DNA from: Selaginella moellendorffii
Taxonomy: Eukaryota > Plantae > Lycopodiophyta
Reading direction: 5' to 3'
DNA length: 64,000 nt
Assembly (NCBI RefSeq): GCF_000143415.4
Contig: NW_003314362.1
Coordinates: forward strand, 577,371 to 641,370
Part shown: one piece after another, positions 1 to 64,000 of the stretch
Position numbering within the stretch: the first letter of the stretch is position 1
Layout of the letters: each line of letters starts with the position of its first letter
Notes under the pieces: model-generated
Told to the model about the DNA's origin: nothing
Database searches by the model: none
The model's input: only the letters and a program-made list of their open reading frames with translations
Made by a program: the position numbers and the translations under genes

Positions 1-111
1 AAATATTACTGCATAGTGTAGAAAATTATTTCAAGTTAAATTTTTAATATTTCAGAAAATCAATACTATAAGTATTTAAATTATTTGTATTTTACTTAAA
101 ATAAAAAGTGA

Positions 112-721
112 TTAACAAGGATAGGTATTTGATGACCATCTTGCCTTAATAAAAGGATGATGAGAAAACACTCTTTGTAAAGATTCATATAAGACTAAGT
201 TACAATCATTTTGTAAAGATAAAATATAAATTGATTTATCACAAAAAGTATTTGGTGACCAGACAACATTATTACTATTTGAATATAAAACTATGTTTCC
301 ATCTATTTGCATTTTAAATTCACAATTCTTATATTTATCTGATCCTACAAACCATTTTTTTTTTTTTTCAAATATATAGCCAAAATACAATTGAGATGTA
401 AATATAAAATAGCTTTTCTATTTGGAGATAATAAAAATGTTTCCCATGATCATATTCAATATTATTATCATTTGTATTACATTGATCATAGTGTTTTCCA
501 GATGTACTATATAGCCACATTTGATTAATAACATTTAATGAACCAATAATATCATCTTGTACTGTAAATGGAAATTCCATACTTTGTCCTTTAGGGAATT
601 CTTCTGAGGATATATTATTAATAATTAATTCCTTTGCATATAAGATTAAATCAATACTCTCTTGACTTATTGTATTTTTTCCCCCATAGCCAAGTATAGA
701 ATTCATTTTAAACAAATGCAA
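112..721 (-). pseudogene. Frameshifted gene with an unknown N-terminal region and a C-terminal bulb-type (GNA/B-) lectin domain
   Basis: ORF 112..390 has QxDxNxVLY repeats (CEFKMQIDGNIVLY...VVWSPNT...LSLQNDCNLVLY). The upstream part is in another frame (368..721). Very AT-rich. Confidence 0.6.
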
Positions 722-2693
722 AATATCAGCAAACTTATTAATTTCATAGTTTATTAATAAATAGAATGAACATCTAATATTCTGAAATTTATATTTAATT
801 TCTATATAATACTACCAATATTTTAAATTAATAAATTAAAATATATAGTCATAGACTCATAATATAATATTATTATATTTAAAGTAAAATTATATTTTTT
901 TATTATCTTTTTTTATTAGTTAATCATATCTGTTAGTTGTGATTTTTTTTCTTATAAAAAGAAGGAATTGTTAAATTTTGTGGGCCACCAAATCCAGTCA
1001 ATAGCAAATGTCAAATGGTGGGTAACTGTTAAAAGGGTTAGTTTTTTCTAACCATGTGTTATGTTGATGTTTGTTGTTAGCCAATGGGAGGTTGCGAACT
1101 GCTTGGGGTGACAGAAGAAAGTGTTATGACACATGTCACATGCAACTGTGTTGACAAAATTGCATTGGTCAAACCAAGAAGGCATTATGACAAGTGCATG
1201 TGCTTAATGATGTGGCCAAAAATAAGTAGAGCATAGGACCAAAGGCTGTAATTAACTTTGGTTTAATCAACTATTTAATTCAAGAGCTCTTTATGATGGC
1301 AGTGGCAGCCAGTGACTCTACCTTAGGGTCTCAAGACCATGTAAAATATAGTTATCAATCATTGCTAAATGATGTTTCTTTGTAGCAGCAAACTCAAGAT
1401 AGGTGGAACTAGGTTTTGTTTTAACCTAATAAAGCAGAATGCAAGCATTTTCCTTTCTAAGAATTGAGCACTCTACACAACTTAGTGCTTTAGGTACTTA
1501 GTCTATCCAATACAGTACTTTACTAGGAATAGGTGAGCAAATAGACTTCAAACAGCCATTAGGTCCCTTTGCTACTTTAGCAAGTATCAGCATTTGGCTT
1601 CTTTTCTTCTTAAACTTTTTTGTAGCCAAATCCAAACATTAAGACACATATTTCTAGCCAAGTGCCCTGTGGCATTATAGAAGGTACTCAATCTTATAAT
1701 GTGTTGTTTATGGGTTTGTAATCACAAATTATATAGCATTCTAGACCCTAGCATATGGAATTTGATTGTCTCCTTTGAGGAAACATGATATGCATATGTG
1801 GATCTACAACTTCATTCAGGTGGTGAGCCATAGCTTATATATGTAATAACTTGGTATAGTAGTTGTGATTTCCAACATGAGGTCCATTCAACAAATATGG
1901 CATTGACATCATCAATTTCACTTACAATTATAGCATGCAAATGCTACTGATAAATATAGCCACCTTTTCAAGCCATCTAATTGGCTCTGAATTCAACACT
2001 ATAGGGTTAAAGCTAAGAATCAGAAATATTATTTAGGGCTCTATCCTCTCTCATGGCTAGAAAAGGCTCTTTCAGTGCTTAACTTTGTCAGACCATTAGA
2101 CATTGTTCCATTGAGTCAATTTGTAAGAGATGCTTCTACTTAAACCTTTGCAACAATTACTACAGCAATCACTGGTGTATATCAAACACCTTAATACTTG
2201 CTATGCATAGATACTGATTGTCACAGATGGTACAGGATCTGGATGCTCCAGCAAGAGATCCCATAAGAGGCATCATAATATGTGGAGGGCAATTTATGCT
2301 AGAGAATGTCTAGTAAAATAAATAAAAGGAAAAGTTTGACAAAGAAAGGCCTTGAAATATGATTAAAACTTCACCTTCTTGAACCTTATTCCGAGAATAT
2401 TCCATGGCCTGCTTTGGCAGTTAAATTTGAGTGCTTAACTGGATAGGATTGAGTCGGACATTCTCCAAGTTGCCAATGCTCTGATATGGTGGCTTGAGTA
2501 CTAGAGCCCCTCAATGGAAAAATGATCTACGACCAAGAGAATGTCACGAGTTTCATTATCACAAGAAAGAGACCTGTTTCTCTTGAGTCGTAAAACTGAA
2601 AGGAAAGAACCACCCGCCAGCATCTTGGCTGGATAAACAGAACAAAACACGGTTAAGAGGAGGAGCTAAAAGATTGATTGTGTGAAACTTGCC

Positions 2694-4123
2694 TCAGGGG
2701 AAACGAAGGCTGGGAGTGTAGACAAGCTTGAGAAAATCCGCAGCTCCACTCATGAACGTGCCGATTGGAAGATGAGGCTCCGGCAAGCACTGGAAGTAGA
2801 CGGCAGAGTTGTGCAGACTGACAAACCAGCACTGCATCGTCGGCTCCTCCGCAATGTTCTTGCCTTCGTACATGAGAGATCGGCCGTCCCACTTCTTGAG
2901 ATCCCATGCATTGCTCTTTTGCACCGGGACGTGAAGGAAAAGCGCATGTCCGAAGCCCCACACCTCCATCATCCCGAACATAAGCTTGTTCGTCGGCAGG
3001 ATCTCGCTCGGCACCTGGAGCTCCGCTGTCATCACCAGCTTCTCCTGCTCGATCACAGCCTTGAATAACTTGCCCGTGTCTTTGTCAGCTACGACCATCA
3101 TCGTTTCGCTGCTGCTGTCAATCATGAAGCTCATAAGCATCAAGTCCTCTGGGATGTCCACCGGAGTCGGGAGCCACTCCATTTTGGCGATGTCAAAGCG
3201 AGCAATCTTCTCGGGACGGTTGTTGACGTTGTTGGAGGTGCAGTAGAGCAGCGAGTTTGCGATGAAACACTGGTGTGCCTTGCATAGAGCGCGGAAAGGG
3301 AGCACAAATCCTGGAGGAAACCCGGTGATGGACGTCCAGGAACCAGTCTCGGAGCAGTAGACGCGCATGAAGGGCTGCTTGTAGTCATGAATGTCCGGCA
3401 CTGGGATCGGGCGGTCTACCGGCTGGACGACGCTCATTTTGTAGAGAAATCCACTGATCTCGTCCGCGTCCATCACACCCATGGTGAAAACCTTGTATGA
3501 AGAGGCCGAACGCGAGCACTGGATGGCTGATGGTAAAAGAGGTGTAAGCTTTGTTCTTTCCTTTTCAATCAGCTCGAGCCACTTACCGGAGTAGACGATC
3601 TCTTTGCCAGAGCTCATATCCAACGCCGGGAGCTTCTTGGTCTCCTTGGTGAGAGGATTCACCTAGAAAAAGAAAGAAAGAGACTCGTGAGTCTTGTCTA
3701 GAGCGATTGATCAGAAAAAAAAACCAAAGCTCTCTCTTCGGAAGTGATATCGAGAGAAAAAAGGAAGTTCTTTCCTACCACGGTGAAATGGCCCTGGGAG
3801 TCCCGGAGCAGCAGGAGGCCGAGCGAGCACGAGACGATGCTAGTGTCCTGCGCCGTAGGGATCCACGGCTGGCGAGAGAAGCGCCTTGGCTTGCCGGTCA
3901 TCGCATCATTTCCAATCACGAAGCCCGTGCGGCCATGAATGAAGAGAAACCATGGCCTGGCGCTGATGATCATCTCATACCTCCGCAAGAAGCTCTTTGT
4001 CGTGGAAATGCGGCGCCAGAACTTGCAAACCGTGCGCGATCGCAGGAGATCTTCGAGCGGGAGCTTGGCGAGGATCATCTCCAGGAGCGATCGCGGCAGA
4101 GGAAGCGGCAGTGGGGACTCCAT
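2694..4123 (-). CDS. F-box protein with C-terminal beta-propeller/FBA-like region; exons 4123-3779, 3662-3587, 3526-2694
   Basis: N-terminal F-box (LPRSLLEMILAKLPLEDLLRSRTVCKFW), then 'VSCSLGLLL...VVNPLTK'. GT-AG introns at 3778-3663 and 3586-3527 have positional equivalents in the paralogue at 62562-64000. Confidence 0.88.
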
Positions 4124-4221
4124 GGCTCTCTTGAATCGCCACGAAAAACCTCAGATAAACCCTAGAAGGCTTTCACTTCATTTCGTGAGCTCGAAGTTTA
4201 GAATATTCGGCGATTGCTCGA

Positions 4222-4460
4222 CTCACCAAGTCAATCTCGCCTTTGAGCTGCTTAATTCTCGGCTTGTATCCACACTTGCCCCTGTGATCGCTCAATCACA
4301 ATGGAAAGAGAGAGAAACCAACCTGATACATTTGCAGCTCGGATGCCATTGCTTTCATTTGCCTCGTCTTCTCCTTTGAACTTTTCAAGTAGACCGCCAA
4401 TTGTTCTACCATCTCTGGTCTTGCCAAGATGTTTCAAAGCTCCACGTACAGCTTTTTGTT
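4222..4460 (-). pseudogene. Duplicated genomic fragment of the last two CFAP58 exons plus the intervening intron
   Basis: Reverse complement matches ~55040-55315 (e.g. gagatggtagaacaattggcggtctac...gcaaatgtatcaggttggttt; ggatacaag...cagctcaaaggcgagattgact). Confidence 0.85.
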
Positions 4461-6279
4461 CTAAGCAAACGAGATAAACTTTAGGGTTGTGAAATATACG
4501 CTTATAGTCTTTAAATACAATCTTTATATTCTTTCACTTTTAGCGATCCATGCTACTGCATCTCATAGTTACCATACCAATAGCATTGAGCCATAGGCTT
4601 TGTCTATTGATTCGTTACAACTGTGGTGGAGAGTCAGACATTCAGCCTTTGGCATCATCTGAAGATCCTTGATTACTGCTGGTGGTGATGAACTCACATA
4701 ACTCTTAAAGACCGGAGCAGGCATGTGAAGCACTTCGTCTATTTGTTACTGTCTTTTCTTTATAAGAATCAATTTTTAAAATTTCAAATTTTGTCAAACA
4801 AAGAAAATACTATTCTGCATGTGTTTATTTTTTCCCCATGTTCAATTATAGAATATTTCATTTTATAGAAAGGTATGGCATCCTTAAAAAATTTAAAATT
4901 AAAGTTTAACTTAAAATAGTGTTTAAATTGTTTGAATTTAGTTAATAATTATATACTAATAAATAAAAGAATAAAGAAACATGCTAATTATAATATAGAT
5001 ATCAAGCAATTTTTGCAAAAATAGAAGTATTTTAACCTTTAAGCTTTTGCTCACAAAACCTGTGTGACCAGTTTAACCATTTGGACCTTGATCATGTTTT
5101 GAATGGTGAAAAGATCAAAGTAAACAAGAGAAGACCACAACTTTTGCAAAATAACAATGTGAGTTAAATAGCTTAAATTAACTATATTCAAGTTAAGCAA
5201 AACATATTAGGGCTTGTTAACCAGGAGACTTTATCATATATACAATAATGGCCAGTTCAGTGTACTTAGTTTAGCCTTCCAAAACACTCTTGCAAGTTAC
5301 CCAAGTTTGCTATACGAAGATCACACCAGTCCATGTTTGCTCAGATTCTCGATGAATTCCACAAGACAATGTGGGAATCATCAAGCTTGTATAAGCCCAC
5401 ACTGACCATTTGCATTTAATCTAATTTCTACATTGAAGATCCACCAAAAGCCATTTTTGCTTGAGGTTCTCTCTCATTGTTTCACATCTTGTATGAAAGC
5501 TTTGAGATGGTGACGGTCGTGTGATACGGTACCTGGCCAATGACACGCACTTAGCAAAGATGCGAGCTCCAGTTCCTTGCGCACAGGGGAGAAGATTCGG
5601 CAATGCTGGAGAAGGGATCAAATCAGTGCTTTATTCATTCTACACATTTTTCTGCCCAGCTTTTCCTGCATTTTGAATCAAGATTGATGAACTTGAAAAG
5701 CAAATGAATATACCAGAAAGGCACCTTACGTAAAAGCCCAGCCTTCACTCAGTCTTTCACTCATCAGATTCCTGAAAGAGATCCATAGCAGCCACCCAAG
5801 CTCCCCTTGCAAACCTTTTCAAAATGAACGTACACCCAAAGCCTGCTTACTACTTCATTAATGGACTTTACCATCTCGAACTTATCAAAAACTGTCACAC
5901 AAGATCGAATGCACAAGTAGAAGTTTTGGATCAAAATAACACAAGAAAGAAGTTTAAGAAGCACTTCACAAGAGAAAATGTGTCAGTGAACAGATTACAC
6001 ATTCTCTAAGAGGTTGACAGCTTCAATCAAGATGGCTGCAAGAAAATGGAATATCACAAAGACACGGCCATGCAAATTTTCGATATAGAAGTATGCCTAG
6101 TTTGAGTTTGGGTGTATGGAACCCGAAAGCCATTTGCATCAGCTATAGTTTAGCGTAGTTGTCTAGTGCCAAGAATGGCGTTGTCTCCATCTCCTGTACA
6201 AAAGCATTGGAGAGGAGTACGTACAGCAACAATCGCGTGGGTGATAAGATCCAAGGCTGCCCGTGCGGCCTGGTCAGCG

Positions 6280-6755
6280 TCACAATGCAAACCTGGGCAG
6301 AGATGCGAGCTCCACTTCGTCCGGGACGAACGGCATGCTCATCGCCAGATCGATCGCGTCGCCCAACCGGCCGATCCACGCCAGGAAATCCGCATGAGAA
6401 GTGTGATCGCTCAGCCCAGACGCCGTGATCCGCGAGCAGCGACTGGAAGTGGTGGCAGCTCTCATTGATCAGTGAGGACGGTGAGGAGCGTCATGCCGTC
6501 GGGATCCACTCCCGCGATCCACATCAAGCGCAGCAGCTGGATGCCGTGATCCAGATCGCCGTTGTTGGAGTGGCCGGCCATCATCGTGTTCCAGAGCGTC
6601 ATGTCCGGATTGGCGATGCCAGAGAAGAGAGCCCACGTCCCAGTCTTGGAGTAGACGTTGAACATCGCCATGAGGGACAGCTGATCCGGCTGTGTGGTTG
6701 CGGACTGGGTCATGGAGTGGAAGAGATCCGCGGAGCTGGGATCCCAAGACACCAA
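6280..6755 (-). pseudogene. PLS-class PPR gene remnant
   Basis: PDMTLWNTMMAGHSNNGDLDHGIQLLRLMWIAGVDPDGMTLLTVLT, followed in another frame by an S2/E1-like GRLGDAIDLAMSMPFVPD. Frameshifted and truncated. Confidence 0.65.
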
Positions 6756-8099
6756 AGAAAGAAATTTTTCTGTGGTACCACAGCAAGAAGCTGGTCATTG
6801 TCAAATGGCATAATGCCATAAACTTCCAATTCTCTTCCAAGTCTGGTATGCAAAAAAAAAAAAAAGAAACGGCTTCAGCAACATTTACCAACCAAAGAAT
6901 TTGACGTGATGATCCAAGCAAATGCAAGGAAATATCACTCCTTTCCTGCCTCAGCTGGCACCTCCCTGCTTTATAGACTCAAAACTAAGAAACCTCACAA
7001 ATGCTTACTATCTTAAATTGTAGTGAATAACTGTCCACCAGTTTGCATCCATTCTAATCTTCATGTTGTTTTATGCTGTTGATCTTGCAAAGAGGGTTGC
7101 AGATGGGAAGATCATAGCCTGTAACAAAGCAAAGATATATTAGAGAAATATACAACAAAGCTGTAGTCCAGTGCTAAAACTGCATTCAAAAGGTCACCAT
7201 AACACACATGAATCTTCAGGTGAAACTTTTCTTACCCACGAATGTCTAAAGGTTTCCAAGTTAAACTTATGTCATCTCTAGTTTAATAGTCTCAAGATGT
7301 TACAACCTGTGACACACAGATCATGATTAGCAAAATGGACAAGAGGAATTTGAAATAAAATTGTTGATTATTCAGTCTATGTTAAATTCCATGTTACGTC
7401 ATTATGAAGACCCTAGTCCCCAAGGGCAATAAGAAATTGCAAGATTGATTATAGGAAGTTGGTTTAAATTTAAAGCAATTGAAATGTGTATTTGGGTTCA
7501 AAAACACAATTTATTTTGGGTACTATATTTTTTATGAGAGTTTGCAAATTGATCTTGACAAACTTATGACTGTTCAATATGCCTTATTCAAAAGTGTGTG
7601 AATAATGTGTAACACAAAAAAGACGTCACTATGCTTCACTTTGGACAATCATTCCTTCAGTGCTAGGACTGAGGAGACCACCACATATGGGAGACCTCAA
7701 TGCTTGAGTCAAAATAACTCTTAGGCTTGTGGTGATGACACGGTGATGAAGAAGAGGGGAGACATTGTTGAATGTATTGTGAATTTTATGATAACCAAAA
7801 AGCACTCCATTTCACTGATTCACCTCCATAAGTGGGTTTTGTTACCACAATCCACTAGAATTCTAATGTAATAACTTGTGATTCAACTTGGAGCAAGAAA
7901 ATTTCGATCAATCTGGCATCCAAAACAAAATATCCCAGTTCAAAGCATAAGAATTACCAAAAAGAGAAAATGAAAGAGATAAATACATAAAAATCACAAA
8001 ACCCTCAGATTTGAATAACCATAACTATTTCTTAGAGAGTGCTACATTTTAACCATCAATTTCAAGAATCAGATGTCAATAGCACTTTTAAATAAAGAA

Positions 8100-8790
8100 G
8101 TATATATGTATATGTATATGTATGTGTATATGTATATACATATATGTATATATCTGTGTGTCTATGTGTCTGTGTATACTTCTATGTATTTATTTATTTA
8201 TTTAACACTTTTACTGAAGAACATACTTCCAAAATTATATATGCTTTATACTTTAGTAACAAGTATTTATTATATAAAAAAACAAACTAGTTATCAACTT
8301 CTTTATTTTTTAAATATATCTTGTAGCTATTGTGGTATCACCTGTATTCTGGAAATTATCCACCATCATTTTGTGTTTCTTGATAATAATCTCTTTGAAA
8401 GTGGGACTTGTATTCACCTTTTCATAGCAAGTGATTATCTAGAAACTTGGACCATGAGTCATATTATTTTTACCAATTCATATAACTCAGGATCATATAA
8501 CCAGCTTTTCATATAAAAACTAAGTGGCTTATGTTTTTATAAATCTAAACCAAAACTATTATGATTCTAAAAAATATGAAAAGCTATATAAAAAGTTGAT
8601 AATATGACTTACTTATCACTTTTGTATGCAATTCTAAATAACAAAACATTTCAGGAAACATACATACATACATAGATACATACACACAAAAGTATATGTA
8701 CATACATATATATATACATATATACAAACATAAATATATACATACATAAATATATATATATATATACTTCTATATATATCTTTGTGTTGT
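8100..8790. repeat. (TA/TATG)n low-complexity microsatellite tracts
   Basis: tatatgtatatgtatg tract at ~8100-8190 and catacata tract at ~8655-8780. Confidence 0.7.
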
Positions 8791-8989
8791 GTGTGAGAGA
8801 GTGTATGGAATATGGAATTAGAATATAAAAATGTACATATCAATTAATCTAAAAACCCTAGTTTATATATAAAAGTGAGTGGTCCAAATTGAAATTAATC
8901 TAACGGCTATCAAAATCCACTACACTAATATTACTTACAGCTAGTAATATTAGTATATGGCATCATACTTATACACTTGGATCTCACAT

Positions 8990-10820
8990 TATCCCCTCCT
9001 CTCAGAAATATGGAAAGAAGTTAGAGTTCTCTTTTTGATGGGTTGAGATTTAGAAGAACATTAGGAGGAGGCACTAGTGGATTTGTAGGTGGTATTGAAG
9101 CATTTTAGTTGTTGCACATACACAAGTTTTAGAGGATTGGCTTGATGAATATTATATTGGACCTCATAAACTTGTAGTCTAACTTGTTACAACACTTAAT
9201 ATAATCCCTTCCACTAAATAAGGAGCCCTTTAGTATCGTAAGATTGGGAAAATGGACTAACACCAAATCATCCACCTTGTACTCTGTAGATGGACGATGA
9301 TGGGAATTACAGCACCATTGTTGTCCCACTTATATATGGCCGAAATGTTCAACAAATTCCACTTTGACAAATGGAAGAATGCTTGTTAAATTTTGATCCC
9401 AAGACCTAGTATTGGCAATTCGTAGCAATTCAAAGGTAAATTAACTCCATTAGCAATTTCAAGTCATGACCATGTAGAAGTTACATGATGAAACACTAAT
9501 ATAACTCTATACTTCTGTAACATATGCAAACCAAAAAGACGGCAAATAACCATCTCAATCCAAATGTTGAAAGTTCACATACTTTGGGATTATCCCTTTA
9601 AAAGTCCAAATGAGCCATTTCACCAAACCATTTATTTGTGGATGATAAGCACTTGAAAAAGTGTGGCATATCCCTAGCTAAGATATTAAAACGTGAAATG
9701 CCTCAGCTATAAATGCAAAACTATTATTTAAGAGAATCCACTCTAGATAAAAATATTAGAATTTCACTCAATTAAGGAGGAAGTACTCAACAACAGTCAC
9801 TAATCCATCAGCAAAAGCACCAACTTCCATTTAACATTATCTTTCATTTGGTTTGACAACTGCAAATAGACATTTACGAATCTCAAAAAGCTATTAACGA
9901 CTCTTTTAATTTTAGCGTATTCATATTACACTCGACTTTTCATTTTGCATGTGGATGCTTCAAATATCAACCTTAAGGGTGTCTTAATGCAAGAAAGTAT
10001 GAGTGTGCATGATCAGTATTATCTCATTATGCACATCAGTTGTACATTACAACTAGTGGAAGTGAACTACTCCATAATAGAGGAGTGTTTAACAGCAGTT
10101 TAGGGTTTTAAGAAACTCCATATATATTTGGATGGTTTTCAAATGTTGTTAAAAGGTGATCATATTACAATTACTCCGTTATTGAAGCGAAAAGACTTAG
10201 TTGGTCATACTGTTTGATGGGTTTTGAAACTTTAGATATATGATTTTAAAGTTATTTATCACCTAAAGCGTTCTATGGCTAATGTTGATGCCCTTTTTCG
10301 AACTCCTCTCCCTTCTTCACTCTTTTCTCTTATTCTTGATAAGCCTGTTCTAACACCTATGGATTTTCTACACTAGAATTCTGTGTTGTCAGTGGTTGCT
10401 ATACTTGATGTATAGTGTCTACAAGATGCAAAACAAAATTTACTTTTTTCTTGACGAGGTTCATAAGGCTCAAAAGTTGAGTTGTGGATCCGAGGGCTTC
10501 GTGAGGGGTTTGAAAATTTTGCATCACTTGTTGATGACTTGCTGTTTCGGCATTTACATTCTTAATATTGCCTTAAGGATAACCTTCTTTATTTTGTTAG
10601 GATTGATCTTGATAATTATTTACGATTGGTGGTACCTTCGATATTTATTCCCCAGTTTCTCCATGCTTATTATGACTCTCCTATTCTAAGCGAGCATATG
10701 GGCTATATACATATAACTGAGAAGCTACATAAGTCTTTCTATTAGTTGGAGATATGACATGATGTTGTGTAGTTGTGTTTGGTGCCAAGCCCATAACATT
10801 ACCCCTTGTGCTACTGAAGG
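8990..10820. mobile_element. Highly degenerate Ty3/gypsy pol remnants (integrase on - at ~9000-9870, RNase H-like on + at ~9900-10300)
   Basis: Minus strand SAYHPQINGLV integrase motif near 9630-9655 and a PPT-like gagaggagggg near 8990-9005. Plus strand HVDAS...GVLMQ and YDFKVIYH...NVDAL RNase H-like motifs. Many stops. Confidence 0.6.
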
Positions 10821-12809
10821 ATGTAAGCCACAAAATTTTTACTTTCCAATTTGCTAACTTACCTTGTCTATTCGACCAATATTGCCTTAGCGTTAGTTAA
10901 TTTCTCTTGCCAAAGTTCTCGCCTATTGTACTAGTTCTTAGTTGGTCCTACTTAGCTTCAACAACTCACTACACGAGCAATAAAGTGTTAGCCATCGATC
11001 CATAGATTCCCAAATGCTCTTCCAATCCCCGTCCCCAGGTTAGACTGGACTTAAAGTTTAGCTACACTCCCCGCAAGCACAAGTAGCCAAACACACCAAG
11101 CCTCTAAGTTCCTAACATCCCTCGGTACAACAAACTTTAATCATAGGACCCTCTAAATCCCAAGCCTTGGATGCAACACTTGCTTTGGGGCATTGAGGGG
11201 AAACACTGTGGCCTAATGGCCCAGTATAGGTACCTCTACTCCCCCACTTCCATCCCGAAGGGAAGGCCTAAGCCCCTAGGAAAAAGCAAGGATCAATGAA
11301 CCACAAGATACTTAAGTGGGGTACTATTTCACATAAGCCGAGAGCACTGCAGTTGGTTTCCCTACCGGGAGTGGGAGCTGCTCTTGAGCACTTCCTTGGG
11401 TGGCCCTTCCGGCGCCACCCGAGTTTATGCTCACTCCCACCCAAGGCCTCTAAGCCCCAGTCTCAACCTCAAATTAGTTTGGAAACACCACTAGAGAGTT
11501 CTTTCAAGACTGATTCCTGGACCTCACTATCCTTATTATACGTTTGGAACCCCCTGCAGCCCCCTCCCCCTAGCCCCTTAGGAGACACATGCTTTGGGTT
11601 TTCACCCCACAACTTGTATTAGTATTCAGACTTGATCTTAGAATCGATCTTGGACTCAACCTCGGTCTCGGCCTCAGTCTCTATCTCAAACTCGATCTTG
11701 GACCCAACCTCGGACTCGGTCTCGGACCCAATCTCGGACTCGGTCTCGGACCCGATCTTAGATCTCAAACTCAGTCTTGAACTCAGTCTCGAAGTCAGTC
11801 GGACTTGGTCTTGGAGTCAATCTCTGAAAAACTCCTGGAATCTCTAAACTGGGAGGAAACATCCAAACAAGATCTTCCTAGGAGTTTCAAATCTAATCTA
11901 GTCCCTAAAACTAAAACTACACTACGAGATGTGTGCACTTACCTGCTTGTGCCAAGCCAAGTAGAGACTGTGAACATGTGCTTGAAGGTGCTAGTCCCAC
12001 GCCTTTGATCCCTTGAAGGCGGTGGGTAAGTAAGACATTGCTGTGAAGGGCCGAAGAGATAGGCAGAACGACGATGTATTGCAATGTATTTTGTATTAGG
12101 GATAAGTCTAAAAACATTCTAAGTCCTACTTTTATAGTCGCTACTGCTCACATCAAGGTTAGGAATACAGTCCTAACCTTGAACCTCTCAAGTTTACTTT
12201 CCTAAGCTTGAATCCTCGAGCTTGTCTTTTTCTCCCTTCTCCACTCTCCCACGACTGCCTTGTGCTGCGTCCCGCAGTCACTGCTCCATTGCTGCATCGT
12301 GGGTAGCTGCTCCCTCATGTGGCTCCTCCTCCTCTTCCTCCTCTTCATAAGTCTGAGCTGCTTCCTCAAAGTCTTGTGATCTGAATTTGACCAGCTTCTT
12401 CCCGAGATCAGTTGCACAAATGCCTCTTCTCGAAACTTTAAACATCCGACTTGAAACAGCCACGACTTCTCCTGGACGGCTTTCAGTTTTGCTGCTTTAC
12501 TACTTACTTCCTCTACTCCTACAGAGCTACAAAGGATGAAACCAGCTTGCCTCTGTCCCACCAGAACCTGAGAAACACACTTCCTTGTCTCTTCACCAAC
12601 TTCACACCAGCCACCTTCAAATTCAAACTTTGGCCTGGGTATACGGCTCCTCTTGATGGCTGCTCCACAAGGTTCTAAACTTCTACACCTCTTTGTTGTC
12701 CAACATCTTCTTCTTTCTTCTTCACAACAGCTTTCTGCTCCAAGCCAGCTTGACCAGCTGCTGCCTGTTCCACGTCAAACTCTGGCATTGAATTTTTCTT
12801 CTGCTCCGT

Positions 12810-14900
12810 CTACTCACAAAACTTCGGAAGCACCACCTCAAGTTCTTGCGTCTGAAACTCCTTTATCCACTGCAGGTCTTTGTCTTCTTCTGCTGGTTGC
12901 TCAATCTGATCAGGCTGTTCATCTTCCACCAGGTTTTGCTTCAACCTTGCTTCAACTTGCTCTTCCACATGAAACTTTTCTTTCTGCTGAACAGGTGCCA
13001 GCTCCTCTTGGGTAAAACTTCTTGTTTCTTGATTGTTTGATTGTTTGTCGTGTTCTTTGATTGTTTCTGGATCTTGTGCTTGCAATTCAGCTTGAATTGC
13101 TTTAAGTATTTTCTTGCTTTTCTTCCATTCGGTTTCTGGGATAATTTCCAGTTCATCATCGTGATCTTGTTCTTCCAAATTATCTGGTTGTTGATACTTG
13201 TATTGTTGTCTCGTGATTGCTCGTATTGCTGGTTCTTCATAAGTTTGTGAGTCTTCGACTTCAACCTCAACATTCCGTGCTGCAGGTGGTCTTGCTCTTG
13301 GAGCTTGATTGTTTACGACTTGGTTATTTTCACGATTTGCATTTTGGTAAGGTTGCCGAGGTCGATTATCTTGTTGTGGTGCAAGTCGCTGGTTGTAATT
13401 GTAACCTTGAGCTTGAGGTGGTCTTTGATTATAGTTGCGATATGGTTCTTGATCATAATTGTAATTTCGTGGGGGAGGACATTGGTAGTCGTCATGAGGT
13501 CCATCACGTTGCTGATATGTATTGTAGTTTCTTCCATAATTTCCAGAATAGTTGTTTGGTCTTTGATCTTGAGGGGGTATTCTATTGTAGTTGCGATTGT
13601 TCTGACGGTAAAAGTTTCCTCTTTGATTGTACAAATTATCATCACGTTGATAATAATTGTTATATCTTGGAGGTTCATTGCGTGGTGGTCGTGCATTTTG
13701 ATTCCAGTTTCCTTGATATTGAAGATTGGGCTCTCGACGAGAAGTATTCTCGATTCTTGAAACTTCTATTGTATTCCTAAATCGGCAATTCTTGGCTATA
13801 TGGCCTTCTCTATCGCAAATTTGACATTTTGGAAGCTGAAATTTGCATTCCAAATATGTATGTCCTTCATTTTTACACTTTGTACACCACACTCCTTCCT
13901 TGAGTTCGGTTTGTGAGATTTTCCTGATTATTTCCTTCAAGTCTTGGTTTTTTGATGGTTTCTTCTTTGTCTTGATGCGGATTTCTTCCTCTTCTTCATC
14001 ATCTGAACTATCATCGGTTTGTGAAGGTCCCGCTTTTGTGAATTGCTTAAATCGTTTTTCTAATGTCAAGATTTCTTTGGAGAGTGTATCGACATTTTCT
14101 TCATCCGGATTCTCTGCTGCAACAGCAAGTGCTACCATGTTTCTATAGATTTCTTTAAGGCCTTGTATATAGGACAAGCTTTTTCCTTTTTCCGTTATCA
14201 AATCCTTGCAACGCTTTGCATGGAACTTAAATCTTTGAGTGTAATCTTGAATACCTTCACGTGGTTTTTGTTTGAAATTCTTGATGATCTCATAGTGTTC
14301 TTCTTGAGTTCCTCCAGTCTGGAATTGTTCTTTAAATTGTGTGATCTTTTCATCATAGGTTATCGCATCATCGAGTGTGTTGTGCCAATCGAGGGCTTTT
14401 CCTTTAAGTGTGTATGGGAAAAGTATTTCTCGATGCATTTCCTGTTTGTTCATCTTTACAATTTGATCAAATTGTTTAAGATGCTGGTTTGCATCTTCGG
14501 TTTTTCCACCAGTAAAAATGGGATAGGAAATCATGTTCCCTATGGCTGTCGCTGGATTGATGATTGCCATTTGAAGTTGTAGACTTTGTTGGTGAAATTG
14601 TTGTTCTGGTGAGTCTGGATTGGAGTAAAACTTTGGTGCTATGTATTCGGCTTCTTCAAATGCCTCAAACTTTGGGGCGTCTTCACTATTTAGTTCTTTG
14701 TTATCGTTGGCTGAGTTGCTTGACTCGGCAACTTGAATTTCTTTATCCTCCTTGTCGTACTTCTCTAATATTGTTTCTAAAATTTGTTGCTGTTGTTGTT
14801 CTAGTTTCTCTTTTCCTATCTCTTCCTTTTTCACTTCTCGATTCTTTTGTCGAAGATCTCTTTCCCGGATCTTGATTGGGTCTGGTTTGTGTTTGTACAT
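12810..14900 (-). CDS. gag: Retrotransposon Gag with two CCHC zinc knuckles
   Basis: Capsid-like FPYTLKGKALDWH...FKQKPREGIQDYTQRF; knuckles CTKCKNEGHTYLEC and CQICDREGHIAKNC. Confidence 0.9.
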   Translation of the reverse strand: MYKHKPDPIKIRERDLRQKNREVKKEEIGKEKLEQQQQQILETILEKYDKEDKEIQVAESSNSANDNKELNSEDAPKFEAFEEAEYIAPKFYSNPDSPEQQFHQQSLQLQMAIINPATAIGNMISYPIFTGGKTEDANQHLKQFDQIVKMNKQEMHREILFPYTLKGKALDWHNTLDDAITYDEKITQFKEQFQTGGTQEEHYEIIKNFKQKPREGIQDYTQRFKFHAKRCKDLITEKGKSLSYIQGLKEIYRNMVALAVAAENPDEENVDTLSKEILTLEKRFKQFTKAGPSQTDDSSDDEEEEEIRIKTKKKPSKNQDLKEIIRKISQTELKEGVWCTKCKNEGHTYLECKFQLPKCQICDREGHIAKNCRFRNTIEVSRIENTSRREPNLQYQGNWNQNARPPRNEPPRYNNYYQRDDNLYNQRGNFYRQNNRNYNRIPPQDQRPNNYSGNYGRNYNTYQQRDGPHDDYQCPPPRNYNYDQEPYRNYNQRPPQAQGYNYNQRLAPQQDNRPRQPYQNANRENNQVVNNQAPRARPPAARNVEVEVEDSQTYEEPAIRAITRQQYKYQQPDNLEEQDHDDELEIIPETEWKKSKKILKAIQAELQAQDPETIKEHDKQSNNQETRSFTQEELAPVQQKEKFHVEEQVEARLKQNLVEDEQPDQIEQPAEEDKDLQWIKEFQTQELEVVLPKFCE

Positions 14901-15421
14901 TCAGTTTGCTGAGTCTTCTCAACTTGAATGTTGAGATAAGTTTCTTGAATTTATGTTTTGCCTAAGTTGTCTGGAGTCAGATGTTGTTCTTCATAGATTG
15001 CAAAGTCAAGCTCTTATGTCTTGAGTCTTCAGCAAGTTTGTTTTTGGTGTATAAATGCGAAGTCAAGCTCTTGTGTCTTGAGTCTTCTGCAAGTTTGGTT
15101 TTGTAGTAGAAATGCGAAGTCAAGCTCTTGTGTCTTGAGTCTTCAATCGAGTTTTTCTTTCTCGATTCTTCCCGAGTTTCTTCTCGAGGTCACTTTCCTG
15201 AGTCTAGCTTAGGAAAGGTCTTGTATTTGAAAAATCTGGTGGTGTAAGTAAGTACGATTTTGTTTGTGGAAGGAGGTTGGTTGTGTCATATATTGATCAA
15301 TGTAGCTGTTCGCTAGTGATATTCTAGTCTCTAATGACGTCCACATGTCACAATATAGTTTCCAACAGATTCTTGTTGCTTTAAGCCTATGTGTGTGCGG
15401 GTTTATCCAGCGCAATTTTCT

Positions 15422-16279
15422 CTATGGTCGATTGCGTGATGGTGCATTTCCCCAATGCTGTTCTTGCCGGTGGTGTTCTACTTCCCTCTGTCGTATAGCA
15501 CGTTCTCTTTCACGATCAGAGTCGATCGCTTCACGAACTTCCCAAGGGATAGTCTCAATTAATACCCTTGCATTATAAGTTTGAATCCTTGACGCAGGAT
15601 CTCCTAAAATACTCCTTAAAATGTTGAGACTGCTTGGACGCACTCTTCCTTGTTGGTTGCGAGTGATATGTAGCTCTAGGCTGGGGTTTCGACGTTGGAC
15701 CTCAGTGTCAAAGTTGAAGTTTGTTACTGTATTTAATCTTGGCCTATTGTGATTCTGTCTTAAATTTCTCCTCCTTCGACTTGTTATCCTTGAGTTTACA
15801 AGTCGTTCCCTTGAACTTGATGCAAGTTCAGGTTCCCGTCGGTTTCTTAAACTCGAATTCCGAATTGGAATTTGTTGATGGCCTTGTCCTTGATTTCTTA
15901 ATTCTCCAGCTATTCTCGTCCGTCCTAAACGGTGCCAATATGCTATAGCATATAATTCGAGAAGAGTGCTTGTTGGTAGCGTTACACGGAGAGGACTTTG
16001 AAGAAGTCGGTAAAGTAATTCCGCGTTCTCTTCGAAATCTCTAAATCTAAGAGTGTCCACAAACCAACGAACTTGTGGTTCAAAAATTCCACACTCTGTT
16101 GCTGCTATGACTCTCGTCAAATCAGTGTTGAAAGCAAGCGTTAATGGTTGAAAAGTTTCATGTTTGTGTATGCCTAGGAATTCAACGATTGTTTGTTGAA
16201 AGAGGTGTTCGCGATACACCCAAGTCAGGGTTCTTCGAGTTGCAAAGAAATCGAAGTAAACATATTTTTCTTTCAACAT
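15422..16279 (-). CDS. Extra retroelement ORF upstream of gag, 285 aa, unknown function
   Basis: Uninterrupted ATG-initiated ORF between the 5' LTR and gag, in the same sense. Confidence 0.5.
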   Translation of the reverse strand: MLKEKYVYFDFFATRRTLTWVYREHLFQQTIVEFLGIHKHETFQPLTLAFNTDLTRVIAATECGIFEPQVRWFVDTLRFRDFEENAELLYRLLQSPLRVTLPTSTLLELYAIAYWHRLGRTRIAGELRNQGQGHQQIPIRNSSLRNRREPELASSSRERLVNSRITSRRRRNLRQNHNRPRLNTVTNFNFDTEVQRRNPSLELHITRNQQGRVRPSSLNILRSILGDPASRIQTYNARVLIETIPWEVREAIDSDRERERAIRQREVEHHRQEQHWGNAPSRNRP

Positions 16280-16300
16280 TTCCTCATTTTTGCATCCCTC

Positions 16301-16630
16301 CTATTTGCTAGACAATTTGTAGAAGAGTCGTAGAATCGTTTCTTGAAGTTTTTGTAAACAACTAAAGCTTTGTTTCGCAGCTTGTTCTAAACTATCGTCT
16401 CTCTTTTTGGTGTCATTTTCTTGGGCTATTTCTTCTCGTTTCCTACTCTCCTCCGCTGCGGCAATGTCATCCCTGATTCGCAGTCTTGCTTTTGCTTGTT
16501 TGCAAGTGTCGCATCGCCATTTTGGATAGCATTGCTTGTACGGTTTTGCACAATTTCTGAAACCACACAAAAGACAGTTTTCGTATCTTGTACAGCTTGT
16601 GTCTCCAAATGGGCAGTCGTGCTTTTTCAT
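16301..16630 (-). CDS. Small Cys-rich retroelement ORF, 109 aa, possibly zinc-binding
   Basis: HDCPFGDTSC...CLLCGFRNC...CYPKWRCDTC followed by a coiled-coil-like tail; lies 21 nt upstream of the 285-aa ORF. Confidence 0.4.
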   Translation of the reverse strand: MKKHDCPFGDTSCTRYENCLLCGFRNCAKPYKQCYPKWRCDTCKQAKARLRIRDDIAAAEESRKREEIAQENDTKKRDDSLEQAAKQSFSCLQKLQETILRLFYKLSSK

Positions 16631-17529
16631 TCTTCCTCCATCTCCAGCCGCTAGAATTTTCCCTTGGTCGTTTCCTTATCGCAGATCCTTGGAATATTCG
16701 CTTTCTTCAACCTCTCGCCAAAAACAGTTACGCGTACGCTCCAATTTTTCCACGACTTGGGTGGCTTCAATCTTCATGTGTTCTTCATCTTTTGGTCTTA
16801 CGCTCCATTTTTGTTCTTCATTCCTTCATGCTCTTCCACCGTTTTTGTTTTACGGTCTTGTTTTTCTTGATTTTTGGGGCTTTTTCTTCCTATGCCATTT
16901 TCTTGTGCGTCTTTGGTCCGTTTTCCTTGAAGTTTTGGGGAAAATGAGCGTTTTGGTCTGCTCTATTCCATGAGCTCTTCACGTTGTCTCATCCCACCGT
17001 GGTCGCCAGTGAAAACTCCTGGAATCTCTGAACTGGGAGGAAAACGTCCACACGAGATTTTCCTAGGAGTTTCAAATCTAATCTAGTCCCTAAAACTAAA
17101 ACTACACTACAAGAAGAATGCACTTACCTGCTTGTGCCAAGCCAAGTAGAGACTGTGAACATGTGCTTGAAGGTGCTAGTCCCATGCCTTTGATCCCTTG
17201 AAGGCGGTGGGTAAGTAAGACATTGTTGTGAAGGGCCGAAGAGATAGGCAGAACGACGATGTATTGCAATGTATTTTGTATTAGGGATAAGTCTAAAAAC
17301 ATTCTAAGTCCTACTTTTATAGTCGCTACTGCTCACATCAAGGTTAGGAATACAGTCCTAACCTTGAACCTCTCAAGTTTACTTTCCTAAGCTTGAATCC
17401 TCGAGCTTGTCTTTTTCTCCCTTCTCCAATCTCGGACTCAATCTCGAAGTTGATCTCAAACTCGGTCTCGAAGTCGGTCTCAAAATCGGTTTTGGACTCG
17501 ATCTCAAACTCAATCTCATCCAATGAACT

Positions 17530-18106
17530 CTTTATCATTTCGGTCGTGCTTTTGAGGATCCTTTAGCCTACCACATCTCAGGGAGTTGGTTCTTTATAAA
17601 GGATAGTTGAAGTCAATTGCATATGAGTTGGTGGTGTTTGAATTGATGGGGCATTTTCCACAATCAACAGTTGGCAATGTTATTGCCTATGATTATTTGA
17701 CTCAATACCTTCCAAACATCATAGATATGGTACTCCCATCTCCCTCTAAGTGGGTCAAGACATCATCAATGAAGTCAAAAGTCACCTTCAGTATATCATA
17801 AAGAACCTCATCCATCATTTATTGAAAAATCACTAAAGCATTGTTCAAATCGAACAATATCACCAAGAACTTGTACAAACCAAATGGTGTATGAAAAACA
17901 GTCTTAGGAATATCCTCTTTGGCTATAGCACTTGCTGATACCCAAAAACAAAATCTAATTAGTGACCTAATAACTTCTCCTTAGACAATTTAAAAGATCA
18001 GCAGTGTGAGGAAGAAGGTACACATCTGGGATAGTCACTTTGTTTAACAAATGATAATTGATGTAGAAATTAATACTCCTATCAGCGGTTTATCACAAAA
18101 TGAAGT
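17530..18106 (-). mobile_element. Degenerate Ty3/gypsy reverse transcriptase fragment
   Basis: Minus strand KTVFHTPFGLYKFLV...NNA and FIDDV (YxDD-like) motifs with stops. Confidence 0.65.
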
Positions 18107-18661
18107 NNNNNNNNNNNNNNNNNNNNNNNNNNNNNNNNNNNNNNNNNNNNNNNNNNNNNNNNNNNNNNNNNNNNNNNNNNNNNNNNNNNNNNNNNNNNNN
18201 NNNNNNNNNNNNNNNNNNNNNNNNNNNNNNNNNNNNNNNNNNNNNNNNNNNNNNNNNNNNNNNNNNNNNNNNNNNNNNNNNNNNNNNNNNNNNNNNNNNN
18301 NNNNNNNNNNNNNNNNNNNNNNNNNNNNNNNNNNNNNNNNNNNNNNNNNNNNNNNNNNNNNNNNNNNNNNNNNNNNNNNNNNNNNNNNNNNNNNNNNNNN
18401 NNNNNNNNNNNNNNNNNNNNNNNNNNNNNNNNNNNNNNNNNNNNNNNNNNNNNNNNNNNNNNNNNNNNNNNNNNNNNNNNNNNNNNNNNNNNNNNNNNNN
18501 NNNNNNNNNNNNNNNNNNNNNNNNNNNNNNNNNNNNNNNNNNNNNNNNNNNNNNNNNNNNNNNNNNNNNNNNNNNNNNNNNNNNNNNNNNNNNNNNNNNN
18601 NNNNNNNNNNNNNNNNNNNNNNNNNNNNNNNNNNNNNNNNNNNNNNNNNNNNNNNNNNNNN
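18107..18661. other. Assembly gap (N run)
   Basis: 555 Ns. Confidence 0.99.
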
Positions 18662-21330
18662 TCGGACTTTAATTCGGCATATGACAACAGGAACCTTGAT
18701 TAGATGAGCATCCCCAGTTAGAATAAAATGATGTGTTGTAGTCTTAACCCCCAGACAACAAGTTAAATTCAAAAAGATTGGCATATTCTTTCATGATTTG
18801 GTCAACCATTGCAATATAAAGATTATCAGAGGGATATAAAGAGAGAATAGAGGAACAAAATAGAAATATAAGAGGACGTAATGAAGAGATTAAAGTGATG
18901 GAAGTAAAAGTAGAAGAATAAAGAGGAATAGAAGTGAGAAGAATGAAAGAAATATTAGGAAGTATAAATCAAGGGGGAAAGGCCTCAAAGTCACATTTGG
19001 TATGATTATGTTACAATTAATCTATACCAAGGATAAGGTCAAAAACATGATTTAGCAGTATCTATAACGACTAAAGTTTAAGCTCAAAATTGCCCATGCA
19101 CACAACTAGGTTTGCCTCATCTCATACACATAGCCATTGCTATAAAGAATAAAATTTAGCTTTGCTACACAACATAAATATAGATGGCAATATGTGGCAA
19201 TAGGCTGAATAATAAAAGATGAATTTGAGCTTGTATTAACTAACACAGAGAGCATAATAAAAAATCTTTTGTTATATAAGCGAATTTAGAAAGTAAACAC
19301 TAGATGAACTAATGCTAATGGAACCCTTTAATGATACTCCCAAAAGAAAGATGAAAGGGTTACAGACTTATTCGCGCAAGGACCCTCCACTACTTGCATA
19401 ACTCTTTATTTTCCAGAAGCATCTTAGTGTTTAAACCTTCCATTATAACAACATTAATAGAACATTGTTAAAGTCTCCACCCAAGAAATGAAGGACACCA
19501 ATTTGGAAAATACTAACAATGTTGATAAGGGTGACCAATTTCATCCAACTATGGATATCATGGCTACAACCACATCCCTACCTTTGTCCTTGAATTAAGG
19601 AAACAACAACATCAACCTTCATTGGAACAGAACCATCACTTATAAGAAATGGAATTGAAGGATGTGTAGCAAGAAATTAAAAAAGTGATGTCTCAAAACA
19701 TTGTGTTAAATGAAGATTATCCTCAAGAGTGGTTGGAGTAAGTGCATGCATAAATCTTACAAAATCTTAACAAAATATTAGCCACAATATGTCTAACTTG
19801 ATTTGCTTCGATATATTTAGTTCCGCACGAGGCAAGAGGCTTTAGAAAAAAATGGCAAATTACATTACTTTCTTAAATGGCCATTAATGAAGACAATACA
19901 ATTGTTAAAAAGCATTATCACAATTGTTAGCATGTTCAAATGCTCATTTGAACATGTCTAGGAGAATGCTCTAATCCACATGAATGGCTGTGTTTAAACC
20001 ATTGTACCACTATGGATCAAATATAAAAATTATTTTTTCTTTTTTGAAAAATGATTTACAATAAGATGTGATTTCATTGCTTGTGATTACATCATGCAAT
20101 CAAGAATCCTTACCTTGATGTATGTTGATTATAATAGTTTGCAAATGGTGAATTGTGAAATGAATAAACCAAGAATGGATTCAACTTCACCCTATTATCT
20201 TAGAATGTAAAAAATCAATCCTAGAAGATTGCCTAGTAAATGCTAATCATTGTGTTTAATATAGAGAGAGTCTTCATCTCAACAAAAACTAGCTCCTTAA
20301 ATCAAAACTCATTTACTCTATTTAGGTACTTACATTCATTTACATAAAAAGAAATAGCAAATTAACGAAATCCAAGAAATGCAGCAAATAATTATAATTG
20401 ATATTAATGTCTAAAAAAGTTGTTTTAAAAAAAATTGATCTCCCTTTCTTCCTTTTAGATGAAAAGATAACCATGTACATATAATAGCCATAAAATGGTT
20501 ATCCAATTAGAGTATGACATGTGGACTATACACATGTGCAATTGCATGCACATGGCACCTGTTCATTTTTTAATCACTTCAGTAACAAAACTATATTACA
20601 AAAAAATTGGATTTCCATACACTATCCCAAGAGCATAAACAAGGTCAATGCTTGAATGCATAGCAGTGTGAGAGCAGCGGTTGTGGTCTTCTTTTTAGGG
20701 TAGGCAATTCTGAAATCTCAAGAGAGGAGATGGGTGCCATGGGTTAGAGGAGCCAGATCTTTCCTTTCTCGCACTAGAGAAATCCTGGATTTTGAAATAT
20801 TAATTAAAAAATTTCATAAATGTTTCGGCTTATATTACCACATACATGCTCTTTAGGGATTTTGGCTAGGGTTTCTTGCCACACTCGAATTACGTGCTGG
20901 AAGCAAGGCATTAGGAGTGAGACAGCATCCAAGTATTGAAATCCAATAGCTTCCATCCAATCCAATCCTATGCCTAGCCATGGCACTGTTGCAACACAGA
21001 TCCATTTGTATGGCCGATTCCAAGTCTTCAGCTACCGCTACCGCTAAAGACTTGGATGCTCTCTAGGTATTGGAGCCCCGATCAAAATGCCAGAGATCCA
21101 CTGTCCTGGCTATGGCACTGTCCTGACCGTGTCCAAATATCTTGGTGTTGTCCCTGTTTTTTTATTGATTGCTACTATACTAGGAGAATCTAATGGATGC
21201 CAATGGCACTCACTTGTTCATGGATCATAGTAGTACAATGGAGGTATTCTAACATAGCTTTAAATATAGCATTCTTCATCCCCTTTTCCATGGAAATTTT
21301 GACACCATTGTGGATTTTCTTCTTTTCTAG

Positions 21331-21950
21331 AGCTTAGATGTTCCATTGGTCGGAAACAAGGGTCTGGATTTCGAGGCTGAGTCAGTCTTCAATCAGGAAT
21401 TCATCAAGGTATTCATCAGGAAAATGAAAAGTTCCTCTTTGCTGTGTTCTTATTTCTCCTATGTCTTTGCAGGTGAAGCTTTCAGACTACTTCTATGTCA
21501 TGTTGTTCTTCTATCCTTTGGACTTCATGATCATTTGCCCGATAGGTTGGTTGATGACAATTGCGTTGGTTTGAAGATTTCTTCAAACTTTTCTTTTCCT
21601 CCTACTAGAAATTGCCTCTTTCTGTGATCGTTACTCGGAATTTGAGAAGATCAACACGGAAGTGCTCAAAGTCTCTGTTGACAGTGTGGTACATGGGATA
21701 TTTTTTTTTTGCTCTCTCACTAACAAAAGGATGTTTTTGCAGTTTTCCCATCTGTCTTGGGTTCAAACTGAGAGAAAGTTGGGTGGCCTAGGCAATTTGC
21801 ACTATCCCCTTGTTTCAGACATCTCCAAGTCAATCTCCAAGGCTTACAACGTACACATCTCTAATCTGGTTTGTGAGAAACTCAGTGGATATTTTGTGCA
21901 GATGACATTCTTTGTATGTCTAGGGAATTGCCCTCTGAGGCCTCTTCATG
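21331..21950 (+). pseudogene. 2-Cys peroxiredoxin (BAS1-like) pseudogene with introns
   Basis: Exon pieces PLVGNKGLDFEAESVFNQEFIK / VKLSDY..FYPLDF / [37 protein letters not shown], with frameshifts and stops. Truncated. Confidence 0.8.
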
Positions 21951-23069
21951 CTAGCAGCAGGGAGTCAAAAACAGCAAGCCAGCAGCAGCAAGTGGCACAA
22001 GCGGCAAGCGAGTGATGATCCAGCTCCATCTCGCAATGCAGTGGTGCAGCTATGAGCATCCAACTCCAGCCGTAGCTATTGCCAATTTCATTTCTAGCTG
22101 CAAGCAGCATTGTAATTGAGCGGCGGTTTAGATATCAATTCAATTAATGATCCAGATTTTTGCTTATGTGACATCTAATGTGGCAATCTTGGTATCACGT
22201 GGAAATCACATTTGAAAATTTATACATTATGAAACCATTGTAGTTTTATGTTCGTGATTTACATGCTTATAAATCTAAAATGAATTATAATTGAATTTTT
22301 GAGAATTTATAAATGTTTCATTTGAATTTCATTTTGGTGCACCGGTGTTATTTGTGAAAAAGAAAGATGGATCTATGCGCATGTGCATAAACTACCGATT
22401 GCTCAACAAGTATACAAAGTAGAATAAATACCTTTTACCAAGGATTGAGAACCTGTTCAATAGGTTGGGAAAGGTATTGTGAAATTTAGTTTTTCACTAA
22501 TGTTATTGCACTATGGAGCCATCACAAGCCTAAAATTCCAAGTTCTATTTCTGGGCAGCTTGAAACATTGTATGATCCAGACACACTGGAAGAATCCACT
22601 TGAAGACTTGGGTCCAAGAAACCAAGGATTCTCTTGGCAAATGCCACAAGCAAAACATTCCAAAGCTGTCCTTAATCCAATTAGCTCGATTTGGCAGCCA
22701 GGGTGCTCTTTCCCTGTGCTTCAGATTTGTTTAGGTTCACACAGATCAACACCCATTCTCGTGAACAATGGAGGTATGAAATCCATGTAAATGTAGACGA
22801 ATATACTAGATAGAATATTCTTAGCCCATGCGAATCCTATGCGTATATACCTTCAGGACCAATGGCAAAGGAAAATTCACAGCTGACACTTTACTGATCA
22901 CAATTCTAAATGCACGCACCAACCCCACACCAACTACGTATTTTTTTCAATATCACAGGCCACAACCTGCACTTGCTACTTTGTCATTTTAGAAAAAAAT
23001 CTCCAAAGCTTCTCTGACCCCACCAGATCAACAGAGCAATATCTTGACACGCTCAGGACCATCGCAGGT

Positions 23070-24161
23070 ATGGCGGAAGAGCGTCATCTTGGTGTGGCAA
23101 TTGTGATCGGCGTGACCGGCATCAATGGAAACAGCATCTGCCGCAAGCTCCTGGAGCGATCCTGGCAAGTCTACGGCACGGGGCGCCGCGATCGCCCCGA
23201 CTGGCTGCCCAGCAAGGTGAGCTACGTGCAGCTGGATCTGCTGGATCAGGTGGATGTGCAGACCAAGCTGTCACCGCTCAAGAACCGCATCACGACTCTC
23301 TTCTGGGCGGCCTGGATCCCCATGAAAACGGAGGAGGAGAACTGCGATGCGAATGGGACGATCTTCCGCAACACCCTCGACGCTCTGCTTCCAGGCGCGC
23401 TCCGCCATATCTGCCTGACCACGGGGGCGAAGCACTACCTGGGGCCATTCGATCGGTGGAGGGATGTGATGCCCGCGGAGGCTCCGTTCCGGGAAGACTA
23501 TCCCAGGCTTCCGGTCCCCAACTTCTACTACGTCCAGGAGGATCTCCTGTTCGACAGGGTGAAGCAGCACCCGCATCTCACATATTCGATCCACCGGCCC
23601 AGCGCCATCTTCGGATTCGCGCCCAGGAACTATATGAATTGCATCCTGGCGCTGGTTGTTTACGCCGCGATCTGCAAGCGCGACAAGCTGCCATTCCGAT
23701 TCTTCGGGAGCAGGGCAGCGTGGGAGGGCCTGACGGATGCATCCGATGCGGATCTGATTGCCGAGCAGGAGATCTGGGCTGCCACGCATCCGGCTGCCAA
23801 GAACCAGGCGTTCAATATCACCAACGGGGATGTGTTCAAATATAAGCAGCTTTGGGCTGTGATCGCGGACGAGATGGGGGTGGATCCTGCCCCGTTCGAC
23901 GGCGAGAGCGTCAGCCTGGAGCATCTGATGAGGGGGAAGGAAGGGAGCTGGGATGCTCTTGTGCGCGAGCACAAGCTGCTGCCGACAAAGTTCCACGATG
24001 TTGGGCAGTTTTGGTTCCTGGATACAATGTTCGGGGCTCCAGTAGAGAACTTGAGCAACATGAACAAGAGCAAGGAGCTCGGGTTTCTGGGATTTCGGAA
24101 CAGCGAGAAGTCTGTGCGGCACTGGATTCAGGTGCTCAAGGCGGAAAAGATCGTTCCCTAA
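23070..24161 (+). CDS. VEP1: Progesterone 5-beta-reductase/iridoid synthase-like (PRISE) SDR, copy 1
   Basis: GVTGING, GTGRR, TGAKHYLGPF, NFYYVQED, SIHRP, DASDADLIAEQEIWAA, MNKSKELGFLGFRNS motifs. Intronless, 363 aa. Confidence 0.93.
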   Translation: MAEERHLGVAIVIGVTGINGNSICRKLLERSWQVYGTGRRDRPDWLPSKVSYVQLDLLDQVDVQTKLSPLKNRITTLFWAAWIPMKTEEENCDANGTIFRNTLDALLPGALRHICLTTGAKHYLGPFDRWRDVMPAEAPFREDYPRLPVPNFYYVQEDLLFDRVKQHPHLTYSIHRPSAIFGFAPRNYMNCILALVVYAAICKRDKLPFRFFGSRAAWEGLTDASDADLIAEQEIWAATHPAAKNQAFNITNGDVFKYKQLWAVIADEMGVDPAPFDGESVSLEHLMRGKEGSWDALVREHKLLPTKFHDVGQFWFLDTMFGAPVENLSNMNKSKELGFLGFRNSEKSVRHWIQVLKAEKIVP

Positions 24162-25129
24162 TTCTCTGGTTGCAGGAGGAGTACGGTCTGCTCTACATAT
24201 AAGTGTAATGCTCTTCAAAATTAGAGAAATGCTCACAAAGGATTATCGCGTCGGATATTTGCTCTGAGCCCATTGCTTAACGCACACTAATGACGTGGTG
24301 TTCCGGGCTTACGGCGGCGGGCCGCCTCTCCCTTCGCGCTCTTTTCGAGATGGTGCTACGTCGGGCGGTGGATCTCCTCGAGCGATAGGTCGTCAAGTTT
24401 TTGGGCAATAAAGAAGGAAACAACGAAGTATTGAATCTTTCTTATTTCTTTGCAGGTGTTTATGCTTTCAGAAGGATCTCCGGGTGTCTTGGCAAACATG
24501 AAGCGTGAACATGAAGTTTGTGACAGACATGTTCTTTTCAGCCAGGTCTTGTTTGGCTTGGGAGACACTAATATAATATCCTTCTTAATATTATATCCTT
24601 CAGGAAAGATTCAGAAAGAAGGACCAGCAGATTAGTGAAAACTTTTTTGTGGCACGGTATTGTTTGCACGCATCTGACATGAGCTTTAGTGCACGTTTTA
24701 TTTTCCAAAGGATCGGTTCTCAACCTTGGAAACGACGTTGAGCGCCTCCACTGCTTTCATAGGATGTCAAGGGCCTTGCCATGGACAGGTTTCACAGTGC
24801 TCCTATTGAGAATCGTGAATTAAATCTTTCTTTCAGGAAACGGATTCAAGGCGCCTTTGTTCTCAAAGAAGCACATGGTGCTCGCTAGATGGCCTGGGAG
24901 AGGAATTGTTCTCAAAAGCACTGGTTCGTTTGACACTCAAATGAAAACTGGTATGTTGAAGATTGCAAGTTTTATAGAGGTTTTTGTCTGTTAAGATACA
25001 CTCACTATTAGTATTAGTAATAACTTGTCAGCAATTTTCAAAAACTTGTTAAGAATTTAGTTTGTATTATTTTTTCTGTAGAAATGATAATGATTTGCTA
25101 TGTGTTGTATGTAACAATGCTTGGTTTGC

Positions 25130-25390
25130 TTAATAATAGTGTTATTCCTATTTATTTATCCAATTGATCAAATAAAGTTTATAATTATAAGCATGTTTGT
25201 AATTTATAAACACAAGATTAATCTTATTACCATTAGATGGTAGAAGGAAAAAAAATATACTAAAAAGGGTTTAAGAAAGTTTAGAATTTATAAACATGTT
25301 TATAAATTATAAATACAAGATTAATCTAAATGAGTAATATTTATTAGATGATAGAATATCCTAGAATATCCAAATATATTCTAAATATAT
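25130..25390 (+). repeat. AT-rich dispersed repeat, also at ~46690-46900 and ~47690-48050
   Basis: Shared strings such as caattgatcaaataaagtttataattataagcatgtttgtaatttataaacacaagattaat. Confidence 0.7.
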
Positions 25391-25923
25391 ATAAACTCAT
25401 GAATTTGGACTTCCCAGGAGGTCACTTAACCCAAACTCAAGGATATATAACCCCAAAAACATTTAATCTTAAGTATCCCAAAACCATTAATCGAGTGAAA
25501 AAATATATAGATAGTTTTTTAAGTTGTTCTCTTTAGTTACTTATAGTATATTGTAAGTGATTAAATTTTTCATTTTAATTTAGTCATTTAACCACACTTC
25601 TAACCACTTAGAAGACTTTTACTCCCCACCTTTATAAATTTTATTTTAAACTTGGGGACTTGTTAGCCCCAAAAATGGCACCTATACTATTTAATCTTTG
25701 CCACTTGGTCCAAGTGCTCCACATGTTCAATCTTATAATCAACACCTAAAGGTATCACTAATCTATTAACTCGTTGCGTTAAGGCTGTGCTTATTCACCT
25801 TTTGTCACACTAGTGGTCTAACACCACCTACATCATAATCCCATCTCTCCAAAATCAGGCCATTTGTACTAAATCTCTTTCTATCCATGGCCATGTTTAC
25901 CAACATTGCCATTGAGTCAAGGC

Positions 25924-28900
25924 TGTGAGACACAAAATCCCTAGGCCCCAAAGTGGAGCCGAAAGGGTGCCACGTGGTAGTGGCCGAAGCGAAAGCCAAA
26001 CAAGTGTAACACGTTTGGACTAAAAGCTCCGACTTGAAAAGGTCGAGAGTGGGAGTGGAACTCTCAACGAAGTGCTCGAGGAATGAGCACGAAGCGAGCA
26101 ATAAGCGAGGCTCCAAAAAGGGACCTAAAAGGACCAACTCATGACACATGGAAGTGTCCAAGATGGACCCAAGATGGACCCGAGTTGGAGTCCGAAGTGG
26201 AGTCTGAGAAGGACCCCGAGATGGAGTCCGAGGTGGACCCGAGATGGACCCAAGTTAGAGTCTGAAGTGGAGTCCGAGAAGGACCCCAAGTTGGAGTCCG
26301 AAGTGGAGTCCGAAAAGGACCCCGAGTTGGAGTCCGAAGTGGAGTCCGAAGTGGACCCTGAGATGGAGCCCGAGTTGGAGTCCGAGGTGGAGTCTGAGAT
26401 GGACCCGAGTTGGAGTCCGAAGTGGAGTCTGAGAAGGACCCCGAGATGGAGTCCGAGGTGGAGTCCGAGGTGGACCCGAAATGGACCCGAGTTGGAGTCT
26501 GAAGTGGATTCCGAGAAGGCCCTTGAGATGGAGTCCGAGGTGGAGTCCGAGGTGGACCCGAGAGGGACCCGAGATGGATTCCGAGATGGACCCGAGATGG
26601 AGTCCGAGATGGAGTCCGAGATGGACCCGAGAAGGAGTCCGAGATGGAGTCCGAGATGGACCCGAGAAGGAGTCCGAGATGGACCCGAGATGGAGTCCGA
26701 GATGGACCCGAGATGGAGTCCGAGATGGAACCCGAGATGGAGTCCGAGATGGAACCGAGACCAAGACCGAGACCGAGACCGAGATCGAGTCCGAGTCCGA
26801 AACCAGGACCGAGATCGAGTCCGAGTCTGAGTTCGAGTTCGAATACTAATACAGGCAGCTGGGTGAAAGCCCAAAGAGATCATCCCCCAGGGGGGGGGGG
26901 GCTGCGGGGGGTTCCAAAAGTATAGTAGGGAGAGTGTGGGGGTTGGAGCCCAGTGGAGCCAGTTTGGCCATGAAAGGCTAGTTTGGCCCAGGAATGGCCA
27001 GTTTGGCCCAGGAAGGCCATACCCAGTGTTGGGTGATGAATTGACCACTGGGAAGTCCAAGACTAGAATGAATACGGACCGACAAGCAGGGTAGCTTGGT
27101 GAAGTGTTCAAGAGCCGGCTCTAGTTCCCCTGGGAGATCGACTGACCGATGCTCTCAGTCCAAGTGTGGGTGGCACTATCTACTTGGATACCTGGTGTGG
27201 CTCAACGGAACCTCGCTCTAAACCCATGGCTAGAGCACCCAAAGGTGAAAGGCGGGGAGAGTACCCATGAGGCCCGCGTAGGGCCATGGTGTTCCGAAAT
27301 GTTGTCCCAAAGTCCCAAACTGTGGAAAGGAAGAGGAGTAGTCCTCTGGTGTAATGACCAAGGATACAGTCGAGTGGTGAGGAAGTCCCAAAGGACCATG
27401 GGACTTAATGGTTGGGCCTGTGGGCCTCGATCCAGTGGTGTTGGCGAACACGGCCATGGGCAGAAAGGGACTTGGTGAAGACTAGAAAAGGGATATTGAG
27501 GAAGGCTATTCCCCATGTCTGTGGGCATCCTAAGGATGCTAAGGAGTGGATCTGGAATGATCACTCATGGACGGATGGCCCAGTCCTTAAGAGATGGGAC
27601 TGTGATGCAGGTGGTGTTAGACCACCAGTGTGACCAAGGTAAAGGGGCATGGCCTTAGCGTAACGGGCTGATATATGGGTGGTATCTTGGGGTGTCGGTT
27701 ATGGGATCGGACATGTGGAGCACTTGGATCAAGTGCAAAGGTTGAGTGGCGGGGATGCCATTCTCAGGGCTAGCAAGCCCAAGTCTGAAATAGGACTTAT
27801 GGAGGTTGTGAGTGAGACTCCTTTAGGTGGTTGGAGGTGTGGTTAAGTGACTAAAGTAGAATGGAAAATTTAGTCGCTTACAACTTGGTATCAGAGCTGT
27901 TCCTTAGTTCGACTTTTATTGGTGCTGAAGTATATCACCACTAGTGTTGGCATCGGAAGGTCCTAGGAGTGGGCTTGTCCTTGAGGAGTAGCAAGTCAGG
28001 AAGACATGGCTCTCCACTATAGTTCACGGGTGAACTTGTAGGCAAGGTGGTGGATAGAAAAGGGCCAATGATGGAACGACTTTGGGATCTTGGGAACAGT
28101 GTAAGGCTTTCCTCATTGAGTGAGGATGTGATCCAAATGAGCGTTTGATGTAGCAAATGGGCTAACATAGTTGTGGTAAACAACTATAGTTAGGATCACG
28201 GGAAAGATGCAGACTCCAAAACAATAAAGGAGTCACAAGATTACCTTTATATAGTTGAGGTTGGTGCTCATAACTTTGAGACCGGAATTATTGACCATGG
28301 GAGGTCAAATACGGAAGAGGACACAAGTCCTTGAAATGGTAGTTGGGGCTACCTCTAATAAATGCAGGAACAACCCAACGGATTGGGGGTGTACTTAGAG
28401 GATGAGTTACTATTCTCATCACATGGACAAGTGGTCCTAAGGGGCAAAAGGTTGCCCCAGAGAACAAAATCAAGTGTCGATGTAACACTTGCAAAGATGG
28501 TCCTTGTGAGTAGGACATGAATACAAAAAGTTGTATTCTAGTGAGCTAGCACCTCGAAGACTAAGACCTCGCAGGTTGTTAGATTAGTAAAGTCTAAAAT
28601 GCTGGATGACTCAAGTGGAGTCAGGGAATGGTCCTAAGGGATTGGTTGAAGCATTTAGACTGAGGTGTGTGGTGCCCCACGAAGTATGGGGAGGATCTTG
28701 AGATCCAAGCATGAAAGCAGTATGTATCTCATTGATAGCAGAAAGAGCCATGCTAAAGTCATGGGAAAGAGTTTTCCGGAAGGAAACAACTTTGACACAA
28801 AGTTGTGCATGAACTCTATGGTGCAGTGCTAATGGATAATTGGCATAAGGGACAACCATATTGGTCTTGGCAAAAATACCTAGACACAAGTAAGAAGTGT

Positions 28901-31900
28901 CATAAAGGTAGGCTCGTGAAGCCGATGGTGTGGAGACACCAAAGGTGCCAAGGCGTGCTGCCTTGAGGTCAAGTTAGCGGGTTCATGAGAACCCCTTCCA
29001 AAGGAATCCCAATGGAAATGGGAATAGCATAGCCTAAGCTGGAAGGCATGCGGTTGGAGTGTGGTGACCCAAATAATGATGGAGATGTGGAAACACCATG
29101 CAATGAGTTGTAGGACTTGACAACTATGGGGCAACTAAGCAACAAAGATAATTGGTTAAACGGGTAAAAGATAGCTACCCAAGACTTTTTAATGGCATAA
29201 GGAAGCTAGATATACCCTTACAAGGGCTAAATTGCTTATGTTGCGATATAGTGAGTCAATGTCATAAAAGGAAATGCTCATTGTCAGGGAGACATCATTG
29301 GGACACCCAAACACTCTGGAACACCAGGAAGTGGTGTTTGGTGTCGCGAGGGCAATAGATAAGGCCCAAAGGACTAAGTCCCTAGCGAATGATGGATAGA
29401 AGGTGCTATCCAAATGTCCAAGGTTGCGGAGACGGGAGAAGACTGTCTACCCGAATTGGACAAAGCCAAAAAATTGGAATTTTGGCAAAGCTAGTGAAGG
29501 CCTATGAGCAGCAACATTAACCTCGTTGTATGGGATTATAAGGTGAGCATACCTGGATTGAGGAACCACTCCCTAGGCTATCAAGTAGATTCATCCCTAA
29601 GAATACTTGCTAAGGCATGATAGAAAGTGCAAAGCTATCTTCCTAGTCTTGAGGAGAATGACCGAAGGAAAGGTGTCAAGCCAAAAAGCAAGTAGTAAGG
29701 GGATAGAACCGAACCATAGGAATCGAAGGGCATGACCAAGGCTGGTTGTGCTAGCTGGGAATGGAGAATCAAGTGGGGGCTCGAGGGTGTTGTTGCTGGC
29801 AAATCGTGATGCCATGGAGAGTCTAAAATATGGAATTGTCTATGTTAGACTATATGGCAACTGGAAAGCTTGCAAAAAGGGAGGCCTTAGCAAGCTAAGG
29901 GACAAAGTTCCTTCAAGGTTCCCAAAGACGATTCTAGGTAGCTTAGTACCTAGAAAGGCCAAGTGTAAATGGTTTATGGAATGCACGAAATCAGAGTGGC
30001 GTAGCAGAAGCGTGGTCTTAAAGCTTGCCATGGGGCAAAGCTATCAAGGTTAGGGAAGTAGTTCCCGAGTGTTCAAAGAGAGGGCTTTGAACGAAAGTCG
30101 ATGGTCAAGGACTTTCACGCTTATGCAGGAACCATGTTACGGTGGTCGGAGGACTTACCAAGCGAGATTGGCAAGTCGGGGGAACAAATACCTTAGTTGA
30201 AGGTGACAACTTCAAAAAAGGGTGGGCTATGGGGCCAAGCATGGAGGAGTCCATGCATGATCACAGACGTGTCAAGTGAGAGGACTTGGCAGTGTGGAGG
30301 AACTAGGTTCCGAAGCTGTGATCTATAGCGCGCTTTAAATATAAGTTGGTGCACCGGCGTGGGGAATCACGCCAGGCATCCTGTGCGATGCTATCCATAG
30401 ATGCATATACGGAGGTTGGGTTCGAGTCCCGACCCTCTAGTGCAAAATGGAGCCGAAAAGGTGCCATGTGGTAGTGGCCGAAGCGAAAGCCAAACGAGCA
30501 TAACACGTTTGGACTAAAAGCTCCGACTTGAAAAGGTCGAGAGTGGGAGTGGAACTCTCAACGAAGTGCTCGAGGAATGAGCACGAAGCGAGCAATAAGT
30601 GAGGCTCCAAAAAGGGACCCAAAAGGACCAACTCATGACATATGGAAATGTCCGAGATGGACCCAAGATGGACCCGAGTTGGAGTCCGAAGTGGAGTCCG
30701 AGAAGGACCCCGAGATGGAGTCTGAGGTGGAGTCCGAAGTGGACCCGAGATGGACCCGAGTTGGAGTCCTAAGTGGAGTCCAAGAAGGACCCTGAGTTGG
30801 AGTCCGAAGTGGAGCCCGAGAAGGACCCCAAGATGGAGTCCGAGGTGGAGTCTGAAGTGGACCCGAGATGGACCCAACTTGGAGTCTGAAGTGGAGTCCG
30901 AGAAGGACCCTGAGTTGGAGTCCGAAGTGGAGTCCGAGGTGGACCCGAGATGGACCCGGGTTGGAGTCCGAAGTGGAGTCCGAGAAGGAACCCGAGATGG
31001 AGTCCGAGGTGGAGTCCGAGGTGGACCCGAGATGGACCCGAGATGGAGTCCGAGATGGACCCGAGATGGAGTTCGAGATGGACCCGAGATGGAGTCCGAG
31101 ATGGAGTCCGAGATGGACCCAAGATGGAGTCTGAGATGGAGTCCGAGATGGAACCGAGACCAAGATCGAGACCGAGACCGAGATCGAGTCTGAGTCCGAA
31201 ACCGGGACTAAGACCGAGTCCGAGTCCGAGTTCGAGTTCGAGTTCGAGTCCGAATACTAATACAGGCAGCTGGGTGAAAGCCCAAAGCGATCGTCCCCCA
31301 GGGGGGGAGGGGGCTGCGGGGGGTTCCAAAAGTATAGTAGGAGTGTGGGGGTTGGAGCCCAGTGGAGCCAGTTTGGCAAGGAAAGGCCAATTTGGCCCAG
31401 GAACGGCCAGTTTGGCCCAGGAAGGCAATACCTAGTGTTGGGTGATGAACTGACCACTGGGAAGTCCAAGACTAGAATGAATACGGACCGACAAGCGGGG
31501 TAGCTTGGTGAAGTGTTTAAGAGTCGGCTCTAGTTCCCCTGGGAGATCAACTGACCGATGCTCCCAGTCCAAGTGTGGGTGGCACTACCTACTTGAATAC
31601 CTGGTGTGGCTCAACGAAACTTCGCTCTAAGCCCATGGCTAGAGCACCCAAAGGCGAAAGGCGGGGAGAGTACCCATGGGGCCCGCGTAGGGCCACGGTG
31701 TTCCGAAATGTTTTCCCAAAGTCCCAGACTGTGGAAAGGAAGAGGAGTAGTCCTCTGGTGTAGTGACCAAGGATACAGGCGAGTGGTGAGGAAGTCCCAG
31801 AGGACCATGGGACTTAGTGGTCGGGCCTGTGGGCCTCGATCCAATGGTGTTGGCGAACACGGCTATGGGCAGAAAGGGACTTGGTGAAGACTAGAAAAGG

Positions 31901-32291
31901 GATATTGAGGAAGGCTATTCCCCATGTCTGTGGGCATCCTAAGGATGCTAAGGAGTGGATCTGGAATGATCACTCATGGACGGATGGCCCAGTCCTTAAG
32001 AGATGGGACTGTGATGCAGGTGGTGTTAGACCACCAGTGTGACCAAGGTAAAGGGGCATGGCCTTAGCGTAATGGGCTGATATATGGGTGGTATCTTGGG
32101 GTGTCGGTCATGGGATCGGACATGTGGAGCACTTGGATCAAGTGCAAAGGTTGAGTGGCGGGGATGCCATTCTCAGGGCTAGCAAGCCCAAGTCTGAAAT
32201 AGGACTTATGGAGGTTGTGAGTGAGACTCCTCTAGGTGGTTAGAGGTGTGGTTAAGTGACTAAAGTAGAATGGAAAATTTAGTCGCTTACA
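25924..32291 (+). mobile_element. LTR retrotransposon with ~1.9-kb LTRs (25924-27882 and ~30445-32291) and a decayed, deleted internal region
   Basis: TG...CA ends; PBS TGGTATCAGAGC (tRNA-iMet) at 27886-27897; TSD AAGGC at 25919-25923 and 32292-32296. The 3' LTR lacks its first ~25 bp. No intact gag/pol ORF. Confidence 0.9.
26157..26845 (+). repeat. GAGTCCGAGATGGACCC-type tandem array inside the LTR (other copies ~30650-31255, ~46070-46380, ~59230-59580)
   Basis: Imperfect 9-12 bp units (ggagtccgagat/ggacccgagat) that generate spurious ESEV/WSPR ORFs. Confidence 0.9.
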
Positions 32292-32886
32292 AAGGCCTAT
32301 CAGCCTGACTATTAAGTCCCACCGCGCTTTAAGACTTTTTGACTATGTAACCATATCCTTAGTCACTACACCAAAATATTGCTCTTTTTTCTTTCCACAG
32401 TCTAGGACTTTAGGATAACATTTTGGAACACTGAGGCCTTATGCGAGCCTCATGGAAGCTCTATTTCGTTAAAGTGGGAATTGTCATTATCCCACTTGTA
32501 AAATAAGGTTTCCAAACCTTTATATAGTATATAAATATAACAAAATTCAACTGCATTGAGGCATATGCCATTTTATTTTAAACAAGGAAATGTCTACTCA
32601 ATCACTTCTCACTGCTTCACCTCTCTCTTCTCCTTGTCATCGTCGTCCAATTTCTTTCCATCCTTTTAATATTGGCTCAGTTGCTCCGAGTCTAGGTGGA
32701 GCCCAAGTCCCCATTCAATCTTTACTTTCCCCTTATTAATAAAACAACTTTGTAGACTTCCAATAACATGCTGTAACACTTCTAGTATAATGCAAATCCT
32801 CTCAAAGAATTGTCTTTTAATATTAATACAATGGCATGGAACCCCATGCCATAATAAGTTACATTTTTAAATAAATACATGCCATC

Positions 32887-35800
32887 TCAGACTGTTATTT
32901 TTTGCCTCCAACACCTATACAATAATCTTGGAATTTCATCACTCTCCACACTATCAGGATTTAAACCCAATAGTAATGCCATCTCTTCTCTAATACGTCC
33001 ACGCTCATGTTCAGTGGTCGAAGAACCCATCCGGTTGAGCAGATTATGGAGATGCGGATAGTGCTTGGCTAGACAATATACATGCCATAAATGATGACTG
33101 GTGTCTGTCCGATCAAATGGCTTCTGATATACCGTTCCATCTGCCATTTGGTTGATTTCTGCAGCCACTTCCTGGACTGGCCGGTTCTCTATCACCATCG
33201 CTTCAAGCCGTTTTGCAAGGTCCCCCAGAACATACGGTTTCTTCTCCCTAGTTTCCATACTGCAAGAGATGGGGTGCACTGCATATGTGTGCGTGTTCGC
33301 TGCAGTTTTAATCGGCGAGTCATCGATGATGAGGATTTCACTTGACCTAGCAGTCCGGTTCATCACTACAGCCTCTGCCTTGACGAAGATGGGCTTGCTA
33401 CCCCTCACATGGACCATAGTCAAGCAATCCTCCTGCGTTAGGAGAAAGTCAAATGGTAATATTACTCGCGTCTGATCGTGCATCATCTGTAGCAACGTTA
33501 ATGCATTGTGGCGCATCATGGATGTCCAAACTCCCAATTGCAAATTGAACCCGGCCCTCTGTTTTAAGTGTCGCATGGTCATTATTAGATCCCGCAGTTT
33601 CTCCCGTGTGATTAATGTGAATCTGTCTCTTTTGACCAACTTGCGACCGCAGGCTTTGGAGGGTGCAGTGACATTCGAGGACGAGCCACGCTCATGGGAG
33701 AAAAGGACATTGTTCAGATAAAAAACGATACAGTACTTTCGCCGTGACTCTGAAATGAAATGCGTTAGCATAAAAAATGGTACAAGTCAATTTTACCATC
33801 TACAATATTAGCGAATGGTGCTCCCGATGGTCGTTGAGAGGGTTTTGGTCGAGGAAACGTGAAGGGCGGAAATACTCTCCTCTGCAATGTGGGGTCAATC
33901 GCATCCGATGGCGTGTGGGCACATGCCATTTCAGCTGTAGACTCTGGTACAACTGGCTCAACAGTGGCATGGGGTGGTTCCGATGGCGTGTGATCACACG
34001 CCATTTCAGCTGGTGCCTCCGTTGGCAAAGTGGACATGACCGAACAGGCAGCAGGGGCGGTGTAGGGAGGTTCCAATGGCGCGTAGTCAGACGATTGGGC
34101 ACACGTTGGAAATGAGGATACGACCAGCTCGGCGGCTGGGGCGGCCTCATGTGGGTCCAATGGCGCCTGGTCACCGTCAGTTGGATACGTGGACAAGATT
34201 GACTTAGTGGTATGGGCAGCATCAAGTGGAGCGTGGTCAGCTTACTTGGCGTTGATATGGATAGTAGCCTCCACCAGCTCTGATGACTCTTGCAGGCAAG
34301 TAGAGTCCACTGGCGGATCCATATGCATGTCCAAATATCTCCCTTCGATTGAGATGGTATCCTCCCGTGCTACTAAAAACAAACTCATTAGCACATTGAA
34401 TCGACTATACTGTATTTACCATCAACTGCTATTGAGGAACTAGGACCGATATCACTTGGGCGCACTGCTGATTCTGAAGGATTGGACATACGTTTCGACC
34501 CTTGCTTGGCACTATCCTTCCTCGACACTAAAGGCTAGAGTTTGTATCTTAATTCAACTGAATAATCTCTACTTACCATTTCTTCTGCGACCTACATGGA
34601 CAATGTTAGAAATGGTAAAAGGTTAGGAATGGATGTACTATTATTTACCTGATGGTTTGTCTTGTATGACCTTCCTCCGCTGCTCTTTGGCCACCTCAGG
34701 CTGGCCATCATCGTCATCATCGTTATCGTCGTTATTGTGATCGTCACCATTGTGAGGACCATCCAAGTCCTCTTCGTCCTCCTCTTCTTCGTCCTCCTCT
34801 TCTTTGTCCTCCTCTTCGTCCTTCTGCTCTTCCTGCTCATTATCTTTCTCTGGCTCCTCATCCCCCTCTTGCATTTCTTCCATAGGCTGCTCAGGCTGGA
34901 TTGCTTGTTTTTCCAGGACCATCTTGGAAAAATCATCTGGCCGAGTCTCCATCTCAAAATACAAGACATCCATAGCCTGTTTTAGTGCGTGACCTAGGAC
35001 CGTATCCTCACCCGACTGTCTTAACATGGTTTCTGCACGTTCTTGCACCCTTCGAAGACGACGAGATGAGAAAAACGTGGCCCTGACTTGAAAAGCATCC
35101 CTCATCCATTATACCTCTCCATTGAGATTGGGGAAGGGGAGTCCGCCATAGGAATCTGAGTCAGAAGGTGGTGACTGGCTCCTTTCACTCAGCCCTTGAT
35201 CTGCAATGAATGGCATGAGCACACACGCCATAACCGCGAGGCATTACCTATCATCTTTTCGTTGCCCTTCTTCCTTTTCGAATCAAACGCCTCTGATCCC
35301 GACGACTGTCCAACGTGCTTTCGTTTTTTATGACCACTGTCAGTTTGAGCTTGGCTGGTGCTTGCCTGTTTTGCCTTTGAAGAAGTGTCTCCTGCAAGGA
35401 ATGGCATGAGACCACACGCCATTGCAAATATAATTTGTACCTCCTTTTTTCCTATTGCTTGTCTGTTTGTCCTTCTTCGACGCGCCACCAGTGCGCTTTT
35501 CAGTCCTCGTGTCTGAATATTCACAACGATCTATAATCAAAATGGCGTGAGGCCTCACGTGACCTTACCTTGTGCAGGTTGTGACCTCGGCCTAACATCA
35601 GTAGCTGTTAACGCCGTTTCAGCATCTGGGGGTGGCCACGCTCCTGCATACAGAGCTTGTGAGATAACATTTAAACTTAAAGTGCGTACTCACCAGGTTC
35701 GCAGAGAAGATACTGTTTTTCTTTGGCAACTGTAATTATATGCTCCATTGAAGTCACCTCTTCAATGGAGTTTGTCACCGCAACACACGGGACACCCTTG

Positions 35801-38475
35801 AGTAGTGCGGCTCGAAAGAATAGTCCGCCGCAGTTGTACTCGACAACGCATTTGCCCTTGGAGTCACCCGCTATTGCGTTGAAGACCCAGCTGAGCATTT
35901 CCCATGCTGCACCTGGAGCTTTCTTTGGATTCGAAAGCTCCATAGCCATCTTCAGTTCCTCAGGCACGGGTAAATTGACCTCCCTCAGATCAATTCGATC
36001 GGCTTTGTTGAACGAAGCTGGGAAGTCACTCCAGTCCCACTCTGCTGCAGGACCAATAACAAGGGCGACTGTGAAGATGCGGACATTCGTCGGTATCTTC
36101 TTCTTAGCCATTATCCCATGGATCTCCCGCATCTCCTTGCCTTTCAACCGAGCCTTCACCTCGTTCAAGGCCTTCCAGAACTTGTGATAGGATTCGGAGT
36201 CGTAGATCATATAGTGGACTGAAGATTCCACCTCCGCAAGTCCCACCATTAAGTCAATGATGGAGCTGACTTCGTCTGCATGAGTGATCTCCTCGTTTGT
36301 GAAGTCCATCACACAAAAGATGTTCTTGACCTGCTCATCTCCGCGGGAAACGATGCTCCTCCACCTTTGATCCTCATCCGAATTCACGTATACCCGGTAA
36401 GGTTCTCGATAGGCCTCTGCTGTGGGGTCGAGCTGTTTCTGAAGCCGGCGGTCGACATCCCTCTTAATGAAATTTGGATACTGATCCAACTTCTCAGCTT
36501 TACTTTTCGTGGCATCCCGCAGCAGATCGATGAACTTGGGGGCCCCCTTCACGTACTCGTCGATGTCTTCATTTGACAAGTCCAGCTCTTCCATCATCTC
36601 TTGCATGGTGTCGATGCTCACCCTCGCCACGGCCACTTGCTCGAAGATCCAATCCTTCAATAGCGCACGAGCTCTCAGAGTCGTGCACAAGTCCTCGTAT
36701 GTCACAATATGGCCGGGAGTCATTTTGGTCTTGTTGAAGACTACCTCACCACGTAGAAGAGCATTAGCCACTGTCAGAAGGTCGTCGTCGTCTAGAGACC
36801 GCGAGAAACGCAAGGCGTTGAGCTTCAAATCATTGGGCTTCCGGCCGTCCTCCACACCCATTGAGTTTAGCAACTCCCCGTCATGGTACCTCCTTAGCAC
36901 ATCTACCCATTTGTCAAAAACAACTTTTGTCGCGAGTAGAATGTTATGGATGCTGAGTGTGTCATTGACCCCCAGTGTTTTCGAGAGAAGACTCGAAAAT
37001 TCCTGCAATGGAAATGGCGTGAGGCCACATGCTATGCCACATGCAACGAGGCTTACCTGCCAGGCGCTAGTTGCTAGTGCACGTCCTTGTCCTGGTTTTT
37101 GTGGCTTCTTCAGTTGAACCCAGAGCTTCCGTGTTTGTGCCAATGTCTCGTGCAGACCTGATTTGTAGCACGTTTCTTGCTTGACATTCTGCGCGTGGGA
37201 GATGTATATGATAGATCGGAGGGGCGAGTTGCCTTTTATCAGGCGGACAACTCTTGTCTTGAAGACTTTCTTCACCTCCTCGCCCACCATAATATCCACA
37301 ACTATCTGTTGCATCGCCAAGCTAGAATGCTGCCCGGAGACGGCATAGAACCGGACGTTCTGATCGTCCAACACCTTCCTATTGATCAAGTCTGGAAACC
37401 TCGTCTCGCCCTTCATTGTTCGGTAGTAGGGGATCACGTCTGCGATGTCGGGTGTTACTGGACTTGCCAGCATCTTCTGCTTCAGTTTCTCCACCCACTC
37501 ATCAGATACTAGCCTGTGGTTGTATTTGCTTTGGATCTCGATACGGCTCACGTCGATTGTATATACTTTGTTGGAATAGTAACAAGTACTATTATCTGCG
37601 ACGATTTTTGCTGCCTCTTCTTGCTCTTTCTGCTCTTTGCGGCTCTTCTTTTTGGTGGGTGTAGTGTTCGAACCCGAGGCAATGGCATCACCGAGTAGCT
37701 TCTTTTTTGGAGCAGCAGAGTCGGACGTCGGCTTGAGCTTGACCACCCTTTTCTGCTTCGGGGTAGTTTCCAGATCGACCCCCTTCCCCTTCGCTTCGCA
37801 AACTGGAGGCACTCTCAACGGCTCAATGTTGGAATATAGTTTTTGAACATCGCCGTAGGTGAGGTCCGTGGATTCCATGTGATCTTCATAGACCCGCAGC
37901 GTCTTTGAAATTGTGGGCCTCCTGGACAACCTCTCCCTAGCTCCCTCTAGGAATTCCTCATAGCCGCTGCCCCCCTCCGGGAAGCCGCTAGGATGTGCAA
38001 GGTGGATCTTGAAGGCGGACGCTGTCTCTACCACAAGTGCCAGTCCATATTCTTGCATGGAACTGCATGGAGTGTCTGTCACTTGGATGAGGATCCCCAT
38101 GCATTCTTTTCTCCCACCATCTGTGTTGTACAGCATCAGATCCTCGCCTTCCATCCCGAAAGTCCAACTGGTGAGCTCCTCCCCCTTCTCTGCATCCACA
38201 TTGACAGTGGCTGGAAGAAGAACGCAATTCCTCGCTTGTTCAAAAATGCACAACAATTAGAGCTGACAGATGAAAAGCTAGCAGCTGGAAATAACGTGAG
38301 GCCACACGCCATTCACCACTGCATCAGATGTCTTGAGGCTGCATCCTAAGATGGCGTGAGGCTACACGCCATCTATAACCGGATTGCACTCGAGAGCCCA
38401 ATCGGTGCATGCCAATGTTGCTACTGAATGGCATGTGGCCTCATGCCATTTTCTACTTGGCCTAAAAGACTTACC
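32887..38475 (-). pseudogene. Transposon cargo gene, multi-exon: ParB-like domain, degenerate beta-class amino-MTase-like domain, basic/acidic linker, FCP1/NIF HAD-like domain; two premature TAA
   Basis: The ORFs 35677..38256, 35340..35558, 35189..35524, 34641..35105, 33765..34196 and 32887..33771 join in frame through GT-AG introns (37056-37003, 35693-35644, 35568-35513, 35440-35392, 35247-35201 and further phase-1 introns). In-frame TAA at 35109-35111 and 34242-34244. The 5' exon and 3' end are uncertain. Confidence 0.75.
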
Positions 38476-40061
38476 ATTTGAAGCCGAATGGAGGCCGTGA
38501 CAATCGAGGCCGGACTCGCTGGCGAATGTGCACTGTGTGTGCAGCGGATCGTAGCAGCAAGGCTACTCTGCCACTTACAGTTGGAGAGTGGTGCTGAAAT
38601 CTCCCGGGACGCCAAGTGGGCTGCGTGTGGGTGGCGGAGTGGGCGGCGGAGTTGGCGGCGAAGTTACAAACTGGGTGTGTCTTGAAGTGGACGCCGATGC
38701 ACACGAGCGCGTTGGGAGCGCGAGTGTGATGCAAGCGCGAGTGGACGCCGATGCACACGAGAAACCTGTAGAGAAGTGAGCGTGATCGCGAGTGGGAGCG
38801 CGATGCGAGCGGGAGCGCGAGTGTGATGCGAGCGCGAGCGCGAGTACAAAGCAAAATGCAAAACCTAACTTCACACGCGCGAAATGTCACAACGGTTGGT
38901 AATCCCGCCACGTCATCATTCCTCGGACTTGGGCGCCACCATTAATTTCTGGATTGCCGCGCGCATGCAAGCATGCAAAATCCAAAAGAAAATCCGCAAC
39001 GTCATCATTCCTCGGACTGCATGCACGCGAAATCCAAAAGAAAGATCATGATTGGGATATCATTTAATACCCTCGCTATATTTATACCATGCATGATTGG
39101 ATATTCCAAAGCATCTTGTATTTCCAAAAATGGCAGATGTTCAGCTAAATAAAGAAATTCTATCTGTTTCTATTTTTCTCTCAAATCAATATTATAGCGT
39201 GTGGGCTCATGCAATTTTGAACCAAAGAAACCCAAAAAACGTTGGACCCAAAATATTTTGAAAAAACCCAAAAAACCCTAAACATTTTAAACCCAAAAAT
39301 CCAGGCGTCCTGTGGCGTTATTCCTTGAATGGCGTGTGGGCGCATGCCATTTTCAGGGCCAAATGCTGAATGGAGAAAAATTCCCTTTCAGTGCAAATGC
39401 TGCAAGAGGCAGATGCCGAGCACAAAGGACTGTAACTACCTCACATGACACAGATAAACTTTTTTCTATTTGGCAAAGATAAACTTTATAGCGTGTGGGC
39501 TCATGCAATTTTGAACCCAAGAAATGCACCAAAAAATTCTCGGCGTCATCTGGCATTATCTCTTGAATGGCGTGGGGCCGCATGCCATTTTCAGGGGCAC
39601 ATAAGAGTATATTCCTAGGATATTCTGACACGCGCGAGATTTTTTTGAGTTTTCTGGAGATCCAACCGTTAGATCGCAACTAGATTTTACAGAATGGTAT
39701 ACAATGTCTTTCTTGATGACCCTGCAAATAAGCATCTCGATCGGACACCACATGAGACCACACGAGCCTTACAATGTTTCAGGGGCATTTGCCATAGATC
39801 CGACCGTTATTTTGCTCCAAGATTTTACAGTTTGGTGTGCATTGACCTTTCCATCGAAACTGCAAAGGGACATCACAATCAGATGCGGGATCACAAGAAA
39901 CTAACTTCACTAACTCTGGTTTCACCAAGATCTACGTAAGGAGTTATGAAATGAAAGGACCCTCTCTATTGAAATGTGTTTATGGTCCTAGGGGCATTGT
40001 GACATATCAAAGGATTTTGCATCAAGTTCTATATTTGCATGTTTATCAAGCTACTGAATTG

Positions 40062-40095
40062 CTAAACCCTAAACCCTAAACCCTAAACCCTAAAC
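40062..40095. repeat. Interstitial plant telomeric repeat, (CCCTAAA) x4-5
   Basis: ctaaaccctaaaccctaaaccctaaaccctaaac. Confidence 0.85.
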
Positions 40096-41190
40096 ATGTG
40101 GCAAATGCTGCGTGAAGAAAGATGCCCTTTCTGGGCAAATGCTGTAAGAGGCAGATGCCGAGCAGATGTATCTCAGGCTAGCGAAGGGGACGAACGAAAG
40201 CTAACTATAAACATGACGGGATGCAAATAGATTACTAGGCTGGTCCTACGAAAATCAAAAACCATAATTGAAAACATTGAAAATGCAAAAAGAAAGGTTT
40301 ATAATATTTTTGAATTTTAGGCAACCAAAGGAATGTAAGTAGGGCATGTGTTTGTAAGTTTAAAAATGCCTCAACCACTTAAATTCCCAAGTAAATAAAG
40401 CTGTTTCTATTTTTGGTACAGGTAAACTTTATAGCGTGTGGGCTCATGCAATTTTGAACCCAAAAATGCACCAAAAAATGCTCGACTAGCATTATTCTTT
40501 GAATGGCGTGTGGCCTTATGTCGAGCATTATTCTTTGAATGGCATATGGCCTTATATTGCCATAAATGGACGTACACACACAGCGTAATTATTCCTTTAC
40601 ACGGCGAATAATCTTGGCGCGGATCGCTGACATGGCATGGCAAAGTTCGAATCACTGACATGGCACAGCTGGATCGAGGCAAGGACATGATGTGACAAAG
40701 TTCAACCTCCGACAGCAAAGTCTAGAAGCTACTCAGTTTGAAATTTGTCAGAGGAGTCATAAGATCTAGTTTGTCAGAGGATTTGATGTGACATTCAAGC
40801 GTGTGTTATTTTTGAATTCTCAAACTCATTCCTAGGTCTATCATTTTTGTGCGCCGTGTTCTTGGTTCCGCTGAGCGCAGTGAGCGCTGCTTGTGTAAGC
40901 GGCGTTGTGGGCTGTGGTTTATGCGTCTACGAGCGGTTGCGGCATTGCGAGCGCCATTGCGAGCAGCAGTTTATGCGAGTTGCGGTGTTGCGAGCGGCAC
41001 TGTCTTTGGTGTGGCTACCGCTTCCTCTTGATATTCGGCACTTGTGCTTCCTGGTATGTTCACCATGGAATGGCTTAGGACCACATTTAGAAATGGCATG
41101 AGGCCACATGCCATCTTGGGCCCTTGCAATTTCATGGCTAGCGTATTGTCATGTATGTTTTTACTTGCCTGCAGCTGTGTGTATATCAAG

Positions 41191-41382
41191 ATGGCATGAG
41201 GCCTCATGCCATCTTTGGCCCCTGCTAGCCTATTGCCATATTCCTTTTGCCTTGCTGCAATTGTATATATTTTTGTATGGGTGACTAGTCACGCACACAA
41301 AAATATATACAGTTGCAGCAAGGCAAAAGGAATATAGCAACAAGCTAGCAGGGGCCAAAGATAGCGTGAGGCCTCATGCCAT
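41191..41382. repeat. 192-bp loopless foldback (inverted repeat)
   Basis: Arms pair around GTGACT|AGTCAC (centre 41286/41287) with few mismatches; both ends are copies of the 22-bp palindrome. Confidence 0.9.
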
Positions 41383-41570
41383 TAGTGGTACCACTAATGG
41401 CATGAGGGCTCATGCCAATTTTGTGAATGCGAAATTTCACGTGGGTGTCAATAGCATGTTTGAATAATGGCATGTGGCCTCATGCTATTGAGGTTGTTTG
41501 GTATGTTATGATTTAGGCCATTCTCCAATCATTTTTTGTATGGTCTTAACTTCTTTTCTGCACTTTCAGA

Positions 41571-44500
41571 ATGGCCTTCAGGGTTGGGGAAAAGGTTTAC
41601 ATTTTGAATGGTGGGAAGAGAGTTGCAAAAGGGACCCTTGTGTCTATGGATCGGAACTTTGTTATACACTGTGAAAGGCTTGGGGAAGGCAATGCTGCTG
41701 TATCAGTAGAGACTGTCTTCGATGGGAATGTGGTCGCTATTGAACGAGGAGAAATGGTCGTCGGGGTAAATGTTGTTGTTGCCTTGAAAAATCTTCAGAA
41801 GAAAGCAGATGTTGGGGACAACGCAAGTGCGACACATGTTCCCTCCGTGGATCTTAAGAACCGTGCTACATGGATTCAGGCAAAAGTGTTTCTAAACAAC
41901 CCCGAGGGGGAGGTGGTAGCTGAGGGCTTAGCCACAGTTGTCGATCCAAGAGATGCGGTTGCTAATCAAGAATTGGGCTGGGATGATATTGGAGTTGCGA
42001 TTTTAGAGGTTGTTGACACAGAAGAAAACAGTCTGACTATTGGAAGCATTGTGCGGTGGAAATTGAGGCACTTAGTGTTTGAGAATGTGAAGGATTCACA
42101 ATCAAACACCACTACAACTGATGACAGAACATCTCTTCATGGGAAAAGAAAGTACACCTTCCTAAAGCGCAGCCAAAGGGATCTGAGCAACGAACCGAAA
42201 AGGCAGAAAATGGCGATGGAGGTTCGAATGGTCTCGACAGTTGCTTGTTGCAAGAGGAGGTGCTATCAACATGTTGATTGGGATGCTATTGAAGAGGAGA
42301 GAGCAAGATACAAGACATTGTCTTGGAAGGCAGCTTGCAATTTTGTGTATGAGGCATTACGGTCATCTGTTGATGCTTCAGAACATCAGGTGGGGGGCAT
42401 GGTCTTCCAGAGGGGTTTGGTCTGCATGAAGGCATGGAGAATCATTTATGGAGTCCCTCGAACCACATTCTACAGAATCAAAACTGAGTTCGAGGAACAA
42501 AGGGTTCAACAGGCAGTCCATGGGAACGACGGTACGCACAAAACCAGGGGTCATGTTGTATATGGAGAGGCAATCTTCAAGAGGTTTGTCGAGACATGTA
42601 GCGAGTAGCAACCACATAAAACCCGCCTCTTGGAAGATGGAACACGAGACATCCAACGAGTTCTCCCTTCCATGTATACCAAGGGGGCCATATTGGAAGA
42701 TGTGAATCGGGAACTCCAGAGTAATGGCTACAGGAAGCTGAGCCAATCTAGATTTAGTAGATTGTGGAGCAACAAGTTCAGGGATGTGAGTATAGGAAAG
42801 TACTCCAGCTTTTCAAAGTGTGACGAGTGCACTGCTATCAAAATGGCTTTGTCGAAGAATTCTTGCAGCGCTCAAGAGCGAGAGACGTTGGTTAGAAGGC
42901 GGCTCGACCACAACATCGAGCAGAGAAGCTGCAGGACTGCATATTATCATAACAGGATTCTCTCCATGGAGAGACCTGACTCTTACCTCTGCATCATCCA
43001 CGACAAAATGGACCAGAAAAAGACGTGCTTACCTCGACTCAATCCTGCCCCCAAGGCAATCTCTTCATCCATGCAGCTGCCTGTGTCTCTGTTTGGCATA
43101 ATCGCTCATGGGCATGGTGCCCAGAACTATGGGAACTTCTTTGTACCTCTATGGGGTGGCGGGGGTGCAAACATGATGATTGCGTCCCTAGCAAAACACT
43201 TAAGGTCTCTGCAAAGTGCGCAGACTGAGCTGAACGGCCAACCCTTGCATAAGGCCCTTGTCGATCGAACCCCATACAGGGTTCAGCTGGAGGAGGAGCA
43301 AAGGCTTGCAGTATCGCGTGGGGCCCCATGCCATCCCAGTGAATATGTTGGCCGTCAGATTGTAGGGTTATCACGTGAGGCCTCATGCCATTCCGACGAG
43401 GCTGGTCGCCTGGTGAATGCACAGCCTCATCCAAACGAAGCAGAATCTCAAGGAAGTTCTTGCGGCCGATGTGGCCTTCCACCCCATCTTCTGCTCCAAA
43501 CAGACAATGCTGGCAGTGAGAACAAAAACATGTACGTCTTCGCGTACTTGGCGATGCTTGTTGCCAAAGGCATATTTGAAACGGTTACACTTGGCTTTCT
43601 CATGGTTGGGCACACTCATGAAGACGTCGATGCCATGTTCAGTCACCTGGCAGAGTCCCTCCGGCGATCCAATGTCCTCACCCTCCCACAACTCTACGAT
43701 GAATTCCAAAATTGCATCAAAGGCACTGTTGAAGCTGCACTTCTGACAGAGGTTCCAGACTTTAAGGGGTTTGTAAGAGGCTACATCAGGGACGGATCCG
43801 AAACGCTGATTGGCCACTCCAAGCCTCTTCAGTTTCATTTCAGCATGTGTGACGGTGCTCCAGTGATGAGGTACAAGATGAGAGAATGGGACACAGTGTG
43901 GCTGCCAGTGGACGGCATTGAACTCTTCAAGAGAGATCCCATAACTGGGGAACCTATGATTCCTCAGGGTTCCCCACGGCCGATGCACCCGGATGGACTC
44001 AAAGACCAGGAAAGTATAGTGGCCGGGATTAGATAGCATATTGCCTTCTGGAAGAGGGGGTTGGTGTTTGGTGGAGAATCCTATTTTCAGAGGTGCAAGC
44101 CTTTGCTCGAATACTGGGAGAAGATTATATCTGCTATCCAAAATGGGCCGGTTGTATATGAAGAATTGGAAGAGTCCTTTTGGCCAGAACCCAGAGCACT
44201 AGATAGTAGCGGAACAATGTCCTCTGGAAATGCAGTGACAGATAACGATGTTGAGGATCACTATTGTGGGCCGAGGAACAAGAAGCCGGATTCAGCATTC
44301 AATCCAGTACAGGTCTGCAAAGGAATGGTCGTGCTTGTCAGACCCAGTAATAAAAAACAAATGATATGGGTGGGGCGCTGCATCACTGATGCAGAGGAGG
44401 ACGCGGAAACTAACTCCTTCAATGTAACTGTGGAGTGGTTCAAGCCAAGTTCCGGATATACGAAGGATTGCCTAGAAAAGAGATGGGTGCTAAATCCAAG

Positions 44501-44639
44501 GGATCCCAGCATGAGCATATCGGTGGATAATGTTGTGCATGGTTGGATGCGGAAGCAGAGTGCCACCATCACCTTGCCAGACCATGCAAGAGATGCAGCA
44601 AGAGCATTCATAACTCGGGTTCAAGGTGAGATTCATTAA
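41571..44639 (+). pseudogene. Sola-like (Sola1-related) DDD/E transposase, one ~1022-codon frame with two in-frame TAG stops
   Basis: ORFs 41571..42608, 42630..44036 and 44061..44639 share one frame, with TAG at 42606-42608 and 44034-44036. Motifs: VCMKAWRIIYGV, FSKCDEC, IIHDKMDQKKT.LP, LQTDNAGSENKN, FLMVGHTHEDVDAMFS. The 4-bp TSD fits the Sola superfamily. Confidence 0.82.
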
Positions 44640-47600
44640 TATTCCTTTACAAAGTTTCTAATGTATTTTATTTCAAGGTGAACAATCCGAATCTGAATCA
44701 GAGGAGGCTTGATATAGTGTGTGAGGTAAAACAAAGATGATGTGACATATGCATTTACCAATCACACGTGCATAAATCTAATAATATGGCGTGTGGCCCA
44801 TATTAATGGCACATAAACCCATATTGTGGGCTTACGTGCTTTATGTACCATCATTCCCTTGCAGCGTGTGTGTTGGTTTCCTTTTATAACACAACGAACT
44901 CCATATTTTAGGGTGAAGAGCGTTCTCATGGCAAGCACAAAATCTGTAAGTGAGGCAGAAAAGGAGACGGAGAAGGAGATAGGTGAAGATGTAGAATATA
45001 TAAGTCTTCCAAACTCCCCGTACTATACTCCAGGTGATCATTTTTCTGAACAAACGGCAACATTAACAACTATCGAGAACGCCCCAGTAACGTCAGAGAC
45101 AACAATCCAAAGCAAAACAACTGACCCGGAGAAGGATGATAGTACCGCTGAGAGTACCAAAAAGGAGGTGTCCACTAGCGCTTAGGCTTATAATGGCGTG
45201 TGCCCTCATGCCATTTACTTGATCACCAAATACTTTTTTCCCTTTGCACTAGTATATCTTAATACCGGTCTGAGAAATAGAATGGCATGTGCCCTCAGGC
45301 CTTTTACTAAATCACCTTTGAAAGAAATGCAAGCCTCTATGTCGTAAAAAAAAGGTACTAGAGAAATTCCTTAATAATATGAATGTTATTTAGTTTCATG
45401 AAAATACACTAAGGGTCAAATGAGTTAAATGACTTCTCCAGACTAGCAATGCCTCTTGCTACACCTTCACAATTAGATTCGTTAGAAAAAGATAACATTG
45501 AATAATATCTAAATGTTCTCACCATTAAGTTATATGTCTGGCTAATAGGAATGATGTTCATCTTGGAAAGCTCACCACACGCTCAATGAACAAACAAATA
45601 GTGTGTGCGCGCATGCCATCGCTCTTCTTTAGCTTCAGATTCGGCTTGTTCACCTTGACAATGAGATTTATTATACAACTAGATGGACTCAGTCTGGACA
45701 TAAGGTCACCGCGCTAGTCACCATGCCCCAGATATGTCTAGCCCCTGGACAAAAAACATATAATTTCACGTCATTTTCAAATACTTGAAAATTTGTACCT
45801 AGTCCCATTTTACTGAATAAATCCCACTTTAACGAAATAGAGCTTATGGGTACTCTCCCCACTTTCTGCCTTTGAGTGTTCTAGCCATGGGGTTAGAGTG
45901 AGGTTTCATTGAGCCATGCCAAGTATCCAAGGAAATAGTGCTACCTATGATTAGACTGAGAGTATCGACCATTCGATCTTTTGGGGGAACTAGAGCCAAC
46001 TCTTGAACACTTCACCAAGCTACCCCTGTTTATCAATCTGTATTCATTATAGCCTATATTAGTATTTAGATTCGAACTCAAACTCGGTCTCGGACTTAGA
46101 CTTGGTCTCGGCCTCAGTCCCAATTCCATTTTGGACTCCATCTCAGACTCCATCTCAGTTCCATCTCGGACTACATCTCAGACTCCATCTTAGGTGTATC
46201 TTGGATTTCATTTCGGACAACATCTCAGGTCTATTTTAGATTTTTTCTCGAGTCCACCTTGGACTCCATCTTGGACTCTATCTCAAGTCCATCTCGGACT
46301 CCTTCTTGGGCCTATCTTATACTCCATCTCAAACTCCATCTCAGGTCCATCTTAAGTCTTATTTTAGACTCCGTCTCAGGTCCTTTTTCTAGAGACTCAC
46401 TTACAACTTGCTTCATGTTCATTCCCTGAGCACTTTGTTAGGAGTTCCACTCCCACTTTTGACTATCTAAGTTAAAGCTTTTTAGTCCAAATGTGTTGCA
46501 TTTGTTTAGCTTCTACTTCAGCCACTATCAGATACCATTGTTTCAGCTCCACTTTGGGGCTTAAGGATTTGTGTTTCACATATATTCATTATTATCTCGG
46601 TCCCCTTATAGGTTTTTACTTAAACAAACCAAAAATAATTTGTTACACATTGCATATAATTTAATGAATTTATTAATTCAATGTATCTAATGGAAGTTTA
46701 TAATTATAAACATGCTTATAATTTATAAACACAAGATTAATCTTATTAAATATCAACAATTAGATGGTAGAATAAACTAGAATATAGTAAGAAGTGTTTA
46801 AGAAAGTTTATAAATTAGAAATACAAAATTTATCTAAATGAATAATAAATTGTTTTATGTTGCATATAACAACACTTAGTTTGCTTAATAGTAGTGTTAT
46901 TCTTGCCACTAAGATTAGATATTGGTAGTTCACACAGATCTAAATACTATTAAACTTACTAAAATACCTATTTAATAAAAATATTGCCACTAACTTAATA
47001 GAATATTCTTTAGCGTGCTAGAATATTCTTAATATTCTTGTCAATGGTAATGGTTCTCTTGGCTCCCTGTTGACATGGCTCCCTATATTGGCAGATTCAT
47101 GTATGGTTGTCTGTTGGGAAGAGGTAGATCCTTCAGGATTTCTGCCACAGCTTTGAGTGAGTATTATCATTTGTTTGCACCAAGACTCTTTCATGAATCC
47201 ATAGATTTGGTACTTAGAGTTGCCACAGCTTTGAGGTATGTAACTAGTCTTTGAAATCTTCAATTCAATATTGATGTGGATTGATGCTAGAGGAGTCTTG
47301 GGTTTAGAGATTCAGGTATGTCCAGCTTAGTATGTAAGAGTTCACTGTTTCACCTGTGGCTTGAACTACCACTACTTTCTACATTGTCTATTATGTTTGG
47401 CAAAGGTAACATACAAATAAACAATGCTGATACTTTATTCTCCAAGACTGCAGCCTCAAATTAATTTCTCTACTAAGCAATACTTGTACAATGCCTTGAT
47501 GGACAATGCCTTTTTATCAGTGAAGTAGTAGAGTTGATGCTGCTCAAAGATTGGACAAATATGCACATGATGCATTGAGAGTTTTGATAAGTAATTTTTA

Positions 47601-48220
47601 TATGTATCAGCTTCAATGTAGGTGCTAGTTATATCATCATTAAAATATACAAAATAAAGAACTATAAATTTGCATACAATAATAATGATAAGATAGTAGT
47701 GTTATTCTTACTTATTAATCCAATTGATCAAATAAAGTTTATAATTATAAGCATGTTTGTAATTTATAAACACAAGATTAATTTTTATTGCATATCAACC
47801 ATTAGATGATAGAATAAAAAAGAATATACTAGGAAGGGTTTAAGAATGTTTATAAATTATAAACATATTTATAAATTATAAATACAAGATTAATCTAAAT
47901 GAATAACAACCGTTAGAAGGTAGAATATCCTAAAATATTGAAGCATATTTTAGGTATATTCACTACTAACAGGTTTGCAGCAAACCAAGATGGTAAAATA
48001 TTCTAGAATATCCAAGCATATTTTATCTATATTCACTATCATTAAACAAACCAAAAATTGATCAGATGCAATGCATCACCAGATATAAACTATGTAATTT
48101 TTTTATAATATTACATACTATTTTGTCATTTTTAAGTAGATGCTTCTTTCACCACGGCACGGCACCACATATGGCAGACTAGTATTTAACTCCACTTGGG
48201 CCCAGTGTTTGTGTGTGCCT

Positions 48221-49306
48221 ATGGCGGAAGAGCGTGTGGCGATTGTAATCGGCGTGACCGGCATCAATGGGAACAGCATCTGCCGCAAGCTCCTGGAGCA
48301 GGGATCCTGGCAAGTCTACGGCACGGGGCGCCGCGATCGCCCCGACTGGCTGCCCAGCAAGGTGAGCTACGTGCAGCTGGATCTGCTGGATGGGGTGGAT
48401 GTGCAGACCAAGCTGTCGCCGCTCAAGAACCGCATCACGACTCTCTTCTGGGCGGCCTGGATCCCCATGCAAACGGAGGAGGAGAACTGCGATGCGAATG
48501 GGACGATCTTCCGCAACACCCTCGACGCTCTGCTTCCAGGCGCGCTCCGCCATGTCTGCCTGACCACGGGGGCGAAGCACTACGTGGGGCCGTTCGATCA
48601 GTGGCAGGATGTGATGCCCGCGGAGGTTCCGTTCCGGGAAGACTCTCCCAGGCTTCCGGTCCCCAACTTCTACTACGTCCAGGAGGATCTCCTGTTCGAC
48701 AGGGTGAAGCAGCACCCGCATCTCACGTATTCGATCCACCGCCCCGGCGCCATCTTCGGATTCGCGCCCAGGAACTATATGAACTGTATCCTGGCGCTGG
48801 CCGTCTACGCCGCGATCTGCAAGCGCGACAAGCTGCCATTCCGATTCTTCGGGAGCAAGGCGACATGGGAGGGCCTGATAGATGCATCCGATGCGGATCT
48901 GATTGCCGAGCAGGAGATCTGGGCTGCCACGCATCCGGCTGCCAAGAACCAGGCGCTCAATACCACCAACGGGGATGTGTTCAAATGGAAGCGCCTCTGG
49001 GCTGTGATCGCGGACGAGATGGGGGTGGATCCTGTCCCGTTCGACGGCGAGAGCTTCAACCTGGAGAGTCTGATGAAGGGGAGAGATGGGGCCTGGGATG
49101 CGCTTGTGCACGAGCATAAGCTGCTGCCGACAAAGTTTCAAGATGTTGGGCAGTTTTGGTTCCTGGATGCAATGTTCGCGGCTCCGGTGGAGAACTTGTG
49201 CAACATGAACAAGAGCAAGGAGCTCGGGTTTCTGGGATTTCGAAACAGCGAGAAGTCTCTGCAGCACTGGATCCAGGTGCTCAAGGCGGAAAAGATCGTG
49301 CCCTAG
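48221..49306 (+). CDS. VEP1: PRISE/progesterone 5-beta-reductase-like SDR, copy 2
   Basis: Closely similar to copy 1. Start placed at MAEERV (48221) by alignment with copy 1; the ORF extends upstream to 48140. Confidence 0.93.
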   Translation: MAEERVAIVIGVTGINGNSICRKLLEQGSWQVYGTGRRDRPDWLPSKVSYVQLDLLDGVDVQTKLSPLKNRITTLFWAAWIPMQTEEENCDANGTIFRNTLDALLPGALRHVCLTTGAKHYVGPFDQWQDVMPAEVPFREDSPRLPVPNFYYVQEDLLFDRVKQHPHLTYSIHRPGAIFGFAPRNYMNCILALAVYAAICKRDKLPFRFFGSKATWEGLIDASDADLIAEQEIWAATHPAAKNQALNTTNGDVFKWKRLWAVIADEMGVDPVPFDGESFNLESLMKGRDGAWDALVHEHKLLPTKFQDVGQFWFLDAMFAAPVENLCNMNKSKELGFLGFRNSEKSLQHWIQVLKAEKIVP

Positions 49307-50115
49307 TTCGCTGGTCGCAGGCGAATAAGCGGTCTGCTAACTTTGGGAAAGATTCGGAGACTCCTCCTGCGACCAAATAAGCGAATAAGCGGTAAAGCGA
49401 ATAAGCGAATAAGCGGTTTGCTCTTCCCCAAGAACGCATGTACAGAATCGAGTCCAGTCCAGTCTTTGTGTGTTGGTCTTTCTTTAAAGTATAGTAATGC
49501 TTGCGGCGTGATTATTATCACTTGAGATCGATAACATGGACCTGTATACATTATTTTCTAATTGAAGTGTTTGTGTTGCTTCATGGTATTGCCTCTTGTT
49601 GTTACGTTGATGATGAGGAGCTGTTAATAGTTTTTGTGGACTGAAAAGACTTTCCTTTGGGACTTCACACTTGCCTAACATGTCTATTATGGTATAGCCC
49701 ATCCTAACGTCAGCCTCCACCTGGATCAGCTCAGCTGATCAACAACCTTTGAGTAGACTACACACCACTTGAAATTAAATAAATCAAAGAGTTCTTTGCA
49801 TCATAGGCCGAGATCATGCTAACCACGTCCTTTATGAGAATTAGATAGATAGTTTTTGTAAACGTCCCCTATTCTAAGTTTTTTTTTTGTGGACACATTC
49901 ACATAAAGAAAATGTATATATATTAGATTATATAAAAAGAACATTTTTATAAGATAGATATAATTCTTCAAAGGTGTTCTAAGCCGTTAGATTGCCTCCA
50001 GCTGCAGGACGGCTGGGATTTTCTGGGTCCTTAAAATTATTGGAAAATAAAAACCTTTTTTCTCTCAGGAACCCTAAACCCACCGTGAATATGTGGTTTA
50101 GGGTTCTAGGGCAGC

Positions 50116-51615
50116 ATGAGGCGCTGCATTGGCGCCCTCCGTCGGGCGTCTGGGATGACGATGCTCGTCCCGGACAGCAATCCTCGCGCAGGGTCACAGG
50201 CAAATGCGGCAATGTCCGTGGAATGGCTGCAAGAAATGAAAGAGGAGAGCGCCAGGAGGGTGCGGGAGCAAGCAGCGCGGATCCAAGCGCTGGAAGAAGG
50301 TGAGAGGCTGCTGAGAGCGCATTCCAGATCGCTGCTGGGCAGCTACAAGGGCCGGGTGACGCCGATCGCCGCCGCATTCGCCATCGGCAAGACGAGGAAT
50401 CCGGCGGAGGCGAGGGCGCTCTTCGATTGGGCGGGCAAGCAACCGGGATTCATCCACAATGGCGAGACGTGCGCGGCGCTACTGCGCGTCTTCCACAAGG
50501 CCCGCCTCGCCGGCGATGCCTTCGCACTCTTCACGAGAGACCTCTGGCGCTACTGTGCTCGCAGCGCCATTGCTTACAAGACCATGGTGGAAGGCTACTG
50601 CTACGTCGGGGATATGGATCCGGCAACGAGGATTCTAGCACAGATGGAGAAAATGGGATTCCACATTGATGTCGGCCTCCACAACGCGATTATCAGGGGA
50701 TTGATCAGGGCCAAGAGAGTCGACGACGCACTGGATCACTTTGCAAAGATGGAAAAGAACCGTGACACGGATCTTGAGTCTTACTCCATCGTCGTCTCGG
50801 CGCTGTGTGATGAGAAACGAGTGGACAAGGCGGTGGATCTCCTCTACAGCATGAACGAGGAAAGCTTCTTGCCGGATGTTGGGATCTACAACAGGATCAT
50901 CGAGGCGATGTCTGAGCTCCAACTCCACGGCGCTTACTTGCTGTTCGAGCAGATGATCGAGGCTGGTGTTCTTCCAAACTCTGCGACTTTCAGCTTCCTT
51001 GTTCGTGGCTGCTTCAAGCGGGGATTTCTCGACGAGGGCAGCGAGTTGCTGCGGCAGATGGTGGAGTCCGGCTGCGTCCCGGAGCTCGCAACCTTCAACG
51101 CCGTGATCGAGGGGCTGTGCAAAGTTCGTCGCGTGGAAAACGCGCGATGGGTGATGAACGAGATGGCTTCGCAGGGATGCTCTCCGGACGCTGCAACGCA
51201 CAGGTTCTTGCTCGAGGCGCTGTGCAAGATGGACAAACTGGACGAAGCTCACCGCCACGTCCAGAGGATGATCGCTACCGGGTGCTTGCCGGACACGGTC
51301 ACGTACTCGTTCCTCATCAAGAAGCTCTGCAAGGAAGGGAGGCCGATGGAAGCTCACAGGTTTTTCAAGGAGATGATTGGGATCGGTCGCGAGCCGGACA
51401 GCTCCATCTACAACTTGCTCCTGGCGAGCCACTGCGCCGCGAGCAAAGCCACCGCATGCTACGAGCTCTTCACCCAGATGAAGGAGAGGGGAGTTCTTCC
51501 GGAGCCCAGGAACTGCCTCAATCTCGTCCGGCTGCTCCACAAGTTCCACAGATTTGCTGAGGCCAGAGAGGTCGGGAACGCAATCCCGGAGGTTCCTTTG
51601 CTACTCCTCCGATGA
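50116..51615 (+). CDS. P-class pentatricopeptide repeat protein
   Basis: Tandem 35-aa repeats (e.g. TFNAVIEGLCKVRRVENARWVMNEMASQGCSPDAA) preceded by LFDWAGKQPGFIHN. Intronless, 499 aa. Confidence 0.92.
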   Translation: MRRCIGALRRASGMTMLVPDSNPRAGSQANAAMSVEWLQEMKEESARRVREQAARIQALEEGERLLRAHSRSLLGSYKGRVTPIAAAFAIGKTRNPAEARALFDWAGKQPGFIHNGETCAALLRVFHKARLAGDAFALFTRDLWRYCARSAIAYKTMVEGYCYVGDMDPATRILAQMEKMGFHIDVGLHNAIIRGLIRAKRVDDALDHFAKMEKNRDTDLESYSIVVSALCDEKRVDKAVDLLYSMNEESFLPDVGIYNRIIEAMSELQLHGAYLLFEQMIEAGVLPNSATFSFLVRGCFKRGFLDEGSELLRQMVESGCVPELATFNAVIEGLCKVRRVENARWVMNEMASQGCSPDAATHRFLLEALCKMDKLDEAHRHVQRMIATGCLPDTVTYSFLIKKLCKEGRPMEAHRFFKEMIGIGREPDSSIYNLLLASHCAASKATACYELFTQMKERGVLPEPRNCLNLVRLLHKFHRFAEAREVGNAIPEVPLLLLR

Positions 51616-51897
51616 TCAGTGCTTTCTCGGATCTTCTCGGATGAACTAGTGATCGATTTCTCTGATCGAGCGAGCGCGAGCTTAGAAGAAGAGCAAGAAG
51701 ATAAAATCTGGGAATATACCTCGTTTTTGAAATTGGAGATGGCGCAGTTAGAGTTAGGGTTAGGGCTTTAGAACAGAGGGCGAGGGCCTGGGAGAATGCA
51801 AGCGGCATGCGCTTGGAGCGGGGCATGGATCGTCCGCCATGATTCTGCGAGAAGCGTGGAATTTTCGCTAGTGTGAGCTCAAGATCCAGCGCAAGAA

Positions 51898-54740
51898 ATG
51901 GCGGATGACGACGAGGAGGCCGTGCGCAAGGAGAAATTGAGGGCGCAGGAGGCCATGGGAGGATTTGAATTGAAGGCATTTGAGGCTCTGGAGCGGGATT
52001 TTCAAGAGGTAGAGCTTTGATTTTTCTTTTTCTGTGTGAAATCTCTGGTTTTGTTTTACTAAGAGAGCCGCCAGCTCGTATTGTGTAGGTTCTGCAAGAG
52101 TTACAAGCGGATAAATCTCTCGATCGCTTTCGAATTGAGTATGAGAAGCTGCACAGGGCTCTCAAGAAATCTCATGGTATGCCTTCTTTGCTAGTAAAGT
52201 TTGTGTTTTATTTTTCACTTTCTTTTCTTCCAGAGAGCGAGAAAAGACTCATAAAGAAATGCCGAGAGCTCAACACGGAGATTTTGGCAAATGCTTCCAA
52301 AGTCCAGAATGCTCTGAAGCTCAACGAGGAGGATCAAAACACTATACTTGCTTTGAAGAAAGAGATAGACAAAGCATGGAAAATGGTGGATGCTTCTCAA
52401 GAGAAGGAGGCCAAGGCGAAAGACAATATCCTGTAAGCGATACTATTTTCTTTCGCAGTCATTTTACTCGCTTGCTTTTTCTTTCGACCCGCTTTGATTG
52501 CAGACAGCTAAAGACCGAAATTGCGAACCTGAGTCAGATAATTGAGCAAGGATGTGGTCTGAGCATGGGACAGGAGCAAGAGGTAAGTGAATCATGAATT
52601 CTTTGTTTTGTTATTATGGCTGTTTCTATACTTGCAGCTAAACGAGTTGTTGAAACAAAAAGAAGACCTGACTTTGGAAAGGGACCTGCAATTGGATCAA
52701 ATAGTTCAGCTTCGCAAGGAAGTGACCGATCTTAGCGAGAAACAGAAGGTAGCGGAGGAGCAGAAGATTTCTATGGAGCAGGACGTTGCTAGTCTTCGAG
52801 AGCAAATCGCTGCGAAGAAATCAGAAAGTGAAAGGTAGATGCAACTCGTTTGCGTGGCTGATTACTCAAGTAGATGTAACTTGTTCTAGGGAGCAAAAGA
52901 AGAAGGAGAGAATGGAAAAAGACATCAAGGACTTGAAGATGTCTTTGGAAGCAAAGCAGAATGACATCCGAGTTAAACAAGCAACGCTTACAGAAAATGA
53001 AGAGCAGGTTGCCCGGCTAGAGCTAGCGCTTCGAGAACAAAGACAAGCAACCGAGAAAGCTCAGAAGGAGCTCGATATTGTGACTCAGAAGGTCACTCTC
53101 GAAGCGATGTCCTTCACTTTGCTTACAGCAGATAAACCTGAAGAGTGGCTTTTACTGCTAACATCAGGTTACAAAGCTTCACGGGGACCTGGAAGAGCAG
53201 ATACACGGGAACACTCAGCTCCTCGCCGAGAATAGTCAAAAGCAAGTGGAAATGAAGCTTAAAGACGAGGAAATTCAGGTTCTCAAATCTGAGATAGCGC
53301 GCGTAAACAAGGTCTGTGAGCTTGCAAGTTGACTCGTTCGATACCAAGTGTGCTAATCAATCAATTGCAGATACGGGAGGCTACAGTGAACAAGCTGAAG
53401 GGTGCAGAGAAAGCGAAGGAGGACGTGGAAAAGCAGCGGGACTCTGTCAAAAGCGACGTCGTGAATCTAGAAAGGGAACTAGAAGCGCAACGTAAACTGA
53501 CAGAGCAAGAACGTAAGCGTCAAGAAGATCTGCTGCGGGAGCGGGATGTGTTGAACAAGTTGAAAACACAGGTACATTTCATTTATGCCAGTGGTTGCTT
53601 TGCTGATTGCTTCCAACACCTCAGGCAGAGACTGCTATCGAGAAGCAAAGCGATCTGGTGAAGATCAACGAGGTCGCTGTACATAACCTGGAGATTGAAA
53701 TACAGACATACCGACAGTCATCTGCGAAACAAGAGAAAGTGATACAGCAGCTCGAGAAAGAACGACAAAAGTACGGTGCTGAGGCCACTCAGGCTGGCGT
53801 CAAGTACATGCAGGTTCTTCTGTTTCATGGCTGCTTGATTGCCATACGTATTTACTTTGAGATTGCAGGCATTGGATGAAGTTAAATCCCGAGAGGTTAC
53901 TATCATGGAGCTCCAGAAAAAAATTCTAGAAGCAGAAAACAAATACAAAATTCAGCAGAACCTCTACGAGTCTGTGCGGAGCGAAAGGAACCTCTACAGC
54001 AAAAACCTGGTCGAGGCTCAAGACCAGATTGACGAATTGAGACGAAGGATCAAAATAATGAACCACCAGATCGAACAGTTGAAAGAGGAAATAAATGCCA
54101 AGGATCAAGCGCTAATCAAAGAACACGCAGACCATGCTAAGGTATGTTTTCCTGTTTCTTTTTCGTGGTATGACTATACGCTGTTTAACAGATTGAGAAA
54201 GAAAGAGAAGCGTTGAAGCAAGATCTTAGCAAAATTCACCAAGAAATCAGGGAGGCGGAGTCAGTCATTGGATCGCATCTGTCTACCATTGAAAATCTCA
54301 ATCACATCATCAGCGAAGCGGACGACGAACGCTCTCGGCAAAAGAAGGAACTTGATGTCATTAAAAGCGAGAGAGATATCCTAGGAACTCAGGTGAGGTT
54401 GTGGTTGCCTTTCTGTCTGTCTGACTTTGCGCGTTTCTTTTTCCGCTGAAACAGCTCATGAGAAGAAACGAGGAGCTTGCATTGCTCTATGAAAAAATCA
54501 AAATTCAGCAGTCCACGTTAACGAAAGGACAAGTCCAGTATCGTTGTCGGCTGAACGAACTCCGACTTTTGAAGATCAAGATAACAGATTTGAAGCGTGA
54601 GCAGAGTATATTGAAAGGCTCCGTCAACAACATTCAAGTTTTGAAGCGAGAAGTTCACAATCTCAGCCGAGAGCTTCTTCAGGAGCGCACAAAGGTTCGC
54701 TAATAAAACCACTGGATCAATTTCTAACCGCACTTTTTTT

Positions 54741-54777
<37 letters not shown>

Positions 54778-55465
54778 CAGGTAAAAGCACTGTCGGAGGA
54801 GCTAGAGAATCCTCTCAATGTGCATCGGTGGAGGCAACTCGAAGGAACTGATCCCAGCGCTTATGAAATGATATTGAAGATCCAAACTTTGCAGAAGCGG
54901 TTGATCTTAAAGACCGAGCAGGCAAGTGAAGCACTTCGTCTATTTGTTTTCTTGTTTCCATTTGTTCTTCTTTCGGCCGTCTGACATGTCCGAGTTCTCT
55001 TCCAGGTCGTTGAGAAGGATCTGCTTATTCAAGAGAAGGAGAAGCTGTATGTGGAGCTTCGAAACATCTTGGCAAGACAACCGGGACCAGAGATGGTAGA
55101 ACAATTGGCGGTCTACTCGAAAAGTCTCAAGGAGAAGACGAGGCAAATGAAAGCAATGGCATCCGAGCTGCAAATGTATCAGGTTGGTTTTTTCTCTTCG
55201 CGTTCTGTTCTCTCTCCTTGTGATTGAGCAACTCTTCATCTCTGAATCATCATAGGGGCAAGTTTATGGATACAAGGCCGAGATTGAGCAGCTCAAAGGC
55301 GAGATTGACTCGGTGAAGAAGAAGTTTTTCGAGCACAAGAAGAAGGAGCAATTGGAGAGGGAGCGGAGAAAAGATTTGGACTCGCAAGGGTCGAATTTCT
55401 CGTCGGGGAACAATCCGCTCAACAAAGGCTTCCTGGGTGGAGGCTACAATCTACAATCTACGTGA
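51898..55465 (+). CDS. CFAP58: Cilia- and flagella-associated protein 58 (CCDC147/FAP189-like), multi-exon coiled-coil protein
   Basis: Exons encode LDRFRIEYEKLHRALKKSH, ESEKRLIKKCRELN, QNLYESVRSERNLYSKNL, RDILGTQLMRRNEELALLYEKIKIQ, LSEELENPLNVHRWRQLEGTDP and RNILARQPGPE. Many short GT-AG introns. ATG at 51898, TGA at 55463-55465. Confidence 0.9.
54745..54776. repeat. (TG)n microsatellite in a CFAP58 intron
   Basis: About 16 TG units. Confidence 0.9.
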
Positions 55466-55530
55466 TTCTATCAATCACTCGGCAATGTATATACCATAGC
55501 TTGGAAAATTTAAATAAAGGCATATATATA

Positions 55531-57010
55531 AGTGAGAGGACTTGGCAATTTGGAGGGACTAGGTTCCTAAGCTATGATCCGTAGCGCGCTTTGGAGATAA
55601 ATTGGTGCACCAACGTGGGGAGTCATGCCAAGCATCTAGGGTGATGTCGTCCGTAGATGCATATATGGAGGTTGGGTTCAAGTCCCAACCCTCCAGTGTT
55701 TGGGTTTAAGTCCCAAATCACTAGGGCGTGGTGATAGTTTGGAATATGAGGACATTCATATTTCGGTGATCATGAACTCTCAGTAGGGAGATTGGCTTGG
55801 GCACACTACCAAGCAGGGGATGCTCCGGAGTCGTGATGCATGGTTAGATTGCTTAGAGTGAAAGCTCAGCATATATAACTTAAAAACACTTTGGTGCAAA
55901 GGGCACCAAAGACGTGGTGAATGAGATGGGGACACCCAATCTCAGTTGCTATGGATCCTTGGCCAAAAGGGCTGACTTGGGCGCACCGCCAAGTGTGGGG
56001 GATGCCCCTAAGGTCATAGTCAACAATTTAAAAGGGTCTAGAAGACTTTAGTGGTAGACCTGTTAAGGGGTTAAGATGAGGTCACTAGGTGATCTTGTGG
56101 CTAAACAAGGACAAGGTCTTTGTTTGGGTTAAGGAATATGATTCCTAGTTCAAAGTGTTGATTTGAACTATTGATAATGGTGTGGCTTGGTCAAGGTGAC
56201 CAAGTGGGAAGGACACCTAAAGAGAAATCAGTTGTGCCAATACGATGGTATAATAAGTCTAAGAAAGTAGTCTCTAGGAGAGAGCTATGGGAGGGTCGCA
56301 AAGTTGGGCTGTGGACAGAGGCTGTAATAGAAAATGCTAAAGAAACCTACTAAGGGTGAGCACCCTCTGGATTTAGCAAAGTAGAGTTTTTGCTATGGAA
56401 CCAAAAGGATACCTTGAAAATGGAGGTAGTGACCCTATGTTGCTTAGTGCAACAATCAACGAATAAAAGCAAAAGACTAATGGCCAAGTGTGGGCCATGA
56501 AGTTCATTAGAAAGAATCCAAGTGGCAAAGTTAGGCATGAAACACTAAGGTGTTAGATACTAACGGATTGTGAGAAAGAAAGTATGCTTCCAAGGATAGA
56601 TTCTCAAATGCTCTAAATTGGCAAAAGTGAAAGCTCCAAGGGAAAGAGCGGCAAAATAGCCAAATGATAAGACCATGGACAGCTCTAGCACAACTTATGA
56701 TAATTAGAACTTCATGCCAAAGGTGGCACAAAATAGAAAGGAGGATGATAATGCCCTTAAATAGAGGACTTCTAAGGATGAGGAAGTGGAGTTGCACAAA
56801 AAGTGCGATGCAAGGTGTTGGAGACACCTAAGAAATTGACTATGAAAAGTCAAAATTAAAAAAGTTCCAGAGTGCAAGTTTATATCAATGAGAACTAAGA
56901 CTACTCAAGAGCCAGTAGTGGGATTGAGATAGAGGAGGTGCCTTTAATGGGTTTAGCAAAAACTAAACCACTAAAAGGGAAAGAACCACTATAGATGGTC
57001 GATCGAGTCT
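55531..57010 (+). mobile_element. Decayed internal fragment of the 25924-32291 LTR family
   Basis: 55531-55695 matches ~30275-30440 (agtgagaggacttggca...gggttc.agtccc); continues as degenerate, stop-riddled sequence. The right boundary is approximate. Confidence 0.6.
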
Positions 57011-58149
57011 CTATGTTAGAGAGGCTATGCTCCTTAGAGGTTGGACAAGGCATGGTGAGCCTTTGGTGTTAAACCATTGATAAATATTGGCTAAGTGCCA
57101 AAAATGGAAAATGTGATACATGCTGGTGCCAAAAACAAGAAGGGCTGAAAAGGTAATCAACAATACCGATCTCTTGCCGTTGTGGCAGTAAGAAAAGAAT
57201 ATCCAAAAAGAGTAGCTGACAAATAACTTTTGATACCCACAATCACATTTGCAAGAGTGAATAAGCACAGCAAAAAGCTACAGTTCGGTCAACTAGAGCT
57301 GATCTCCCAATAGAAGTATGCCATATTTGCAAGTCTACCAAAACCCATGATCTAGGTTTTGGCAATTTCCATATCTATAGAATTTACTTGGCACATCTAA
57401 GTTGACATGCATTTGAGTTGTGTTTGGAGCCAGCATAGATCGTCATCAGCATATAGTAGTACATAGAGAAAAATGCTTTCTCTGCAGCATAGTTCCATAT
57501 AGACCTCAAACAACATCAACCAGAGGGGCCTGGGGCACCCTTATAGAACCCCCGAACAAGAGTCAATTGGCTGGCTATCCACTATTTGCAAACTCAAAGT
57601 CTTGTATAATTTGATGATTGCAGCTACTGAGGAGGTAGATGGGGATTTGGAGTTCCAGCAGATGCCAAATCAAAAGATGCCATAAGACACAATTGAAAGC
57701 TTTGGTTAAATCAACAAAACCCAGGAGAAGCACTTGGTTCCCCTTAAATGTAGCTGTTTGAACAAGACATGGAGGATTAGCAGTTGGTTGATGCAGGAGT
57801 AATGCCTATGAAGGCCTGCTTGACCTTGTGCATGCTGCCAAGTTTTTTCTCTATAAGGCAGGCAAACACCTTCACAAAAGCTACCAACATTGCTAACTCA
57901 CTTGTGGAGATTTTATTATAAGTAAAATTTCCTTCATTGAAGTTGGATCATTCTTTTATACTAGTACTTTTCTTTTGGACAATGATATCTTTTTCTTTAA
58001 AACACTTTGTATTTTATTTTAAAAGTTTTTAACTGTACTTGTGGCCCAAGCAGCATACAGTTTACCTGGGCTGGACTTGAAAACATGATACAGCACCACA
58101 TTTCTATCTCTTTGTATAGTCAGAAATGCATAGCATGGCTCATCACAAG

Positions 58150-58910
58150 ACTTATCTAGCGACCATTAAGGTTTCTTTGATAACCATGTTCCCATTAAGT
58201 TGGACTGTGAGATAGCAATCTACTCCTCTCCCACACACTCCATTTGTTCAAACTTGCCCTCGGCTGGCTTCATTCACAGACAAGCTACAATCATCCTGGA
58301 GCTTGAATGTGTAGATCAAATTCGGGGACTGGAGCTCAAAGTTTCGACGAAGACCATTGTAGAAGAAGTTGTCCAGCATTGTCAATTTTGCTTGGCAATT
58401 GCCTCGGTCGCTGCCAAGTAAAATCTTAGTCTGGTTGTGAAGGGTTTCCATCTGTTGATCTGCTGGTGCTATGCGATACTGGACTCCAAACATCTCGGAG
58501 ACTGCAAGCATGCTGCTGGCTAGAAAAATTTGCATTTGACCTCTTGTATACATTACTAAGGTTCGGATGATTGCTTTGATAACAAGGCCCCTCACGCTGA
58601 TGGTGTTACCTGGATTGACATGGCAGAAATCCAGATTGGGGCCTGTATGAAAAGCTACGATGGCAATGTCGATCACTACGTTGTTTGTCACAGTGACTTG
58701 ATTGATATAAACTGAGTAAGTATTGTCATCGAAAATGTCTGCAAGTGCAATCACCGTATCTAGAATAATATTGGCATCGGCTGCTGTTATAGCATTGCGC
58801 TCGTCAGAGAATTCCCAACGCATGGCTAACAACACTAATATAAAAAAGGAGTGCTGAAAAACATTCAATGAGAGGATACATTTAGAATGATTTTTGCTAG
58901 AAACAATCAA
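58150..58910 (-). pseudogene. Unknown N-terminal domain plus bulb-type lectin, with a premature TGA at a conserved Trp position
   Basis: ...LQSPNLIYTFKLQDDCSLSV...GQV*TNGVCGRGVDCYLTVQLNGNMVIK. Reading TGA (58248-58250) as TGG restores the B-lectin VWxT...C.L.VQxxGN.V motif. Confidence 0.6.
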
Positions 58911-59018
58911 AAAGAAAAACTATTTCTTGTTATAATGATAAATTACTAATTTATGTTACTTTATAAAAAGGTTTATCGTTCGATGAGGACATCGAACTTC
59001 GTTTATGGGTGGTGGAGT

Positions 59019-60575
59019 TGTGAGACACAAATCCCTAAGCCCCAAAGTGGAGCTGAAAGGGTGCCACGTGGTAGTGGCCGAAGTGAAAACCAAACAAGCG
59101 TAACACGTTTGGACTAAAAGGCTCCGACTTGAAAAGTCGAAAGCGAAAGTGGAGCTCCCAACGGAGTGCTCAAGAAACGAGCATGAAATGAGCAATAAAA
59201 GAGTCTCTAGAAAAGGGACACAAGAGGACCCAAGATGGACCTGAGATGGAGTCTGATATGGAGTCCGAGATGGACTCGAGATGGAGTCTAATATAGAGTT
59301 CGAGATGGAGTCCGAGATGGAGTCTGAGATGGAGTCCAAGATGAAGTCCGAGATGGAGTCCGAGATGAACCCAAGATAGAGTCCGAGATGGACCCGAGAT
59401 GGAGTCCGAGAAGGACCCGAGATGGAGTCCGAAGTCGAGACTGAGACCGAGACCGGGACCGAGACCGGGGCCGAGACCAAGATCGAGACCGAGTCCGAGT
59501 CCGAGTCTGAGTCCGAGTCCGAGCCAAAGTCTGAGTCCGAGTCCAAGTCCAAGTCCGAGTCCAAGTTTGAGTCTGAGAGGGTGAAAGCCCAAAGCATTCG
59601 TCTCCCAGACCCTGGGGGGTTTGGTGAGCTCCAAAAGTATAGTAAGGGGGAGGACTCCAGTGGAGCTAGTTTGGCCAGGAAAGGCCAGTTTGGCCTAGGA
59701 AGGCTATGCCCAGGTGTTGGGTGACGGGATAACCACTAGGAGGTCCAAGGCTAGAGTGAATACGGACTATCAAGCAGGGTAGCTTGGTGAAGTGTTCAAG
59801 AGCCAGCTCTAGTTCCCCCGGGAGATCGAATGGTCAATGCTCCCAATCCGAGTGTGGGTGGCACTATCTACTTGGATACCTAGCGTGGCTCAATAGAACC
59901 TCACTCTAAGCCCATGGCTAGAGCACCAAAAGGTGGAAGGTGGAGAGAGTACCCATGAGGCTTGTGTAAGGCCACGGTGTTCCGAAATATTGTCCCAAAG
60001 TCCCAGACTATGGAAAGGAAGAGGAGTGGTCCTTTGGTGTAGTGACCAATGATACGGTCATGTGGTGAGGAAGTCCTAGAGGACAGTGGGACTTAATGGT
60101 CGGGCCTATAGGCCTTGTCCCAGTGGCAGTGTTGGCGAACACGGCCATGGGCAAAAAAAGTACTTGGTGGGGATTGTAAAAGGGATATTGGGGAAAGTTG
60201 TTCCCCATGTCTACAGGCATCTTAAGGATGCTAAGGAGTGGATCTTGGATGGTCACTCCTGAACGGATAGCCCAATCCTTGAGAGACGGGACTACGATGT
60301 AGGTGGTGTTGGACCACTGGTTTGACCAAGGTGAAGGGGCATAGCCTTAGTGTAATGGGCTAGTATGTCAGTGGTACCTTGGGGTGTCAGTCTTGGGACC
60401 GGGCACGTGGAGCACTTAGACTAAGTGCAAGGGATGAGTGGCATGGATGCCATTCTCGGGGCTAGCAAGTTCCAAGTCTTGAATTGGACTTAAGGAGGTT
60501 GTGAATGAAACTCCTCCAAGTGGTCAAAGGTGTCATTAAGTGACTAAAATAGAATGGAAAAATCAGTCACTTACA
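59019..60575 (+). mobile_element. LTR of the 25924-32291 family preceded by a PPT (3' LTR of a truncated element)
   Basis: tgtgagacacaaatccc...cagtcacttaca; purine-rich gggtggtggag directly upstream; no matching TSD. Confidence 0.85.
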
Positions 60576-62561
60576 ACTTAATCATGGGACCTTTTAAATC
60601 CCAACTCTTGGGTGCATCTCTTACTTCGAGAACCTACGGGGAAACACTATAGCCTAACAGCCTAGTATAGTACCTTTACTCCCCCACTTCCATCCTGAAG
60701 GAAAAGCCTAAGCTCCTAAAGAGCAAAGACTAATGAGCCATATGGTGCTCAAATGGGGCACCATTTCACATGAGCCAAGAGCATTGTAGTTGGTTTCTTT
60801 TCTGAAAGTGAAAGTTGATCTTGAACACTTCCTTGGGTGGCCTTTCCGGCACCATTTGACTCCATGTTCACTCCCAACCGAAGCTCTTAACCCCCAATCT
60901 CAACCTCAAGTTAATTTGGAAGCACCATTAAAGAGTTCCTTCAAAACTGATTTTTGAACCTCATTATCCCTACTATACTTTTAAAACCCCCTACAGCCCC
61001 CTTCCCCCTAAGAGATAATCACTTTGGGCTTTCACCCCATGACAGTATTAGTATTCAAACTTGGTTTTCGACTTGATCTTGGACTTGATCTCAGACTTAA
61101 CCTCAGCCTTAGTCTCGGACTCGATCTCGAACTTAATTTCATACTTGACTTCGGACTTAGTCTCAGACCCAATCTCGAATCTCAAACTCAGTCTTTAAAA
61201 GTTATGTGAGGGTTTCATCACCACTAGCAATAAGCAAGGATCTTCAAAAGCTGGATGTCAACAAAACCACTCTCTCCACCACAATTATAACGAGTCAATA
61301 GACAAAGCCTATGGCTCAATGCTATTGGTATGGTAGAGTTGTGGTAGCAACCATGAGATGCAGTAGCATAAGACTAACTTTAAAAACAAAGGTAGTGAGA
61401 GAATATAAAGATTGTATTTAAAGACTAACTATGGACATCTACTCAATTATAATACTGTAAGAAATCTAAATATTTGAAATTTTGTCAAACAAAGAAAATA
61501 CTTTTCCGCATGTGTTTATTTTTTCCCCATGTTCAATTATAGAATATTTAATTTAATAGAAAGGTATTGCATAATTTTTTTTTTAAAAGTAAAGTATTCA
61601 AAATACATTATCTTAAAATAGTGTTTAAATTGTTTGAAGTTAATTAATATTATATACTAATAAAATTTTTAATAAAAATAAAATAATAAAGAAACATGAT
61701 AATAATAATATAGCTACCAAGCAATGAGTACAGCATTGTTATATTTGCAAAAGTTGTGGTCTTTTCTTGTTTACTTTGATCTTTGCACCATTCAAAACAT
61801 TGGTCACACAGGTTTTGTGAATAAGGTAGATTTTAACTTATTTCTGATATGTGATTGATGCTCAAATTAAAGAAAATCTTAAAGGTTTAAATACTTCCAT
61901 GTTGAGGAACTTAGATTAAATAGCTTAAATTAATTGTTAACTAGGATAATAATTATATTCAAGTTAAGCAAATAATTGACGTTCTTCTTGAGTAAACCAG
62001 GAATTCTTGTCGCGTTTATGGCAAACGAGATCCACGCTAACAATGCATCGCTCCTTCGTCCAAGCACCATCTTGAGGTACATCCGGGACTCAGCTGCCTT
62101 GAATCTACACTGGCAGCTTGAGTGCTTGTGCACAATTACTGAGCGTGCCTCAGAGACGTGAACAAGGCCGAGAAAATCCTTGTAGAGCATCATACCAGTG
62201 ATCTCATCGGCTTCAACTACAACTTGAAGCCGGAAGCACAAGAGTTACTTTGACACTCTTGTCCTTCCGCTTTCAAGTTGTAGTTGAAGCCGATAAGTAT
62301 AGCAAGCTAAGTAATGGATCCATACCCTCTCGTTAAGCCTCTCATTCCTCGAGGCTCTTCCATGGAAGAATGATCTGAGAATGTCACGAGTTTCATTATC
62401 ACAAGAAAGACACCTGGTTACTTGCTTGATAATCACAGCGGTTTGCCTTGAGTCGTAATCTCAAGTCCAAAAGAAACGAACCACTCGCCAGTATCTCGCC
62501 TGAAAAGTAAAAAAGCACCGTTACATGGGGGAGCTAAAAGACTGATTGCTTGAAACTTGCC

Positions 62562-64000
62562 TCAGGGACGACGAAGGCTAGGAGTGTAGACAAGCTTGAG
62601 AACATCCGCAGCTCCAGTCACGAAGGCGCCGATTGGAAGATGAGGCTCCGGCAAGCACTGGAAGTAGACGGCGGAGTTGTGCAGACTGACAAACCAGCAC
62701 TGCATCGTCGGCTCCTCCTTGATGTTATTGCCTTTGTACATGAGAGACCGGCCGTCCCACTTCTTGATATCCCATGCATTGCTCTTCTGAACGGGGATGT
62801 AAAGCAGAAGCGCATGTCCAAAGCCCCACACGTCCATCATCCCGAACATAAGCTCGTTCGTCGGCAGGATATCTCTCGGCACCTGGAGCTCCTCTGTGAT
62901 CACTAGCTTGTCCTGCTCGATCACGGCCTTGGAGAACTTGCTCATATTCTTGTCGACCACGATTACCATAGGCTCCCCATCACTGTCCACCATGAAGCTC
63001 ATAACCATCAAGTCCTCTGGGATGTCCACCAGAGTCGGGATCCACTCCAGTTTGGCGATGTCGAAGCGAGCAATCTTCCCGGGAAGGTTGTGAACGTTGG
63101 TGGTGCAGTAGAGCACCGAGTTTGCGATGAAACTCTGGTGTGCCTTGAACAGCAAGTGGAAAGGGAGCACAAATCCTGCAGGAAACCTGGTGATGGACGT
63201 CCAGGAACCGGTCTCGGAGCAGTAGACGCGCATGAAGGGCTGCTTGTACTCACGAATGTCCGGCACCGGGATGGGGCGGTCTACCGGCTGGACGACGCTC
63301 ATCTCGTACAGTAACCCGCTGATTTCGTCCGCGTCCATCACACCCATGGTGAACACCTTGTATGACGAGGCCGAATGCGAGCACTGCATGCCTGGATGGA
63401 AACCACGGACATTGTGAGTAGAGAAGGAAAAGGTGTAAGCTTCGTTCTTTTCGTTTCAATCAGCTGGAGCTACTTACCGGAGTAGACGATCTCTTCGCCA
63501 GAGCTCATATCCAAAGACGGGAGCTTCTTGGTCTCCTTGGTGAAAGGGTTCACCTAGGAAAAGCAATGAAGAGAATCGTGAGTCTTGTCTAGAGCGATTG
63601 ATCGAGAAAAACGAAAGCTTTCTCCCTGGAAGTGATAGATCGAGAGAAGAAAGGGGAATTTTCTTTCTACACGTACCACGGTGAAATGGCCGTGCTTGTC
63701 CTGGAGCAGCAGGAGGCCGAGCGAGCACGAGACGATGCTAGTGTCCGGTGTCGTGGGGATCCACGGATTCCTCGGCTCGCGAAAGAAGCCCCTTGGCTTG
63801 CCGCTGAGGACATCCATTCCAAAGACAAAGCCATTGCGCGCGAGCATGAAGAGCAACCAGGGCTTGGCGCCGATGACCATGTCATACCTCCGCAAGAAGC
63901 TCTTCGTCGTGGAAATGCGGCGGCAGAACTTGCAAACCGTGCACGATCGCAGGAGATCTTCGAGCGGGAGCTTGGCGAGGATCATCTCCTGGAGCAATCA
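62562..64000 (-). CDS. F-box protein, paralogue of 2694-4123; 5' end beyond the window; exons >64000-63677, 63553-63478, 63391-62562
   Basis: Same exon structure and high similarity to copy 1. The 86-nt intron 63477-63392 restores the frame. Confidence 0.85.

Follow-up and report, generated by a model that had tools for sequence, protein, structure and literature searches.

Four short predicted introns of a gene carried by a transposon each enclose one copy of the same 22-bp palindrome, which raises the question why such a motif should be found there. As proposed in an initial annotation of the locus, the sites may be parked in introns so that they cover the gene without altering the protein, the motif-bearing unit may itself have created the introns, or a hairpin formed by the motif may influence splicing. 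These proposals were followed up by a computational analysis of the window, i.e., the whole 64-kb stretch of DNA. We favor the following reading, regarding it as probable rather than assured. The palindrome occurs in this window only within a single 13.4-kb transposon, clusters in the predicted introns of that element, and would be a docking site in double-stranded DNA to which the predicted ParB-fold protein encoded by the same element as its cargo binds.

The element and its palindrome

The element is a DUF7869 (Sola-like) transposon carrying two divergent genes (Table 1), DUF7869 being a family that we take to be tied to Sola1 transposases. It exhibits hallmarks of the Sola1 type, namely terminal inverted repeats and a 4-bp target-site duplication, which reads ATGG as judged from three empty paralogous sites in the window. 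This target lies outside the AWWT/AWDT preference given for Sola1 in the available text of PMC3845634, and a single insertion cannot define a preference. The copy is decayed, containing four internal stops and one broken splice acceptor. Two TAA codons interrupt the cargo gene (35111 and 34244), the second position reading C on the coding strand in 4/4 sequencing runs, and the acceptor of its first intron is AA in the window copy and AG in all four runs; the transposase gene contains two in-frame TAG codons, the first of which is a Q in the 97%-identical protein P0025. CpG ratios range from 0.54 to 0.90 over the parts of the element, with no clear sign of methylation, and Rfam yielded no matches within it.

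Table 1. Features of the element, by position in the window (introns as predicted)
Feature	Position	Strand	Length	Remarks
Whole DNA transposon	32456..45845		13,390 bp	Within LTR-like repeat; basis: terminal inverted repeats and 4-bp duplication
Left terminal inverted repeat	32456..32482	+	27 nt	First 24 nt identical to right repeat
Downstream site	32831..32852			3' of cargo stop codon
Cargo gene	32887..38477	-	1,630 aa	Predicted, 11 exons; basis: gene model, folds, Atlas, Pfam
Two cargo coding-exon sites	33908..34004	-		33908, 33983; 75 bp apart; Pro/Ala-rich duplicated linker (D13)
Cargo intron 10	33750..33796	-	47 nt	No site
Cargo intron 9	34370..34419	-	50 nt	No site
Cargo intron 8	34528..34576	-	49 nt	No site
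Cargo intron 7	34592..34648	-	57 nt	No site
Cargo intron 6	35201..35247	-	47 nt	Phase 1; site 35210-35231
Cargo intron 5	35392..35440	-	49 nt	Phase 1; site 35401-35422
Cargo intron 4	35513..35568	-	56 nt	Phase 1; site 35542-35563, adjoining donor
Cargo intron 3	35644..35693	-	50 nt	Phase 1; no site
Cargo intron 2	37003..37056	-	54 nt	Phase 0; site 37014-37035
Cargo intron 1	38236..38474	-	239 nt	Directly after ATG; sites 38291, 38351, 38428
Six sites between divergent genes	39194..40524			39194, 39329, 39488, 39567, 40431, 40503
5'-UTR intron, transposase gene	41056..41570	+		GT..AG; sites 41093, 41191, 41361, 41397, 41467
DUF7869 transposase gene	41571..44639	+	1,022 codons	Pfam PF25273, E 6.8e-43
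Three sites, right non-coding end	45193..45619			45193, 45282, 45598
Right terminal inverted repeat	45819..45845	-		

The palindrome has the consensus ATGGCRTG-N6-CAYGCCAT (8-6-8). At up to four mismatches, a scan of the 64-kb window recovers 26 sites, all of them within 32831-45619, and none in the other 50.6 kb or in any of five shuffles of the window. The same sites score 18-37 bits in a matrix scan, which reaches at most 5.4 outside the element, and exact half-sites are found 39 times inside and never outside. Among the 37 paired arm positions that deviate from the consensus, Watson-Crick pairing is kept in only two; changes in the arms are thus uncompensated, which agrees with a site in double-stranded DNA.

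Relatives of the transposase occur in Riccia, Physcomitrium, and animals, with no named Sola1 sequence among the search returns; a search of prokaryote genomes gave one weak locus (L004), and viral contigs contained neither the palindrome nor an alignment to the transposase. Three related loci (L001-L003) have an acceptor-like AG just 5' of the transposase start and lack the window palindrome at up to six mismatches, being short (2.2-4.4 kb) and limited to the transposase side. In L001, two copies of another 8-6-8 palindrome flank the transposase frame, one upstream of its start and one immediately past its stop, and as close a pair arose in 3 of 150 shuffles, which lends weak support to the notion that such sites may be family-specific. 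The word found in L001 recurs in L003 as a single degenerate copy, and the two palindromes of L002 represent one local duplication.

Placement of the sites

For the four introns singled out initially, i.e., introns 2, 4, 5, and 6, the stated positions, terminal GT..AG dinucleotides, and sizes of 54, 56, 49, and 47 nt were all confirmed, and each contains one site that makes up 39-47% of the intron; the site at 32831 is likewise present, and intron 3 has none. The generalization that the small introns of the cargo gene each carry one palindrome did not hold up, as a site is present in only four of the nine predicted small introns and missing from five. Intron 1 does contain the three sites ascribed to it, but ends at 38236 instead of 38240.

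Site density amounts to 10.0 per kb in the cargo introns and 9.7 in the 5' intron of the transposase gene, compared with 2.4 in other non-coding parts and about 0.5 overall in coding sequence (0.41 and 0.65). Twelve sites lie in predicted introns and ten outside both introns and coding sequence, six of these being intergenic. The remaining four fall in coding sequence, which constitutes 59% of the element (P 5e-6), and within the cargo gene seven of nine sites are located in the 12.5% intron portion (binomial P 1.4e-5). The coding sites had gone unnoticed initially: one pair is in a cargo exon and the other in the reading frame of the transposase (43313 and 43370, in a variable insert of the catalytic region), all four occupying variable linkers. 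Because of the enrichment in introns and the scarcity in coding sequence, the proposal that sites are parked in introns is supported.

The prediction of intron 2, which is in frame and stop-free, is based on homologues, and that of introns 4, 5, and 6 on reading-frame restoration and splice signals. A 38-nt version of intron 4, using an in-frame AG at 35531, is unlikely, as its branch site would be 21 nt from the donor, compared with 32-43 nt wherever another small intron has a candidate branch site. Contigs of run X20 pass introns 1 and 10 ungapped, but this run was only guessed to be RNA and may be DNA, so these contigs provide no evidence on splicing.

Age of the introns and alternative explanations

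Whether the motif could have generated introns was judged from homologues of the cargo protein. A HMMER search gave 24 proteins, of which the repetitive P0002 and P0006 were dropped, leaving 22 to be counted; with the cargo as query, word-index protein searches gave no matches. The position of intron 2 recurs in 9/22 homologues as a break between [WF]x and V, 25-33 residues past a conserved anchor (26 here), these proteins being about 25-30% identical. The 81% identity between P0015 and P0008 ends precisely at this junction, and each of the seven homologues that span it gains in score when the query is spliced instead of unspliced (e.g., from 47 to 64 bits in one case and from 37 to 52 bits in another), while the same seven continuous sequences could represent intron-less genomic copies rather than spliced products. 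In five read-through tails of 10-28 residues, the motif would need at least six mismatches in the visible part, compared with one here. Creation of the 54-nt intron by the motif-bearing unit is thus not supported by these sequences. Five of the nine homologues that break there lack the motif in the visible part.

None of the homologues collected covers the low-complexity region that contains introns 4-6, and it is for introns 5 and 6 that creation by the motif-bearing unit, by introner-like insertion or by copying of motif plus acceptor, would be most plausible. Their last 31 nt, including motif and acceptor, are 90% alike (D8), the tail of intron 2 resembles them in 7-8 of the last 9 nt, and introns 3-9 are all in phase 1 within a fast-evolving linker. 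Against this stand the recurrence of the intron 2 position, the presence of the acceptor tail in the motif-free intron 10 (8/9 matches to intron 6), the confinement of all sites in the window to the element, and the unrelated 5' parts: over their initial 16 nt, the four motif introns agree at 4-9 positions, no better than pairs of motif-free introns (4-11). Of eight joints in four runs of DNA type, none corresponds to the exact loss of an intron, in copies that are mostly 95-100% identical and in contigs that drop rare forms, and an introner origin of introns 4-6 did not find support either. Exons 4-6 cannot be recognized as having arisen by tandem duplication, an equal score being reached by 52-91 of 200 shuffles, and 52 pattern matches to a related cargo locus in metagenome contigs yielded no confirmed case. 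Intron creation would be the more surprising story, but it is not supported, and even for some of the introns it is distinctly improbable.

As to the proposed effect of a hairpin on splicing, the palindrome might act in the RNA, masking the branch point together with the acceptor and thereby limiting how much cargo mRNA is spliced. In favor of this, a G-U-compatible orientation is common among sites on the transcript strand, and the hairpin of introns 5 and 6 covers both the branch site and the acceptor, at -14.5 and -16.2 kcal/mol, with 5 and 8 of 200 shuffles doing equally well. However, folding surpasses that of shuffles in just two of the four motif introns (z -2.5 and -1.7) and not in introns 2 and 4 (the other two values being 0.45 and -0.22), arm changes are compensated in 2/37 pairs, and the ten sites outside introns and coding sequence fit poorly, so the case for a hairpin is weak and this role quite unlikely.

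Within the favored reading, the motif holds the sole adenine at branch-point distance in three introns of 47-54 nt, namely introns 2, 5, and 6 (at -18, -16, and -16), and the site likely fits into these introns by sharing CTCAY with the branch point. Statistically the register is weak, with a P of 0.14 from position alone and of 0.015 with orientation assumed at 45%; moreover, CTCAY is what 10 of the 12 sites in introns show on the transcript strand, including those at some distance from an acceptor. This leads to a bolder, rather doubtful version, in which a bacterial ParB/parS-like pair would act as a plant transposon self-recognition system with its sites written into the branch points of ~50-nt introns. 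As the same bases would then be protein site and lariat adenine, the need for splicing would hold the sites within genes, and the protein or a hairpin might couple protection of the element to splicing of its own mRNA.

Binding of the palindrome by the transposase or a host factor instead of the cargo, with the sites comparable to subterminal repeats in hAT and CACTA elements and introns occupied for the same reason of cost, would agree with the confinement to the element and with the transposase being its other DNA-acting protein. Yet transposase sites typically cluster at element ends, and here the terminal inverted repeats lack the motif, the outermost sites lie 375 bp inside the left and 226 bp inside the right end, and the sites peak internally, in introns, which makes this alternative unlikely. 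A neutral origin of the sites, as by-products of duplication nearby that were purged only where they hit coding sequence, is very improbable: some do have duplicated flanks (repeat families D11, D13, D18, and I5), but most have just the 22 bp in common, with unrelated flanks across 13 kb and several arm positions conserved at >90%.

The predicted cargo protein and comparison with known systems

A site for the cargo protein, as in the favored reading, gains plausibility from its predicted architecture: a ParB-fold domain, a helical domain, a degenerate N6/N4-methyltransferase-like domain, a low-complexity linker, and a degenerate NIF/HAD domain. The first two domains together span about residues 215-600 of the model. 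The best structural matches of the N-terminal domain are ParB, Noc, and KorB, with Z 11.1 and an rmsd of 2.1 over 98 residues for Caulobacter ParB (7bm8), and the top three of 48,161 chains in a wide fold search belong to the ParB family. Foldseek E-values to ParB are 0.006 or weaker, the best E-value in a PDB sequence search is 0.25, and the ParB-type fold occurs also in sulfiredoxin and serine kinases. Since ParB alignments enter the confidently predicted helical domain only at an rmsd of about 10 or more, a DNA-reading helix-turn-helix is not established. A single-sequence structure model of the homologue P0016 was unusable (pLDDT 34). The methyltransferase-like domain retains a degenerate motif I and matches Pfam N6_N4_Mtase in 1/23 members (E 2e-4), and the catalytic motif [DNS]PP[YFW] is absent from the cargo and from six of six homologues checked.

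Judged from this fold model and by analogy with ParB and with VANC in VANDAL introns, the cargo protein likely binds the sites. These would have accumulated after the introns existed, wherever the cost to the protein was nil, and the small introns would have become parking places that bring sites into both gene bodies. The 8-6-8 palindrome would be recognized by a ParB-fold dimer, much as parS is by ParB, and the element would become coated with the protein; this likely serves to keep the element transcribed despite host silencing, as VANC does for VANDAL. As its methyltransferase-like and phosphatase-like domains lack the usual catalytic motifs, this form of the cargo would serve for reading and recruitment, not for depositing a mark. 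The element offers a sharp candidate target in 26 copies and a compact predicted binding domain, and the proposal is therefore testable by one binding assay; if true, it would provide a programmable-looking 22-bp reader of practical interest.

Introners, which are intron-generating transposons, resemble the present case in that several short introns contain a repeated sequence with internal symmetry. They differ in that here an internal 22-bp motif and the acceptor tail are alike instead of the whole intron, no presence/absence copies were found, the motif occurs also outside introns, and one intron position appears to be older than the motif. With ParB-parS and Noc-NBS the element has in common the predicted N-terminal nucleotide-binding fold (Z about 11) and several palindromic sites on the DNA unit encoding the protein. 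The bacterial parS is a 16-bp palindrome; in contrast to ParB-parS, the cargo reads SGQHS at the GxxR-like motif, no ParA is present, and the unit is a eukaryotic transposon.

No literature was found on DUF7869 under that name, nor any that joins ParB, methyltransferase, and transposon with Selaginella and Physcomitrella. ParB-HTH methylase fusions are recorded in chlorophytes and chytrids, but do not belong to the family in the window (PMC4738411, in the text available). The overall design has already been published for algae, in Ectocarpus Sola1-1 and Bostrychia Plavaka, whose ParB-type accessory genes were proposed to do likewise, with no tested target in the accessible parts of these accounts (PMC12477816; 10.1101/2025.02.11.637652). 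Sola1-1_Ec32 is a giant Sola1-type transposon with an opposite-strand accessory gene, coding for ParB-like and N4mC/N6mA methyltransferase domains and proposed to bind and modify the sequence of its own element; the portion available makes no mention of a palindrome dispersed over introns (PMC12477816). Here, the host is of the land-plant type, the methyltransferase lacks [DNS]PP[YFW], and a degenerate NIF domain is appended. PAG3 of the Bostrychia moritziana Plavaka element also combines an N-terminal ParB-like domain with inverted repeats, which it is proposed to bind, and its best structural match, 7BNR, is near the top of the matches for the window cargo as well. It differs in its EnSpm/Plavaka transposase, a 2OG-oxygenase partner domain, and repeats forming tandem arrays beside the gene, compared with single sites spread through introns here (10.1101/2025.02.11.637652, as far as its available text goes).

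A parallel in site placement is VANDAL21 of Arabidopsis, an element whose introns and further non-coding regions contain motifs that are bound by VANC21. In both systems, short element-specific motifs are concentrated in introns, in intergenic DNA, and in the non-coding terminal parts. The VANDAL motifs are family-specific and bound by an element-encoded accessory protein, with binding and demethylation shown there and binding proposed here; moreover, VANDAL is a Mutator-type element, and its motifs are non-palindromic, 8-9 nt long, and amplified in tandem repeats (PMC5735166, available text). Pfam and fold searches of the cargo point to ParB and give no sign of kinship with VANC. If the docking-site reading is correct, two unrelated protein families would have converged on recognition sites hidden in introns.

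Placement of the palindrome and age of the introns

At up to four mismatches, the 22-bp palindrome ATGGCRTG-N6-CAYGCCAT occurs 26 times in the whole window, always within the DUF7869 transposon, and in none of five shuffled windows. These sites score 18-37 bits in a matrix scan, with a maximum of 5.4 outside the element, and exact half-sites are found 39 times in the element and nowhere else in the window. The palindrome is a real and non-random feature. The initial annotation held that the small introns of the cargo gene each carry one copy; this applies to the four segments it named (introns 2, 4, 5 and 6), which hold one site apiece exactly where it had placed them, but not to the gene as a whole, where four of nine predicted small introns have a site and five have none. 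Its suggestion that sites are parked in introns was supported by densities of 10.0 sites per kb in the cargo introns and 9.7 in the predicted transposase 5' intron, as compared with 2.4 in other non-coding sequence and 0.41 and 0.65 in coding sequence. Only four of the 26 sites are coding, although coding sequence makes up 59% of the element (P = 5e-6), and seven of the nine cargo-gene sites lie in predicted introns, although these cover 12.5% of the gene (P = 1.4e-5), the introns having been called from splice signals and reading frame with the sites already in view. Of the coding sites, two fall in a Pro/Ala-rich linker encoded by a cargo exon; the other two belong to the variable insert within the catalytic region of the transposase. 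Ten sites are located outside both predicted introns and coding sequence. A 192-bp near-perfect palindrome in the predicted transposase 5' intron represents a possible route of site multiplication.

The alternative, that the motif-bearing unit itself created the introns in an introner-like manner, finds no support for the 54-nt intron 2 in a comparison of its position across 22 homologues (24 HMMER hits minus two repetitive ones). Seven of these span the junction, all scoring better against the spliced query, and nine show a [WF]x|V break, equivalent to a translated phase-0 GT donor, 25-33 residues past a conserved anchor (26 in the window cargo); three others start just downstream of the junction and three are uninformative. 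The 81% identity between the homologues P0015 and P0008 ends exactly at the intron 2 junction, beyond which P0015 continues as intron-like read-through. Five such tails (10-28 residues), covering only the start of the homologues' introns, could encode the motif only with at least six mismatches, versus one in the window. Because homologues break at this position and their tails are unable to encode the motif, the position of the 54-nt intron appears to predate the motif, barring repeated intron gain at one site. An introner origin of introns 4-6 likewise receives no support: their 5' parts are mutually unrelated, and exact intron removal was seen at none of eight joints in four sequencing runs. 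No homologues covering these introns were found. The last 31 nt of introns 5 and 6 are 90% identical, so a motif-plus-acceptor block may possibly have been copied locally. Two deletions, both present in runs X1 and X2 of one sample, each take a palindrome (whole or in part) and an acceptor, with ends differing from those of the introns; they are possibly palindrome-associated events in decayed copies.

Candidate reader and possible effects on splicing

Only two of the 37 paired positions deviating from the consensus are still Watson-Crick pairs. In introns 5 and 6, the predicted hairpin covers the branch site together with the acceptor and folds better than most shuffles, which does not hold for introns 2 and 4. 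Since so few pairs are compensated, ten sites lie outside introns and coding sequence, and introns 2 and 4 fold no better than shuffles, the palindrome fits best as a double-stranded DNA site, with predicted binding by a dimer. The influence of the hairpin on splicing considered in the initial annotation may be a possible side effect in introns 5 and 6, as judged from the folding models. Where no site lies close to the acceptor, five of six introns contain CTAAY or CTCAC at -15 to -22. This zone is taken up by the motif in introns 2, 5 and 6, where CTRAY is absent and the sole adenine within the zone is that of the motif's CTCAY (-18, -16 and -16, respectively). A branch at the usual distance must therefore use this adenine, and CTCAY matches the yUnAy consensus, which comes from human data (PMC2367711). 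The site likely overlaps the branch point in these three introns. Statistical support for the register is weak, with P = 0.14 for position and 0.015 once orientation is included; the CTCAY orientation is found at 10 of 12 intronic sites, whatever their distance from the acceptor.

The cargo protein is the likely reader of the palindrome, as suggested by an AlphaFold model of 35701-37650 (mean pLDDT 66.8, high across the first two domains). Its best structural matches are ParB, Noc and KorB (Foldseek E 0.006 and weaker), and alignment to 7bm8 gives Z 11.1 and rmsd 2.1 over 98 residues, ParB-type proteins being the top three of 48,161 chains. Reading by the transposase would be an alternative, but the terminal repeats lack the motif and the sites are not clustered at the element ends. 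The last 90 residues of the model resemble Rossmann methyltransferases with middling Z values of about 6-7; one homologue has an N6_N4_Mtase Pfam match, and phage ParB fusions to N6_N4_Mtase appear in the Atlas at 0.78, as a lead only. Both enzyme domains of the cargo ParB-fold protein look inactive, because [DNS]PP[YFW] is absent from the methyltransferase-like domain of the window and of six homologues checked, and in the NIF domain at the C-terminus (E 2e-4), YLNN stands in place of the DLNG or DLDD of homologues. The related element L001 carries a different 22-bp 8-6-8 palindrome upstream of the transposase start (53-74) and just past the stop (3415-3436), with a degenerate copy in L003 (145-166); a pair as close arose in 3 of 150 shuffles, which weakly suggests family-specific palindromes.

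The element, its genes and surroundings

The window DNA is plant-like with very short introns. Comparison of the joined flanks with three unoccupied copies of the LTR-like repeat around the element reveals exactly four extra bases (ATGG), indicating a 4-bp target duplication. Two divergently oriented genes are present. A protein with 97% identity has Q at the first in-frame TAG of the transposase. The predicted minus-strand cargo gene has ten GT-AG introns and encodes 1,630 aa with two internal TAA, the second being a glutamine codon in all four runs; among Atlas clusters, those closest to it comprise streptophyte proteins of 813 and 1,673 aa. The acceptor of intron 1 is at 38236 and keeps the frame of the ATG; it reads AA in the window copy and AG in all four runs. 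Within predicted exons, other copies have insertions of 9, 12 and 15 nt, together with 2+1 nt at 34367-34368, sizes which fit coding status. Intermediate-frequency variants in the sequencing runs indicate a multi-copy family, and the window copy appears to be decaying, since its T usually corresponds to C in the reads. One X1 contig has a deletion filled by a repeat similar to the telomere-type 7-mer of the element. A weak DUF7869-like candidate match (E 3e-10) occurs on L004 (10001-10568), a contig of a prokaryotic MAG, and may reflect either contamination or a genuine prokaryotic relative.

Features of the element and its surroundings
Feature	Position	Strand	Remarks
DNA transposon	32456-45845		13,390 bp; 27-nt inverted repeats at ends
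DUF7869 transposase	41571-44639	+	E 6.8e-43; two in-frame TAG
Near-perfect palindrome	41191-41382		96-nt arms, 92%; motif copy at either end
Region 3' of transposase frame	44626-45185		Likely more exons and introns; short acidic ORF ends 45185
Half-site	44786		Within one intron-like stretch of that region
Telomere-type repeat	40062-40095		Plant 7-mer, five times, between the two genes
CG-rich (GA/GC) repeats	38771-38845		Upstream of cargo start; length varies among copies; resembles unmethylated promoter island
Deletions in other copies	35174-35232; 35494-35555		59 bp; 62 bp
LTR-like repeat copies	25500-32460; 45846-46400; 58950-60350		12-bp tandem arrays; transposon inside one
Gag-like ORF	12810-16675	-	Zinc knuckles, small upstream ORFs; probably LTR retrotransposon fragment
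Duplicated host gene pairs	22887-24161 and 48140-49306; 2694-4150 and 62562-63997		Both window sides; two short-chain reductase-like ORFs, two F-box-like genes (read from translations)

Relation to known systems

The element is probably closest to the Sola1 ParB-methylase elements, sharing the two-gene layout of Sola1-1_Ec32 from Ectocarpus, for which a ParB-like and amino-methyltransferase gene is described in the excerpted report (PMC12477816). The excerpted account of PAG3, a Plavaka accessory protein from Bostrychia, places a ParB-like domain next to inverted-repeat arrays. According to the excerpt of PMC5735166, Arabidopsis VANC21 binds motifs that lie in the introns of VANDAL21 and elsewhere in its non-coding sequence; the likeness concerns the layout of the element, binding in the window element being predicted. 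The cargo introns fail the introner comparisons of full-length similarity and, for intron 2, of recent gain. As judged from these excerpts, the finding is a facet of an element kind already described in algae, to which it adds the quantified parking of sites in introns, evidence that one intron predates the motif, seemingly inactive enzyme domains, and a likely overlap with the branch point.
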